A DNA stretch of 64,000 nt from Lepidodermella squamata (Eukaryota; Animalia; Gastrotricha), in contig JBLDXI010000064.1 of assembly GCA_047495785.1 (NCBI GenBank), positions 682,001-746,000 on the forward strand, in the 5' to 3' direction. Below, piece after piece: positions 1-64,000 of the stretch. Position numbers and translations under genes: made by a program. How positions within the stretch are numbered: the first letter of the stretch is position 1; each line of letters begins with the position of its first letter. The notes beneath the pieces were generated by a model that did no database searches, was not told where the DNA came from, and saw nothing but the letters and a program-made list of their open reading frames with translations.

Positions 1-2
1 AT

Positions 3-209
3 GTTGATCTCGGGCCGCGATTCGCCTCTGGCAACCTCATAAAGTACGGCCACGTGTGTTTGCTGGTCGAGATGGTTGTTTCATCAGTGATCAGATCGCT
101 GAAACTAGGATTCACCCGCAACTTGCCGTGGCTTGGCTCTTCTCGTCGCATCAAAGTCGCGCCGTCAAGTGGCAACAGCAGCAGTACTCAAACCGCGATA
201 GTTCGGTGA
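3..209 (+). CDS. 7TM receptor family copy B1, last exon only (gene starts before the window)
   Basis: Frame from 3 reads VDLGPRFASGNLIKYGHVCLLVEMVVSSVIRSLKLGFTRNLPW... with TGA at 207-209; clearly paralogous to the last exons at 24422-24845 and 59594-60014. Confidence 0.8.
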   Translation, partial: VDLGPRFASGNLIKYGHVCLLVEMVVSSVIRSLKLGFTRNLPWLGSSRRIKVAPSSGNSSSTQTAIVR

Positions 210-1252
210 ATGATTCGATTTGATAGCCATGAAAATTCTGAATTCTATGCTGTTTAAAGTTTGAGCCGTGCAATAGAATGTAAGATAGATTTGATTGGTT
301 GTTACAATAGCTTAAATCTTTAAAGTTTGCGTACGTATTCGATATTTCCCTACTGTCTGTTAAATAAGTACACTTTTTCTGTCATTTGACATTTCTACTC
401 TCCTTTCAACTCTCAGTCTTGAAGAAATGACGTTTTGGGTACTGGTTGCATGAAGCAGCCTCGCTAATACAATTAGTATATATTTAGCCACTGCGAATAT
501 TTCAGCATTTGTGCCGACAGCAAATAACTTCAAGACGAATGAATTTCAATTCCTCCCACAGAATTTTTTTAATAACCCAGTGCGGCCAAGGTAGCAGTAT
601 TGTCGTAGCTAGATCACTAAAATTGTGGGATCACTCTGGTGTTCGCCATTGATTGAAATAAACAAAAAACGATGCATAAACCATTCGACATGCGCAACTG
701 TGTATCGATTTTAAGTGCGTGTATACACCCTGGTTTCGGTTGACGCAGCGTAACTGTAGCGTTCAAGGTAAAACCATTGGCGGCGGCGCGATGAATTTCT
801 CGCGTTTCGTTTCTGCTCGGCCTATAGAATCGGAATAAGGGAATACTCTATGGCTTTTGTCTTTTGTCTATTTAATAATGCAGAAAGTAACAAATATCAA
901 ATTACTGTGAGTTATCATCCAAGTTAAAAATTCTGAGCAACAACTATTTTATGAGGTATTTATTGAGCATAGTTTTTAATGATGCATCGTCCTATTTTCC
1001 GTCAGGGCTCGCAAAATATCTTCTGGAAAACTTTCTGGAAAGTTTCCAATGCCGTCTGACTGAAAACGCGAGACTATTCGTAACGCATGTTTCAGGTTTT
1101 TGCGGAATTCGCCGTTCAAGCACTCAAAACGTTTCCGTTGATGCTTTTGCACGCAGTAATCTGAGCGTGCGAGGATATGGTTTTAGTCCCCGTTAGTGAC
1201 ATTTTCGAGTGCTTCCTGTGTTTTTACAGTTCAACAAGCGTCTCTCCAGGAT

Positions 1253-1355
1253 CACGCGAAGTAGACGAGGAAAGCCGCTAGCGACTGCTTGGCGATGAAC
1301 AACTCTTTACGATACCACTTGTCTTCCATTGAAGTGACGCCTCGCAATCTCAAAC
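1253..1355 (-). repeat. 103-bp inverted copy of receptor exon-2 sequence inserted upstream of copy A1
   Basis: Exact reverse complement of 22143-22245 and 3 mismatches to 2599-2701; absent from the homologous upstream region near 26290-26330. Confidence 0.9.
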
Positions 1356-1467
1356 TGTATTTCAACAATCCCCCGCCTTCAACAACCGTCTCTCTATATC
1401 TATAAGTTGCAATAAACAGCAGGCGATGGATTTTGCTAGCTAGCGCCTCAATTTTCGCCACCCGAGC

Positions 1468-2930
1468 ATGTCAGTGCCGATGAATGCAAGCGTGCTGCAC
1501 GGCGGATCGTGGATAGTCACCGATCTGCCGGACCATGGGTTTGATGGACCAAGGCCGTATTTCGTGGGGTGGGCGCACGATCTTAGAACTCGGTCAATGG
1601 CAGATCGCCTGCCTTATACGATCGTAAGCGGCGTGTTATCAATTGTTGCCATTATCGCTAGCCTGGCGAATGTCGCCGTTTATTACCGGCGCAACGTAAA
1701 TCGCGACGTTTTGCTGCTGAACTGCATCGCCGCGTTGAGAAACATATGCTATGTTGCCACCTGGATGTATGCGTTGCTGGTGCTTCTGCCGACCGGCTAC
1801 TGGGAGGCGAGCGACGTCGCATGTCAGCTCACATTTTGGCTCATTGCTTTCTTTGGCAGTTACGGCATGTTTCTAAATCTGCACATCAGCTACGAGCGGC
1901 GAGTGTGCGTCACCTTGAACAGCATCCATCGATCTAGCCCTCTCAAGGTATGACCTACTATTAGTGAGATATGAAAGTGCGTACTCGGGATTCAGTGGGC
2001 TTATATCGGGTAGGTTGATATATCGGAAGGGTCAGGGATATAATCCCCCGCAGTTCAGCCCTTCTCAGTTAGGAGTTCTAAAGGATTTTGAGCACGTGTT
2101 TGGGGGAATTAATCAATTCTCGCTCCCAGGCTGCGAAGTACATGGGTGCTGCCGGTGCCCGCACCTAGTTCAGGGATTCCGCTTATCGGTGATAAAACCA
2201 GTTTCTCTAATGGAGACCCCCACTTAATCGCCTACATCTTACCGTACTTCGCCATATTTTTCTTGTTAAATGATTATCAAATCCTGATTTCGATGATATT
2301 TTTATGTAGCTGGTCGCGATGGCATCAGGCATGGCAGTATTTAGCGCGCTATCTTGTGCCATCATGTCATTCGCCCCGTTTCCAGTGATGAGCGTTCAAC
2401 AGTTGACGCTAATCAGCAACAAAAACAGCAGCAGCAATACGAATCCTGTACGTATATGCGGGTTTTTCGCCAGCCGCCTCGCCGGACCAGTCGACAGCCT
2501 GATCGTAGGAGTAGCTCTTTTCATGTTCTATTCACAGACTGCGTGCATCGGCCTGGCTTATAACTATTGGAAAGTTTTTAGAACTATCCGAGCCGCTCGT
2601 TTGAGATTGCGAGGCGGCACTTCAATGGAAGACAAGTGGTATCGTAAAGAGTTGTTCATTGCCAAGCAGTCGCTGGCGGCTTTCCTCGTCTACTTCGCGT
2701 GCCACGTGCCGCTGGCTGCGGAACTCGTCATGTCACTGTTTTACCGCGAAGTTGGCCCTAGGCACGCAAGCGGCGATTTGCTCAAGTACGGCCAAATTTG
2801 TCTGATACTCGAAATAATTCTGTCGGCGCTTATTAGAACCCTGAAGCCAGGATTCCATGATCGCTGTCCCGTTCGGTTCGGTGCATTTGCTCTGCTTAAA
2901 TCAGCGAGACTGCGCATCAGCCCAGCTTAG
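1468..2930 (+). CDS. Rhodopsin-like 7TM receptor copy A1, 2 exons: join(1468..1947,2310..2930), 366 aa, apparently intact
   Basis: GT at 1948, AG at 2308-2309, phase 0. Multiple hydrophobic helices; WEASDVAC (ECL1 and TM3 Cys), ISYERR (DRY-like), ECL2 RICG, TM6 FLVYFACHVP. Confidence 0.8.
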
Positions 2931-3440
2931 AATATTCATAAATAGCCAATCGTGTATTTTATTTGAAAAATGTTTCTTGTATTGGCCATGGTGTATACGT
3001 AGCGTAGTTTCTCATAACGCTGCAAAAATTCCGAGCGCTACGATTTTAAGAAAATGTCGAGGCTTCTTTAAATCATTCAAGCCGGAGAGCTTTTTCCGGT
3101 TTAAAGGCGAACGATTTTACATCAGGGTTCGCCAGGTCTAGGCGGCTCTCGTTCTTGCTGTGGGCACATTTGGCGACACCGGTGGCCTCTGACAATGAAG
3201 CGCTCAGCGTGTAAACCTGCTCGCCCGTCGGTTCATATCCAACACCCTGCTTCAGGGATCACAACATCAACACCACTACGCTTTCACAAGCTTATATTAC
3301 ATTATACTTCCGTTTTGCAGGTTAAAGGTCACACGTGCCCACGTGATCAAAGCGTGTGATCAAAACGCTAAAATTTTAAGTTGTTGCTAGTGCGGTAGTT
3401 TCGTCATTTCGTCACTATGAAGAAAAAATAAAAAAAAGTT

Positions 3441-3505
3441 GTGAGCTGGAGTCGAACTATCAACCTCTGGTATCCTGAGCTATAGCTTGAACCACTAAAC
3501 CACAC
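3441..3505 (-). repeat. tRNA-derived (SINE-like) head with pol III A/B boxes
   Basis: Minus strand reads TGGTTTAGTGG ... AGTTCGACTCC followed by a T-rich run; no convincing full cloverleaf. Confidence 0.4.
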
Positions 3506-4125
3506 AGGAGACACATGGAAGCCGCGTTAGAATCAATTGATACAAGTCACTGTTTAAGCATACTTCAACAAAATAGATGCACACGATTATAAGATAACTT
3601 CCTTGCTCAGAGGTTCCACAACGAAACATTTCTCATCGTTCAATTTCACTTGTGCGCCATTCGACTTTCTAATCAAGCTATGCAAAATGTCTCAAAGCCC
3701 GGAACCCACGCCTCCTCCCCTTCCACGTTGTGTCGGAATTACCGGTATGTGAGGTATGTCGAATAAATGATTCAAAGCATCAATTGGATACTTCAGTACA
3801 TCTCATGAAATAGATAGCATGTGCAGCTGTATAGAACGGAAACGGAAAGCGTGTAAAAAGCTACACTTTCCACCTTGTCTCCTTGGAACAAATTCAAATT
3901 GTTGTCAATTGAAGACATGCTAAAATCTCGGAATCATTGATGTTTCTTGATGGGTCGTGGTTCAGAATTACCACTAATTAGGATTAACTCGATTAGATGC
4001 GAGATGAGGCATCTACTCAAGTTAGAGCGAGGTGAGATGAGTGAGGAATTGAGGGGTGAAGCGAGTCTCAGCGTTCGAGGTTCGAGCGTATAGGAAACTG
4101 TTAGTACTTGTACAACAATCGCAAT

Positions 4126-5196
4126 CAGAGAGCGAAGTACCGCTAGGGATGGTAGGGATCCCTAGGGATTTGCAAAAACTGTCCTCAACCTACCTAAAAG
4201 TACTAGAAACGAGCTTGTAGCTCGCGAATTTTACATCGAACCCCCTAAAATAATACTGCTCATAGCAGCCCTAAAATACTATTTTTCCCTAAAATTTCGT
4301 AAAAATAACAACCACTTACAGGAAACATTCACTATTCTTGAAAATAACAACACGCTGTGCCGCCACATCTACAAAAATCTCCGGGATGAAACTGCCAAAG
4401 ACAATTTCGATCATATATTTGACGCCCCGAGTTACTTGGTTCCTGAATTGATTGAGAATTCAGAGATAAAACAAACATTTTTTGAAAAATTGAACTCCTT
4501 CTACACTAATCAAAATTTGTTTGTCGAACAGCGGCTCTCAAGATGGATAGAATATTTTGACGTTATTGATATCACGGAGGCACAAACTTTGGCCAAAATT
4601 CGTACAAATTCTATTTTTAAGCCATTTCAATATGTTCTGGGTGAAATGAAATGCATTTTTTGCGGACAAGAAACGCTTCAATCTGTAAACCTATTAACTC
4701 ATCTAATCTTTGACTGCGCTGCTACAATTAACTGTACATATAATTACAGAAACAAATCTGATTTCGATAAAACTGTACTCCTGAATGCTTTGTGTAACTG
4801 TGAAAGTCCGAATAGCGTCAACTTAGCCACTTTACTCAAATTAACTCTAAAATGGAGGAATGACTATAAAAATCGTGCCTATCCTGTTTTGCCGAATAAT
4901 AATAACAATTGATGATAAATGATAGAAAAATAATAACTCTAGTGCTATCCTACCGTTTTCTTAACCGCGATACTAACTACCACTATATATATGATTGGTG
5001 CCCTCGGGCTGGCATTTAACAACTTGTGAACGGATTTTTTCTAATAAAACAAAGGAAAATTGAAAAAAAAAATTGGTAGGGATCATCCCTACCAGTTCCA
5101 TCGGTCCGTACGGTGAGCTCATCTAAGACCAAAGGGGGGACCCTTATGTCGATTTTTGTGATCCCTGGCAGTTCCGCGGTCCTACTTCGCTCTGTG
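4126..5196. mobile_element. Non-autonomous hAT-like TIR element carrying a LINE 3' fragment
   Basis: TIRs CAGAGAGCGAAGTA (4126-4139) and TACTTCGCTCTGTG (5183-5196), 1 mismatch; 8-bp TSD ATCGCAAT at 4118-4125 and 5197-5204. Confidence 0.75.
4310..5072 (+). mobile_element. 5'-truncated L1/Tx1-like LINE 3' end (C-terminal CCHC finger, polyA signal, A tail)
   Basis: ORF 4436-4912 contains CIFC...THLIFDC, resembling the LINE ORF2 zinc finger; AATAAA near 5043 is followed by an A run to about 5072. Left boundary approximate. Confidence 0.55.
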
Positions 5197-5204
5197 ATCG
5201 CAAT

Positions 5205-5771
5205 AAATCGATAAAAAAGCGAACGTTCCGAAATAGACTGAATGTTATATTCATGCGTTGGCTGAGGACGATCCTCGGATTGTTCTTGACAGACTATACT
5301 CCGAATATCGATATTAGGCTTATCTGTGACGTCATGGAACTGAGTCGCACGATAGAGAAACTAAGGTTGAAATACTTAGGACATATTATCCGTCAGGACG
5401 AATATGACACTGAAAGTCTTGTGAGCAAAATTTATTACTGGAAAGCGGTCGACCCAAGCTGGTTCTTCCCACGGGGAAGACCGCCAACCAGGTGGGTAAA
5501 TTGTGTTGGACGAAGTTTGATAAAAATTGGTATTGTAGAGCACCGCATCATAAGGATACAAAATCCAAATGAACCGAAAAAACGGGGAAGGCCCAGGAAA
5601 TCGACCTTAAACTTGCGACGCACCAAAATCAAAATAATAGCTGATTGGGAATTAGCTGAAATCACAGCCAGAAATCGAGATGAATGGCAGATGGCTTGCC
5701 TAACTATAGAAAATTATGAATTTTATAATAAAAGCAGACTGTTCGCGACTGATCCCTCGGACTCGAGCTGA
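5205..5771 (+). mobile_element. RTE-like LINE reverse transcriptase C-terminal fragment
   Basis: MRWLRTILG...IEKLRLKYLGHIIR...PRGRPPTRW matches the typical post-RT tail of RTE-clade ORF2. Confidence 0.7.
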
Positions 5772-7062
5772 TCGCCCGTCGCCGTCCCCAAAACCCGCAT
5801 GGGTATTTGGAATTGTTGCACTTTTTGTTGTACATTGTTCCAACCGGAGGACGAAAAATAAAACAATTTCATTTGTGGTCATTTGTGGTCGTTCCGAAAT
5901 GCGGGAGCAGTCAGATTCATAATTCCGTACAACGATGGAAGGAAACAAACGAACTTGTGCACGTACGAAGAGGCGAGGCAGAAGTACCGGGCGTGTCAGA
6001 GAAACACCAGTCTCGGAGAAATCATTTCCGATTAAAGAAAAAACTCACCCGGAAGGATTGCGTACATTCATGTCTGTCGATTCTCTAAGTCTGTTACGGA
6101 CATTCTTCTTTTGTGTCTAACCTTTCAACGCCTTTTTCTGGCCTCGCAAGACTAAGGAAAACTATGGAATCGTCTTACTTTCCGTTAGGGATGGCGCAAT
6201 TTTCCCCGATAAACTTGTTATTCAACGCCGCCCAATTGAAACGCGAGACAATTCGTACGCCAGTCCCCGCCAGGCTACCGCGGAAAATGACATTCATGAA
6301 CCCAACACGTTTCCGTTGCCATTTCTGCCTGCAGGAATTGAAGCGTGCGAGGATATGATGTCTCCCGTTGGGGACATTTTCGAGTGCTTCCTGTGTTTTT
6401 TAGAATCGTCTCCCCGCCCTCAGCAACCGTCTCTTGACAGTTTCAAGCTCACTAATATCGACCAACTAGTAGTTTTGCAACAAACTGCAGACGATGAATC
6501 TCGCTAGCTAAAGACCCGATTTTTGCCACTGCAACATGTCAATTTCATTGAATGCAAGCGTGCTGCAGGGCGGGTCGTGGATAGTCGCAGATGTGCCAGA
6601 CCTCGGTTTCGACGGACCGCGGCCGTATTTCGTAGGATGGGCCCACGACCTGCGAACCCAGTCAATGGAAGAACGCCTGCCTTACGTGATTCTAACCGGC
6701 GTGTTAGCAGTTGTCGGCATTATCGCTAGCCTGGCGAATGTCGTCATTTACTACCGGCGCAGCGTGAATCGTGACTTTTTCCTCCTGAACTGCATGATCG
6801 CTGCTAGGAACTTGTGCTTCGTTGCCAACTGGATGTATGCGCTGCTGGTGACCCCGCCGACCGGCTACTGGGAGGCGAGCGATGTCGCCTGCCAGCTTAC
6901 ATTTTGGCTCAGTTCCTTTATTGGCAGTTACGGCATGCTTCTTAATCTACACATCAGCTACGAGCGGCGCGTTTGCGTCGCCTCGAACAGCATCTATCGA
7001 TCTAACACTCCAAAGGTATGACCTATTGCTGCTAGTGCATCGTTATAGCATCGATTTGCAAT

Positions 7063-7125
7063 GTCGTGGCGTAGTGGTTGAAGAGGTTGATACTTCTTTG
7101 AATCACGATGGTTCAATTCCATCTG
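7063..7125 (+). repeat. tRNA-derived (SINE-like) sequence in a receptor intron
   Basis: A box TGGCGTAGTGG and B box GGTTCAATTCC at tRNA-like spacing. Confidence 0.35.
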
Positions 7126-8389
7126 AACTCATCATAATTGTTTAAGATATAAAATCTGTCACCCAAGATGATTTTGCGTTTTCGCCCATTTGAGGCGCCG
7201 CAAATAAATTAAGCCGGATTCATTGTCGCGTGTAATGCGCCTCGCACGCATGCGTTAAGTGTTGCGAGCTCGCCGCTTTGCCGTGGGATCAACTGGTTAC
7301 ACGCCGGAAACGCTTTCAAGAACTCGGTCACTAAAGAACGTCAAGAACTTTCAAGATGTTCGGTCACTAAACTGTGCCGTTGAGACGCGCAGGATGTAGT
7401 TAATACCCCTATATCCTATATAAATAGGAGGTAACTTTGCTGTCCACTTCTGCCAAATGGCTAGTATATAAAGAGCTAAGAGCTATTGTAAGTAGTGATC
7501 GTTTTTATCTCAACCATCAACCATTTGCTGCAACCTATAACGTGTGGTGACATGGCCGCGTATATATATATATGTTTTCGAAATGTTAAACATCGAATTA
7601 TTTAGAGACCGTCTGACGTCTGACTGCCTATCTGACTTTCATTCCAAGACCTAGAACTAAGAATACCAATGCATTTTAAGTTGGACAAACAGTTATCCAA
7701 CCTAATTAATGTCTGATTTTCAATAATATTTTCACGCAGCTGTTCGCGATGGCATCGGGGATGGCGTCGGCGCCGTGCAGTAATGTAGCTTAACCATGAT
7801 ATACGCACATTGGAAAATAAATTTTCTTATTTTAACGAATTTTGCCTCGAAACCGGTGTCATACTGACGGCCTTGATGCGATGAGCAAGAATATATATAA
7901 TTCGAAGCACTTCGAGCGTCCAGTGCCACGTTGAAGCTGTTTGAGCGGTTTTTCAGTCGGCGTACTATTATTATTATTAGTGTGCGCATATGTATGTTGT
8001 TGTGCATGATGCGCGATTAAAGCATGGGCGGCCAGGCGACATAACTTTTATGGAAATTCGTTGTTATTTTGCGTTGCATTGTGCGTAACAGGTAGCTCCG
8101 ATAACTACAAATTTATTGAGACTTGACGTAAAATACGAGAAGAATAATAAAATTCCCCTGAAAATGTTGTTCTCAAGTGCCTGCTATCTAAGATTTTCTT
8201 CACCGTTCATTATCGTTGACCAGAAGCCGCTCAAAGACACAACAACAACAACGCATTTTTTCATTAAAACACTACAAAAAATTTATTTCAATTTCTGCAC
8301 AATAACAATAATAATATCATTGAAAACATTAAAACAAGAGGTAAAACTATATATTATATATATTACGAGGATAACACCAATACCAAAAT

Positions 8390-8650
8390 TCAAAGCCTGT
8401 CGACAAGCTCTTCTTCGTCTGCCATATCCACGTCATCGGCTGTCCATTCGTTGTCTTTATATTTTTCTCGAATCAGGGCTAGCCGATTTTCATATGCCCG
8501 GCGTTTCTCCTCTGAAGAAATGTCACATGGTAGAGCATTGAAGTAATCAAGCATTCGCGGTGGAATAACACCATCCGCAATCCAAGACAGCAAATCCATC
8601 TTTTTATCAAACGTGAGGTTTCGCGGCCCAGTACACTTTTTCAGGTTTAG
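8390..8650 (-). pseudogene. Remnant resembling the C-terminus of Sola-type transposases
   Basis: NLTFDKKMDLLSWIADGVIPPRMLDYFNAL resembles the K..DL...IP....FY..L tail recalled for Sola1-like transposases; it lies just inside the left TIR and upstream frames contain stops. Confidence 0.35.
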
Positions 8651-9830
8651 CTGTCATGATAAAATAACAAATAAAATAACGAGCAGAGAAGGCAAGTTAG
8701 GTATTATTATCTACCTACCGTTATCATAACCAAATGGACCTTTATTCTTCACAGGAGTGAGGTGTACATGAAACTGTCATCAAGGAATCAAACACTACTG
8801 AGTCAGCTACTGATGAGGGTGGACTCGTAGGTAGCGCGGTATGCAACTGTCATCAAGTTATCAAACATTACTGATCGGCTACTGATTGGAGCCTGGAACC
8901 GAGCAGCGGCTGCTACATGCTAACTCAATGTACACCTTGCTGTTATCAAGTGCTTGTAATTAACGATGTGTAAGCCGAATAAAAGAAACAAATGTGAACT
9001 CGACAAAGTCTTTTGTTGTATCTGGTCAGATTTGGAGTTTATATTGTTTATTCTTATTGTCAGTATTATTTGCAGCTATCACTAGTATGGGATCGTTACG
9101 GTTTGCAACTTCATTTCTGTTGCTTTACTTTTATGTTACACCCATTATCACGGGGTCATGTACGACGTGTTGTTCCACGATGGGTTGCCTAAACTCGTCG
9201 ATGGCAGTATTTTGCATCACACTGAACCGGACGCAGTTAGCCTTTTGTTTCAGGGTTTTTTCGAAATCATTGCTGACATTGTTCACTTCCTGCTCAAGTT
9301 TTTGAAGTTCAAGTTAGCGATGCTTCTAGCAAGCCTAGTGATCCTTTTTGCATGACGTCTCAGTGTCAGAGCCACCACATGTGGTTGTTTAGCAGCCCTC
9401 TGCATCGGCTTTCCATCGCTTATGTTTCTGATCATTTTTCGAATTTACCTGATGCTCGTAATCGTGTGTTTGCTGCTGCTGGGTATCTACGCCTATCGGA
9501 GAACTAAGTCGCAGATTTACGGATTTTCTAGTAACTACCGCAAGTGCTTTTACGGTAAAACTAACGCCGCGTGCGGTAAAAATTTACATACGCGGCGGCG
9601 TTCATTATACCGCACAGGCATTGAGGTGATCTTGTTTGCTTGCTGCGGTAAAATAATTACCGTCAAATGGAGAGTTATACCGAAACGCTAGCGAGCTATT
9701 ATTCTGCTTCTGAAGCTATCATTCGTAACCAGTCATAAGGTTTTACACCCAAGTGTTTGCTTAGTCCAGGATAACAACGTCTATGTCTTAGAAAACTTTC
9801 ATTTTTGCCAACCAACTCCCTAACTAACAG

Positions 9831-12748
9831 TTCATGATTGGAACTTCCATCATCGAGTTCTCTTGTTAGCTAATGATGTTGAGATGAACCCCGGCCCTCA
9901 GGTTTTATCCGTGGCCGAAGTTCCCAACTACGCCGGTCCGGCAATATCTGTAGGCCATCATTTTACAAACTTGAAAGAAATAGAAGCGCAACTCAACTCT
10001 TTTTCCGAACAAAATCTTTTCGGCTTGATTATGCCTCAAAGCATCAAAAAGCAGGCCTACAACAATAAGGTTTGATTTCAATAGCCAAATTTAGACAAAC
10101 TCAGGTTTATTTAAATAACTTTTAGAACAAAGGAAAAAAGAATTTTAGCCCATTGGGCGATTCTGTTCCAGGCGACACCGTTGTTGAGCGGAACTACGCT
10201 TGTTGGTGCTCTGGAAAGCACAGAGACGAGGGCGGCGAGCAGCTGACCCGATCCAAAAAGAAGGGCTGTCCCTTCAGCGTTATTGTCAAGCACGCCAGCG
10301 TCACGGGCAGTGACGGAGATGGCTATACTGTGACCGCGCGAAACATGGAGCACAACCATGAGCGTACCGAACAGGACTACAATCGTCGAACAGCAGCCTT
10401 GTCGAAAGGGTCGAAGGCAGACCGTGCTATCGCTGAAGCTGCCATCGACGGGCATCAGAAACCAGCCGCTACAGCGAGAATGCTTCGAAAACTTTCTGCT
10501 CGTCAGCCTACTAGGAAAGACATCCAGAATTTCTCTGACCAGCTAAGAAGTTAGTTGAACTCACTTTTTTGATCAAGTATTGAATTACAATTTTGTCCAT
10601 TTCTAGGGAAAAACGGATTGAATGATCCCGAAGACCGACTGTGGGCGACATTGCAACGTTTTCAGAACTATCTCGTGCTTGTCGACGACGAAACCAACGA
10701 CGTCATCGCGATTTGCACTCAGACAAGAAGGCAGCAGAAGCTGGCAAACTTGCATCCCGAAGTTTTGCATATTGATGGTTTGTTAACACCTAAATTTGAG
10801 AAAATAATAATTAAATTCAAATAATTCATCAAATTAATTGAAATTTCACCTTTTGTTCTTCATCAGGCACGTACAAGGTGAACGACCGCAAAATGCCGCT
10901 AATCACGTTCATGGTGACGGACAACCACGGCACGGGCCAAGCCGTTTTCCACGCTCTAATTGTTCACGAAACGCGCGACGTTTTCGACCAGACGTTCGCC
11001 GTGTTCTTCGAATGGAACCCATTAGTTAAGCCAAAAATTAAAACTGTTATGCTAGATAAGGACAAACAAGCAATTGATGCAATTAGTTCACACGTTGATC
11101 TTAATATCACTCGCATTTTACTGTGTCGCTTTCACGTCATGCAAGCTTGGGGCAAAAAACTTACGAAGAGCAAAGTTAACAGCTCAGTAGCGAAAAAATT
11201 CATCGATCTCGCGCAACAAATGCTCTATGCTATGGATGAGTCTGACTATGAGAAATTGTTTGCTACTGCTAAGGACGTGATGGCTGAATCTCTCTATGAT
11301 TATTTTATAAAAAATTGGCAAGACGATCGAACTATGTGGGCAAGTTATGCAAGGATTGGCGTTTGTCATCTGAATGATCACACAAATAATAGGCTAGAAC
11401 GATTCCACCGCACCATTAAAGCCTGTCTGATTTCCGCTAATTACTCCGTCGGATCGCTTCTCAAAGCTTTGTTCGAAATTGATGTTGAAAGAAGTATAAT
11501 TAGCAGGAATGAGGCAATGAAATGCCGAAATGACACACCTACTTGGTTTGAACGATATGGTATTCCCATCGAGTATGCAAAACTTACCGACTTCGCTTTA
11601 AAAAATCTACTGAAAAAAGAATTAGAGCTCTCAAAAAATCGAGAAGTAGTCTGTTTACATGATGAGATATATGAAGTTAAGAATCGCAATGGCTGTAAGA
11701 CTTTCTCCGTTAATATGCACGATGAGACTTGCTCGTGTGGAATCCCAGCATCATCTTTGATGCCCTGTCGCCACTTGATTGCTGTTAAACTATTTCTCAA
11801 ATTATCTATATGGCTGCCTCTTGCTACATCTCGCCGCTGGCTTAGCAACTACGACGATCATGAAGGCATATGCAATTCTGTCGATTCCGATAGCGGAGAT
11901 TCTGATTTTTTTAAGCTAGTTTTACTCTTGAAAGATGTTGGAAAAGCCATTTTTTACAGGTGTAGCAATACCGAGGAAGTCAACCGTGCTTTAGATTTGA
12001 TCGTAGACATGAAATCCTTCGTAGCTTCAAATGATAATTCTTTTCAGCTTATGAGACAGCTTTTTTCCGAATCTCAGCCTACCTCAGGGTCCGCGCTTGT
12101 AGCAACAGCTCAACCGATTGACTTGCCACCTGAACCTCGTACTGATCCGCCATCTGAAACGCCATCTGAACCGCCAACTGAACCGAACATCGTTGCTAAA
12201 CCGACAGACTCACAATCGGTACATCGAACGTCATACTTGCTGTCTGCTTTTTCTAACTCTTTTTAATACCACAGTCGAAGGGTGTTCGGAGGATCGCGGG
12301 CAAGATGGGCAATTTACCACCACGCATTACTCGAGGCAAAGAAGGACCGTTTGACCCCGAGGTGCCAATTTTGATACGCACGAATTCATCCAACCATTGC
12401 TACAGAATAGCCTACAGCCACCTCCACTACTTGAGCCTGAGACCAACTGATGATGAAACTGAGTCGCTTTTCTACATGGGGCCTAACGAACGATTCCGCA
12501 TTGCAAACGATATGCCATTGAATGAACAACCAGTTCAACAAGTTCAACCAGTTCGACCAGTTCAAGTCCAAGCAACTGTCAACCAGCAGCAAGCAATACC
12601 GCTGGCGACTGTGCCTGAGCAAATGATCGTAGATGCAGTTGAGTCTTCGCAATTCATTGGCACTCACACTCACACACACACACACAACACGCTAACACAC
12701 AGAACAAGACTACACAAAAAGTATTTCATCCATCTCACACAATTGTAA
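9831..12748 (+). CDS. MULE-family DDE transposase with SWIM finger; exons about 9831..10069, 10126..10549, 10607..10777, 10867..12218, 12275..12748
   Basis: Splicing restores LHIDGTYKVNDRKMPL (D1), VMLDKD (D2), LCRFHVMQAW (CxxH), TNNRLERFH (E) and SWIM CSCGIPASSLMPCRHL, with an N-terminal FAR1/WRKY-like C..C..HNH. All junctions are GT-AG and in phase. The 5'-most exon and true C-terminus are uncertain. Confidence 0.85.
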
Positions 12749-12797
12749 ACGCACGCCAAAACACTGCACCTCAGTCTACTTCAAACGCCAACATGAC

Positions 12798-14100
12798 TGT
12801 ATGTATGTATGTATGTATGTATGTATGTATGTATAATAGCGTTGGATTCGCACTAAGGCGGTCTTCCATCCAACGGACGCAGATGGGCGCGTCGAGGTAA
12901 GGTGGCGAGTTACCTCTTTTTTGTGTAGACGAAATCGTCCACGTATTCTGCTTTCAGCAGTACTTTCAAGAGTTCATCTCTGAGGATCTTCGGGTTTTCG
13001 GAAGATCTTATCGATGGCGGTAAGTCATTCCACTTGCTAGCAGCACGAAATCGAAAGCTGAGGTGGTGAGCTTGTCGAGGAATTTCGACGCCATCAGAGC
13101 TGCTAAGCCTGGTTTTGTGATCGGACGATGGTTTGTTGATCAAGTTTTTGATGAGAGCAGGTGCTTGAGAGTGCAAACATTTCCAAACTAGAGTCATTTC
13201 GTGGATTAGGCGTTTCCCGTCGATTGGTAGCCAACCTAACTGTTTGAGGAGAGCGGTGGCGTCGAACGAGTACGGTTTGTTAAGCAGAGCCCTAATTGCC
13301 TTATTCTGTGCGGATTGGTAGGTTTTCTGCGAGCTAGTGAAGGTAGCTAGATTAGCAACGAAGTCAGCGTAATTAAGATGGCAAGCGACGAGACTATTGT
13401 AGATATTTATTCTGGCTTGAAGAGGTAGGCGATTCTGGCTAGCGATGCGGAGGGCGTAGGTGCCAGATCGAACTTTGTTTTTCACTTTTTCCGCTTGTTC
13501 ATCCATGGTGAGCCTATGGTCCAAGATGAATCCTAATAGTTCGATTGAAGAGACGGCGGTTAGTGTTGTATTGGCGATTTGCAGGCTAATGGAGGGAATT
13601 TCTACTGGGTGACCAGGGGATAAGACCATAAACTGGGATTTGTCTGGGTTTAATTTGAGCGAGTTGTTGCTGAACCAAGAGCAGAACTTGACTAGCCTAT
13701 CTTGTAGTAGGTTTCGTGCCTCCGCAGCTGTGGATCCGAATGCATAAATTGTTGTGTCATCGGCAAATTGGACAGTTCTTAGATTATCGCTATCACAGAT
13801 CGAGGAGAGGTCATTAACATAAAGAGAGAAAAGCAATGGTCCGAGGACACTGCCTTGAGGTACGCCTACGTTTACCGGCAGTCTTTCAGATAGACAGTTA
13901 CCAATTTTTACGATTTGTTGGCGGCGCGTGATGTAAAAATTGATCAGCTCAATCGCCTTTGCGTCAAACCCCGCTGCTTTCAACGATGCGGCGATGCCAT
14001 CAGGGTGTAAGGTGTCGAAAGCCTTGCTGAGGTCGAGAGAGACTGCTGCGACATATTTGCCGTCTTTCAACGCGTCGAGCCAGTCTTCGGCAATTGCTAG
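12798..14100 (-). mobile_element. 5'-truncated CR1/L2-group LINE (RT ORF 12910-14070) with (TACA)n 3' tail
   Basis: DLSKAFD, GVPQGSVLGPLLF, FADD and LKLNPDKS motifs; (TGTA)9 at 12798-12833 marks the 3' end. Confidence 0.9.
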
Positions 14101-14115
14101 TATTGCTAGTAGTAG

Positions 14116-14769
14116 TATTATTGACTGTAGCGTGAGATACAGTCCAAATAACTGTACTAGTTGTTCAGCCCGACGAGCCGTACCCTCAGTACAGTCAAAT
14201 GACCATATAATATAGAGCTACAGCAAAAACGACGTCAATGTTACTTCTTCGATCTCGGAGCGAAACCAAGCATCAAAGGTGACTATCTACCTTGGTCAGA
14301 AGATGTATGGTTTCGCTACGAGAATGAGCTGAAGACAGTCTGTGCGCGAGATGCGAGACGGCTATGAAGCCAAATGGCCTTGGAAGATATATTCCCTTTC
14401 ACCCGCCGCGTTCAAGAAGGTTCCCTCTGGAGCTCCACCCAGCTTGAGAAATTCGCCCATTCCTCTATCCTACACTTTTGGATGCTTTGATGGCCGATCT
14501 TCTGGAAATGCTGTAAAGTGAAATAATTCCTAAAATTACTACCCAAAATTACCTAAAATTACCTAAAACAAGTAGTATTAAGCCCCCCGTATCAACCGTT
14601 TGGAGTGGCAAGCAGTCTGATCATCGCGCAATTTTTGACACTTCAGGTCTGAAGAAGAACAATTCCGTTAGCTATGATTCGGATTTTGATGATTAAAAAG
14701 AAAGTTAGGAATGAAAAAGACTTTTATAATTGAATTTTAATAATAATTCCGGTTCCGGTTTTGAAGAGG
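14116..14769 (+). repeat. 654-bp inverted duplicate of 17858-18511
   Basis: Reverse-complement identity read by eye over the full length; no mismatch noticed. Confidence 0.9.
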
Positions 14770-15504
14770 GCGAAGGCGAAAGAAAGAGGCGTGAAGTATT
14801 TTCAGTGACTGGTAAAAGCGCGGTAACTATTCGCGCACTTTTCAAATAACTAAAAAATGAATATTGTTTTTGGCAATATAATATAACGAAAATTTAAAAT
14901 TTTTGTTCATTTTATTTCATTTGAAAACCAAGAACGTCTTTTGGCGGGTTTTCAATTTTTATTAGGAGTTTCGACAAAAAAGCCACCTAGGCACTAATGC
15001 CTGGGCCCTGGAGAAACAGTTAGCAATAACTGGAGTACCAGGGGTAGGAATTTCAATTAAGTAGTTAGTAAACCAGTTCAAACTTTCCTAGAGCGTAAGC
15101 TCGCGATTTTCTCACAAGCTCCGCCTTATGGCGAAAGCCGTCCGTCAGGGCGAGGAGAAATCGTAATTCCTGATCCTGATCCTGATGAAACAAAATGAAG
15201 TCTCTCTCATTGCATTCACGCATGGGAAATTTCATTTTAATTTTCGCCGAAGATTTGCCTCGAAATCGTGTTAAAGCTTTTATTTTTGATTTAATTTGCA
15301 AGATCTGTTGTGAGACTTCGGCTTGTTCTTCACTTGTAGCACTTCAGTAACTTGTGGTAGGCGCACGTTATCACTAAATTTTCCATTTCCATCGCTGAAC
15401 TTACACGGAGAGGTTTGTCTTTAACCTCTAGATCCTGTAAAATGACCAAAAATGACTAACCCATCAATGCATCCAAGTTCATCCGTATGTTTAGTACTGA
15501 TAAC

Positions 15505-15810
15505 AAGTTGATGCATCTGTTTTCTACTCGTAACAAGTTGACCTATTTGTTTTCTACTCGTAACAAATACTTATACTTTCAACCATTAGTGTCCACTCGC
15601 GCGCAATGTTGAATCCTTTGAAAAATGATCATCACGAAGGCCCGGGAGGCTCTCTTACTGTCGAGACCAAGTCATCTTAAACGGGGCTTCTTGGAGCATC
15701 CTGTCAAGTGTTAAACTGCGACTCCAATATTTGTTTTCTACTCGTAACAAATAGGCACATCTGTTTTCTACTCGTAACAAATTGGCCCGATTGTTTTCTA
15801 CTTGTGGCAA
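15505..15810. repeat. Two small clusters of a 19-bp unit TGTTTTCTACTCGTAACAA with about 11-12-bp variable linkers
   Basis: About 5-6 copies at roughly 30-bp period, at 15505-15570 and 15730-15810. Confidence 0.6.
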
Positions 15811-17581
15811 GTGGAGTTTTCAGCAAATTTCGCACAAACTTGACATCAATCAAACAACTTCCATCAAAGCCCCGCTAATGGTTTAGGGCTAACTTCGTGA
15901 TTTGGGTAACAGACAGTCAGTTGCCAGTTTTTAGTGTTCAAATGAGCATCATTGCTTTGACCGTTCTCATAATTTACGTAGGATTTCAGCTGCTAACGTT
16001 TGCTGAGTTTCTCTGTTGCCTGTTTTGCTTGAGCCCCTCCTGAATTTAGTTTTACAGGTTCACACAGGTTTTAGTTTTACATAGCGTCATCACCGTTACT
16101 CCGGAATCACCCTTATCTTCCTCGTTCTACTATTCTATTTGATTTTGTATCATATTGAATGGATCAAATAATTATAGATTTCATCCACTGTAGATTTTAC
16201 GTTTCGCTTATTTAGTTTTGACATCTGCTAATATCTCGAGCACGAAAGCGTAAAGCCGCAGTTTCTGCAGATTGGGTCATTCAGGGAAAAGAAGCAAGGC
16301 ATGACAGACTTGCTTTTGAACGACTCGAGTTGGTGTACCGAAGAAACGATACATGTATGCTTTTGTTGGCAAATTACTCTTCATTATTATAATAGGATTT
16401 TAGGAGAGATTGAGTTTGGAGAAGAGCGAGCTTTGCTAGAGCTAAAGCTGGACAGCGGCTGGTCCAATGAAATGCTTTGAAAAATTTGCATACGATGGAA
16501 TTTCGCGCTTCGACCAGAGAAACTGGAGAACCAAAGGCCCGGCGGCTGTGAATTTCCCAATTCGTCACCAAATCACGCGGTACGCCAATTTCAAATATTT
16601 TGTTGACATGGAAAAATCATCAACAATTACCTGTTAGTTTTAGTTAGTTACATGCGTAGTTAGTTTGGGTCGCCGTCATTATAGCGGCGACAAAATAAAT
16701 GCGAAGCTGTTAATGAGGTTCTGTTAATGAGTCGCTGGCTTAAGCATTTCAATCGGCAATAGAGCGCTTTGTACGTAATTCAGATAAAATTAGCTATTCC
16801 TTGTAAATCTTATCCAATTGTGGACTAGAGCATTCATTCCTGTAATATAAATCAACCGTGGAGCTACGATCTTGCCATAAGATCGCACGCGCATGAGTTC
16901 GCGGTAAAGACGCGAGCTATTATTCGCCCGCCAATGTGTGGAAGATCGCTATTCCAGTGGTGCGCTAACTCGGGTTTTTTGGCCGCCGGCCTTGAGGTTT
17001 GTGCTAACAAATATTTGGTTTATTTGGATGGGTCATCCATCTTTAAAATTTGTTTCGGGAATCGAGAAGTGATAGTGATAGTGAAAGTGTGGGGTATTTT
17101 GGCAATTTGGCGATTTCACAATTGCCTTTCGTGTGACTCACAAGAAAAAATATGGTCCGAATTTGGGGAATGCATAATTGTTTTTTACGAGCAATTCTAT
17201 CATCCGAATTCATACCCCTGGGACCTGCTAATTCGGGGGGTTAACTCTGTATGGTGCGAATTCGGGCGCTCAAAATTAATTTTTTTCATAGGTGGGAATT
17301 GGGACCTTGCAATTAATTAATGCAATTTTTGAAAAATTTACATGTCAATAATCAACGATGAAGCACTTTTAAAAAATGTATATCTTGAAATCCAAGTACC
17401 TGGTTGTACCAGGCAGCAAGGTAGCAAGGTTCCGAAACCCTGTTAGAGTAACTAGGATCAGAGATTCTCCACCCAGGACTACCCGGCAGCCAGTTAACTT
17501 TGACCGAGTTACTTACACAAAGGCCTTTGAATCTATGCCAATTTTCCAACGAGTCGTTTATGAATAAGACTCGGACTCGCT

Positions 17582-18734
17582 CGTTCACGTCGCGGAAGAA
17601 CCCGCACTTAGGTGATTTTTTTTATTTTACTGTATTGCAAAGTACAGTTCTCGCAGCTGTAAATAGTTGTACAGCTGGTTGAAACTGTACAGTCGTGTAC
17701 AGTGCGTCGTATGTACTGCATATTGCTCTAGGGGACAGCTCACATATTACAATTATGTTACATAATTCCCCTAGGGGAAAACTTCACATATTGACAGTTT
17801 AAGGCGGATTTTTTTAAATGCGAGCGAAGCGAGCCATGATCCAAAATCCTTGCCCCGCCTCTTCAAAACCGGAACCGGAATTATTATTAAAATTCAATTA
17901 TAAAAGTCTTTTTCATTCCTAACTTTCTTTTTAATCATCAAAATCCGAATCATAGCTAACGGAATTGTTCTTCTTCAGACCTGAAGTGTCAAAAATTGCG
18001 CGATGATCAGACTGCTTGCCACTCCAAACGGTTGATACGGGGGGCTTAATACTACTTGTTTTAGGTAATTTTAGGTAATTTTGGGTAGTAATTTTAGGAA
18101 TTATTTCACTTTACAGCATTTCCAGAAGATCGGCCATCAAAGCATCCAAAAGTGTAGGATAGAGGAATGGGCGAATTTCTCAAGCTGGGTGGAGCTCCAG
18201 AGGGAACCTTCTTGAACGCGGCGGGTGAAAGGGAATATATCTTCCAAGGCCATTTGGCTTCATAGCCGTCTCGCATCTCGCGCACAGACTGTCTTCAGCT
18301 CATTCTCGTAGCGAAACCATACATCTTCTGACCAAGGTAGATAGTCACCTTTGATGCTTGGTTTCGCTCCGAGATCGAAGAAGTAACATTGACGTCGTTT
18401 TTGCTGTAGCTCTATATTATATGGTCATTTGACTGTACTGAGGGTACGGCTCGTCGGGCTGAACAACTAGTACAGTTATTTGGACTGTATCTCACGCTAC
18501 AGTCAATAATAGCTGTAATTACTAGTACAGCTAAACGAACTGTACTTGCAGTACAGCCTAATTGAGCTGTAATCGCAGTACAGTAAGATGAACTGTACTC
18601 GCTGTACAGCTCGAGTGGACTGTACCGTTCGTACAGCATTGGAGACTGTAACTAGGATTACAGCCTAAAAATACTGTACTTGGGAGTACAGGAGTTTTTT
18701 TGCCTAAAGTGCGGGTTCTTCCGCGACGTGAACG
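17582..18734. mobile_element. Non-autonomous TIR element with 28-bp TIRs and subterminal CTGTA-N7/8-TACAG palindrome arrays
   Basis: CGTTCACGTCGCGGAAGAACCCGCACTT (17582-17609) is inverted at 18707-18734; TSD unresolved. It sits inside an older, degenerate inverted-repeat element (about 17085-19010). Confidence 0.75.
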
Positions 18735-20779
18735 CACTGCTTAGCATATGCACACATGAAATATGACTAAAATTCTAGAGTTTTTAATTCAATTATTCAT
18801 CCCCTAATAGCATACAGCTGAATTCGGGAGATGCTCAATTAGTATGGTATGAATTCATAACTCTGAAAAACAGCACTTTGCAACCCCCTGATTTCAGGGC
18901 CTACCCCTAAATTCGGATGGAGCATCCCCTGATTTCGGACCATATTTTTTTCTAGTGCTAGAGATGGCGATGGCCAATCGCGTTAGTATTAGTGGTTTTA
19001 CACCCTCGAATGCGTTATGCTAACCGAGAAAAGACATCGGATTTGTTCCAGTAATAGCCCAGGGCTGAGGGGTTAACTCAGTTCAAAAACGTCAAAAATT
19101 AACCATTCGCAAAAACTTGATTCTTTGAATTCTTCAAAATTTCAAGGTTGAAATTTTAGAAGCCCGGGCTGCTCTCTACTGTAAAATAAAACAAATGCGG
19201 TACGCACTTTGTGTTTGCCGCTTGCCGCTTTCAACATGTAAAACTTGGATAGAGCTCGGAATAATTTCATAGACCTTGGATCGGGAATTAACCTATATAG
19301 AAAGGGTTTGCATGTTTTAATGCTGCGTATATCAATGATTGGATTAAAGAAGACTGGGTAGTATTTTTAGCGTTGAAATGGGCGTTTTATGGCGCCCAGA
19401 AAAAAATAGGAGGATCAGTTTAGGAGACCGATCCGGGTCGGAGAAAAACCATCTGATAATCAGTGACGACAAAATAATATCAAAATCGAGAAATAATATC
19501 AAAATTACTCCCATCTATGAAATCACCAGTCACTCGTTTTGTCCTGCGCAAATGATTAGAATCCTCTAAATTTTTTATTCCTATCCATCCCGAATTTTTA
19601 TTGCAAACATAGTCGAGCCACATTTATTAAGAAAATTGAAACTCAGCAATCAACAGCCGAGTCAAATCCAAGTTCGCGGCAAACTGCTTGCGTAGCATGC
19701 TGAATGTGACAGCTATCGCTATCCCATACGTGAAGCCTATCCATTGCATGGCCCGGGCGATTGATGCGGGCGGGATTTAGACTTGGGCTAATATATTATC
19801 GGTTGGGCTGTTGTTGTAACAAATATGGTGAATCTAAAACCTTGTTGTCTTTTCTTTTAGACTGAACGAAAACCCATCGTGGCCCAAGATGGTTTCGCTT
19901 TTGTATATGTCTTAATGTCGAATGTCAGAGTCCGATGTTCTACGAACTGGGCACTGGATCAGGGATTTTACGGCTTGCCTCCAATCAACGCGAACAAAGA
20001 TCGTTGTCCAAAGTTGAACTATGTTTCTGTTTCAAAATTGTGCCTAGCCTGCTGCTTTTGCTGTCGACTATTCTTATTGACTATATTAAATCTATTATTG
20101 GCAAATCGGCAAATAATAATAATAATAATAATAATAATTTTGAAGTAAAACTTTGTTGAGCGAACGTCGTGTTTAGTCGTGTTGATAATGGTTTTTTAAT
20201 CTTTTTCAGCAGCATCTCTTTATATTTGAACAGCATAGACTAATATAAGAGACTGGACACTCTTGCCTTTGTAATACTGCCGAAATTATTCGAATTTTCA
20301 ATATAGAAGTCCTCAAGCACATTTTTAAGGAAATTTTTGAATTTTAGCCCTCACTATATCCTGGTGTTGCAACGACAGTTTTCATCGGCCGTAGTGGAGC
20401 CGTAGTCAAAAAGGCAGTAGCTCACAACCATATACATTTTGAAGCTGTGTCGTAAAAATTTTCCCAAAATTCACGGCTTTAAAAACTTTGAGAACTTGCA
20501 ATTTGACCCACCTCAGATTCCAGAATGTTACTAATGGGATCGATGCAGAATTTTATGAGAGCTTTCTATTGATACCAGAATTATTTGTCTATGTTGAACA
20601 GTAACAGTGCAGCAATATCAATGAAACTTTACTAGGGCGAATGTGACGGCGTCTCTTTATGGCAACCAGCAATAATTATTAGATTTCGCGCTTTTCAGAG
20701 TGACCGGCAGCCCTTTAGAGCAGAGCGAAGCGGATTTATATGCAAAACGATCCGATCTTTGATCCCTAATTATCTACAT

Positions 20780-21512
20780 CAGTGTGTTTTTTAAGGAATC
20801 CAGTGGTGTTGACTTTATGTTTTTTGGTGTTGACATAAAGACATGGATAAAAAATCGTTCGCTCGCTCGCTGCGCTCGCTCGCGATATCCTCATTTGTCA
20901 ATAATTCGATTCTGTTGATAGTGAGCAATGATTAGACATATGTAACCTTGCGAGCGCAGCGAGCTTAGGCTAACGGTTTTTCACGTAATTTTGGCTGAAA
21001 GTAGTCTAAAATAGGATGTTTTTCGCGTCATGATGACGAATCTCTCCGCGAGGCACTCTAGCGACTTGCACGATGTTACCCGTGAGTAAACGTAAGAAAA
21101 TATAAAAGCCATTAATAAATTTCACACATAATAAATCTCAGAAATGTTCTTGTTATTTTTCAATTCGGTGGACATTTTTCAGGAATAAGAGCTTAAATCA
21201 AAAGGGTTATTCTAAGGCGGTTCAATTCTCTCCCTAATTCGGCCGCAGGGTGCGATCTTGGATCCCGGAGCTGTCAAGAATGGAAATTGTATTTCCTGTA
21301 TTTGCTAAACTCCACTAATAAGCGAGCGAAGCGAGAAAATTTTGAAGATTTCCAACTGAAACACGCTCCTAAACCTCTAAAAATTAACAAACCAGTGGGA
21401 TAAATTCTCATTTTGCTGTCTGGCCCGGGTGAAGCGCCTTTTTTTGGTGTTGACATTGACCCGCTTTGGTGTTGACATTGTCAACCATGTCCACCCCTTA
21501 AAAAAAACTCTG
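20780..21512. mobile_element. MITE with CAG-terminal TIRs and a 7-bp TSD (P/hAT-like)
   Basis: CAGTGTGTTTTTTAAGG and CCTTAAAAAAAACTCTG; TSD TCTACAT at 20773-20779 and 21513-21519; subterminal TGGTGTTGACA repeats. Confidence 0.7.
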
Positions 21513-23356
21513 TCTACATCAAAGCTACCTATTTATTGTTGATCGAGAAAACATTTAGCCTAGTGGCTTCTATTTCTCTTGCAATAAATAATAGGTTAAA
21601 AATATGCGCCCGCACAAGAGGCCGCATTTGCATAATATATGCACACACTAATAATAATAATAGTATAACGCCGACTGAAAATCGTTTAAATAGCTGTAGC
21701 TTAACCCCAGATGGTCCAAGTGCATCAATTTTTACATATTCTTCATCCTCGCATCAAGACGGTCATTTTGATACCGGTTTCGAGGCTAAATTCGACAAAT
21801 TAAGAAAATTTGTTTTCCCATGTGGGTATAGCATGGTTAAGCAACATTACTGCACGGCGCCGACGATGGCCATCTGTAGCGCGCTGTCCTGTGTCATCAT
21901 GTCCTTCGCCCCGTTTCCAGTGATGAGTGTTCAACAGCTGGCGCTAATCGACAGCAGCAACAGCAGCAGCAGCAGCAGCAATACGAATCCTGTACGCATA
22001 TGCGGGTTTTTCGTCAGCCGCCTCGCCGGCCCAGTCGACAGCCTGATCGTCGGAGTAGGACTTTTCATGTTCTATTCCCAGGCAGCTTGCTCAGGCTTGG
22101 CGTACAACTATTGGAAAGTTTTCAGAACTATCCGAACCGCTCGTTTGAGATTGCGAGGCGTCACTTCAATGGAAGACAAGTGGTATCGTAAAGAGTTGTT
22201 CATCGCCAAGCAGTCGCTAGCGGCTTTCCTCGTCTACTTCGCGTGCCATATGCCGCTGACAACGCACTTTCTCATGTCTCTTTTCTACCGCGAAGTTGGC
22301 CCCAGGCACGCAAGCGGCGACCTGCTCAAGTACAGCCTAATCTGCTTATTACTTGAGATGGTCCTTTCGGTCTTCATTAGGACACTGAAACCAGGGTTCT
22401 ACGATCGCATGAATTCAGCAATCATTACTCGATTAGGTGCAACGTGTCGCACATTCAGTCTGCTGAAAGCAGCTCGACTACGCATCAGCCCGTCTTAAAA
22501 TATCCACTTGAAAAATGAATGAAAAATGAACGCATGCTATGAGGATTTTGTAAACCTTATTGATGCGCTGGAACATGTTCACAGTTTTCTGTTGACTGAT
22601 TGATCGAGTCATTGAACAGAATACTACTTTTTTAAGCAAACGATTGGTTGTTACAAACAATTTTTTGGTAGTTTCTCGCGAGTGAAAATTATTGTGTTGC
22701 ATTGGTGAAAATTACATGACATTGTTACCAATAATGCGAGCGAAACGAGAAAAGTTTGAGGATTTTCAACTAGAAAAGGCTTCGAAATCACCTAAAAATG
22801 AGGTTACAGCAGTCGCATTCAGGCGATACTTCGATTTCGGTTGTTAAATTTGGTCCGATTGGTTGTTACATTTTAACATGTGTAACATGCTTAAAAAACA
22901 CTGTATTAAGTATTGCGCATATTCAGGTCGCCAAGGACTTCGAAGACGAGTGAAAAACGAGCAAGCGGAGCGAGGCGCAGCCGAGTGGTGCGCGAGTATT
23001 TCAAGAGTTTTCTCCCGGTTTTTAGTTGCCTCAGTTTTGTGAATTGTGAAACCTTATCTCTGCATCTTGAAGGCTGACGGAGCAATGACAGGTAATGACA
23101 GCACTAAGTTTTTGTGCGGATAAATAACGAATTTTCAATGTCTCAGCTATGAAAAATGTCTCCGGACGGATGACACCCACGGGTCCCCTCGTCATTTCAT
23201 ATTGTGTCGACATAACCGGTATGCGGTACAGACGATTGAATAATCTTCAGCACAATGCAGCAGTATAGAACGGAAACATAAAGCTTTTCAAAAAAGCAGA
23301 TCTGCTATCAGCTATCAACTATCAACAGTGTAAAGCTCACATTCCAAATCCAACAG

Positions 23357-24845
23357 ATGACGACGAATTTATCGAACGCAACGATTGCAGAATCTATGCT
23401 ACCACTCACAAGTTCGTGGATTCTGGCTGATTTGCCTGACCGCGGTTTCAACGGCTCGAGGCCGTACTTCATCGGCTGGCTGCACGAACTGAGCAGTGAG
23501 TCGATTGAAGAGCGGCTGCCGTATACCCTGACAGTCGTGATTCTAGCCATTCTCGGAAGTCTAGCCAGTCTAGCTAATGTCGTAATCTACTACCGCCGTA
23601 ATGTTAAACGAGATTTCTTGATGCTTAGCTGTTTCGTAGCTGTTAGGAACGTTCTATGGTCCCTCAACTGGTCCTACGCGGTGCTAGTGACGTTGAGAAC
23701 TGGCTTCTGGGAGGCACGCCCAGCAGCTTGCTTGGTTGTATTCTGGAACACGGCTTCTTTGGGAACTTTCGGCTGCTTCGCGAGCATGCTCATCAGCTAC
23801 GAGAGACGGCTGTGTGTCTGCTCGACGGCCCTGTACCGCTCAAGCTCATTGAAAGTAAGTCTCATTGCGCGAACATGGTTCCTAAAACTCTCAGGAGAAT
23901 CACCCATGAGGGATGTTTGTTGATGTATTCCGGTTCAAAATTATAAGTTGGGATTAAATGGATCAGATTAGGGAAATTGTTTAAATTTACGCGAAATTGT
24001 ACAGACTATGGCGAAACTAATGAGGCCAATGGGAGAGTGATGAGCAGTCTTTGCCTCCCTCTGTAGAGGCTCATCTGAGATTGTTGTTATTATTATATTT
24101 CTGAATTTTAAATTCAGCTCGTCCTTCTCGCCGCTGGGTTCCTGCTATTCTGCGGCGGATTGTCGATAGTTTTCATCTTCGTGCCGTACCAGTCGCTCTC
24201 TGTCCAACGACTAGTGATCAACGGCATAAACAACAATACAGCTGTCTCGTTGTGTGGCTCTTTCCCCTATAAATTCATCGGCGACGCTGATACTGTTGTC
24301 ATTTCTATGGTGTATTATCTATTCGCAGTTCAAGCATCTTCAATCGGATTGGCGTACAACTACTGGTGAGAAATTTCACTCAATTAGATGGATTCCTAAG
24401 TTTATTGTTTAATGTTATTAGGAGGCTGTTCGCTCATATTAGAGCTGCTCGCCTCGGATGGCGGGATCGTCCAATACCGAATTCCGAAAATTTGAAAATC
24501 CTGAAGAACTGGAGGCAACGTGAGGTTTTCTTCGCGAAGCAGTCAATCGCTGCTTTCTTGTCGTACAACGCATTCCACCTACCGCTAGCGGTACATTTCG
24601 CCCTCCAGCTTGGCTATGTCGATCTCGGGCCGAGATTCGCCTCTCGCAGTTTCATGAACAACGGCCACGTGTGTCTCCTAGCAGAGTTGATCGTGTCTTC
24701 GGTTATCAAATCGCTGAAGCCAGGCTTCACGCGCAACTTGCCGTGGTCACGCCGCAACAACCAGGTGACCGCCGCTAGTATTGTCAAAGTCCCTACTAGT
24801 CCGTATCCTAGTCACAAATCACCAGCGACATTAAAGAAACTATGA
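23357..24845 (+). CDS. 7TM receptor copy B2, 3 exons: join(23357..23854,24118..24365,24422..24845), 389 aa, apparently intact
   Basis: GT-AG introns of phase 0 and phase 2 (the latter inside the YNYW Trp codon); same family motifs (ISYERR, SLCG, AKQSIAAFL, KPGF). Confidence 0.8.
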
Positions 24846-26426
24846 TTGTGAGAAAGTAAAGCCAAATTTATAAATTACACGAAAAACATTTGATGAATCA
24901 AGCTGAATAGGTAATGTATCCCAGCGTTCGAAAACAATGGACCATGGGAGTACAGAAGTATCTCTAAAATCGATGGATAGGCGATGACGAAATGCGGAAA
25001 CTCATAGTTCCGTACAACGACGGAGACGCTCAAAAATTGTTGTTTCGATAATATTTCGCCACCTCCATCCGTGCATTCTGTGAACAAAAGCTTCATCCGA
25101 GCTCAAGCGGATAAGACCTGCTCCCGGCCAACTTCAATCTACAATCTACCCACACATGTCTCCCATATCAAGCAAGCACAGCTGAAGTGGAGATGTGATT
25201 ATCGAGCCTAGGCATCCCTCATTCATGTGTTTTGAATTAAATTATTCATCTTGCAAGCATTCTTTCTTCCGGCGGATACCTGTGCCGTTTATTAGAAGCA
25301 AGGCAAAGAAAGTGTTGGGCATTTTGGGCATTTGCAGTAGCAGCAAATCAGATTCGACATTTGGCAAAGCGGAAAAGTAAGGCCTACGCCGTATCACATC
25401 CGCCACTAACTTGAAATTCGACCCGATATGTGGCGCGTAATCTTGGGATCTTGTCTGGGATATTTCGGCTGAGCTCGAACGGAAGCCGATTACGCATCTT
25501 CAACCTTGAGGAATCTTAAGGAATAACCGCAGGAATAAATAAATAGATATATAGATAAATAAAGACATTTATCCGTCAACTCTCACGAAAGGGAAAACAA
25601 TAAAGAAGGAACAACACAAACAGATGTGCCTAGGAATAAAATGTACTTCGATGAACACGCCCTGCTGCCTAACGAGATATTCACGCTGGTGACCTGCCAA
25701 GCAGAGCGCGTGGAAGACTAGTCTAGGGGACTGATCCTGGCCAAAACGAAATCGGTTCCCATCACACATAGGTATCGTTAGCGTCGATGAATAACTCGAA
25801 TTTATGGCTGTTTACGACAGTTTGAAGGTAATGAGTGACAAATGAAAAATCTTTTGTTCTTTGTCTCTTCTTCACGTTGAAAAATGCCGCTTTTACCTAA
25901 CACACGAGACCTTGAAACAACACAACAATGTTCTAACACAATGTTAAAAAAAAGCCAAAATCTGGGTTATTCAATGACGGTTATTCAATGACGCTAACGA
26001 TATGGCAACAAAATGAAAATCTTATCTTGAAGTAGTGCACACCTGGTCGATAATTTGTATGTCTGTTTACGGCCGTCAAGGCTAAGCTAACGCGGAATCG
26101 CCTTCTTTTTTGACAGCGATAGCGCAATTTTTTCGAAAAAATTGCTATCTAACACCGTCTCATTTGACATTCGAAACGCCAGTTTCAGGTCGCCGCGGAA
26201 ATCACCGTTCAAGCACTCGAAACGTTTCCGTAGATGTTTCTCCATACAGGAATCTAACTAACCGGACGCGAGGACATGATTTCTCCCCGCTAGTGACAAT
26301 TTTCGAGTGCTTCCTGTATTTCAACAATCCCCCGCCTTCAACAACCGTCTCTCTATATCTATAAGTTGCAATAAACAGCAGGCGATGGATTTTGCTAGCT
26401 AGCGCCTCAATTTTCGCCACCCGAGC

Positions 26427-28071
26427 ATGTCAGTGCCGATGAATGCAAGCGTGCTGCAGGGCGGATCGTGGATAGTCACCGATCTGCCGGACCATGGGTT
26501 TGATGGACCAAGGCCGTATTTCGTGGGGTGGGCGCACGATCTGAGAACTCGGTCAATGGCAGATCGCCTGCCTTATACGATCGTAAGCGGCGTGTTATCA
26601 ATTGTTGCCATTATTGCTAGCCTGGTGAATGTCGCCGTTTATTACCGGCGCAACGTGAATCGAGACTTTTTGCTACTGAACGGCATCGCCTCCTTAAGGA
26701 ACATATGCTATGTTGCAACCTGGATGGGTTCGTTGCTGGTAACTCTGGCAACAGGTTACTGGGAGGCGAGCGACGCCGCCTGCCAGCTCACTTTTTGGCT
26801 CATTTCCTTCACCGGCAGTTACGGCTTGCTTCTCAATCTGCACATCAGCTACGAGCGGCGAGTGTGCGTCACGTCGAGCAGCATACATCGATCTAACCCT
26901 CTCAAGGTACCTATGAACTACTTACCTAGTAAGATAAAGAAGGGCACACGCAGTATTAATTATCTATAGCACTATGCAAGGGGAAGAAATTGAAACCCGA
27001 AACCGAAACAACCACAGGGAGCCCTTTGGTCTATAAATTGGGTAATAAAATACCCCATAGTTCGGGAATCCCATCACGCGAAGTAGGATTTTCAAACTAG
27101 GGGGTATTTTCGCCGGCCCCAATTTGTATTACCAAAGGTCCCCTTGTGGTCGTTTTGGTGTTTTCCACCTTGGCCTGCCGAACTGGGGAGTCCGATACGG
27201 GAGATCCTACCCCGTATCTTAATTCGAAGAAATAAGAATAGCCAGTTTTTCTCAATGAGGCCTACGCCAATAAAAACGGCCCGTATCGGGTTTGTTGAGC
27301 AGCTCCCTTTATTATCTGTTAGATTATATCTGTTTCTTGTCGTGCGTCTCCGATGTGGCAAGTCCTACACTGCCTTGAAGTGTTAGGAAACGTTTTCTAC
27401 TAACTGTTGATGATATTTTCACACAGCTGGTCGCGATGGCATCAGGCATGGCCATTTGTAGCGCGCTGTCCTGTGTCATCATGTCCTTCGCCCCGTATCC
27501 AGTGATGGCCGTTCAACAGTTCAGGCTAATCAGCAACAACAGCAGCAGCTGCTGCAATACGAATCCTGTACGCATATGCGGGTTTTTTGTCAGCCGCCTC
27601 GCCGGCCCAGTCGACAGCCTGATCGTCGGAGTAGGACTTTTCATGTTCTATTCCCAGGCAGCTTGCTCAGGCTTGGCGTACAACTACTGGAAAGTTTTCA
27701 GAACTATTCGATCTGCTCGTTTGCGACTACGAGGCGTCACTTCAATGGAAGACAATTGGTACAAGAAGGAGACTTTCATCGCCAAACAGTCCCTCGCTGC
27801 TTTCCTCGTCTACTTCGCCTGCCATATGCCGCTGACAACGCACTTTCTCATGTCTCTTTTCTACCGCGAAGTTGGCCCAATGCACGCAAGCGGGGACCTG
27901 CTCAAGTACGGCCAAATCTGCTTATTACTTGAGATGGTTCTTTCTGTCTTCATTAGGACACAAAAACCAGGATTCTACGATCGCTATCCAGCAATGATCA
28001 CTCGATTCGGCGCAACGTGTCGCGCAATCAGTCTGCTGAAAGCAGCTCGACTACGCATCAGCCCATCTTAA
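26427..28071 (+). CDS. 7TM receptor copy A3, 2 exons: join(26427..26906,27427..28071), 374 aa, apparently intact
   Basis: GT at 26907, AG at 27425-27426; near-identical to A1 at the 5' end and to A2 in exon 2. Confidence 0.8.
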
Positions 28072-30307
28072 AATATCCACTCGAATGAAAAATGAACTCA
28101 TATTATGAGCATTTAATAAAACTTCTTGATGCACTAGAACTTGTTCACGGTTTTCTGTTGACTGATTGATCGATAGACTGAATTACAAAAATTCAAGTGC
28201 CAAATCAGAAAAAATTTGTTTACTTAATAGGGTCGCCACGAAAATTCAAGCGAAATGGAATTAGATTAACCTATTCCCACCAGCGCAGTAATTTGTATTT
28301 GATAACTTTGTTGATGAAACGTCGGTAATCAATCTTTGCATTGCTTCGTCACAACATTCTATACTTCATTTACCTGCCCTCCATTTGGTTCTGGTCATGA
28401 TCCTCCAGAGCGACATCAGTCGCCTGGTCGAAATCCAGTTCTTCGCCGCTTCCGTCATCGCTGTGTCACTTTTATTTTTTAGTCTAACAGAAACAATGAT
28501 TTCGAAATTCGATTCCGAGGAAGGCAATTTTACCGTTGTGTGCTATTTTGAGAAATTTGAAGCTACACCGTCGTTTAGGGTGAGTTGGGCACTTACAAAA
28601 ATTACCCCCTGGTTGTATTGCATATTTACACGTTTCCAAGGGTCCGTAAAAATTTAATTCTCAGTTCGTCCCAGGTTTGGGGCAAATTGGGCAGCTTAAT
28701 CTTTATAAGTGGATAATGAATAACAGTAGTTTGAGACTGTTGAGTGGTCGAATGTTTTTTGATGCGCCATATGTCTAAAGCAGGTAATGGTTCGACTCCC
28801 GATAACAACATTTTTATTTGTTGTTTTTTACATCCGAAAGTTTTTTACTAATATACTAATATTTATTTCATATTCCAGGCTCTTCTCCTGACAGTCCCAA
28901 GAAGTCGGAGAAAGTTCACAAGGTTCTCATAATTAAGTACACCAATTTAACCAAAATACTAATTCGCCCCTAATTGTCCTTGGGGCGATTTTTGGCGCAA
29001 TTACCAGGCCATACCTGTGCATCGCCTCGGGTCTCGGTTTTTTCTTTGTTATCACCAAAGCAGCCTAATGCCTAATATGTACATTGACAGAGTGGAAAAG
29101 TTCGATTCATTAAAGCTTGATCAGCATTTTGTCACCTGTGCAGTGCGCGAAGTAACGGGGTGTCGTTCGCGAGGCCGAAGGTAGAAAAGGAAGGTAGAAA
29201 GGCAGAGGGAACTGTTGTCATGCAATTTGGGGATGCTTTTCCGCACATGAGGCGTAGATGGGTTGAAAAGATTATTTCTGACACGAAAAGTTGTTCATAT
29301 GAATGTGGGGCCAAGTGAGAGAAGTAGCGGGGAGACGGGGAGAACGGTACTACCAGTTCGACCGGCCGAAAGAATGACACGATTCGCAGAGTACTATGAC
29401 AAGTTTCTCGAGAATTTGCGACAAGGTTCACTCTTGAAATGGAGATTATTTTCCTGACCATTCTTAATCGATTAATCCTTAATCCAAACAGCAGGCGAGA
29501 ATGTTCCTAGTTCCTAGATTTTTTACTATATTTTATGTACTTTCGCCCAAACTGTCGTTGACACCCTCGCTTTGCGCAAATTTTTCGCTGAAAATAGCTA
29601 AAAAGTTTACACAGCATTTACGTGCTGCGGAAACTACTTTAGGAAATTCAAAAATCTGAACATGTCGATAGGCTCGAGGAATTTCTCACGATTCTCGAGC
29701 GGTTCCGAGTATTAGAGTGTTGTAGTCCTAATAGCACAAATTTTTTAAAATAATGGCCTAGTTTTAATGTGAGACAATTCTTCCTAAAATATGACACTAA
29801 CAACAAAATGTCTTAAATTTTCATCCGCTATTTTGACTTATCAAATTTCGATTTTAAATGTTATTTTTTCAAAAATTTTCTCACTCCTTTTTCTCGGGGA
29901 AAATTATCTAAATATTTAAATAATTTTCACATCAACCTAAAAGCAAGGTACCAGGCACCCATAGGCCCCCATAGACGTAAAGACTTTCCTAATTAATGAC
30001 GCTCTCTCGCTAGCCCTGTATGTTGAATCTGGTATAAAAGCGGCTGTTGTAAACGAGGGAATTTGTAGAGATCTTCTCACGATATTCTCCCCTCGAATTA
30101 ATCGCTATAAACGGCTAAAAAGGGCAGTCTACTTTAAACAGCATTTAGGTGCTCCGGAGGAATAATAAGAATTAGCCTTGTTTCGTTTTGTTCCCAAAGC
30201 AGCGAATCGTAAACAATGTCTTAATTAATAACGCCCATACTAGGCCCTGCATGTTAAATCTGGTATCAACGCGGCTGTTGATGACGAGAGAATTTTTAAA
30301 GCAAGCA

Positions 30308-31655
30308 GCAAGCAATGTTTTTTTATTCGATCAAAAGAAATAAACACGCACCGGCCACGGGTGGGCTTTGGGCGCGTCCCGGAATATTTTCGAATAACAC
30401 AATAAATACAGAATATCATATACAGATATAAGAATTTTTAAAGCATAATTTGCATTTGTTTCAGCTGCTGATTCTCGCCGCCTGTTCGTTCGTCATTTGC
30501 GCAGTTGCTAATGTAATATTTACGTTCGCACCGTTGCCGATAATGGCCCACCAGCGGCTGGTGGTCGACGGCATCAACAACAACACAGCCATCGACTTGT
30601 GCGGCGTGTTCCCGTATCGCTTCGTCGGCTCCTCGGACGTTCTCGTCCTGATACTCGTTGTTTTCTGCATCATCATCCAAGCAACAACGTTTAGCTTTCA
30701 ACTACTGGTAAGCAATTCCTAAGCAGTTTTCAGAACCTTTTAGTTACTGTTTGATTGAAGGAAGATATTTTCTCAAATTCGGTCAGTTCGTTTGGGCTGG
30801 AGCTCGAAGCTGCAAGGTCCCGATCGAGAGGCGCAGTGGTACCAACGTGAGTTATTCTTCGCCAAACAGTCAATTGCTGCTCGTGTACAACTTGTGCCCG
30901 ATGGCTGTTCACCCAGCTATGCAGATTGGCTATGCCGAAATAGGGCCTCGTTTCGTGACCGGTGACTACACCAAGTACGGCCATGCGGTTATCATGTTCG
31001 AGATCGCAGCTTCAGCTGTCGTCCGCACGCTGAAACCGTCAAATCGTGTTGCTACGCCTCCAAGTGCGACTAAAACACTGAAAACGCCAAGTGGCGCAAA
31101 TGGTCGGCAGAACACGACGACTGTGACTTCGGTCAAAGTCATTCAGATTAGACCAAAGTATTTTCTGCCTGAAACTTGGCGATCCACTTGCTACGCCTAT
31201 TAGAAATGTCCAACATACTATACATCTAATCTGCCATCTCTATCTTGGATGTGAATTTATTCCGAACCACGCTCCTATATCAAAACTAGCCTTGATCGAT
31301 AATAACAATTATGATGTTAATAATGTTGCTAATTCAATTATCGAATCCATATTAACTTGCAAATCCGTCAACAATATCTCACTGTCACGCATCTTAGCTA
31401 TTGCTTCTAACTACCTACTTGCTCTTAAATTACACGTTTACTCTAACAGGAATGATAATTAATGCGTAATAGGCCTGCTGCTGTCTCTGTACCTTCTTCG
31501 CCAACCTCTTATGTCTCACGTATATAATTATAATTATATTAGGTAGATAACTGTATTTATTGTGTTGCTTCGAAAACATTCCGGGACGCGCCCAAAGCCC
31601 ACCCGTGGCCGGTGCTAGTGTAATTATTCTGTTGATGAAATAAAACATTGCTTGC
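30308..31655. repeat. About 110-bp inverted repeats (about 30308-30420 and 31545-31655) bracketing receptor pseudogene exons
   Basis: GCACCGGCCACGGGTGGGCTTTGGGCGCGTCCCGGAAT core occurs in opposite orientations, and flanking similarity continues on both sides; no TSD seen. Confidence 0.7.
30465..31203 (+). pseudogene. 7TM receptor copy C1: exons 2-3 only (30465..30707, 30761..31203) with two frameshifts and no exon 1
   Basis: Homologous to 61492-61739 (AHQRLVVDGINNNTAIDLC); frameshifts near 30690 and 30880. Confidence 0.8.
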
Positions 31656-32628
31656 ATGCTAATGAGGTGGCCACGAAAATTCAAAAGAAATGATGCGATG
31701 AAATTAGATTAACCTATTCAAATTTGTAATAATGTGTTTAAATATTTTTTCATATTCCTGGCTCTTTTCTGAGTGTCACAAGTGGTCGGAGGACGTTCAA
31801 AAGGTTCTCATAATTAAATAATTAAATAATTAATTCTCATAAGACAAATTCACCCCCATAATTGAATTTTCCACGGGGCAATTTTGGCGCAATCACTTGG
31901 CCATACATGTGCATCGCCTCGGTGTACGGTTTTTTTCCCTGTTTTCACCGGAGGAAAAAATGTTATCTGTACTCAAAGCCTTTCGATTTGTTTCAGATAA
32001 TTTGATTCATTATCTGCGAAAACACGTTCGGGGTTACTGTAAGTAGTGCCGTCGACAACTGCGCCAAGCTCTTTATTCCGCAAAACGTCGTTTTAAATGT
32101 GTATACCACAGTGCTATGCAGATAAGCAGCAATAGGGGATATTGGATTTAAAACATTAAGCATTAAGTGGATGACATGAGACTAAATAACAAAGCACCAT
32201 CCTGTCAGCAAACCAACGTGACGAAATGCGGCAGCTCGCAATCCTGGACAAACTCGATAAATCGCTGTTTTTATAATATTTGGCAAAACTAGACCGTGCA
32301 GGAATGAGGACGAAAGCATTACTCAAGATCAAGATGAATCATCTTACAGCTACAGTTGTCAACTTCAATTTTCTCTTTCGTTTACCTCTAATCGAGCAAG
32401 CCGAAATTTGATGCCCAAACAGTAAATATTTCATTTTTTCCGAAATATAGGACTCGTGTTCGCATGCTTTGTTCGCATGCTTTGTGATTGCTCGAGGCGG
32501 ATATCTGTGCTGTTATTCGAGCACGCATGGGCGGCGGCGGAAGTAACCTGTCGAACGAACTGACAGTTGAAAGCCTCCGATCTGCTGCTGGGATTCAGCA
32601 CTAGACATTATTTTCCGAAAAACATTAG

Positions 32629-33141
32629 ATGAACGACAGCATTCTTTATCGGGCAGTGGCAGCTCAATCGAAGCTAGCAGCAGCAGCAGCAGTTTTGCTG
32701 CCTGGCGGGGCTTGGATTGCGGCTGATATCGAAGACCGCGGCTTCAATGGCTCGCGGCCGTACTTCATCGGCTATTTCCACGACCTGAGCAGGCCCTCGA
32801 TCGAAGGTCGACTGCCGTATACACTGACCATTGTCATAACAGCTGTCTTAGCGATCGCAGCCACCATCGCTAACTTGGTTGCCTACTACAAACGCGGCGT
32901 CAACAGCAGTTTCATCATGTTGTGCTGCTTGCTCGCTGCTAGCAATATCATTTACGCCCTGAATAGTTGCGTAGGCATGCTGATCCCTTTGCGAACTGGC
33001 TACTGGGAAGCCGGCCCGGTCGCTTGTTCGCTCATGTACTGGATTACGAGTTCGGTCGGGGCTTTTGGCAATTTCGTCTACTTTCTCATCAGCTACGAAC
33101 GCCGTCTCTGCGTCACCTCGGCTAGCATGTATCGATCCAGT
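32629..33141 (+). pseudogene. 7TM receptor copy C2: exon 1 truncated at the Helitron-like junction; exons 2-3 not found downstream
   Basis: Homology to 60929-61435 ends at MYRSS (33141), three codons before the conserved splice donor, and is followed by A7 and unrelated sequence. Confidence 0.8.
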
Positions 33142-33498
33142 AAAAAAACCATGCTAGGACATGAATGTGGTTCATTTTGGCAGCTTTGCGCTGAGCATAA
33201 AAGGTTTCACAAAGGTTCCACTCAACTACCCCTTGGAACTCCCCTCCTAGCCATCTTGGAGGGGAACGTTTTTCGCCCCTCCCCAATGATATTATATTCT
33301 CTTTACAATGACAGCAACCGGAATCGATGTATTGGTGAATCTTTGCACATGCACCTGCCCTCACCTTGATTACCCTCAATATAATGTCATTGGGCAAAAA
33401 CAGTGATTTGCATTTTATTATATCGAAAAAAGCTGAAAACGGTGAGACAGGCTTAAAATGTCATTTGAACCATGAAAACCCGAAATCGGCGAGACTTG

Positions 33499-36400
33499 TT
33501 ATTCGAATCGCACCTATATTATAGCAATTAAGAACATGAAGATCACAAGATGATGAACAAAAAACATACATCTCGGACATGAGCCAGTGGTGTTTCGTTG
33601 CCACGCCCGTTCGCCAGTTGCGTTACTTTCGCTTCGTTCAGCCGTCCAAAGGTGACAATGGCCAATCTCCGAAGGAAAGCTTGTCTCGCGCTTGTCTCGT
33701 CCACCTGATCGATGACAACTGCACGAACTTGCCATGGCAGAAGATCAGGTCTCAGAGCACGGTGGATGTCCCGCTCAAGTCGCATGCGAGCCTCATCCGA
33801 GGTAAAGCCATAGACTATGGCAAGCAATAGCCACTTGTCACCTCGGGTGAAGTTGGCGCCGTTACCATTATTGTGCTCCCTGAGACGCTCCTCGGCCGAA
33901 CGTTCAGTTTGCCCAATATAGGAAACATACGGGCGCGTTTCCGAAATCAGGTGGTAAACGACGCCCCAGTCAACGATTGGCACGACCGAATTTGTGACGT
34001 AGAAGACCGGGTCGGTGATGCTAACCACAGGCTGCCGGACGGTGAGGATGTCGAGTTGAGCCAATCGAGACATGATGGCGCGATCGTAGGGGTTGTCTTT
34101 TGTCAATATCGAATCGATCGCATTAGCCGTAGCTTGCTGGCTCGATGTGACAAAACCGACACGGTCCAAATTACGACACCGAGACACCATCACCAGCAGT
34201 TGCGCCTTTTCCCACATGCGCTGTGACCTGACGACATCGGACACCTGGATAACTACGCCCTCTTCGACAGTAGTGCCCATAATTCGGTGGACCGTCGTGC
34301 AAAGCTGAAAAAGAATGTGATTTTGAACATGTATATGAAGAGGCGTGAAAAATGTACGTAGTAGCGGAAGGGAAACTGAACTCGGCGGGCGCGTTTAGCA
34401 TCAAGGCCAACGATGATTGGCATCCCAGCATGTCGCGGGACTTGTATGAGAGGCCAAGTAGGATCCACAACAGCCGCAGCTCGCTGGCCCGGCGGAACAA
34501 GCCGAACAGTGACACGAGCCTGCCTATCCTTGATGTTGTCCGGGATAGCGACGACAATGGCAAGCTGACCTTGCGAGAACGTCTGCATGGGTTCGTTTGA
34601 TATGTTGTTGTAGGTCATGCAGAGCAGCTCGCCAACAAACAACGACAGCTTTCGAGGTTCAAGACAAATCTTATCGAGCTTCCTAATGAAATTCTGATTC
34701 GTCGTAGCCATGAAAGGCTGTGAACCCGATTGGAACTCGTCTATCGACTCACAGTCAACAACAGCAACCTGCCGGCGTTTTCTCGCAATGAACTCTTCGA
34801 TAACTTCTTTTTCAGCCGCCCGCGTGGTCACTATCCGAATCAAATTGTCAGGCGCTTCGTCCCAGCTGTTGTAAAAGCGAGCTCTTGCCAAGATCGTTTG
34901 GGACACCTCGTTACGCTGGATGTCATTTAGACTGGGCTGGCGTAAAAGGTCGAGGATGCCTTGAAGTTGAGGATCCTGCGCGGCTCTCACATAGTGCGAT
35001 AGCATCACAACGTCGAACGAAAACATCAGGCTGCTGGATACCCAAAACGGCCGACCCTGAGAAAAATAGAATAAAAAACATTACAAGTTGAAAAAATAAG
35101 CATACTTTGATTGGCTGCAGTTGCGCAAAGTCACCTAAACAGTTAGAATAGAAAACAAGTGTCAGAGAAATTAAAAAAAATAGCCGAAATGAACCTGTTG
35201 CAATGACAAGCTTGCCGCCGAATTTGAGGTCATTTCCCATTGTATATCGAAGTACAGCGTCGAGAAGGGCAAACATCTCCGCTGATACCAAACCGATTTC
35301 TTCAATGAAGAATACGTCTGTCCGGTAGATGAGCTGGGCTTTGACCGGGTCCCTGCCGAGCGCCATAATGCAGTCCTGAGACTCGAGAATAGCGTGCGAG
35401 TAAGTTGATGTGTTGACTCGCATTGGGAACACCAGGTGCAGGTGACGTCCGCCCAGTGAACGCGCTCGCTCCGAAGTCAGCGCCGTGAGACAAACGTTGT
35501 GACCTCTAGCCATTGCATAGAGAACAACTGTTTGAAGGAGATAGGTTTTTCCAGCACCCGGAGGACCGACGAAAACGGAATGATTAAACTTTGCTCGGTG
35601 TTGTTGCAAAAAATCGATTTTGCGTAGAGCGTGAGACAAAGCTTCACGTTGTTGGTCCAGCGAGGCATCAGTTTGACCTGGAAAAAGAGAATTTATCAAC
35701 AATGCAACATAGAATGTTTTAAATATAGAACCTGGCGATCGCTGAAGAACCGGTTGCCATTGAACAGGATTAGCGACACTGGCTTCGACGATATCAGCCA
35801 GCGGAGGGAGATCCAGTTTACCAGTAAGCTGTCCGTGTGTCACCTCGGCCAGGACTTCGCGGTAGAGCCTCTCAGCACTTTCGATCTGTTGAGATGCTCT
35901 GGCCTTCAAAATCACCGAAGAAATGGAGGGATAATCGGAATCCAGGCTTCCGGAAACGAAAAAGAAATCATGCAATATCGCACGAATTTTCTCGATGTAC
36001 ATTCCCAGCTTTTTCGCCGACACAGGCATCCAGGCCAGCTGTTCAAGGATAAGCCGGCGAAAAATGTTTTTCACTTCAGCCTCCAGGTTGGGAAACGTAT
36101 CGTTCGCTTCGTCATAGGTAACAAGGCCGACGTTCGCAAAATTTCGCCGCATGTCGCGAAATGCGATCGCCTGCAGTTCATTCTCCATCGAGCCAAGCGT
36201 CATAATACAATGGTAAAGAAACTTGAAGCGATTGTTCGGTGTGACGTTTGACGGAACGGTGACGGCGGCGACAGAATTAGTCGGCTTTACGTAGCGAGTC
36301 GTCATTTCAACATCACCTCTAGCTAACGCCATGAAAATGGCAAGCAGCGGTGCAACTGCTGGGTGATCTTGATCCTGTTTTAGCAGAAACTCCAAGCCGA

Positions 36401-39400
36401 GTTTGATGCTGCATTTGCGAACTTTATAGTGCCGACCGAGTGCGTCTATAAATGGAGATTTGGTTGGGTCTTCCAACAGCTCAGCTTTCTTGTCTGCTGG
36501 GACGAAAACAAAAACGCGATGAAAGATGTCGACGTTGTAGAAAATCAGCAATTCCGCTGGTCTGATGTTGAATCTTTCTGTTGCACCCGGTACAAGGTTG
36601 GATTCTCTGTACTCGCGAGCCAGCTGACACTGTTCAGGCGTGAATAACCGCCATGATTGAGCAAACTGGTATCGTGTCCTATTAGGATCGAATACAGCTC
36701 CGACGACACCTGTTGAAAAATGGCGAAAAGTCCATTAATAATTGTTTCATAATTGTAGCTAAAAATGAGTTGAAAATGTTTTGGAATAAATGGCGTGAAA
36801 AATTTTAAACGCTGGACCAAGCCATGGAGTTCAAATAAACTAATCTGTTACGTTTCGCCAAGTGAAGAAAGTTTTCTTCGAATGGTAAATGATCGTATTT
36901 ACTCCATTGTTAAATAACGGTGATTAGCTTGTTTTTACTTAAAAGTTTCATCGCGATTTTAAGAGAACTAAAACAATTAAATGCTGTTAACGTGGGTAAT
37001 TTGTGACTCATTCCCACCGTGATCAATTTTCTGTCTTACCGGATAGGATGCCTAGCCTTTATTCAGTGCCTGGGCGAATTTAATCGCGATGGAAAAAAAT
37101 GTGCAAATTTTTCGCGAAGAGTTTTCGTAATTGTTTCCGACCGAATTTGTTTGCTTTCCTGGCTGCTAACGACTTTGAACTCTAGGCTTCTCCGCGTTGG
37201 AAATTTGTCGAAACGCCATTTTTGGTGTTTTTTCATTATTTTTCAAGGTATTACTTGACAAATTTCCCCACACAAATTGCAGTATAATTATTAATTGATA
37301 GCTAAAAAATCGCCCGGGTGTCGCCCATTCTCTTTGCGCATCAAGAAATAATAACCAACGTCGAATCATCAACGGTAAAAATACGAAAAATCATCAAGGA
37401 AGCCTAGTTTCTACTATAAATTTGTTTTGAATTATTATTACTTTTATTATTTACCTGCCTTATACGTAGTAAAAATCACAGATAATATCATAACTTACAA
37501 TTTGTTCAAATTAATCGTGAAATAAGAGCAAATTTGGAGAACGCATTTTTAGCCAATTAATCCTCGAAATTTAATTTGGCTCCGCAATTTGGTTCCACTG
37601 AAATAATTTTACGGCAACTTTTCGTAGGAAAACAGCCAACATTCAATAAACCAGAAGTAAAAAAATTGAAAACTACTGGGCAAATTTCTCACGTGGAAGT
37701 GATGAAGCAAGCGATTTTTTCAAAAAAGTTAAATTTGAATTTGAAGGCGTCGCTAATTTTTAAAAAAAATTCTCAGCAATTAATTATGCCGGGGCGCGAT
37801 TAATAAGCTCAGGAATCCGATCCGGTTTCACGGAAAGTTTCAATGCCTCTCGAAATAAGTTACAAAAAGAAATGAAATATAACAAGGATTTTAGCTTGCT
37901 TTTGCATTTCGTTTTCGTTTTCATTTTCGTTTCTTGAGACTTTTGTGACTCTGTGAGAAGCATTGACATTTTCCGTTAAACCGGATAGAATTCCTGAGCT
38001 TTATCCGTGACTTGGATTTATTGTGGATTTATATATTGTGAAAATTAACCTTGAAAATTAGAGAAGCCATTAAATTATAAATGTCCTGGAAAATCGCTTG
38101 CTTCATCAATGAGTACTCGCGGCTGTTAACGTGAGAAATTTCGAGGATCTATATTTGACCAAAAATGCGTTTTCTAAATTTGCTCTTAATTAACGCAAAA
38201 CTACTGTAATTATAAAAAATTGAAATAAATGGTAGTTAAGGTCTCCGTGATTTTCAGTATGAGGCATGGCCACGGCTTTAAGGACTAAGTACAGTAATAA
38301 AAGAATAAAATAATATGAATAATAATTATAGGTACTACCGGGTGTTCCATTAGTAACGCAAGCAAAGAAAATACACGGAAAAGGGATCAGAAACGGTAAA
38401 ATACGGGGCCTCCTTTTCGCGGAACCAAATTTTAGAAATTTCTAGTAGCCTGAAATCGCTTTTTGGATAGCACTTGGAAGCCAAGATTGGCCACAATAAT
38501 TGTAAACAATTCAGTAATGAATTAGGCGCAAAATTATCTATAATGCGAAGTGTTCAGTTAAAAAATAATGCTTAGCCCAATTTTCATAGAAATATTCAAA
38601 AAATGAATTTTTGCATATTTCGACTTTGGTTCTGCAAAGAAAACAATTTGGTTCCGCTACGGCATATTTGGTTCCGCAATAGCAAATTAGGTTCCGCTCA
38701 CCGTAGATTTGATTCCGCCAAAAGATATTCCGATTTAAATACGAGTCAATTCAAGAAATACAAAGATTTAAATAAATCCCAATAAGTTCCGAAGTTTGAC
38801 TGGGGCATGAATTTTATGGGCATTTTTCTCAGGCAAGAACAACATGATCAGATGAAACTGGAAATAGAAAGCGAACCTGGTTGTAACGTGGAGCGCTGGT
38901 TCTTCGATTTGTATGCCAAACGCAGCTCTGGTGGCTGAGTGTTGGTGTGAATGTACTCCACGTTCGTATAGGTATACGGATAGCCAGATATAAACCAATG
39001 TTGCTCCGTTGCAGCAATCTCCATAACGTTAGTTTGCTTCACCCGCCGAATGTTTTCCTCGAATTTGCGCACACTAGTGATCTTGGTATTCGGCAAAGGG
39101 CCATCAGCGACTGTTGCCTCGACTTGACCAGGAACAGCAGTGCCTTTGAAATGGGGATTGTAACGAACTTCCTTTCCACTCACGTACTTCACGAGATAGC
39201 TGACCAGGAACCGCTCATCACATGCCTGAACATTTGTGGAACTCCTCATTAAGACGGCGAGCAATGGAATGGTGGGCAAGAACTTCTTTCCTGCAATGAG
39301 ATGTCTAATTGGGTAATGATGAACCCCGGCCCTGAGCTTCTCGTGGCACAATTTCCATTCAAATTCGCCATCTTTTCCCGTCGGAACACGTTCGGCTAGT

Positions 39401-42400
39401 CCCACGGATTCCAGAGTTTCATACGTCGCGTCGTCATAGATATTTTTCTTCTCTTCATAAAAATACTCCTCGCTTCGTGGATGAGCTCGTACCCGGCACA
39501 TCATCACCCCATCTTCGCCACGGGGCTTCATACAGCGCTCACCGGCAGCTTCGCAATCGTGGCAAGTAAGAATCTTCAGCGAGGCTTGCATGTCTTCGAA
39601 GTCATCATCGTCCTCGACAAGATCATCTGCCAACAGCATTTCCTTGGTAGAACGGAACTTTTCGGAGAAGAAAAGATCTGGATCCAGGCAAATGAGCTCA
39701 GCGACGTGTGGATCACCTGGTTTTTGAGAGACTGAGACTCCGCCGTGGACGTGGCATTTATTGCCCAACGAACCCTGACTCTGAAATTCAATCCTCGAAA
39801 AATGAGTGTTGACTTTTCCGAGAATTTCTGATGGACTTTTCTCGAGGAAACGTACAACGTGATATATGGTGCGCTGCCAGACCATGTTAATGATGAAAAA
39901 GTTGTTCTCGTAAATCTGCCTATACAAGTCATTGTCAAGGATGAGTGAATCGACTTGCCGCTGCTTCAACGAATAATCGACCTTGAAATTAGTAGCGTCA
40001 TCTGCTGGTATTCGCATTTGAGAGGCTATCTTAAGGCGATTGATGAAAGGCCGGAGACCAGGTGAACCACGTTCATTGGCTGCAAACACAAAAAATTAGC
40101 AGTGACTCAATTGTTAATTTTATTAAGGCATACCGGTAAAGGTATAAAACAATGACCATGGGGCGAGTTTCATAGACGCAGCCAATTCCTTGATTTTACG
40201 AGACGAGTCGAAGTCGTCATATTCGAGCTTGGTTTGCACCGAATCGACTCCGAAACCTCCTTCGTCACTGATAAATTCAAAGCCTCGCCGGAAAAGCAAT
40301 GTGGAGCTGTGATGATTCAGACGTTCGTTGGCAGAAATGTCGAAAGCGAGACTCACTGCGTCCCAAGAATGTGACGTAGCAAGATCGCCATCGGCCAGCC
40401 GAACCCTGTTGTGTGCATCGAGGCTTGCGATTCCTACGAACTGGTTTGAATCTGGAGCGCAGTAAAGGTGATGAGGCAATGCGCCGAGTATAGAACCCTT
40501 GAAGTTTTTATAATAGATAGAAGGAAGGAGATTTGCGTCGGGGTACATCAACGACGCAGCAGGGGCACCGCCAGTTCGAACCATCTGCTGCATCGCGTAG
40601 TGCGACTTCTTAGAGGAGAACTGAGCTAGCTTTCGTTCAAGGATTCGAAAATAAAAGGTCAGCATATATTTGCTAGGAATTCCCGTTCGAGAGGTGCAGA
40701 ATTTGACCATATCAGAGACGGATATGGCTTGATCTGTCGGCTGATCAAGATACACGTCATCTGGCAGGGCTGATCCTTCAACCCAAACAGGATCCTCATG
40801 CTCAGGCTCATCTATTTCAGGCTCACCTCGAAGCCGCCTTTGTTGCTCCAAGGTCATTTCGAGTTCATCTTGCGGTTCAGCTTGCAGTAAAGCCTGGGAG
40901 CAGTTTCGCATAGCATTAGGCACGGAGTTACCGCCATTAGTACACAATTCTTCCGCCTCAGGGATATTCGTAAGTGGCTCCAAGAAAGTAGTTGGTGGCT
41001 CTATTGGTGTCGAACGATCAGTTGGCAGGTTTTTCAGGCAACGCTTGCATATACCAACGGTACATAACCGACCCAGGTGCATTCCTTCAGGGCAACGGAG
41101 CAAAGCAGGCCGTCCACATTGCCGAGGCGGGCCACGTCGGCCAGCTGGAACGTAGGCGCAACATTTCGTAGCCAAGTCCAACGGCACCTCAGTCAAGCCG
41201 TGCCCGTCGTGATGTTGAACGTGAAGTGAACAAACTGCAACTCGCTGACCACCAAGCGCGGATAAAACTGCGTGATGTTGTGCTTTTTCATCGCCGGGTC
41301 GAGTGTAAATAGCGTAAACAACGGCGCCGGAAATGGCTGCGAGGTTGTTAATCTCTTGAACTCGTCCTTTCTGCGTCGTAGACCACCATCCCGAATAGTC
41401 ACCACCCCAGCGCATTAACGTCAAAAGATTATTCGGTAACTTATCTTTTGCTGGAGTTTCAACTAGCAGAAAGACTAATGAATGACTACCGAGCTTGAGC
41501 GGGAATTTATCAGGAATAATGGAATCAGATCCATAAGGTCGACAAAACAGGATGTCCGTCTTGGGTTGAAAATCTTGAAATAGGCGAACTTTTTCGAAGC
41601 GGCTGTTTGGTCGTATCATCGGCAAGGCGAGAACGCTGTTGTCCGCTGAAAATAAATGTGAAGATGCTACAAATAGAACGTAAGTGAAAGAGTTAGCTCC
41701 TAGGTGATTCCTATCAGGGTGATATACAGTGAAACATTGGTTTAGCGTCATGTACTGATTGGACTACTGAAACCTCGGAAACTATATTTGCCTTAAAATT
41801 CAAGATAAAATCGGGAACCAATCGATATTATCTGACTTCTGAATTTTTCAAGTAAACCGAGGGGATAGATTTTTTGCGATAAGTGACTTGTTTTGTCACA
41901 TTTGCTATTTTGCGCAGTTTCTGTTTTAGCGCCTTGCCAAAATTAATTTAACCGAAAATAGATGAAAAGTGGGGTCTGGTGATATTTTGATGTCGATCAG
42001 TACAACAAATAGGTTGATATTTATCAGGGTTGCAGAAAATTGGCTTCAAAGTTGACCAGTGATAATTTCTAATTTGGAAAAATGCGCGCTCAAAATATTT
42101 CAGTTTTCATCACAAGTATTAAAAATCCCTCGCGCAATAAATTCTAATTTCATGTTTTTTGCGCTTTCGACATCTCTAAGGTAATCTGAGGTAAGGAATT
42201 TGTCATACTGTCATATTTGTCATAAATTTCTCTAGTTTAATAAAAATCGTAAAAATCTGTTGAAAGCATTTACAGGCACGAAATAATTATTGACAATAGA
42301 ATCACATTTGATTACAACGGAATAAAATATCCGGCTAATTTATGAACTGATATAATTATTTTACCTCGTCTGCTCTGACTTCTTATCGCTCGCTGATTAG

Positions 42401-45400
42401 GTTCATCGGCCACTTGGAGATGTAATCGAAGATTAACAACACTGGCGCCAGACGTCTGAAGTTCATCACCACCAACAGCGGGACATAACTTGTTGAGTAA
42501 TTCAATCGCCCGGTCAGCAATATCTGGAATAAGGTCACCTGCAGCATTACGCAGTGAAGCGTCCCATAGGTGACGACCAGCGATACCGCAGTCAATTGAT
42601 AGCGGCAAATTTTGGAAAATCTTCGCAGTCATCTGGAACAGCTTAGAAACTGGAAGTTGACCCAAGGAAAATTGAGCAGTTGAAACGTAATTAGACAACG
42701 CGTTTCTATTGACAGCGCGGCAGTTGAGTAACACGTTCAAGACATGCCAGGTTAGAAGACACATCCTCTTATTTTTCGTTTTCGCACCGACAACGCGGAA
42801 AGCAAAAGGTATCATGCCGTATTCATCAGCTTTATGAACAGGGTTCACAATGAGTTCCTTTACAGAAATTTTGTTTTCGGCAAGAGGAGCTTGTTCTTGA
42901 ACCGGGGCAGTAGTCGGACCAGTCGCCTCTTTTCGCAAAATAGCCCACGAGTGATAAACATCCGAACGTTCCATGAAAGTTGAGCCGCCAATGGCTTCCT
43001 GAATTTCCGTCGTAAGGCGACGGTATTTTCCCCGAAAAGCTCGTTCCAGGTGGGAGACTTCTTCAATGCCAAATTTAGCAATCATACAACGCTTGATGTC
43101 AGGCCGTTCTGCCGCTGCCAACATCTGTGGTTCAATATCTTCGACATCAGCAACAACGTTTTCATTAGTGGGCGCGATACTGAAGGTGCTACAACCGTTG
43201 TAACCCCCAACAACAGCATAAACGGGAGTCGAAGAGGTACATTTCCCAATACGAGTTTTTCGAACCAAATTAGGCATGATTTGAACAGGGGCGACAACTT
43301 CAGGCGTCTGACGACATGTCGCGCTGTAAGTTGGGTTTTTCGGGATGTGTAGGAAACGCGACCGAAGCTCATTGCGGGAATGCCTGTCGCAAACCAGGAC
43401 ACAAAGGCCCTTCACCTTGTCGATTGCCATTCCACAATTTACCGACCAGCCGAAGTAATCACTGGTAACATTCGGATAGTCAGAACGGGCTGAAAGGAAC
43501 CAGCGATGATCGGAGTCTCCGATTCGCAGTCGAGTTAGGTGGTTGACGAGATGATTAGCAGGAATTTTCTGACAAAATTCCGGCCACGTCCAGCAACCCA
43601 GAGAGCATTTTACCGGCGGGCAGCACGTACTGTCCAATTCTCGCTTCAACGAACCTACAAACCAAAGAGGAAATAATAAAATCAAATTGTATACTTGAAA
43701 AAGCAATACCTGGGCTTCTGTAGGCTCGAGTCTCGAAACCGTCCAGATAGTCCGAGTGGTCGATAAAATAGGGCTCACCAGAGGTCATGAGATTATTTCC
43801 AGTGGTTTGGATTTCAACTGCCCACATATCACGCAGCCGTTGCGGAATTAAATTCGTGAGCTTGGAGCCATCTTCTCTGAATTTCGGGTCGAAGAATAGG
43901 CTATGAAGAATAGCCGCCCAAGCGTCTTCGAATTGGAGCTTTTTGTTGCAGCTTTTGGCCGATTTAGTCGACTGAACCTCGAGATAGCGTTCGCAAACCT
44001 CACAAAGTAGGGCGTTTTTAACAGTAGACCTCCGCTTTATAGCACCGTAATTTCCACCGCGCACTTCTTCAACACGGACAAATGGGAGAGGGTCTTTGGC
44101 CGTTGCAGTTCGTTTGCAAGAATCACACTGCGGCGCTGTTATAGAGAGAACGAGATTAAGAATTGAAATCTCCAAATGAGAATTTTGCCAACAGCACTTA
44201 TTAACCCAAACTATTTCAATTTGAAAATAGGATAATTTCGTTTGAAAATAGGAAAAACGAGATAAATGCAAATATTATTAGAGCCTAAAAATTCGATAAT
44301 CTGCACAGCTATAGAAATTTGGAATTAATTCGAGTATGAAGTATAGGTATAAGAAATATTGTGAGAAAATCAAATTTCATAATACTGGTTGAATGAAATA
44401 TCGCTCTCGATTTAGGGTGGAGATAGGAATTTTAGCCGCGCCAACTACAGTAGTTTTGCGTTAAGCCGGACTCGATCCGCGCCAGAAGATTTAGTCCGGC
44501 TTAATGAAAGTCCGCTTTATTGTAAGCCGGACTGGTCCGGTTTATAAAAAAAACAGTGCATTTCTTTACAAATTATTCAAGAATATAAGCGCTATTAAGT
44601 AATGCGCTATTTAGGTGTGTAAAAAGTTCTATTATCGCGATGGAATCAAGGTTTTGCCATATATCGACAAATTATTTTTCAATACTGCGATCATTTTTGC
44701 TATCAAAGCCACTCAAAAACAGCGTAAAGAGGGTGTTTCTGCGCTCTAGATGAAAATGATCCTGTAAGCCGGACTTTTTTGAGTTAAATTCACTAAAAAT
44801 CAGTCCGTTATAACGCAAGTCCGCCTTATGACAGTCCGGCTTATTGCAACCATTTGCATGTAAAACGCTAGTCCGCGGCACGAGCCAAGCAAAATGGTCC
44901 GGCTAAGCGCAAGTCCGGCTTATGATCGTCCGGCTTAACGCAAAACTACTGTATTTATTGAAATTTAGAGAAGTTCGACCTCAGGGCTGGAAAAAGTGTC
45001 CTATCACAAGATGTGCTTTCGGGCCAAAATTAGCGGATATTTCCGAGTCTCGATATGCCTGATGAATTACAGGGAACTTCCTAACAGAGAATTCGCTTGA
45101 TACCGAAGTTTAAAAGGTGGCTTGTACTTTTTTCCATTTCCAGAAAAATAAATTGCCGCAAAGGTAATGGTGTTGAGATCTTGGGAAGAATCTTCCACCG
45201 CGCTTTATTTCGCTCGTGCCTGATAAATCGGTGAATTAATATAGTAATTTTTGGACCATATTTTCTTCTTCAGAAAATGTTTCTTTTTCCCCGAAAAATA
45301 TTTTGTTAATCAAAAACCACGACTAGCATCTGTTTCACGGAGTATATTTATAGTGTATTTGTGTTGGCGTAGTAGCCATTAAATTAAAATTTGGCATATA

Positions 45401-48400
45401 CCGTACTGCCCGAAATTTTTGCCCTCTATTTTTCAAAAAAAGTCGCAGCCCCGTCTTATATTTGAGACCGCCATCTATTTGAGGTCTGACCTTTATTATT
45501 TCGAACCCTTTTTAACTCATCAGATGCCGCGAGTTAATGTTTTTTCGTCAGCTAATTCCACGTTTTGTCAGCTAATTCCAGTTTTCGTCAGAAATACCAT
45601 TTTCTGTCAGAAATGACACTTTTTAACAGCTAATTTAACATTTAATTACTAATTATGATTATAATTATATACTGTTCTCAATTTTCACGTGAATAGCGCA
45701 GCGCGGAAATTCTTTGATTTCTTAAATATTGCTGGTGCTATATTTTCGATCATAAATCCCTAGCTAAACCTGAGTGGAACCCATTTCGACCTTTTTTCGC
45801 GAGAAAAATTTCGCAAAAGTGCGCCCCCAGTTCCATAATCCACAAAGATTTCACCTCAGCTTCTGGCGCGTAGTCGCGAGTTTTCACCGTGAACTGTCCC
45901 TACTATTTTTTAGTGAATTTTTTTCAAGTTAATCCCAGGCGAGACAGTCACGTCTTCAATTGTAAACAGCATGTGACTTGATTTTCAAGGTATCCTATCC
46001 ATATTTTGTTGATATTTCTTTACCGTTCTGGTAACAGTAGTGTTATCGTAGTTTTTCTGTAGTTTTACCGTAGTGCCACGGAAAAACTACGGTAGCAATC
46101 GTTTATAGGTATTTACTACCAAAATGTGCTACTAAGACGTCGTGCGATTAAAAATCCGAAAGCATATTAGAGCCAATAATTTTGAAAAAAAAATGTCAAC
46201 ATTTTCCTACGTTATTTTCGTGAAAATGGGCAGGAAATAGAGTTACAGAGCACTAATAAATTAAAATTAAAATTAAATATTAAATTAGCTGTAAAAAAGT
46301 GTCATTTCTGACAGAAAATGGTATTTCTGACGAAAACTGGAATTAGCTGACAAAACATGGAATTAGCTGACGAAAAAATATTACACCCGATGCCGCTAAA
46401 CAACACTTCCGGTCCCTAAGAATTGGCCAGTTGATTATGAAGACGCTGTAGTAGAATTCGAATTCCTTTAAAATATAAATATTTTTAAATATTCTAAATA
46501 TTTTAAATATTTTGAAATTTAAAAAAATAATGATAAAAGCGTGACCGGAGGCCTGATCTTTATCATTTCGAATGACCCTTGAACCCCGTCTTATATTTAA
46601 GGCTGACTAAATTTTCGGGCAAAACGGCCAAACGGTAATTTCCTTTTCTGGCAGAAAAAATATCGGAATATATTTTAGCGGAACCAAATTCGAAATATGC
46701 CAAGAGTCAGTTTTGCATATTTCTACGAATTGAACATTCCGTCTTATAGAGAATATTGCGCTTAATTCACTGGTGAATTTTCGGGAATCATTAGTGCTAA
46801 TAGTGATTTCAGGCCACTAGAAAAGTCCACAAACTACAAATTTACGCTAGCAAGAGGACCGAAAAAATATGATTTCTGGAAAAAAATGTCTGCTAAATAT
46901 TCGGCTAAAATGAAAAAAATTCTAACAATAACATATTCTGGCAATAAAAGAATTCTTCCAATTTTCCACGAACTCAAAAAATCATGAACTAGACACGAAA
47001 GAAAATAATAGCTGCGACCCCTCGAGTTTCGTCACGATGGCATAGGTGTCTGAGTTGGAAATATACTCATATTCATAAATCAAATTGTTGTGTAACTGCA
47101 AAATTGCGCGAAAGGTTTGTTCATTTTTTCAAATAACGGGTGAATATATACCTACCTCATTTAATTAGAAATTCGAACATATCTGTTCGGAGAATTGTTC
47201 TATTTATGTGATTCAAGAAGTGCTCCTTTTATCGGAACAAAATTGACAGTGAGCAGAACTTTTCTACAGGCCTGAAATCGCTTTTCAGATACTTTCTTGG
47301 TCTCAAAATTAACACGATAATTATTCTTAAAAAAAACACCAGTAAATTCAGCGTAACATTACTTGAACAATGGCGAATTTTTGCCAGAAAAGTATTTTTT
47401 TCAATAAAATATTTCAATCTTCAGAAATTAATTCAGAAATTCAATCTGCAGAAATAAAGAGATAAGAATATTAAATTTCATTTCGGATATTTAAGGGAAA
47501 AAAGCACTGCTGGCTTTTGGACACTCTCATTAGACTGGCTCGATCTAAAAAATTCGGCTAATGAGTGAATTAATAAGCAGATATTGAGAAGTGAGATTTT
47601 TAACCATTGCGATTTTGATTGATAAATAATCTAGCAGCTTTTAAACCCTAAAATATTTAACAGTCTAATTAATTTCAAAGCGAAGTATTTGTCGAGTCTA
47701 ATAAGAGGGTTGAGGTGCCATAATAGCTTAATTTGGGCTGTATCCGAGATGTTTAAAAAACGCTTAAAAAGCGGGATTTTTGTAGAGCGAGGAAAATTTC
47801 CCTCGATTTCATTCTTGAACCAAAAATATGGGATTTTATAAAACAAAATTAACGGGAATTCGAATTTTTACAACGGTAAAAAAGACTTACTCGACTCGCT
47901 GGCATTTTTAGTTGCTGTAGCTGACGGCGGAACAGGCTCGTGTGAAACTTCACGGCTTTTCCGAGCTCGCCTACGCTTCTTCGCCCTGGTGCTGATGGCC
48001 GGAGCAGACGGCTGAGACGGCGACATCGATGGACTAGTTGCAGACGGTGGAATGCTGTTCACCGCTTCATGACTTGAAGCTGGTTGGACACCGGCCGCGG
48101 ATCTTGGAGCCGGAATTTCCATCGGGCTGCTAATTGAGCATTGATCTGGTCTTTCAGGTTCGGAACGTAACAGTGGTAACAGAGCAACATAGTGCCCACT
48201 GCCGTCGTACGCAATGTGAATAACAGCCGGGCCATTTCCGTAGGAGAATATGTTTCGGCTTCGAGCATCGAACAACTTCACAGTAACGTTAAGGCCATCA
48301 GCGACCGATAACAAGGAAATGTTATCGCCCCAGTCCCCGCCTTGTCTCGCAGGCATGCCGATACGCCGTGTCAACTCAGCCATGCTCGTACTAGGCAATG

Positions 48401-50288
48401 GCTGGCCGCAATTCCTCGCATTTCGCATCGTTAAAGGGTCGTAGGCCCACAGGTGGTCATAGGAGCCGGTAGAAAGGCGACTTTGTGCTAACCTCCGCAG
48501 CTGCATGAAATCATACACCATTCCGGCACGCCTGGCCGCGTCAGAAACTGCGTAAAATTGGCAATCGCCTTGGGCAGGGTTGTCGACAATTTCGAGTCTA
48601 TTAATTCGAGCTGCTTCCCTCAACCATTCGCCATCGGCAAGTGGTGGCAACGCAGCAGGAAGAATCAAGGTGACGTCAGGTAAAACTGCCGAGCAATCTA
48701 TGAAATAGGGCGTTATTCGACTGTTTTATAAAAGGATTGATTGAAAAATGCCGCTAATGCTCAGCAATAATTTGGTAAAATACCATAATTTATGGCATGT
48801 TTGCTCCTTTCAATCACGTCTTTTGGAGCATAAGTTCCTTAATTAAGAAAATTCCGTAAAGTTAATGAAGGCAGAGACTTAAATAAACCAACAATTTATT
48901 CCACAAAACTATTAGGTAAAAACTAGTATACTAGTATATTTAACATGTTTAAAAATTCTTTAATCTTATTCTTTCACATTTCCTAAATTTCCTCCTATTC
49001 AATATTTTCAATATTTTCTGATGCTCTGAAACCGATGGAACGTGACGCCTTAGATCTAAAAATTAATTGCCTGATGATTTTTAGTACTACTACAGCGTGT
49101 CCCAGAAGTGGCACAACTATTTTGTGAGAAATTCCAACAAAATTAGAATTAAACCTACCGATAGAATATTCCATTTTTATCCGCGATTCAACCGAAGCAA
49201 AATAAAAATTATTAGAAAATACTGGAAAAACCTGATGATACTGGTTTGGTAACATTTCTCCGGATTTTCCAATCCCATTAACAGTTTAGTCGAATCATCG
49301 CGATTTTTTTATTTTTTATAAAATTATCCTGATCATGGGATGTGACTTACTCTCCGCGTATTTTGTTTTTATTTCGTTAGCATGGGAAACACTACTAATA
49401 TCCTGTTTTCATTAATTTTTGGTTTTAGATATTTTCGGCCCTTTAATATCAATGGATTGATGGACTAATGGAACACGTAGTAATGCCATTAATGATAGCT
49501 TGAAACTCACTTGTAGCACTATCAGTCTCATTGTAGGCGGAAGCAGAATAGGGAAATGCGTCGCCTGCCAATTTTCTGGCAAAATCAGGTCCAGCGATGC
49601 CGATTCGACCAGACACAACATCAGCAAAAGACCGACGTTGATTTTGAGACCCTGGCTGAAAAGCTGGCGATTGTTGCGGTATAGTAGACGAAACGCCGCC
49701 GCTGCTGCCTTGAATGCCTGAATGCCAAATGTTATCAATTTCAAGTAAAATAATTCAGAAATTCAGAAAAAAGATGTGCCTTGTTCTGCTATTGCCACGA
49801 CGTTGACTAACCACTTTCCTTACTCGAGCAGCATGACCATAATAATTAATTAATATAAAATTATATTAAAATAGTGGTATTTTATATATTATAAAATTAT
49901 ATAAAAAACGATAGTATTTGGCCTAATTTCATGTACTAAACACTAGAAATCGAATACCTAAGTATATCTGAAATTTCTTTTACGAATATTATTGATTACA
50001 AATTAAAATACAACTATGATAACTTGAAATGATGTTAAAATAATTGTTTTAGAAAATTGCAATATCTTCCTAATTCTTACCAGAGGAAGAAGGTTCAGGA
50101 TTTTTTGCGGGCACTTGGTCACTCACAGATTGCGCGGCCGCAACAACTGGGCAACATCGTGCAGCATGGTGATTGTTACAATGGGAACAGTGAGTAGTTG
50201 CCTTGGCGCCAGTTTTTCCGCATTTCGAGCATGTCGGTGCCGTACCTTTCTTTGTTGTCAAACTATCGTCAAACGTGGTTCTTGGCAT
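33499..50288 (-). CDS. Rep-helicase polyprotein, about 2,860 aa, 13 exons: 50288-50081, 49717-49511, 48697-47891, 44135-43710, 43654-42365, 41645-40134, 40079-38877, 36709-35732, 35677-35195, 35134-35106, 35056-34358, 34304-33570, 33513-33499 (ZnF - OTU - Cys-rich - Rep - PIF1 - GIY-YIG)
   Basis: All junctions are GT-AG, in phase and stop-free. Splicing rebuilds Rep motif 1 LFYTFT|ANE, helicase IATG|DFAQLQPIK and FRYY|LCTTVHRIMG. Also present: RIEFQSQGSLGNKCHVHG (HUH), SYLVKYVS (Y2), GPPGAGKT, QLLVMVSR, GVVYHLIS..SYIGQT..ERLREHN (GIY-YIG) and GDCQFYAV...GHY (OTU). AATAAA at about 33414-33419 on the minus strand. Confidence 0.85.
37440..38320. mobile_element. Degenerate foldback/MITE in RepHel intron 7
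   Basis: Nested inverted blocks, e.g. 37520-37570 vs 38135-38190, 37700-37720 vs 38090-38108 and 37804-37850 vs 37955-38003; boundaries approximate. Confidence 0.55.
44448..44951. mobile_element. Tc1/mariner (pogo-like) MITE in RepHel intron 3
   Basis: Perfect TIR CAGTAGTTTTGCGTTAAGCCGGA at both ends; TA TSD at 44446-44447 and 44952-44953. Confidence 0.85.
45531..46388. mobile_element. MITE with about 120-bp TIRs and an 8-bp TSD (Mutator/Merlin-like), nested in an older element in RepHel intron 3
   Basis: TSD GATGCCGC at 45523-45530 and 46389-46396; TIRs contain repeated GTCAGCTAATTCCA units. Confidence 0.75.
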
Positions 50289-52141
50289 AGTAGCAGTAGT
50301 AGTAGTAGATGTGTTCGTAAAACGAAAAATCGAAAGTTAACAGGTGAAATATTTCTAAATTGGAAAAAGGTAAACATTTTCTCATTTAGTAATGACAATA
50401 TTATAGATTAAAAAACCCGGAATTTTTAGTCGGGTTTTTCTGCCGTCACAGGTGCATGGCCTTTACAAAACAAAAATATAGTTTATCGCAAGAAAAAAAC
50501 ACGGATAATTTGAGAAAAATAAAAAAAAATCACGAAAAAAGTCACTGTTGCAACCGGGTAAAATACCGAAAATAACTGAACCATCGGGGTCTTCCGAGTT
50601 TTCCCGGTTAATGTTTTTCTTCGGTTAAATCGCGTAAAAAATGGAGTAATTGCCATCTTTTACCATTCTGCTAGGTCCGACTGAAAACGGACTCCTGAGA
50701 GAAAATGAAGTCATTTTCCAGCTAGCTGCCTAAATGCACCCAGCCTAGTTAACAACTTAAGAAGCTTACATCAGCCAGAAGCAGAGTTCCCTATCTCAAA
50801 TTGAATTAGGTTTCCCCAAGACAGCGCGCTCAATACCGGCATCACGGGTGTCAAGCGTTTTCGCAGGGCTGTTAAATAGAAATAAAGTAAAAAAAATCAC
50901 ACTATCAGATCACGAACACATTGTTCACATACAGTTGTTCAGCGCCACGTGGCGCGTATTTTCTATGGCGTGTTATTTTTCATGATTTTTTGCCATATCT
51001 TTGTAGCGTCTTATTCATATTTTAACTCTACAGCTATTACTATTTACATGGCACAAAATCAAGCAAATAGCCACTATAAGGTAATAAAAGGATATAACAC
51101 GAAAGCCCCAGCTTTTGGCAATTTAGGTTAGTCGTTAATAAAATTGTCCGGGTCGCTGTTTATTTAGGTCACGATTGCACCAATAATCACCGCCATCAAA
51201 AGACCATGACTCTTTTATCATACACATAGAAATAAAGCGTACGAAGGCCAAGTGAACAAAAGCCAACTTTTATTGTTCAATATTCAGCTATTTTCACAAA
51301 CCAATGTTAACGGGTTTCAACAAATATTTCGACGCTTCATGACGTGATCACGAGAATTAACAAGATAATAGGATCATTATTTTTTCATCAGAATAATTCC
51401 GATTTTTTAGGTTGTTCAACGATAAATGCAAGTGTTAAAATTATTCCAAAAAAACCAAAAAATACACATTTGGAATAATTTGGAAAAATACCCTTTCCAG
51501 AAGAAACTATAGGTCCTTGACAAATATCAGGGTTGTGATCGAAATATAAGTGTAAATTTTCAATTTTGAATGCGAGAATATTCGAAATATTGCACATCAA
51601 TGTAGAAGAAAAGCTGGATAATTTTAAATATTTGTCAAATTCAAATTACCACTTAATGAATTTTTTAGACATTCCATCAAAAAATAGAAAAAAGTCATTT
51701 TATTTCTCTGAAGAATTGGTTAGCAGTAATATAGGAGGATAAAAGATGACCATCGAGGTATAGAATATAGAAAATACTAGCCGGAAACATACGCAGAAAA
51801 ATGCTAATTTTAAAATTGTCAACAAATTCAGAATTTTCGTGAAAACCTAAATCGAAAATTTATGGATTGAAAAATTAAAAAAAAATGAAAAAAAATATTA
51901 GGAAATGTACGTTTAAAATTCGTTTTCTGTTACAAAAAACGGCAGATACTGAAATTATTTCATGAAGGCAAACTATTTACAATATTGCAGCAAATATTCC
52001 ATACTTCTAATCAAAATATTGGTGCCAACGGCCACGCTTTATGAAGACAACTCATGACTATCAAGATATTATGCCAAATTTTACAAAATCAATGAAAATA
52101 ATATTTACACACAATATGTCCGTTTTATGAGTTTTGTTGAG

Positions 52142-54358
52142 TCAGGCGTCATCCACAGCATTGTTTACGGCGTTTTCAACTTCATCGTTCGCCGGGGCTA
52201 CGTCGAGGCCCTCGTTGTTGTTCCCGGCTAGAACGTCGCCGTTACCGTAGTCCAACGCGGCTTCGTTGATGTTGTTGTCATCGAAGATGTCAACGTTGTA
52301 GTTGTCGTTTGCATCCTGGTAGTTGTTGTCGTCCAGGATGTCAACGTGACCGTTGTCGAGGCCGTTAATGCCATGGTCATGGGCTTCAGGGTCATTTTGA
52401 GCATCGCCATTGTGGCCATTGGCTTGATTGGCGAATCTAGGAGCAGGTAGTTCGAACATGGGCAGCGGTGCCCCCAGCGGTACTAGTTTCGCGACGTGGG
52501 TCTTGTTGATGGTCGCGACATCCTCGCCCCCAGCTTTGGAAGACTTGACCCACAGGAGCAAGCGAAATCCTCCGACATGCGCCTCCATTGAGCGGATGAT
52601 ATGCTCGGCCACATCGTTCAAGTCGACATCCGTAATTTCGCCATGCATTATGGCTGATGGCACAAGCTGGCTCATCAGCTCGAATGAGTAGTACACCTCC
52701 ACGAGCAACTCGCCCAATTCATGACACGAAATCAATATCCCGGGAAGCCATCGCACCGTCACAAACCTTGGGCCAAGGCAATAGCAGCCGACACCATACC
52801 GGCCGTCGCAAGACTTTCGGCAGGCCTTCGAGAACACTACGTCGTTCACAAACAGCTGGGCAGCCGTAAATCGGTATGAAAAGAACCGTTCGCGCACCGG
52901 AACTCCGCCGGCTGGCAGCGGAACCGTGACTTGCATCACCGGGCGCTGGTTGCGAGTCGGGGCGATGCAGTCCGTGCTCAACACCTCCATCTCTCGCCAA
53001 TTTTCCTGAAGCATGGCCGGGCGGCTGAGGGCGACTACTGTACCGGGACTCAGTTCGTCGATGAAATGCATGGATAGACGGCCGAACTCGGAGTCGTTCA
53101 CTTTCACAACGAAAACGCTGTCATCCATGTCGACTCGCCTAAATAACAACGAAAATAAATTCAGATCAGAAAAAGCAGCGTCATATTTTCCTTCACAGCT
53201 TAACATAACGAGGATTTATTTCTTAATTTTCAACAAAACATTTTTCAATTTTCAAGTATTTTTTAAATAATTTTTAATTTTATTTGTTAATTTCGATAAT
53301 AAAAAACTATTCTAAAATGATAGTTAATAATTGTCTTTCCCTGCGTAATTTTTAAAAATTTTTAATAATTTCAAAAATTAATAATTAAATGCAAATAGGT
53401 AACGTGGCAGAAGTAGGTGGTATTCAAGAATATTTCATGCGTGAAACAAAATTCTCAGAAATTTTGAAAATTTTGAAAATATAAATAAAAATTACAATCG
53501 ACAACAAATTTTTTTTAATCCCAATAGCCAATCCCGGGAAAAATTGGAAAATGACAAGTAAATTAAAAAAAATAATCAGCAGCCACAGCAGCCAGCTGAA
53601 AGCTAAACAATTTCGTACAATTTGCTGGAACCACTGACTCGCGCTAAGCCCCATTTCAAAACTTACAGGTAATGAGTGATATCATGATGAATCCTATACG
53701 CCTCCTTCTATCGTATTGTTAAAAAACGAAGAAACCGAACTCACGTTAGGAAAATTAGGTACAAGTACGGGGAGTCATTTCGGCCTCCTCGTTGGCTCAT
53801 GCTGTTGCTGTTGCTGATTGTCGGACGCTTCGTGGTCTTCTCTGCTTTAAACCGCTTTATCGAAATAATAATGCCGAAAGTTGTCGTCCCCATTCGAGGG
53901 GCACGTGTTACCGCCTCCAACCGGATCAAACGAGCGCGCTCGATGGCGCGTAACGCTGTATCACGATCGTTGGCACGTAAATACCGCGAGATACAAGTCA
54001 AACTGTGGAAAATTTTATGTTGTATAGCAAGCAATTCTCCTTAATTTTGAAAGTGATATGTTAAATTATTTTAAATTCGAAAACCGTATCCGGGGGCGTA
54101 TAATTGTTACGAATGCTCAAACTGTAAAAAATTTCTCTAAATACCCGCTAATTGCCCACAGTGAGCCGAACACCAGCTTGCCAAAACTCAAGAGAATATT
54201 CAAATATTCAAAATGTCTCAAATATTCAAAATTTTCGATAAATTCAGGGCAAGACCTAAATATGATTTTAAATTGTGAATTTAGAAAAATTTCTGATATT
54301 TTCGCCATTTTGTTCTCTTCAATATAAATAGTAAAACTTACTCATCGGTTCTTGACAT
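52142..54358 (-). CDS. Helitron companion gene, 3 exons (54358-54342, 54002-53769, 53138-52142), 415 aa; putative OB-fold/Zn-ribbon ssDNA-binding protein with an acidic Asn/Asp tail
   Basis: GT-AG phase-2 junctions give an open 1248-nt frame starting MSRTDDLTCISRY. It has beta-rich segments (TTFGIIISIK, VFVVKV, LSPGTVVALSRP), a Cys cluster ACRKSCDGRYGVGCYC and a D/N-rich C-terminus. The functional call is inference. Confidence 0.65.
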
Positions 54359-56363
54359 TGCGAAAAGTATACTTGGGCAGCAGCTATAGTAATAATAAAA
54401 GCAAGGGGGTCGCAAATCGTCACTAAAAACAAACAGGACAAATATTGAATATTGAAAATTTATTTATTTATTTTAGAAGCTATTACACCCAAAGAGGGAA
54501 GCTTGACAAGGTATAAGGAAAACAGCATATAATTGCTGGACAGGATACAGGATCACATTTAGGACAGGAAAAGTGTTAAACTCCTCTGATCAAATGTACG
54601 ACTATACGACTAAATAACGTTTTAAATCGTCGAGACGGGAAATGATCGATGTGCGATGTATAAGGTGACTGCGAATGGGGTAACAATAGCGAGGTCGAAT
54701 CCGCGACCGGTCTAGTCAGTTACGCACACGCCGATGAGCGTAACGATCTCGGCTCCTGATAAATTCCGCGGTGTATGGGTATAGATTGAGGTGCTGCTCA
54801 TGCCTATAATCATCGACATGATGTGATGCTGTAATTCGCCGCCGATGCAACTCATCGCAGTCACATTCAAAAATAGATAGACATTAATCAAAGATAATAG
54901 GACGATAATATGATGGTGATTATATGATCGAATATTAATAAAATCACTGGTATCACTGATAAAAAACGCTGTGTATACGTATCATTTAGTCATCAACAAA
55001 TTTAAAAAAATTTCACTTCCACTTTAAATTTTATTTCAATTTCAATTAATAAAACTGAATAAATAAGCTGAATTTCCTAATTTTCAAAATTCGTTTTTGA
55101 ATTATGCTATTATCATTGTCGAAACGCTGGACAACAACATCTGAGAAATTTGGCTTTGACAAGGGTGCGCCGTCAAATGGGTGTGTCCTGCGGTACTTGC
55201 AGGGCGTGTATCATCAAACAAGGCGCCCGAGCTACATCTTTCACACGTTAGAATCGTTTATATATCAGAGCCAATCCGCTGAATCATGAAAATGAGAGTG
55301 CTAAGTTGTTCTAAAAAATTAATAAAATTTGACTTTGAAAAAGGGCGTGGCGTCAAATGGGCGCATCCAGTAAATTTGAAGCTTATACTATTTTGAAGGG
55401 CGCCTGGAGTTACCTATTTCTCATGAATACTCTCAATTCAAGTCGCAGTTGAATCATAACCAGGATTAAAAAAATCGAAATTTCAAAATATCCTCGCTAT
55501 ATTTTTTTATCTCATATTATACCGCGTGGCCTATTGACAAAAAACTATGATAGATGTTGACATGCGGTTTTCACCATTCGAAAGCCCGTCGAATTCTCTA
55601 CTTCGTGTTTATTTTTATATCACCGGGACTCTTCCAAATTGTCATGAAAAAACTCTCAAACACGTTGAAATTTCGAAATTTTAAGGTGGATCGGCCGCGC
55701 CTCCTATAGACAAAAAACTATGAGAGCTACGACGATGGGCCTAGTCTCGTTCGAATCGTCTTGAAATTCTACGTCGGCCTGTGCAATGTCAATGTGCGCA
55801 CAAAGCTGCTGCATGTGTTTAACATTTGACAGAAATCGACGCTGAGTGAGTGTGTGAGTGCCGCCGGCGGGCTAAAACAGGCGAAAAAACGCGATTCGCC
55901 GCGTCTTCTATTACTCGACAACCATGAGGGCTACGTTAACGCGGTTGGGCTCTAAAAATTCAGCGCAAAATTTGCTACATTCCAATTGCATTGAAACATG
56001 AGCGCTACCAGAATGAGCTGTCAAATAAATTGAGGAAAATCGAAAAAATTAAAAAATACTTTTTACTAAAAATCAACCGCACGCCAAACGCTATAGTCAA
56101 AGGATATCTTGCGATTCTCGCAGCGGTTTTGGTACCAAAAAATCGGCCATCTTTTCTAGTATCTAAAAATCCGAGTTTGTCACGACGAATTCCGCACCTA
56201 TCTGGGTGTCACCCGCGCCCTGAAAATTTCACACACACTTAGTGGGGGCCACTTTTTCAAGTGCGCGCAGCTTCTAAAATTAATATAAAATCAACCGTTG
56301 ATTGCCCGGCTTTCGAATTTAGACTGTTCGATGCAGAATTTTTCGTAGTATGTCACTGATGCA

Positions 56364-56394
56364 GCCCTCCCCCCAGGGAGGGCCGCAAAACTAG
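56364..56394 (+). mobile_element. Canonical-looking Helitron 3' terminus (hairpin + CTAG|T) of a separate non-autonomous element spanning about 55100-56394
   Basis: GCCCTCCC-ccca-GGGAGGGC stem-loop at 56364-56383, CTAG at 56391-56394, then T. Confidence 0.45.
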
Positions 56395-58519
56395 TTTTAT
56401 ATTGATATTTTGAAAAATCGCGGTACTGTGACCCGGCTCTCGCGTGTGAGGTAATTAACCTCGGTCATGAGGGTGCCGGTAACCGTGACCCAGACGGCGG
56501 CGTAAGCAGCTCATGAATATTAATGAGCAGTGGAGCAGTTTTTTATGAATAAAAAATCGTCAAAAATCAGCCGATCGATGAAAGTTGCTAAAAAGACTTT
56601 TCCCATAACTTCAAAACAAAATCTTTCTACGACTTATTTTTCCGTATTTTTATCGTTAAAATTCGTTTCCCTAGCTTCGTTTTTCGTCCAGCGCAAAACG
56701 CCTCTACCATTGTCGCCTCGACCGGCGAAGCTGAGAGAGAGGCGCTGGACCTCCGGTTCAGGCTGCGGCTCCGCCGCTAGGGGAACCCTATCGGGTTGGT
56801 TCGCGCAATCATCCAGCTCGGCTAAAGTAAAATTTCCAAATAGCGGTCTTCTTACTATATTAATCTTACTATATTAACAGTTTTGCCCTTCACGCAAATC
56901 CGTATCATTTTATTCATCAAAACTGATCAATAAAAAAAAATTGAAAAATTGTCAAGTTAATAGTGAATGATGTTTCACGAGACGCTCGAACAACGGCTGT
57001 GACTGATGCAGAAACCGCAACTGGAGCAGGCCCGATAACCTGTAGAAATTAATTGAACACTAAAATACCTTGTTAATTATTCATCGATACCGTTACGAAT
57101 TGCTGACCGGCCCGTTAAGACTGGTTCGACTGCAAAATCGATTCGCAGGACAAACTTTCAAAAGTTGCGGGTAAATTAAAGAAAACGGAACTAATTTCAA
57201 AATTACCTTGAACATTCGATAAATATCTGACTTGTCCAAATTGCATGGTCGACACACCTGGTAGCAAGGCAAGGATGAAGCTCAGAATGCGAAATTGAGG
57301 CCGGACGAAAAATTCTTACTAAATAGGACATAGGGATGGATGTTTTGGAATTGAAAACAAAAATATGATGATTTGAAGGAACCAAAAAGCCACATTTTTG
57401 AAGCATGGCGTGATTACGCAACACCCCGAGGCCTGTGTGCACAACAATCGAGCGCCCCAATAACAATGATTATGCCCTATTTCAGCTTTTATTTAGAGCG
57501 ACAATTTTCAGTCATAAAAAATTTGGCATTTAAGAAAAATCCAAATTATCGAATTTTGCTGTCATTCTTATATTTTAAATAATAGTTCAGGCTGAAAACG
57601 ATAAAAATTCGGTAATTTTTAGGATCCAGGTAAATAATTAAGAAAAATTAGGAAAAATCGAGAAAAACGAGAAATTTCATGATAAATAAAAACAGATTGA
57701 TCCGGATAGGTAGAAGGCAGTTTTCGAGCCAGGGAATTTTCGGCAAAAAACTAGAGGTCGAGGCATCGAATTTCGTTCACTTTCGTTCACTATTTCTCAC
57801 TTCGCAGTGAGAATAAAGAAAAATTGAAAGTTTTTAACGGCGGCGAAGAAATATTTTACCTGGCAGTTAACTTCGGGTCGCAAAATGCCGAATTTCCCAA
57901 GTTTCATGAAAAACTGTCAATTTCGCGAAGTTACTGCGGTTTCCAGCTTTTAACTTCCAGTTTTTTCCAAAAACTGCAGTAAGTTTTGAAAAAAGATGAA
58001 AAATGACAGTAAACGGCGTTTTCAGGCAGTTTCTTGCAATTCCCACTGGAACTTGGCAGTATTTCGCAAAAAACGTGCACTTGCTGCTCAGGGATACGCG
58101 TCATGTTCGTGTCGAAATTATAGCGGAGCGTAAAAGAATGCTTGTAAATTTATATTGGAAAATATTTTCAGTTTCAACATCAACAGCAACAGCGACATGA
58201 TTAAATTATTTAATCTCGAATATCAAAGTAATTCAGCCCGGGGGCGAATCAAAACTGTCATTTCTATCATTTTATCCTCAAGTTTGCCGGATATGACTAG
58301 CGCCCATATGTTGTACGTGCCCCTTGATGTTTGATACAGTGTCAAAAAGACTTGTTAGTGTGAAATTCTTGGTTAGCAGGATACTTAAGTAGACAGGTGT
58401 CTAATTTGTATAGAATCATTTCCGAACGGAATCGACATGCTGAGAGCTTCCCGAACAGCCGATCCTCATTCACAGGTTCAGGACTGATCTTTTCATCTCA
58501 GTGTGAAACAAACTGAAAA

Positions 58520-60014
58520 ATGACGAAAAATGTGTCTATCTTCACTGCAACGGCGTCTCTGATGCCATTCACGAGCTCGTGGATTCTGGCTGATTTGCCG
58601 GACCGCGGTTTTAATGGCTCGAGGCCGTACTTTATCGGGTGGATGCACGACCTGAGCGCCACATCGATTGAGCAACGACTGCCCTACTCCCTGTCCGTTG
58701 TGATAATCGCAGTTCTTGGAAGTCTAGCCAGCATAGCAAATGTCGCAATCTACTACCGCCGCAATGTCAAACGCGATTTCCTCATGCTATGTTCAATTGT
58801 GGCAGCTAGAAACGTCGTGTGGTCTATCACGTGGTCCTTTGCAGTTCTAGTGCCATTGAAGACCGGCTTCTGGGAGGCAGAGCCCGCGGCTTGTGATGTT
58901 GTTTTCTGGATCATTGCAGGGCTGGGCGCGTTCGGTTGTTACGCGAACATGCTCATCAGCTACGAGAGACGGCAGTGTGTTTGCTCGATGGCCCTGTACC
59001 GACCGAGCTCATTGAAAGTAAGTCTACTATTATTTATGTGTGGTTTTTATAATATTCGAAGAAATGAGATATCATCAAGGCGGGAAGTATAGGAAATTGG
59101 AAAGCTTCTGAGGAATTCCACAACCGGCTACAAATTCTTTTTTTTCAGCTCATGCTCCTCGCGGCTGGGTTCTTGCTATTCTGTTGCGGATGGGCGGCAG
59201 TTTACACCTAGCGCCGTACCAGTCGCTCACTGTCCAGCGATTAGTTATCAACGGCATCAACAACAACACAGCTGTCTCGCTATGTGGCTCGTTCGGTTAT
59301 AGGTTCATCGGTGAATCGGACACTGTTGTGCTGATCATGGCGTACTATCTCTTTGCAGTGCAAGCATCTTCTCTCGGATTGGCTTACAACTATTGGTGAG
59401 TTAACGCGTGAAGACCTTGGTAAAGACGTGTTACTTTTAATTGCAAACAAACGCGTTCACTCGAACTATTCTGAAAGCAGAGTTTTGAAAAAAGATCAAA
59501 AATTTGCGTTCACACCTTCAAGGTTCAAGGAATATTTCGCATGGTGAATGTATGACACAACCCAGTTTCAATGTTAACATATTTTCGCTTCAGGAGAATG
59601 TTCGCTCACATTAGAGCGGTTCGCCTCAGATGGCGCGATCAGGTGTCGAATACTCTTCAATCGAAAATCAGAGACAAGTGGCGACAGCGTGAAGTTTTCA
59701 TCGCAAAACAGTCGATCGCTGCTTTCTTGGTGTACAGCGCATTTCATCTGCCGTTGGCTGTTCACTTCGCCCTTCAGCTAGGCTACGTTGAAATCGGGCC
59801 GCGATTTGCCTCTGGAATCCTCAACGAATGCGGCGCCATTTGCCTGCTTATCGAAATGGTTGTGTCTTCGGTGATCAAATCGGTGAAGCCAGGCTTCTCG
59901 CGCAAATTGCCGTGGTTACGTCGCAACAACCAGGTGACTGCCTCCGTCAAGACGCCATGTAGTAGTCCGTGTACCAATCGGAAATCACCGGCGACTATAA
60001 GAAAACTAATTTGA
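58520..60014 (+). pseudogene. 7TM receptor copy B3 (58520..59017, 59149..59395, 59594..60014) with a 1-bp frameshift near 59208
   Basis: The exon-2 frame from 59149 hits TAG after ...GTT TAC ACC; homology to B2 resumes in another frame (APYQSL). Could be a sequencing error. Confidence 0.7.
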
Positions 60015-60928
60015 ATATTGGCGAAACAAAAGAGAACGCACGAAACAGATCGGCCTCTATCTTATTTTGATTGGTGGTTGGTTGGTGGTGGGTTTTTACC
60101 GGAAAGAAAACGGTAGATTTGGTGTCTTCCCTTCTAATAAGCCACTATACTTGACAAGGTTTCATGATTGTCCCAGGCAGATCGTTGACCGCATTGTCTT
60201 TGTTTGCAATGAGCTCCCTAGACTGAAAAAACTAAAAATTCAACGTAAAAGCTCAATGTAGCGAGTCTTTAATAGATCATAAGTGAATTCATAATAATAA
60301 ATTATCTGCTTTCAATCAATCTGCATTATTACAGAGGAAAGCATTTCTTTTAGCTCATTCACTTGTCACTAGCGTTTCTGAATTGATGTCTCGGCTCCAT
60401 CAGTGGACTCGGATAGGTTTGCGTAACATATTTGACTGAGATCGACCACATGTATCAGCCTACGAAATCGAGGTTTTGGCTGAATCTAAAAAGCTAAATA
60501 GCTAAGTGTTATCCTAGTTTCTGATGGCACTTACGGCGGCACTTATCGTGATTCGTGATCCCATACAAGGGGGACTCTGGAATCGTTTCAATGACACCTC
60601 ACCACCGACATCCGCTCATTATTAGGAAGCGAAGCTCTAGCCGGAAAACACAACTCATCCGAAACCTGCACACTTCAATCTCGCCGCCGCATATGTATTT
60701 CCTACCAGCTAAGGTGGGGAAGTGACGTGCGGTCTCACCCGACGTTTTCCATTTGCTGCCGATATTGAGCACCATTGCTTGCGGCGGATTCTTTTCCCGC
60801 TAATCATAGTACACATGCGGGGAGTTTGCGGGGTAGAAAAAGCTGACGAAAGCTTGAAATCATCCGTCCGGTAGGGATGAGTGGATGAAACTGCTCGCGC
60901 TAGCCGCATTACCCAGAGACGCGGCATC

Positions 60929-61739
60929 ATGAACAACAGCACGGTAGCGCTTCGAGCGAAGCCACCAGCAGCAGCAGTCCTGCTGCCGGGCGGGGTCTGG
61001 ATCGAGGCTGATATCGAAGACCGCGGCTTCAACGGCTCACGGCCGTACTTCATCGGCTACTTCCACGACCTGAGCAGACCCTCAATCGAAGGTCGACTGC
61101 CCTACACGCTGACCGTAGTCATACTAGCCGTGTTTGCTATCGCTGCAAGCATCGCTAACTTGGTAGTCTACTACAAACGCGGCGTCAACAGCAGTTTCAT
61201 CATGCTGTGCTGCATGCTCACTGTTCGCAACATCATCTGGGCTGTGAATTGCTGCGTCAGCATGTTGATTACTCTGCCAACTGGCTACTGGGAAGCCAGC
61301 CCGATCGCGTGTTCGCTCGTTTTTTGGATATCTGGCGTGTTCGCGGCTTTCGGTAGTTTTGTCAACTTTCTCATCAGCTGCGAACGGCGCCTCTGCGTCT
61401 TTTCGACCACCATGTATCGAACCAGCTCGGCTAAAGTAAGAACCCGAACCGCAGTCTTTCCACATGAATTATATGCTTACATTCGTTTTAGCTGTTAATT
61501 CTCGCCGCCTTTTCCCTCGTTATTTGCGGAGTTACTGTTGGGTCATATTCTTTCGCTCCGTTGCCCGTCATGGCCCACCAGCGGCTGGTCGTCGAAGGCA
61601 TCAACAACAACACAGCCATCGATTTGTGCAGCTGGTTCCCGTACCGCTTCGTCGGTTCTTCCGATTCAATCGTCCTAATCCTCATTGTTTACCTCACCGT
61701 CATTCAAGCAACAACGCTTGGTTTAGCCTATAATTACTG
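60929..61739 (+). pseudogene. 7TM receptor copy C3: exons 1-2 intact (60929..61435, 61492..61739), exon 3 not found
   Basis: Only a trace of the exon-3 start near 61815; no TM6-TM7 coding before the next copy. Confidence 0.65.
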
Positions 61740-63259
61740 GTAAATTTGTCCTGGATTAGATTAAATTTGTCGTGATTAGATTCGAATCTAATCATGATCA
61801 CTGTGTTATGTCGAAAGATATTTTTTAAATTTCACATCAAACTGTGGGCATGAGTTAAGGAGGACACATAGAGGATTTATGGAAGGATTTAACCTGCGTG
61901 TTGAAATGCAACAGTGTGAGTCAGTAGTAGTAGTAGTAGTCCGCTAAAGAAATACTGATAAGCCACAGAGAGGACTTTTCGACGTTTCGGTCAGATAAAT
62001 TCAAATTATTAAAGAGTGCCGCTGAAAAGTCTATTTCACTGAGAAAGATGAGAAAGTTTAAAAGTTTCGTACATAATTATTTGCCTATTTGCACAGGTCA
62101 CGGGTTAGTAATGTAAATCCCAAAAATTTGGGAAAGTTCAGGAATAATGTACAAATAATCAAAGACAAAATTGCAGGAAATCTGAAAACTTCATTAGGAC
62201 CACGCAAAATATTCGGAATTGGTGCTGGAAAATGACCGGAACGGTTGGAAAGAAATGTTTACTTTTTGAAAAGGCATGATTAAGTACAAGTGGGCCCTTT
62301 GATTAATGAATAATATGAGGCGATTTCGGCTTCACATTTCCATAAGATAGAGACAGGGCCGAAGTCGCTTGCTACGACTCATATTGCTTTTCGAAGTTGG
62401 AAACATATTAATAATGTACTTCAACTGCTATTTCAGACGCGAATTTGAGTTGGTGAGTTTTATCGCCATGCTTCTCTCGTTTCTAAACGCTTCCTGTCTC
62501 AACTACTACTAATAGTAAAATGAAGCCTTACCGGTCGCGAATACCGGTAAAAATGCCATAGAAACAATTAATTCCCAGAATATTCCCGAGTACCGCAGCG
62601 GATGGCTGGGATCATTCGAACAAGTTCACTCGGTCCGTGTCTCGGCACTCCGAAGACCCGGCCAAAGGCAAAAGGCTCGGTACACCTTATGACGATTTCC
62701 ATCATCCTTACCAGTTCTGCAGTCCTAGTACCTAGATGGTGAAATAACCTGGTCGATTTCAAGAAATGGCTTTTAAAAAATCAAACTTTTCATGTAAATG
62801 TGTTATCCAAGGTTGTCGAAAAATTCGGCGAATAAAATTAAGGAGGGGTTTTTCATTCATTTTTTGTTTAAATGTAGCATCGTGAGTGTGCACTCTGATC
62901 ACTACGTACTACGGTCTATATGCTTAAAACAATTCAGGTGTTATGTAAAATGTGAATGAAGCGTCGATATTTAGGCCAAATAAGCCCGACAAATATGTCA
63001 TATTAATCAGTTTTTATGTGTACCAATATATGTAGCAGAGCCGACATATGGCGATACAGAAAATGGCGGATTGACACGTTTTTTTACTTCCGCTTCTAAC
63101 TCGTAATTCGATCCCATATGTGGCGTAGAATCAAAGCTGGGATATTGTGGCTGAGCTCGAACGGAAGCAGGTAAAGCATCATCCACCCATTCAGGAATGG
63201 ACGCAAGGCTCATGGGAAGTTATAGACAATTACTTCAGTAACATTGAAGCCATTCAAAA

Positions 63260-63739
63260 ATGACGAATGCTTCAGCGTCCTTGATTCCGTTCACAAGCTC
63301 GTGGATTCTGGCTGATTTGCCTGACCGTGGCTTCAATGGCTCGAGGCCGTACTTCATCGGCTGGTTCCACGACTTGAGCGCTCAATCGATCGAAGACCGG
63401 CTCCCGTACACGCTAACTGTTTTAATAATGGCGATTCTCGGAAGTCTAGCCAGCATCGCGAACGTCGTAATCTACCACCGCCGCAATGTCAAACGAGACT
63501 TCCTGATGCTGTGCTCTCTGGTTGCGATTAGGAATGTTTTATGGTCCGCAAACTGGTCCTACGCTGTGCTGGTACCTTTGAAGACGGGCTTCTGGGAGGC
63601 AGGCTCAGCAGCTTGCTCTACTGTTTATTGGAACACGGCTACACTGGGCGGCTTCGGCTGTTTCGCGAACATGCTCATCAGCTACGAGAGGCGACTGTGC
63701 GCATGCTCAACATCGCTATACCGCTCCAGTGCATCGAAA
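63260..63739 (+). CDS. 7TM receptor copy B4, exon 1 (gene continues beyond the window)
   Basis: SSWILADLPDRGFNGSRPYFIGWFHDL...ISYERR, with the conserved AAA|GTAAGT donor at 63740. Confidence 0.8.
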
Positions 63740-64000
63740 GTAAGTCTTTTCCTTGGTCAAGAAGCAACACATGAATCGGGATGCGACACTGTATTGACCT
63801 TAATTAAAGTCAACAGGAAAAATGTCATCCTCTGTCTCGTCTTAGGCATAGAAAATATTCCCCCTCTGTTATTCGACAAAATCTTACAAAAAACCCTCTA
63901 GTTAGAGCTGGCCATATGCAAAAATTGATGCGCTGCATTCCTAGAGTAAATTTGAAAAATCTTCCTTCAACCTCCTTTGTAGGGCAGACATAACTATTGA

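What the first reader, a model, noticed from the sequence alone, without database searches (positions are those of the whole stretch)
33499..50288. Scattered ORFs splice into one intact, about 2,860-aa ZnF-OTU-Rep-PIF1-GIY-YIG rolling-circle transposase
Seen: about nine separate minus-strand ORFs and a few small exons join through 12 GT-AG introns with no stop or frameshift. Three catalytic motifs are only completed across splice junctions, including one on a 29-nt micro-exon. Established: HUH/Y2 Rep fused to PIF1 defines Helitrons, and some animal Helitrons/Helentrons add an OTU protease and an AP endonuclease. Inference: the size, intron-rich structure, divergent motifs and GIY-YIG nuclease suggest a distinct and possibly undescribed Helitron-like lineage that is recently active or under selection.
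Basis: partly seen in the sequence, partly recalled or inferred. Interest (0 to 1): 0.92.

Follow-up and report, generated by a model that had tools for sequence, protein, structure and literature searches.

The report
Split Helitron-like transposase with GIY-YIG nuclease
A 17-kb, intron-split but fully intact gene in an animal genome encodes a 2,867-residue rolling-circle ("Helitron-like") transposase that ends in a GIY-YIG nuclease. It belongs to a widespread group of such proteins that I found as a recurrent lineage in no paper of the held library.

Summary
Minus-strand ORFs between 50288 and 33543 join through 11 GT-AG introns, plus one optional terminal intron, into one stop-free 2,867-aa protein. 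Its order is Zn-knuckle, OTU, about 1,000 aa of conserved N-terminal modules, HUH/Y2 Rep, PIF1-like helicase, GIY-YIG. Exons are 50% GC and introns 22-35%.

Six junctions, including both sides of the 29-nt micro-exon, match intronless homologues residue for residue. A search of 1.84 billion proteins with the Rep exon found 232 relatives. The 52 long ones share the same domain order, and the GIY-YIG is present wherever the C-terminus is complete. Named members come from an ostracod, a tunicate and a hagfish; the rest are metagenomic.

Pfam and the solved Helraiser structure place Rep and helicase in the Helitron world, but only distantly. The nuclease is Slx1/YhbQ-like, not the AP endonuclease of Helentrons.

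In a related family, four paralogous copies show purifying selection, strongest on the GIY-YIG (dN/dS 0.07).

The only run holding the stretch is DNA, kept as contigs. It shows this copy to be low-copy with diverged paralogues, so "recently active" is not supported. No RNA data exist and the termini were not found.

The scan noted three other such genes elsewhere in this genome. The held literature mentions a GIY-YIG only once, in one moss Helentron-group family. Verdict: a new variant of a known kind.

The parts
50081..50288 (-). Exon 1: start codon and CxxC...HCxHC zinc knuckle
   Evidence: ATG at 50288. The zinc knuckle aligns to the N-terminus of the Cyprideis torosa relative P0001, inside a 27%-identity alignment with E 5e-26.
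49511..49717 (-). Exon 2: low-complexity linker; the acceptor is uncertain
   Evidence: Best-scoring path. Alternative in-frame acceptors are listed (AG ending at 49652 or 49565). Not conserved in homologues.
47891..48697 (-). Exon 3: OTU-like cysteine protease / deubiquitinase with a basic Ser/Pro-rich tail
   Evidence: Pfam OTU only at E 0.13, but it aligns to the Pfam-verified OTU of P0011 at E 1e-9, with the GDCxF Cys box and the HYxxLL His box in register.
43710..44135 (-). Exon 4: module N1, a CxxC...CxxC zinc ribbon plus a conserved segment
   Evidence: Conserved in 30 of 52 long relatives. The junctions to exons 3 and 5 fit the homologues.
42365..43654 (-). Exon 5: module N2, Cys/His-rich beta domain plus helical domains, fold unassigned
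   Evidence: Conserved in 40 of 52 relatives. AlphaFold model pLDDT 73, pTM 0.64. No match in the PDB or the ESM Atlas: Foldseek E>1, VIA Z<5, TM<0.3.
40134..41645 (-). Exon 6: module N3. It holds a USP-palm-like beta subdomain, a Cys/His cluster, a helical N-terminal part of the Rep domain, and the first half of Rep motif I.
   Evidence: Conserved in 50 of 52 relatives. Model residues 5-133 match USP palm subdomains at Z 8.2-7.6, and 24 of the top 26 hits are USP, Pan2 or PLpro. Nine of ten Atlas rows are UCH. No conserved catalytic His.
38877..40079 (-). Exon 7: Rep endonuclease with motif I completed, HUH (HVH), an internal H/C zinc motif and two tyrosines (YLVKY)
   Evidence: Alignment A1 has invariant or near-invariant H115, H117, Y300 and Y304. 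Profile hit to Helraiser 7lcc. Helitron_like_N in 30 of 30 members, best E 4.5e-10, but only 0.033 for the window itself.
35732..36709 (-). Exon 8a: linker and N-terminal helicase-associated region
   Evidence: Collinear with relatives. Followed by the 54-nt intron 35731-35678, which matches an 18-aa gap in all homologues.
35195..35677 (-). Exon 8b: PIF1-like helicase Walker A (GPPGAGKT) to Walker B
   Evidence: Pfam PIF1 at 4.6e-12. The best solved relative is Helraiser 7lcc at 3.7e-6, then cellular PIF1s.
35106..35134 (-). 29-nt micro-exon that carries helicase motif III (G)DFAQLQPIK
   Evidence: Sequence read directly. Exact register with 11 homologues.
34358..35056 (-). Exon 10: helicase 2A/2B region
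   Evidence: Collinear with relatives.
33543..34304 (-). Exon 11: helicase motifs V-VI, then the GIY-YIG nuclease (GVVY...YIGQT...RLREHNNG...E) and the stop codon at 33545-33543
   Evidence: Pfam GIY-YIG at 9.2e-10. The nearest solved relatives are UPF0213/YhbQ-like BH0048 (E 0.0017) and SLX1. Catalytic positions are conserved across 41 family members.
33499..33513 (-).
   Evidence: Second-best path. GT-AG with a plausible 56-nt AT-rich intron. The C-terminus is not conserved, so this is untestable here.
52142..53206 (-).
   Evidence: Language-model neighbours are CTC1, POT1, MEIOB/REPA_OB_2 and Ssb-like OB (score 0.92, 178 shared features). No Pfam or PDB sequence hit. A lead only.

Best explanation
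This is the transposase gene of a Helitron-like (rolling-circle) element. It belongs to a deep, widely distributed clade in which RepHel is permanently fused to a C-terminal Slx1/YhbQ-type GIY-YIG nuclease and preceded by about 1,000 residues of clade-specific Zn-rich modules, often with an OTU domain in front.

Shown here: the gene is intact, split by 11 or 12 short or TE-swollen introns, and every catalytic motif is present. These are HUH plus two tyrosines, the Walker A/B and SF1B helicase motifs, the GIY-YIG Y/Y/R/H/N/E positions, and the OTU Cys and His boxes.

Inferred mechanism, by analogy with Helraiser and Helentrons. The Rep tyrosines nick and covalently carry one strand of the element. 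The PIF1-like helicase unwinds it 5' to 3' into a circular intermediate. The GIY-YIG nuclease supplies the target-site or second-strand nick that the AP endonuclease is assumed to supply in Helentrons. The OTU domain, and possibly the degenerate USP-like module, act on ubiquitin to protect the transposition machinery.

In this genome the copy is low-copy and sits among diverged paralogues. It is therefore an old, still-coding lineage rather than a recent burst.
For: Gene model. Domains.

Clade: the Rep exon finds 232 proteins at E<=1e-3, 29 of them at <=1e-30. The spliced product aligns end to end with single-ORF proteins of 2,200-2,800 aa, for example P0011 residues 245-2749 in one alignment. 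Domain order is conserved in 52 long clusters, and a GIY-YIG region was detected in 32 of them, the rest appearing to end before it. Even a 21%-identical outlier has PIF1 plus GIY-YIG.

Transposon behaviour in relatives: one 90% cluster holds intact and broken members on several long contigs. At least four distinct copies are about 97% identical, two of them on one contig. Their dN/dS is 0.26-0.40 overall and 0.07 on the GIY-YIG.

Other copies in this genome: three earlier notes and 80-90%-identical contig pieces over the GIY-YIG and helicase motifs.
Against: No element termini, hairpin or target-site signature could be defined. Mobility of this copy is therefore not shown.

The window's own Rep and OTU fall below Pfam thresholds.

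Depth over the gene body is single-locus-like. Eleven introns with nested repeats would also fit a long-resident, possibly domesticated gene.

There is no transcript evidence. No tree against reference Helitron, Helitron2 or Helentron sequences was possible.
Confidence: 0.78

Rival explanations
1. This is a domesticated host gene. A RepHel-GIY-YIG transposase was immobilised long ago, acquired host-type introns, and is kept for a cellular function such as DNA repair or replication, or defence against related elements.
For: Intact 8.6-kb CDS with 11 host-like short AT-rich introns ending in TTTCAG-type acceptors. Single-locus-like depth of about 90-98, with no near-identical extra copies. No termini found. 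Long introns carry nested repeats, which implies long residence.
Against: Several diverged copies with the same architecture are noted in the same genome. The clade is patchy across animals and protist-like metagenome contigs. The nearest relative, from an ostracod, is only 42% identical, which does not look like orthology. Close relatives elsewhere are multi-copy, with both broken and intact members.
Confidence: 0.14
2. There are two or more separate genes. The ZnF-OTU part (exons 1-3) would be an independent gene upstream of a RepHel-GIY-YIG gene that starts in exon 4, and the 3.7-kb 'intron 3' would be intergenic.
For: Intron 3 is long (3,755 nt) and holds a MITE-like inverted repeat. Junctions 1/2 and 2/3 lie in unconserved sequence. 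Only 5 of 52 long relatives show an OTU. There is no RNA.
Against: OTU and RepHel lie in one uninterrupted ORF in P0011, P0153, P0043, P0158, P0160 and P0161. The in-frame GT-AG join 47890/44136 lands 3 residues before the conserved CxxC that begins module N1 in the homologues. Exon 4 has no start codon of its own in a conserved position. The nearest relative, P0001, also has ZnF plus OTU at its N-terminus.
Confidence: 0.06
3. This is a decaying relic. The open frame would be a leftover of a recently dead copy with no function and no selection.
For: Low copy number and no sign of recent amplification.
Against: There are no stops or frameshifts over 8,604 nt across 12 exons, and all catalytic residues are kept. 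Meanwhile the introns have had time to accumulate nested repeats and to diverge to 22-35% GC.
Confidence: 0.02

Closest known systems
Helentron / HLE2 group of Helitron-like elements (Thomas and Pritham 2015; HELIANO, PMC11417382; Heringer and Kuhn, PMC8788227)
   Same: One giant protein with optional N-terminal deubiquitinase-type domains (OTU; UCH and VTD are also reported in HLE2), Zn-finger region, Y2 HUH Rep, PIF1-like helicase and a C-terminal endonuclease. A possible ssDNA-binding gene lies upstream, which is where HELIANO finds RPA in HLE2.
   Different: The C-terminal nuclease is a GIY-YIG (Slx1/YhbQ-like), not an AP (Exo_endo_phos) endonuclease. About 1,000 residues of conserved N-terminal modules have no Pfam family. 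Rep is so divergent that the window's copy misses the Helitron_like_N threshold. Termini are unknown, and phylogenetic membership of HLE2 was not tested.
Canonical Helitron (HLE1), e.g. Helraiser, PDB 7lcc
   Same: Rep motif I, HUH and the YxxKY tyrosine pair align to Helraiser residues 513-613 and 697-747. The helicase exon's best solved relative is the Helraiser helicase.
   Different: The similarity is very weak (profile E 0.083 for Rep). HLE1 has no C-terminal nuclease, and OTU is only occasional there. No 5'-TC / CTRR-3' ends were identified here.
HelenSM92 family of Sphagnum magellanicum (HELIANO, PMC11417382)
   Same: The only Helitron-like element with a GIY-YIG domain that I could find in the held literature. 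It is classed there as HLE2.
   Different: It is described as a one-off domain capture in one moss family. Here the GIY-YIG is a clade-wide, strongly constrained feature in animals and marine eukaryote contigs. No sequence was available to test whether HelenSM92 belongs to this clade.
Penelope-like retroelements with a GIY-YIG endonuclease
   Same: An analogy only: a mobile-element lineage that uses a C-terminal GIY-YIG nuclease where a sister lineage (non-LTR/LINE) uses an AP endonuclease.
   Different: These are retrotransposons with no Rep and no helicase. The GIY-YIG here is nearest to UPF0213/Slx1-type domains.
Replitrons (Craig; mentioned in PMC9977147)
   Same: Eukaryotic transposons with a Rep-class HUH endonuclease.
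   Different: Replitrons have a single catalytic tyrosine and no helicase. This protein has two tyrosines and a PIF1-like helicase.

Membership tests
Helitron-like elements (RepHel transposons, broad sense) | Rep domain with the HUH metal-binding motif | tested here: met
   HVH in exon 7. H115 and H117 are invariant or near-invariant in 30 relatives. They align to the HUH of Helraiser.
Helitron-like elements (RepHel transposons, broad sense) | Two catalytic tyrosines (Y2, YxxxY) | tested here: met
   YLVKY. Y300 and Y304 are near-invariant. They align to Helraiser residues 697-747.
Helitron-like elements (RepHel transposons, broad sense) | PIF1-family SF1B helicase fused C-terminal to Rep in the same protein | tested here: met
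   Pfam PIF1 at 4.6e-12. The best PDB hit is Helraiser, then PIF1s. The order Rep then Hel is seen in the spliced model and in all 52 long relatives.
Helitron-like elements (RepHel transposons, broad sense) | Pfam Helitron_like_N above the gathering threshold | tested here: inconclusive
   The window's Rep scores 14.8 bits against a cutoff of 28.9. All 30 aligned relatives match at E<=0.1, the best at 4.5e-10, and P0011 scores 31.8 bits.
Helitron-like elements (RepHel transposons, broad sense) | Characteristic termini (3' hairpin, specific end nucleotides) and no target-site duplication | tested here: inconclusive
   Hairpins and a high-copy block lie just 3' of the gene (33140-33300). No second copy was available to define the ends. 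The flanking paralogues diverge in an intron.
Helitron-like elements (RepHel transposons, broad sense) | Multiple copies or evidence of transposition | tested here: inconclusive
   This genome has three other notes and 80-90%-identical contig pieces, but no near-identical copies. A relative has at least 4 copies at about 97% identity plus broken members.
Helentron (HLE2 with endonuclease) | C-terminal AP (Exo_endo_phos) endonuclease | tested here: not met
   No Exo_endo_phos hit in any exon or in the relatives scanned. The C-terminal domain is a GIY-YIG.
Helentron (HLE2 with endonuclease) | Phylogenetic placement of Rep/Hel inside the HLE2 clade | not testable with these tools
   No reference Helitron2 or Helentron sequences could be fetched. 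The word-indexed searches returned only clade members.
Canonical Helitron (HLE1) | 5'-TC ... CTRR-3' ends with insertion between A and T | tested here: inconclusive
   The CTAG motifs near 33122-33157 lie partly in sequence shared with flanking-gene paralogues, so they are not a demonstrable terminus.
Replitron | Single-tyrosine Rep without a helicase | tested here: not met
   Two tyrosines and a helicase are present.
GIY-YIG nuclease superfamily | GIY ... YIG motifs followed by the conserved Arg, His/Asn and Glu | tested here: met
   Pfam at 9.2e-10. GVVY, YIGQT, RLREHNNG and E are kept and conserved in 41 family members.
OTU cysteine proteases | Cys box and His box in the OTU fold | tested here: inconclusive
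   Pfam gives only E 0.13. GDCQF and GHYVALL align to the Pfam-significant OTU of P0011 at E 1e-9. The fold was not modelled.
USP/UCH deubiquitinases | Complete thumb-fingers-palm fold with catalytic Cys and His | tested here: not met
   Only a palm-like subdomain of about 130 residues matches (Z about 8). There is no conserved His or Cys box in the family alignment. The preceding module N2 has no USP match.

The most novel reading that the evidence does not exclude
The gene represents an unnamed major lineage of Helitron-like elements, on a par with Helitron, Helitron2 and Helentron. It would be defined by an ancestral, strongly constrained C-terminal GIY-YIG nuclease and a clade-specific N-terminal module of about 1,000 residues that includes a degenerate USP-like domain. 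It would be spread across metazoans and marine eukaryotes and missed by current Helitron profiles. This would be a second, independent solution to the endonuclease problem of rolling-circle transposons, parallel to the LINE (AP endonuclease) versus Penelope (GIY-YIG) split among retroelements.
Probability: 0.45. Interest if true: 0.75.

Novelty: new variant of a known kind. Interest (0 to 1): 0.62.

Why it matters
Helitron-like elements are currently sorted into Helitron, Helitron2, Helentron and proto-Helentron, and the only recognised fused endonuclease is the AP type. This clade carries the GIY-YIG wherever the C-terminus is complete, and the GIY-YIG is its most constrained domain. That would add a new architectural variant and give a natural experiment on what the extra nuclease does in rolling-circle transposition.

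It also exposes about 1,000 conserved residues with no family assignment. And it shows that profile-based Helitron annotation can miss a whole lineage, because the window's Rep scores below the Pfam threshold.

For this genome, the practical point is that roughly nine 'scattered ORFs' are one gene and should be annotated or masked as a transposon-derived gene.

Tried and rejected
- **Word-indexed homologue searches.** The search with the Rep exon found nothing because of the length window. The search with the helicase region of P0011 returned only close clade members, so no reference Helitron or Helentron sequences could be obtained for a tree. The search with a flanking GPCR-like ORF, meant to identify the host, found nothing.
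- **Single-sequence PDB search with Rep.** It found nothing. Only the family profile reached Helraiser.
- **RNA evidence.** No RNA run holds the stretch. The one run is DNA contigs.
- **Termini in the window.** Self-comparison, a hairpin search and alignment of the flanking-gene paralogues gave no defensible end. I considered the CTAG near 33122 as a Helitron 3' end and rejected it, because that sequence is shared with the paralogues of the flanking gene.
- **Termini from relatives.** L002 and L003, L007 and L008, and L001, L004 and L005 turned out to be the same loci in different samples. L006-L010 share more than 20 kb, including repeat-rich flanks, so the ends remained unresolved.
- **Language-model search** for modules N2 and N3 gave no usable hit.
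- **Fold searches for N2** found no fold.
- **Gene model.** The first automatic model skipped the micro-exon and read through the 54-nt in-frame intron. I corrected it by hand from the homologue alignment.

Full report
**Observation**

The minus strand between 50288 and 33499 holds a chain of long stop-free segments in different frames. A splice-aware dynamic programme trained on the segments' own codon usage joined them from the ATG at 50288 to a stop at 33545-33543. After two hand corrections the model has 12 exons and 11 GT-AG introns. It encodes 2,867 residues without a stop.

It cannot be tested, because the C-terminal tail is not conserved.

Three independent lines say the introns are real.
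- Exons are 50% GC and introns 22-35%.
- Seven introns, counting the optional one, are 49-60 nt, AT-rich and T-rich towards the acceptor, several ending in TTTCAG like the introns of the neighbouring host genes.
- Six junctions fit intronless homologues to the residue. One of them is a 54-nt intron that is in frame and stop-free. It would never be detected from stops alone, yet it corresponds exactly to an 18-residue gap in all 11 aligned relatives.

The 29-nt exon 35134-35106 encodes (G)DFAQLQPIK, which is helicase motif III, in perfect register with the relatives. Rep motif I is completed across intron 6. The segment leading into helicase motif V is completed across intron 11.

The boundaries of exon 2 lie in an unconserved linker and remain uncertain.

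**Domains**

- **Helicase and nuclease.** Pfam finds PIF1 (4.6e-12) and GIY-YIG (9.2e-10) directly.
- **Rep.** The Rep exon reaches Helitron_like_N only at E 0.033. An alignment of the Rep region from 30 relatives shows invariant HUH histidines and the YxxxY pair, plus a conserved H/C zinc motif between them. Its profile hits the solved Helitron transposase Helraiser at motif I/HUH and at the tyrosines, and nothing else in the PDB. All 30 members hit Helitron_like_N. The helicase exon's best solved relative is also Helraiser, ahead of cellular PIF1s.
- **OTU.** Pfam gives only E 0.13. The window's OTU aligns at E 1e-9 to the Pfam-significant OTU of relative P0011, with the Cys and His boxes in register.
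- **GIY-YIG.** It is closest to UPF0213/YhbQ-like and SLX1 nucleases. It keeps the positions that are conserved in 41 family members.

**The family**

HMMER against 1.84 billion representative proteins with the Rep exon returned 232 proteins. Many are 2,200-3,600 residues long.

Named ones come from the ostracod Cyprideis torosa, the tunicate Styela clava and the hagfish Myxine glutinosa, all annotated as uncharacterised or as a helicase. The rest are from Tara Oceans and other metagenomes, several labelled 'predicted GIY-YIG superfamily endonuclease'.

The spliced product aligns collinearly with these single-ORF proteins. With P0011 (2,814 aa) the match is one alignment from residue 161 to 2802. 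The order [OTU]-N1-N2-N3-Rep-HelN-Hel-GIY-YIG recurs in 52 long clusters. An outlier only 21% identical in the helicase still ends in a GIY-YIG.

In a maximum-likelihood tree of the Rep-helicase core, the window's protein is sister to the ostracod protein (42% identity, support 100). Both sit in a group with the tunicate protein.

**Transposon behaviour**

In relatives, one 90%-identity cluster has 16 members. They include intact 2,700-aa proteins and fragments, on several long contigs. At least four distinct copies are about 97% identical, two of them 36 kb apart on one contig. Between these paralogues dN/dS is 0.26-0.40. It is lowest on the GIY-YIG (0.07), then helicase (0.15), Rep (0.23) and N1-N3 (0.26), and it is relaxed on OTU (0.64). 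So the nuclease is an integral, constrained part of the enzyme and not cargo.

In this genome, the scan has three other notes of RepHel-GIY-YIG genes on other pieces.

The only run that holds the stretch is DNA, kept as contigs. It covers 33304-37000 with two contigs at depth about 90-98 and 5 and 3 mismatches. Extra contigs at 80-90% identity lie only over the GIY-YIG and helicase motifs. That pattern fits a low-copy, diverged family, not a recent burst.

**N-terminal thousand residues**

Modules N1-N3 have no Pfam family.
- **N3.** The AlphaFold model (pLDDT 63) begins with a beta subdomain that matches the palm of USP deubiquitinases at Z about 8. Of the top 26 hits, 24 are USP, Pan2 or PLpro, and 9 of 10 Atlas rows are UCH. 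No catalytic His or Cys box is conserved, so it is at best a degenerate USP-like module. Its C-terminal helical half runs into Rep motif I and belongs to the Rep domain.
- **N2.** The model (pLDDT 73) matches nothing.

The literature reports OTU, UCH and VTD deubiquitinase domains recurrently in Helentron-type elements (PMC11417382, PMC9741609). This fits that picture.

**Comparison with what is known**

The held literature recognises Helitron, Helitron2, Helentron and proto-Helentron, with an AP endonuclease as the Helentron hallmark (PMC8788227).

A GIY-YIG in a Helitron-like element is mentioned once, as a capture in the Sphagnum HLE2 family HelenSM92. It is not among the 20 recurrent accessory domains listed there (PMC11417382).

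The architecture here parallels a Helentron with the nuclease exchanged. Membership of HLE2 could not be tested, because no reference sequences could be fetched. Repbase and Dfam were not available.

**Surroundings**

The gene lies inside a tandem family of 7tm_1-like receptor genes, with MULE and RT fragments nearby. The host is therefore an animal.

Homology to the clade is confined to the exons.

On the same strand, 1.9 kb upstream of the ATG, a 354-aa ORF has language-model neighbours that are OB-fold ssDNA binders. It has no sequence-level support.

The termini were not found.

The exons were joined only in scripts, at predicted splice sites of an unbroken transposase gene.

**Verdict**

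The Helitron-like reading is supported. The 'distinct lineage' reading is supported by database evidence, though not by a reference phylogeny. 'Recently active' is not supported.

Noticed in passing
window 52142-53206 (-): A 354-aa ORF lies on the same strand, 1.9 kb upstream of the RepHel start. It has an acidic N/D-rich tail and a CxxxC...CxC motif. Its language-model neighbours are OB-fold ssDNA binders (CTC1, POT1, MEIOB/RPA, Ssb-like), but it has no Pfam or PDB sequence hit. It may be an RPA-like accessory gene of the element.
   Followed up: partly
window 33543-50288 (-), introns: Nine of the 11 introns are phase 1, and several split a Gly codon at CAG|GT. Three donors are the unusual GTTC. 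Relatives in metagenome contigs are intronless, so this lineage seems to have gained all its introns.
   Followed up: partly
window 45535-45660 and 46259-46383: A 113-126-nt inverted repeat (94-96% complementary) about 600 nt apart sits inside the 3.7-kb intron 3. It looks like a MITE-like insertion that helped to swell the intron. A palindromic block also lies at 37805-38001 in intron 7.
   Followed up: no
window 33140-33300: A block just 3' of the gene has nested GGGGAGGGG/CCCCTCC hairpins. Its contig depth in the DNA run is 600-1,400 against about 98 for the gene, and contigs diverge at 33287. It is either a high-copy repeat or a shared element end.
   Followed up: partly
window 14116-14769 and 17858-18511; 12910-14070 (-): Two perfect 654-nt inverted repeats lie 3.1 kb apart, next to a reverse-transcriptase ORF (RVT_1, E 2.6e-23). 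This suggests a young retroelement with inverted terminal repeats, or an assembly-level inversion.
   Followed up: no
window 1-7000, 21500-28200, 32600-33400, 58500-64000: Tandem and dispersed paralogues of weakly 7tm_1-like receptor genes (65-98% identical blocks) surround the element. The copy at 32669-33140 loses homology to its paralogues at its exon end, right next to the element.
   Followed up: partly
window 10878-12266 (+): ORF with MULE transposase and ZSWIM1-3 RNaseH-like domains (E 7.7e-10 and 7.5e-13).
   Followed up: no
window 15458-15810: Short array of 30-nt repeats (TGTTTTCTACTCGTAACAA core) in two clusters.
   Followed up: no
L006-L010 (metagenome contigs ERZ26052449, ERZ24986310): Copies of a related 2,700-aa RepHel-GIY-YIG gene share about 97% identity over more than 20 kb. 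The shared stretch includes about 10 kb of repeat-rich upstream sequence and a 1.65-kb direct repeat about 20.5 kb apart. Some copies abut head to tail, which suggests elements of about 20 kb or tandem arrays.
   Followed up: partly

Follow-up and report, generated by a model that had tools for sequence, protein, structure and literature searches.

To our knowledge, how Helitron-type elements open the duplex of donor and target DNA and how they handle the second strand is still unsettled. HUH nucleases act on single-stranded DNA only. Helentrons, which carry an AP endonuclease C-terminal to the helicase, were thought to solve this duplex and second-strand problem with that enzyme. Helitron-like elements insert with no target-site duplication, and their defined termini are either 5'-TC...CTRR-3' with a hairpin or terminal inverted repeats of short length. 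Helraiser is the only Helitron transposase that we know to have been solved. GIY-YIG endonucleases occur in Penelope-like elements, retroelements that combine one with a reverse transcriptase. Among cellular enzymes, SLX1-type nucleases cut flaps, forks and junctions, and SLX1 binds SLX4 through its RING finger. For group-2 Helitron-like elements, the main text of the HELIANO paper (PMC11417382, 2024) describes an EN domain. One sentence of the same text mentions a "captured" GIY-YIG domain, present besides RepHel in HelenSM92, a plant group-2 family of Sphagnum magellanicum (PMC11417382). Beyond HelenSM92, our literature search found no other published mention of GIY-YIG in Helitron-like elements.

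The window analyzed here is a stretch of 64,000 nucleotides of the gastrotrich Lepidodermella squamata; coordinates are those of the window and all gene features lie on its minus strand. We consider it probable that the exon at 33543-34304 is the C-terminal exon of a Helitron-like rolling-circle transposase, carrying a second, putatively structure-specific nuclease in the position of the Helentron AP endonuclease. This last coding exon encodes helicase motifs V and VI (34179-34298), a linker, a GIY-YIG domain, a C-terminal tail and a TGA stop. Motif V is TTVHRIMGTT (34269-34298) and motif VI is QLLVMVSR (34179-34202), the family consensus for the two being TIHxxMGxT ... LLSR. As the original prediction had stated, motif VI and the GIY-YIG motifs share one exon: a single stop-free frame (34394-33546) covers the whole stretch, and the linker from motif VI to the GIY motif, which it had put at about 70 residues, counts 71. 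Of the exon limits proposed at that time (33570-34304), the start stands, with an AG acceptor at 34306-34305, and the end had to be moved from a possible GT donor at 33569 to the in-frame TGA at 33545-33543. The exon aligns as a single stretch with the C-termini of relatives of 2,000-2,990 residues. Since the ends of these proteins lie no more than about 15 residues from the TGA position, no further exon is needed, and an extra 3' exon past 33569 was discarded as unnecessary.

The rest of the gene was predicted from the sequence, exon by exon. Splicing at five canonical GT-AG introns yields a stop-free frame of 1,945 residues containing Rep, helicase and GIY-YIG, which gives a single BLASTP alignment to residues 734-2382 of the relative P0154 and to residues 767-2518 of P0010. 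The spliced protein is colinear with these relatives of ~2,500 residues. Upstream of the last exon lie an intron of 53 nt (34305-34357), a helicase exon with domains 2A/2B (34358-35056; placed by tblastn to relatives and part of the single spliced frame), an intron of 49 nt (35057-35105), a microexon of 29 nt with helicase motif III (GDFAQLQPIK; 35106-35134) and an intron of 60 nt (35135-35194). The following exon (35195-36709) encodes the pre-helicase region and the N-terminal half of the helicase (PF05970 PIF1, E 6e-12), with Walker A (GPPGAGKT) at 35544-35567 and Walker B (FFIEEIG) at 35292-35312. An intron of 2,167 nt (36710-38876), with MITE-like inverted repeats at 37516-38195 and 37805-38001, separates it from the Rep exon; relatives span this gap with just 6-25 residues in tblastn. 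The Rep exon (38877-40079), mapped by family alignment, contains the conserved motifs RIEFQS (39778-39795), HUH (CHVHGG, 39739-39756), SSTNVQACD (39217-39243) and the two-tyrosine SYLVKYVSGKE (39169-39201). Rep motif I (YTFTAN) is completed across the splice at the fifth intron (54 nt, 40080-40133), beyond which an open frame (40134-41763; 5' exon boundary not fixed) also encodes a conserved region N-terminal to Rep.

Cys-rich N-terminal exons were mapped to 42315-44274 by tblastn and blastp to P0154 and P0010, with candidate GT-AG joins and ambiguous splice junctions. A further N-terminal exon (47871-48725) encodes an OTU-like cysteine protease domain, with GDCQF at 48555-48569 and GHYVA at 48183-48197. 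It had no direct Pfam match to OTU and was recognized through the OTU domain of P0154 (BLASTP, E 2e-12), which itself matches PF02338 (E 8.6e-8). Secondary insertions are held by the 2.2-kb intron and by a further intron of roughly 3.9 kb. The gene extends from about 48.7 kb (perhaps 50.3 kb) to 33,543 and, judged by its sequence, is apparently an intact, intron-bearing transposase gene. From the N-terminus, the order is OTU-like protease, Cys-rich region, HUH Rep with two tyrosines, PIF1-type helicase, linker and SLX1-type GIY-YIG. As the original prediction had it, the nuclease continues the reading frame of a Rep-helicase protein directly after the PIF1 helicase, at the site of the Helentron AP endonuclease.

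The C-terminal domain is a real GIY-YIG nuclease domain, with all catalytic residues kept. The proposed profile check gave a Pfam match to PF01541 that is much stronger than chance would give and lies well above the curated cut-off (E 9.2e-10; 39.1 bits versus 22.6), which delimits the catalytic core at 33747-33962. In the exon translation, its motifs are GVVYHLIS (33942-33965), YIGQT (33906-33920), RLREHNNG (33864-33887) and RMRLE (33774-33788). The catalytic codons are those of Tyr (33954-33956), Tyr (33918-33920), Arg (33885-33887), His (33873-33875), Asn (33870-33872) and Glu (33774-33776). Residues G20, Y23, Y35, G37, T39, R46, H50, N51 and E83 show a conservation of 90% or more across 43 relatives that are just 25-41% identical to the window copy, in agreement with the earlier claim that Tyr, Arg, His and Glu are retained. 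By count on the printed alignment, the catalytic residues align with Y14, R36, H40 and E79 of Slx1. These Slx1 positions vary between deposited chains (Y/F in 7CQ4 versus 7CQ2; E/Q in 4XLG versus 7CQ2), and the 7CQ4 and 4XLG chains are apparently active-site mutants.

Several comparisons support an SLX1-type domain, nearest to SLX1 among the solved GIY-YIG enzymes. Against solved structures, the 43-sequence profile matched SLX1 at E-values of 2.4e-16 to 3e-12 (4XLG, 2.4e-16; 7CQ2, 1.5e-15), At-HIGLE at 7.6e-13 (7WME), bacterial UPF0213 at 4.9e-8 and T4 endonuclease II at 0.05. UvrC and I-TevI gave no match to this profile at E up to 1, and an identity of either type was ruled out; of the earlier label "SLX1/UvrC/Penelope-type", only the SLX1 part is supported. 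In the AlphaFold model (pLDDT 88.5, pTM 0.84), the folded nuclease module (33603-34010) consists of the GIY-YIG core with a three-stranded sheet (strands 21-27, 34-39 and 64-71), a helix and a small beta/alpha C-terminal subdomain. A structural match had also been asked for: the best 11 PDB fold matches in Foldseek were all SLX1 or At-HIGLE, with probability 1.00, and an SLX1 cluster of the ESM Atlas matched the module with a TM of 0.61. No RING/PHD-type zinc finger (SLX1_C) was matched by Pfam in the window exon at E up to 1. The 75-residue tail after the core has a single Cys and matched no Pfam family, and the family alignment of 43 relatives has no conserved Cys downstream of the core. With the SLX1_C finger absent, SLX4 binding is not expected.

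Rep and helicase were compared with known Helitron proteins in the same way. The sole significant PDB match of the Rep family profile was Helraiser (E 6.3e-6), across both motif regions. The helicase, a PIF1-type SF1B enzyme downstream of Rep in the one protein given by the spliced frame, also had Helraiser as its best solved-structure match (7LCC, E 1.6e-7). Against the window Rep exon alone, the Pfam domain Helitron_like_N remained sub-threshold (E 0.033), as its sequence has diverged and an intron interrupts it; in the relative P0039 the domain lies above the curated cut-off. Relatives with the Rep + PIF1 + GIY-YIG architecture, for which the original prediction had suggested a search, are readily found: among 19 full-length relatives scanned, GIY-YIG is present in all 19, PIF1 in 17 and Helitron_like_N (E<=0.01) in nine. 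Exo_endo_phos, the AP endonuclease fold, was absent from all 19 and from the window exons searched, and no reverse transcriptase family was matched by Pfam in these exons. DUF6570 (PF20209) was found neither in the window exons at E up to 10 nor in the 19 relatives at E up to 0.01. The only protein outside the family reached by a word-index search from the Rep-helicase core was P0186 (E 7.6e-6), which belongs to a DUF6570-bearing group-2 set. In hhalign, the GIY-YIG family aligned with that set in the helicase region only (E 4e-27, 21% identity). The group-2 relatives of P0186 have a C-terminal extension of ~630 residues, whose conserved D/E motifs had given the impression of a RuvC/Ydc2-like nuclease. 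This assignment found no Pfam or PDB-profile support and was dropped.

A phmmer search over 1.84 billion representatives returned 294 matches. Most of those listed cover the helicase end and GIY-YIG in one alignment, and many lie at the C-terminus of proteins of 2,000-2,990 residues. Throughout the lineage the domain keeps its position and the linker its length, and intronless relatives encode the Rep-helicase-GIY-YIG fusion as one ORF. One cluster at 90% identity has 165 members. The family is mobile, since one relative's assembly contains four copies (L001-L004, of which three lie on different contigs) that are >99% identical over about 25.8 kb. These copies have a sharp 3' end in CGCTAGGTGGTC and the same 12 nt just before the 5' start; no terminal inverted repeat was noticed in them by eye. 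In relatives, the transposase gene is followed by about 9 kb of sequence. The GIY-YIG domain is a constant part of this large and mobile lineage. Hundreds of relatives, most of them unnamed, share the Rep-PIF1-GIY-YIG build, which has been little described so far. Annotations of animal genomes at present list relatives of ~2,500 residues under the names "uncharacterized protein" or "ATP-dependent DNA helicase", and those of Styela clava as ordinary LOC genes with isoforms; genes under such labels could now be recognized as transposases.

In the window, the gene sits inside a tandem GPCR cluster and adjoins a GPCR exon 1 that has no subsequent exon 2. Its stop codon is only about 175-390 bp from the GPCR exon, so the window copy may be 3'-truncated or immobile. 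Element ends were not located in the 64-kb window by repeat scans, matching contigs or the GPCR exon map, and a case can be made only for a minimum span, 33,543-53,206. This span includes an accessory ORF of 354 residues (52142-53206) with a C..CDGRYG..C.C motif. A homologue adjoins the gene of the closest full-length relative (L005, 20770-21360 of that locus; E 2.5e-16), and the ORF is probably part of the same element. ESM features (0.93 versus POT1, CTC1 and MEIOB-type OB clusters) provide a lead that it may be an OB-fold single-strand-binding protein. It had no Pfam match, the word-index homology search was blank, and a two-sequence AlphaFold model, with a pLDDT of 36.7 only, did not confirm the OB fold.

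A run search for the locus yielded one DNA-type run and no RNA run. Over 33304-35346, the run X1 contig has five listed differences from the window, three in predicted introns (one in 34305-34357, two in 35057-35105) and two synonymous; this is the pattern expected under purifying selection, at only five sites. The read depth of the window subfamily in the DNA run is about 2x that of flanking contigs, which fits either a homozygous single-copy sequence or two copies. The run contains a diverged paralogue (86% identity) and gave no sign of recent amplification or of a near-identical second copy.

These observations bear on whether the gene still belongs to a transposon. One alternative is a former transposase that has lost its mobility and that the host retains as a single-copy gene for a helicase-nuclease. 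It would fit the long open frame with preserved GT-AG introns, of which two large ones have had time to gather MITE-like inserts. It would also fit the confinement of the X1 differences to intronic or synonymous sites, the lack of a near-identical copy in the one DNA run, and the LOC genes with isoforms of Styela clava. We nevertheless regard domestication as improbable: the site beside an exon 1 without exon 2 has the look of an insertion, the accessory ORF also accompanies a distant relative, diverged paralogous copies occur in the same run, elsewhere the family occurs in multiple copies and has moved recently, and each of the three catalytic modules that transposition requires is intact. 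Another alternative, an insertion of some age that is immobile and probably not expressed, with a frame still open by chance and a GIY-YIG domain inactive here, seems quite improbable to us in view of at least 1,945 stop-free codons with all splice sites canonical, every catalytic motif intact and a substitution pattern, if of five sites only, like that under purifying selection. What speaks for such a relic is that no RNA run has the locus, that both large introns (2.2 kb and roughly 3.9 kb) have taken up secondary insertions, and that the 3' end abuts the GPCR exon, leaving little room for terminal sequence where relatives have about 9 kb.

Helitron-like elements often capture host gene fragments, and the GIY-YIG domain might be a passenger of this kind, derived from an SLX1-like host gene and devoid of any role in transposition. 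The HELIANO paper does call its own case "captured" (PMC11417382). A passenger is, however, very hard to reconcile with a position and linker length fixed across the lineage, with presence in 19/19 full-length members, with catalytic residues near-invariant at 25-41% identity to the window copy and with a reading frame shared with the helicase in intronless relatives, and we give this explanation hardly any weight.

For the favored reading, a Helitron-like transposase with a second nuclease, a mechanism can be proposed. Target nicking and the resolution of flap or branched intermediates, both suggested by the original prediction, are candidate functions. The SLX1-type identity favors, by analogy, a structure-specific role, and the flaps, forks and junctions cut by its cellular relatives point to branched DNA as substrate. 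The GIY-YIG domain would travel with the helicase as a second nuclease, with a specificity either for DNA structure or for double-stranded DNA. As HUH enzymes are limited to single-stranded DNA, it would cut what they cannot. The likeliest cut would be in the opposite or displaced strand at a fork or flap, during transposon-strand peeling or insertion, and would give a 3'-OH to complete second-strand synthesis; the domain would then be a functional stand-in for the Helentron AP endonuclease. Because the RING finger is absent, the helicase tether would presumably replace SLX4 as targeting and activating partner. We infer this cleavage step from the known behavior of SLX1 and HUH enzymes.

The presence of GIY-YIG in 19/19 full-length relatives, none with Exo_endo_phos, is in keeping with the independent recruitment of another kind of nuclease that the original prediction had proposed. 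A second lineage, itself widespread, has another fold fixed at the Helentron AP-endonuclease position, which suggests that a second nuclease was selected more than once. The family would also offer a natural example of an SLX1-type nuclease without the RING-SLX4 module, and its near-identical, probably active copies make the role of the nuclease directly testable. A more far-reaching proposal, which we find doubtful, is a third deep rolling-circle branch outside groups 1 and 2, made of giant, multi-gene elements of roughly 20-26 kb. In these, a helicase-tethered SLX1-type nuclease would cut the second strand, and excision or integration would then pass through a double-strand or flap-resolved intermediate, with no dependence on host replication. 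If true, this would be a mechanistically distinct mode of rolling-circle transposition.

Compared with the known systems, the window family resembles Helentrons in having one long protein, in which Rep (HUH, two tyrosines) is followed by a PIF1-type helicase and a C-terminal second nuclease, and in its OTU-type protease domain and possible single-strand-binding gene upstream. It differs from them in that the second nuclease is an SLX1-type GIY-YIG instead of the AP/Exo_endo_phos fold. From HLE2 elements (group 2 as defined by HELIANO), the window and the 19 relatives differ in having no DUF6570. For HelenSM92, the main text of its description contains no SLX1 link, no stated in-frame helicase fusion and no account of a lineage that spans animals and protists (PMC11417382). 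Among canonical (group-1) Helitrons, Helraiser shows detectable homology to the window family in the Rep motifs and in the helicase. Its protein of 1,496 residues stops after the helicase, whereas proteins of the window family have roughly 2,300-2,900 residues, with about 1,100-1,500 extra at the N-terminus and the nuclease at the C-terminus. Like Penelope-like elements, the family joins a mobile-element polymerase or transposase to a GIY-YIG endonuclease, and it is set apart from them by the absence of a reverse transcriptase. The closest likeness of the nuclease itself is to SLX1, its best profile and fold match, with the shared pattern Y...YIG.T...RRL..HN.G...T....PW....V.GF......FE..W. The C-terminal RING/SLX1_C finger of SLX1 is missing from the window family, and the nuclease, which stands alone in SLX1, is fused to a helicase.

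The last exon of the Helitron-like transposase gene lies in a frame that is stop-free in the window (34394-33546, minus strand). Because an AG acceptor is found at 34306-34305, its coding part starts at 34304. Translation gives, in order, helicase motif V (TTVHRIMGTT), motif VI (QLLVMVSR), a 71-residue linker, the GIY-YIG motifs GVVYHLIS, YIGQT, RLREHNNG and RMRLE, and a 75-residue tail before a TGA stop (33545-33543, minus strand). The original prediction had described this peptide accurately. The exon end that it placed at a GT donor at 33569 was not upheld, as the closest relatives terminate within ~15 residues of the TGA; their alignments to the exon reach residue 556 of 569 in P0001 and 2518 of 2532 in the Styela clava homolog P0010. 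The exon thus most simply runs through to the TGA stop.

The domain was matched by the Pfam GIY-YIG profile PF01541 (E 9.2e-10; 39.1 bits, above the curated cut-off of 22.6). We aligned the window copy with 42 relatives, each 25-41% identical to it. At least 90% conservation was observed for G20, Y23, Y35, G37, T39, R46, H50, N51, G53, G55, T59, W64, F73, and E83, so that the predicted catalytic Tyr, Arg, His, and Glu (Y23, Y35, R46, H50, and E83) are kept here and across the relatives. When the alignment profile was compared with all solved structures, SLX1 came first (4XLG, 2.4e-16; 7CQ2, 1.5e-15; 6SEH, 3e-12). The Arabidopsis HIGLE structure 7WME was matched at 7.6e-13, the bacterial UPF0213 proteins ranked after SLX1 (1ZG2, 4.9e-8), T4 endonuclease II was marginal (0.05), and neither UvrC nor I-TevI appeared at E up to 1. 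Hence, in the proposed assignment to an SLX1/UvrC/Penelope type, the SLX1 part held and the UvrC part did not. Position counts in the printed alignment place Y23, R46, H50, and E83 of the window opposite Y14, R36, H40, and E79 of Slx1. Deposited Slx1 chains differ at two of the paired catalytic positions (F in 7CQ4 versus Y in 7CQ2, and Q in 4XLG versus E in 7CQ2), and the F and Q variants look like active-site mutants made by the crystallographers.

The AlphaFold2 model built from the domain alignment was confident (mean pLDDT 88.5, pTM 0.84) and has the GIY-YIG fold, the best 11 Foldseek matches in the PDB all being SLX1 or HIGLE chains (probability 1.00, E 6e-5 to 9e-4). The nearest ESM Atlas models belong to a eukaryotic (diatom) GIY-YIG cluster (TM 0.69), with vertebrate SLX1 at TM 0.61 (rmsd 2.6 Å over 113 residues). 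The nuclease domain therefore resembles SLX1 in both sequence and fold, but lacks the RING/SLX1_C finger of true SLX1: Pfam found none in the window protein, the C-terminal tail has one Cys, and no Cys beyond the core is conserved across the relatives aligned. This combination makes the domain SLX1-like and not an SLX1 ortholog.

The rest of the gene was reconstructed by tblastn, which found the window colinear with relatives of ~2,500 residues from 48,626 down to 33,639, and splice junctions were inspected base by base and then checked by script. Five GT-AG introns were mapped on the minus strand, at 40133-40080 (54 nt), 38876-36710 (2,167 nt), 35194-35135 (60 nt), 35105-35057 (49 nt), and 34357-34305 (53 nt); helicase motif III is encoded by a 29-nt microexon that separates the third intron from the fourth. 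With this predicted splicing, 41763-33543 is a single frame of 1,945 codons with one terminal stop, giving one unbroken BLASTP alignment each to the homologous proteins P0154 (734-2382) and P0010 (767-2518). The Rep exon retains Helitron-type motifs that vary little or not at all among family members, namely FxTxTCN (YTFTAN in the window copy, completed across the splice), RIEFQS...CHVHGG (HUH), H.C..RC...CR, and SSTNVQACD, as well as the two-tyrosine motif SYLVKYVSGKE. The only significant solved match of the family Rep profile is the Helraiser transposase (7LCC, E 6.3e-6), over the HUH and tyrosine regions. For the helicase exon, which matches PIF1 at E 6e-12, Helraiser is likewise the top solved match (1.6e-7), with cellular PIF1s following at ~2e-4. 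Further upstream, the exon at 48725-47871 (minus strand) is similar to the P0154 OTU protease domain (E 2e-12), GDC and GHY being retained. The N-terminal exon junctions are ambiguous, each having open GT-AG solutions. A short ORF at 50073-50336 (minus strand), with a Met start and a Cys/His knuckle (CSKCGK...HCSHC), may be the first exon of the transposase gene; similarity to the relatives was not detected.

A phmmer search of 1.84 billion representative proteins with the exon peptide gave 294 matches at E<1e-3, 44 of them at E<1e-10. Among the matches listed, most align over residues ~2-180 (helicase end, linker, and GIY-YIG) as a single stretch, and many are 2,000-2,990 residues long with the aligned region C-terminal. 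Full-length members scanned singly contained GIY-YIG in 19/19 cases, PIF1 in 17/19, Helitron_like_N in 9/19, and OTU in 3/19, with Exo_endo_phos and DUF6570 in 0/19. The interpretation in the original prediction was partly borne out, in that a second nuclease has been recruited to the helicase C-terminus and this fusion is fixed in the lineage, its role in nicking or flap resolution being putative. Hosts known by name are the tunicate Styela clava (several paralogs) and the ostracod Cyprideis torosa, the other members coming from metagenome or run assemblies; a single cluster at 90% identity holds 165 members. We are highly confident of the identity of the domain and of its fusion to the helicase. 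At the sequence level, the window protein is an intact-looking Rep-helicase with an in-frame, family-fixed SLX1-type nuclease domain whose catalytic residues are complete.

Rhodopsin-type GPCR paralogs of two exons each are arrayed in tandem on the plus strand across the window, with exon 1 copies at 1477, 6554, 23345, 26436, 32692, 58547, 60881, and 63269 and exon 2 copies at 2559, 22103, 24420, 27679, 30750, and 59571. The exon 1 at 32692-33153 has no following exon 2, and the reversed transposase gene lies ~175-390 bp beyond it. A gap of ~15 kb separates exon 1 at 6554-7018 from the following exon 2 (22103-22447) and may contain a second large insertion. Both long introns of the transposase gene contain MITE-like units with terminal inverted repeats, at 45535-46383 (113-nt arms, 96%), 44443-44956 (29 nt, 97%), 37516-38195 (44 nt), and 37805-38001 (47 nt). 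Their 20-nt subrepeats recur at 38645-38718.

An accessory ORF of 354 residues (52142-53206, minus strand), with a conserved C..CDGRYG..C.C motif and an Asn/Asp-rich tail, lies upstream of the transposase on the same strand. It is probably part of the same element, a homolog adjoining the gene of the closest full-length relative (L005, 20770-21360, E 2.5e-16), and on that basis the element would cover no less than 33.5-53.2 kb. AlphaFold gave no usable model of this ORF; judged by ESM features, it is similar to OB-fold single-strand-binding proteins (0.93) and is a candidate of that type. The true ends of the element were not found in the window.

The window locus was present in only one public run (X1), which is not RNA. 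In its contigs the gene is at ~2x the depth of flanking contigs, compatible with homozygous single-copy sequence, and a diverged paralog is 86% identical over the GIY-YIG core. Over 33304-35346 (2 kb), the five listed differences from the window comprise three in predicted introns and two at synonymous third positions, a small sample, but one with the pattern that genuine introns and a frame under constraint should produce. The locus is apparently one intact family member.

Four copies of the P0021-subfamily element in one assembly (L001, 1-17032; L002, 717-26503; L003, 727-26507; L004, 755-26558) are >99% identical over ~25.8 kb and have further ORFs in common. The family is therefore made up of giant elements that moved recently, with the fusion read as a single ORF. 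The 3' end is sharp, terminating in ...GTTTAGCCTCCAGCGCTAGGTGGTC; its last 12 nt, CGCTAGGTGGTC, also directly precede the 5' start GGGGCGCTATTCCC. All four 3' flanks have a GC-rich motif ~30 nt out, a hint of target preference or of a terminal segment that varies. One 144-residue ORF of this element has a weak GDSL-lipase match (E 0.007).

HUH nucleases are not known to cleave any substrate other than single-stranded DNA. PIF1-type helicases translocate 5'-3' on single-stranded DNA, and SLX1 cuts flaps, forks, and junctions but requires SLX4, bound through its RING finger. A GIY-YIG nuclease tethered to the helicase could cut a strand or branched structure out of the reach of Rep. The most likely cut, made as the strand is peeled off or integrated, would yield a 3'-OH or remove a flap, and the helicase tether would stand in for SLX4. 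We consider it likely that the domain is active as a nuclease and that the element needs it.

In Helentrons, the domain C-terminal to the helicase is an AP endonuclease. A full-text literature search for Helitrons or Helentrons with GIY-YIG or SLX1 returned one relevant statement, on a GIY-YIG domain captured in HelenSM92 of Sphagnum magellanicum (PMC11417382); elsewhere the terms co-occur in unrelated contexts. We class the GIY-YIG-fused elements as a new, barely described form of Helitron-like elements. In the DUF6570-bearing set of group 2, P0186 and its relatives (~3,000 residues) have a well-conserved ~630-residue extension C-terminal to the helicase, with the acidic motifs GIDQG..NFA, EQ, and KLDDLGDALLHAL and no sequence match in Pfam or the PDB. 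Compared with group 2, the family is without the marker DUF6570, and hhalign against the DUF6570-bearing set aligned the helicase region alone (21% identity), whereas it resembles group 2 in having an OTU domain and perhaps also a gene for a single-strand-binding protein upstream.
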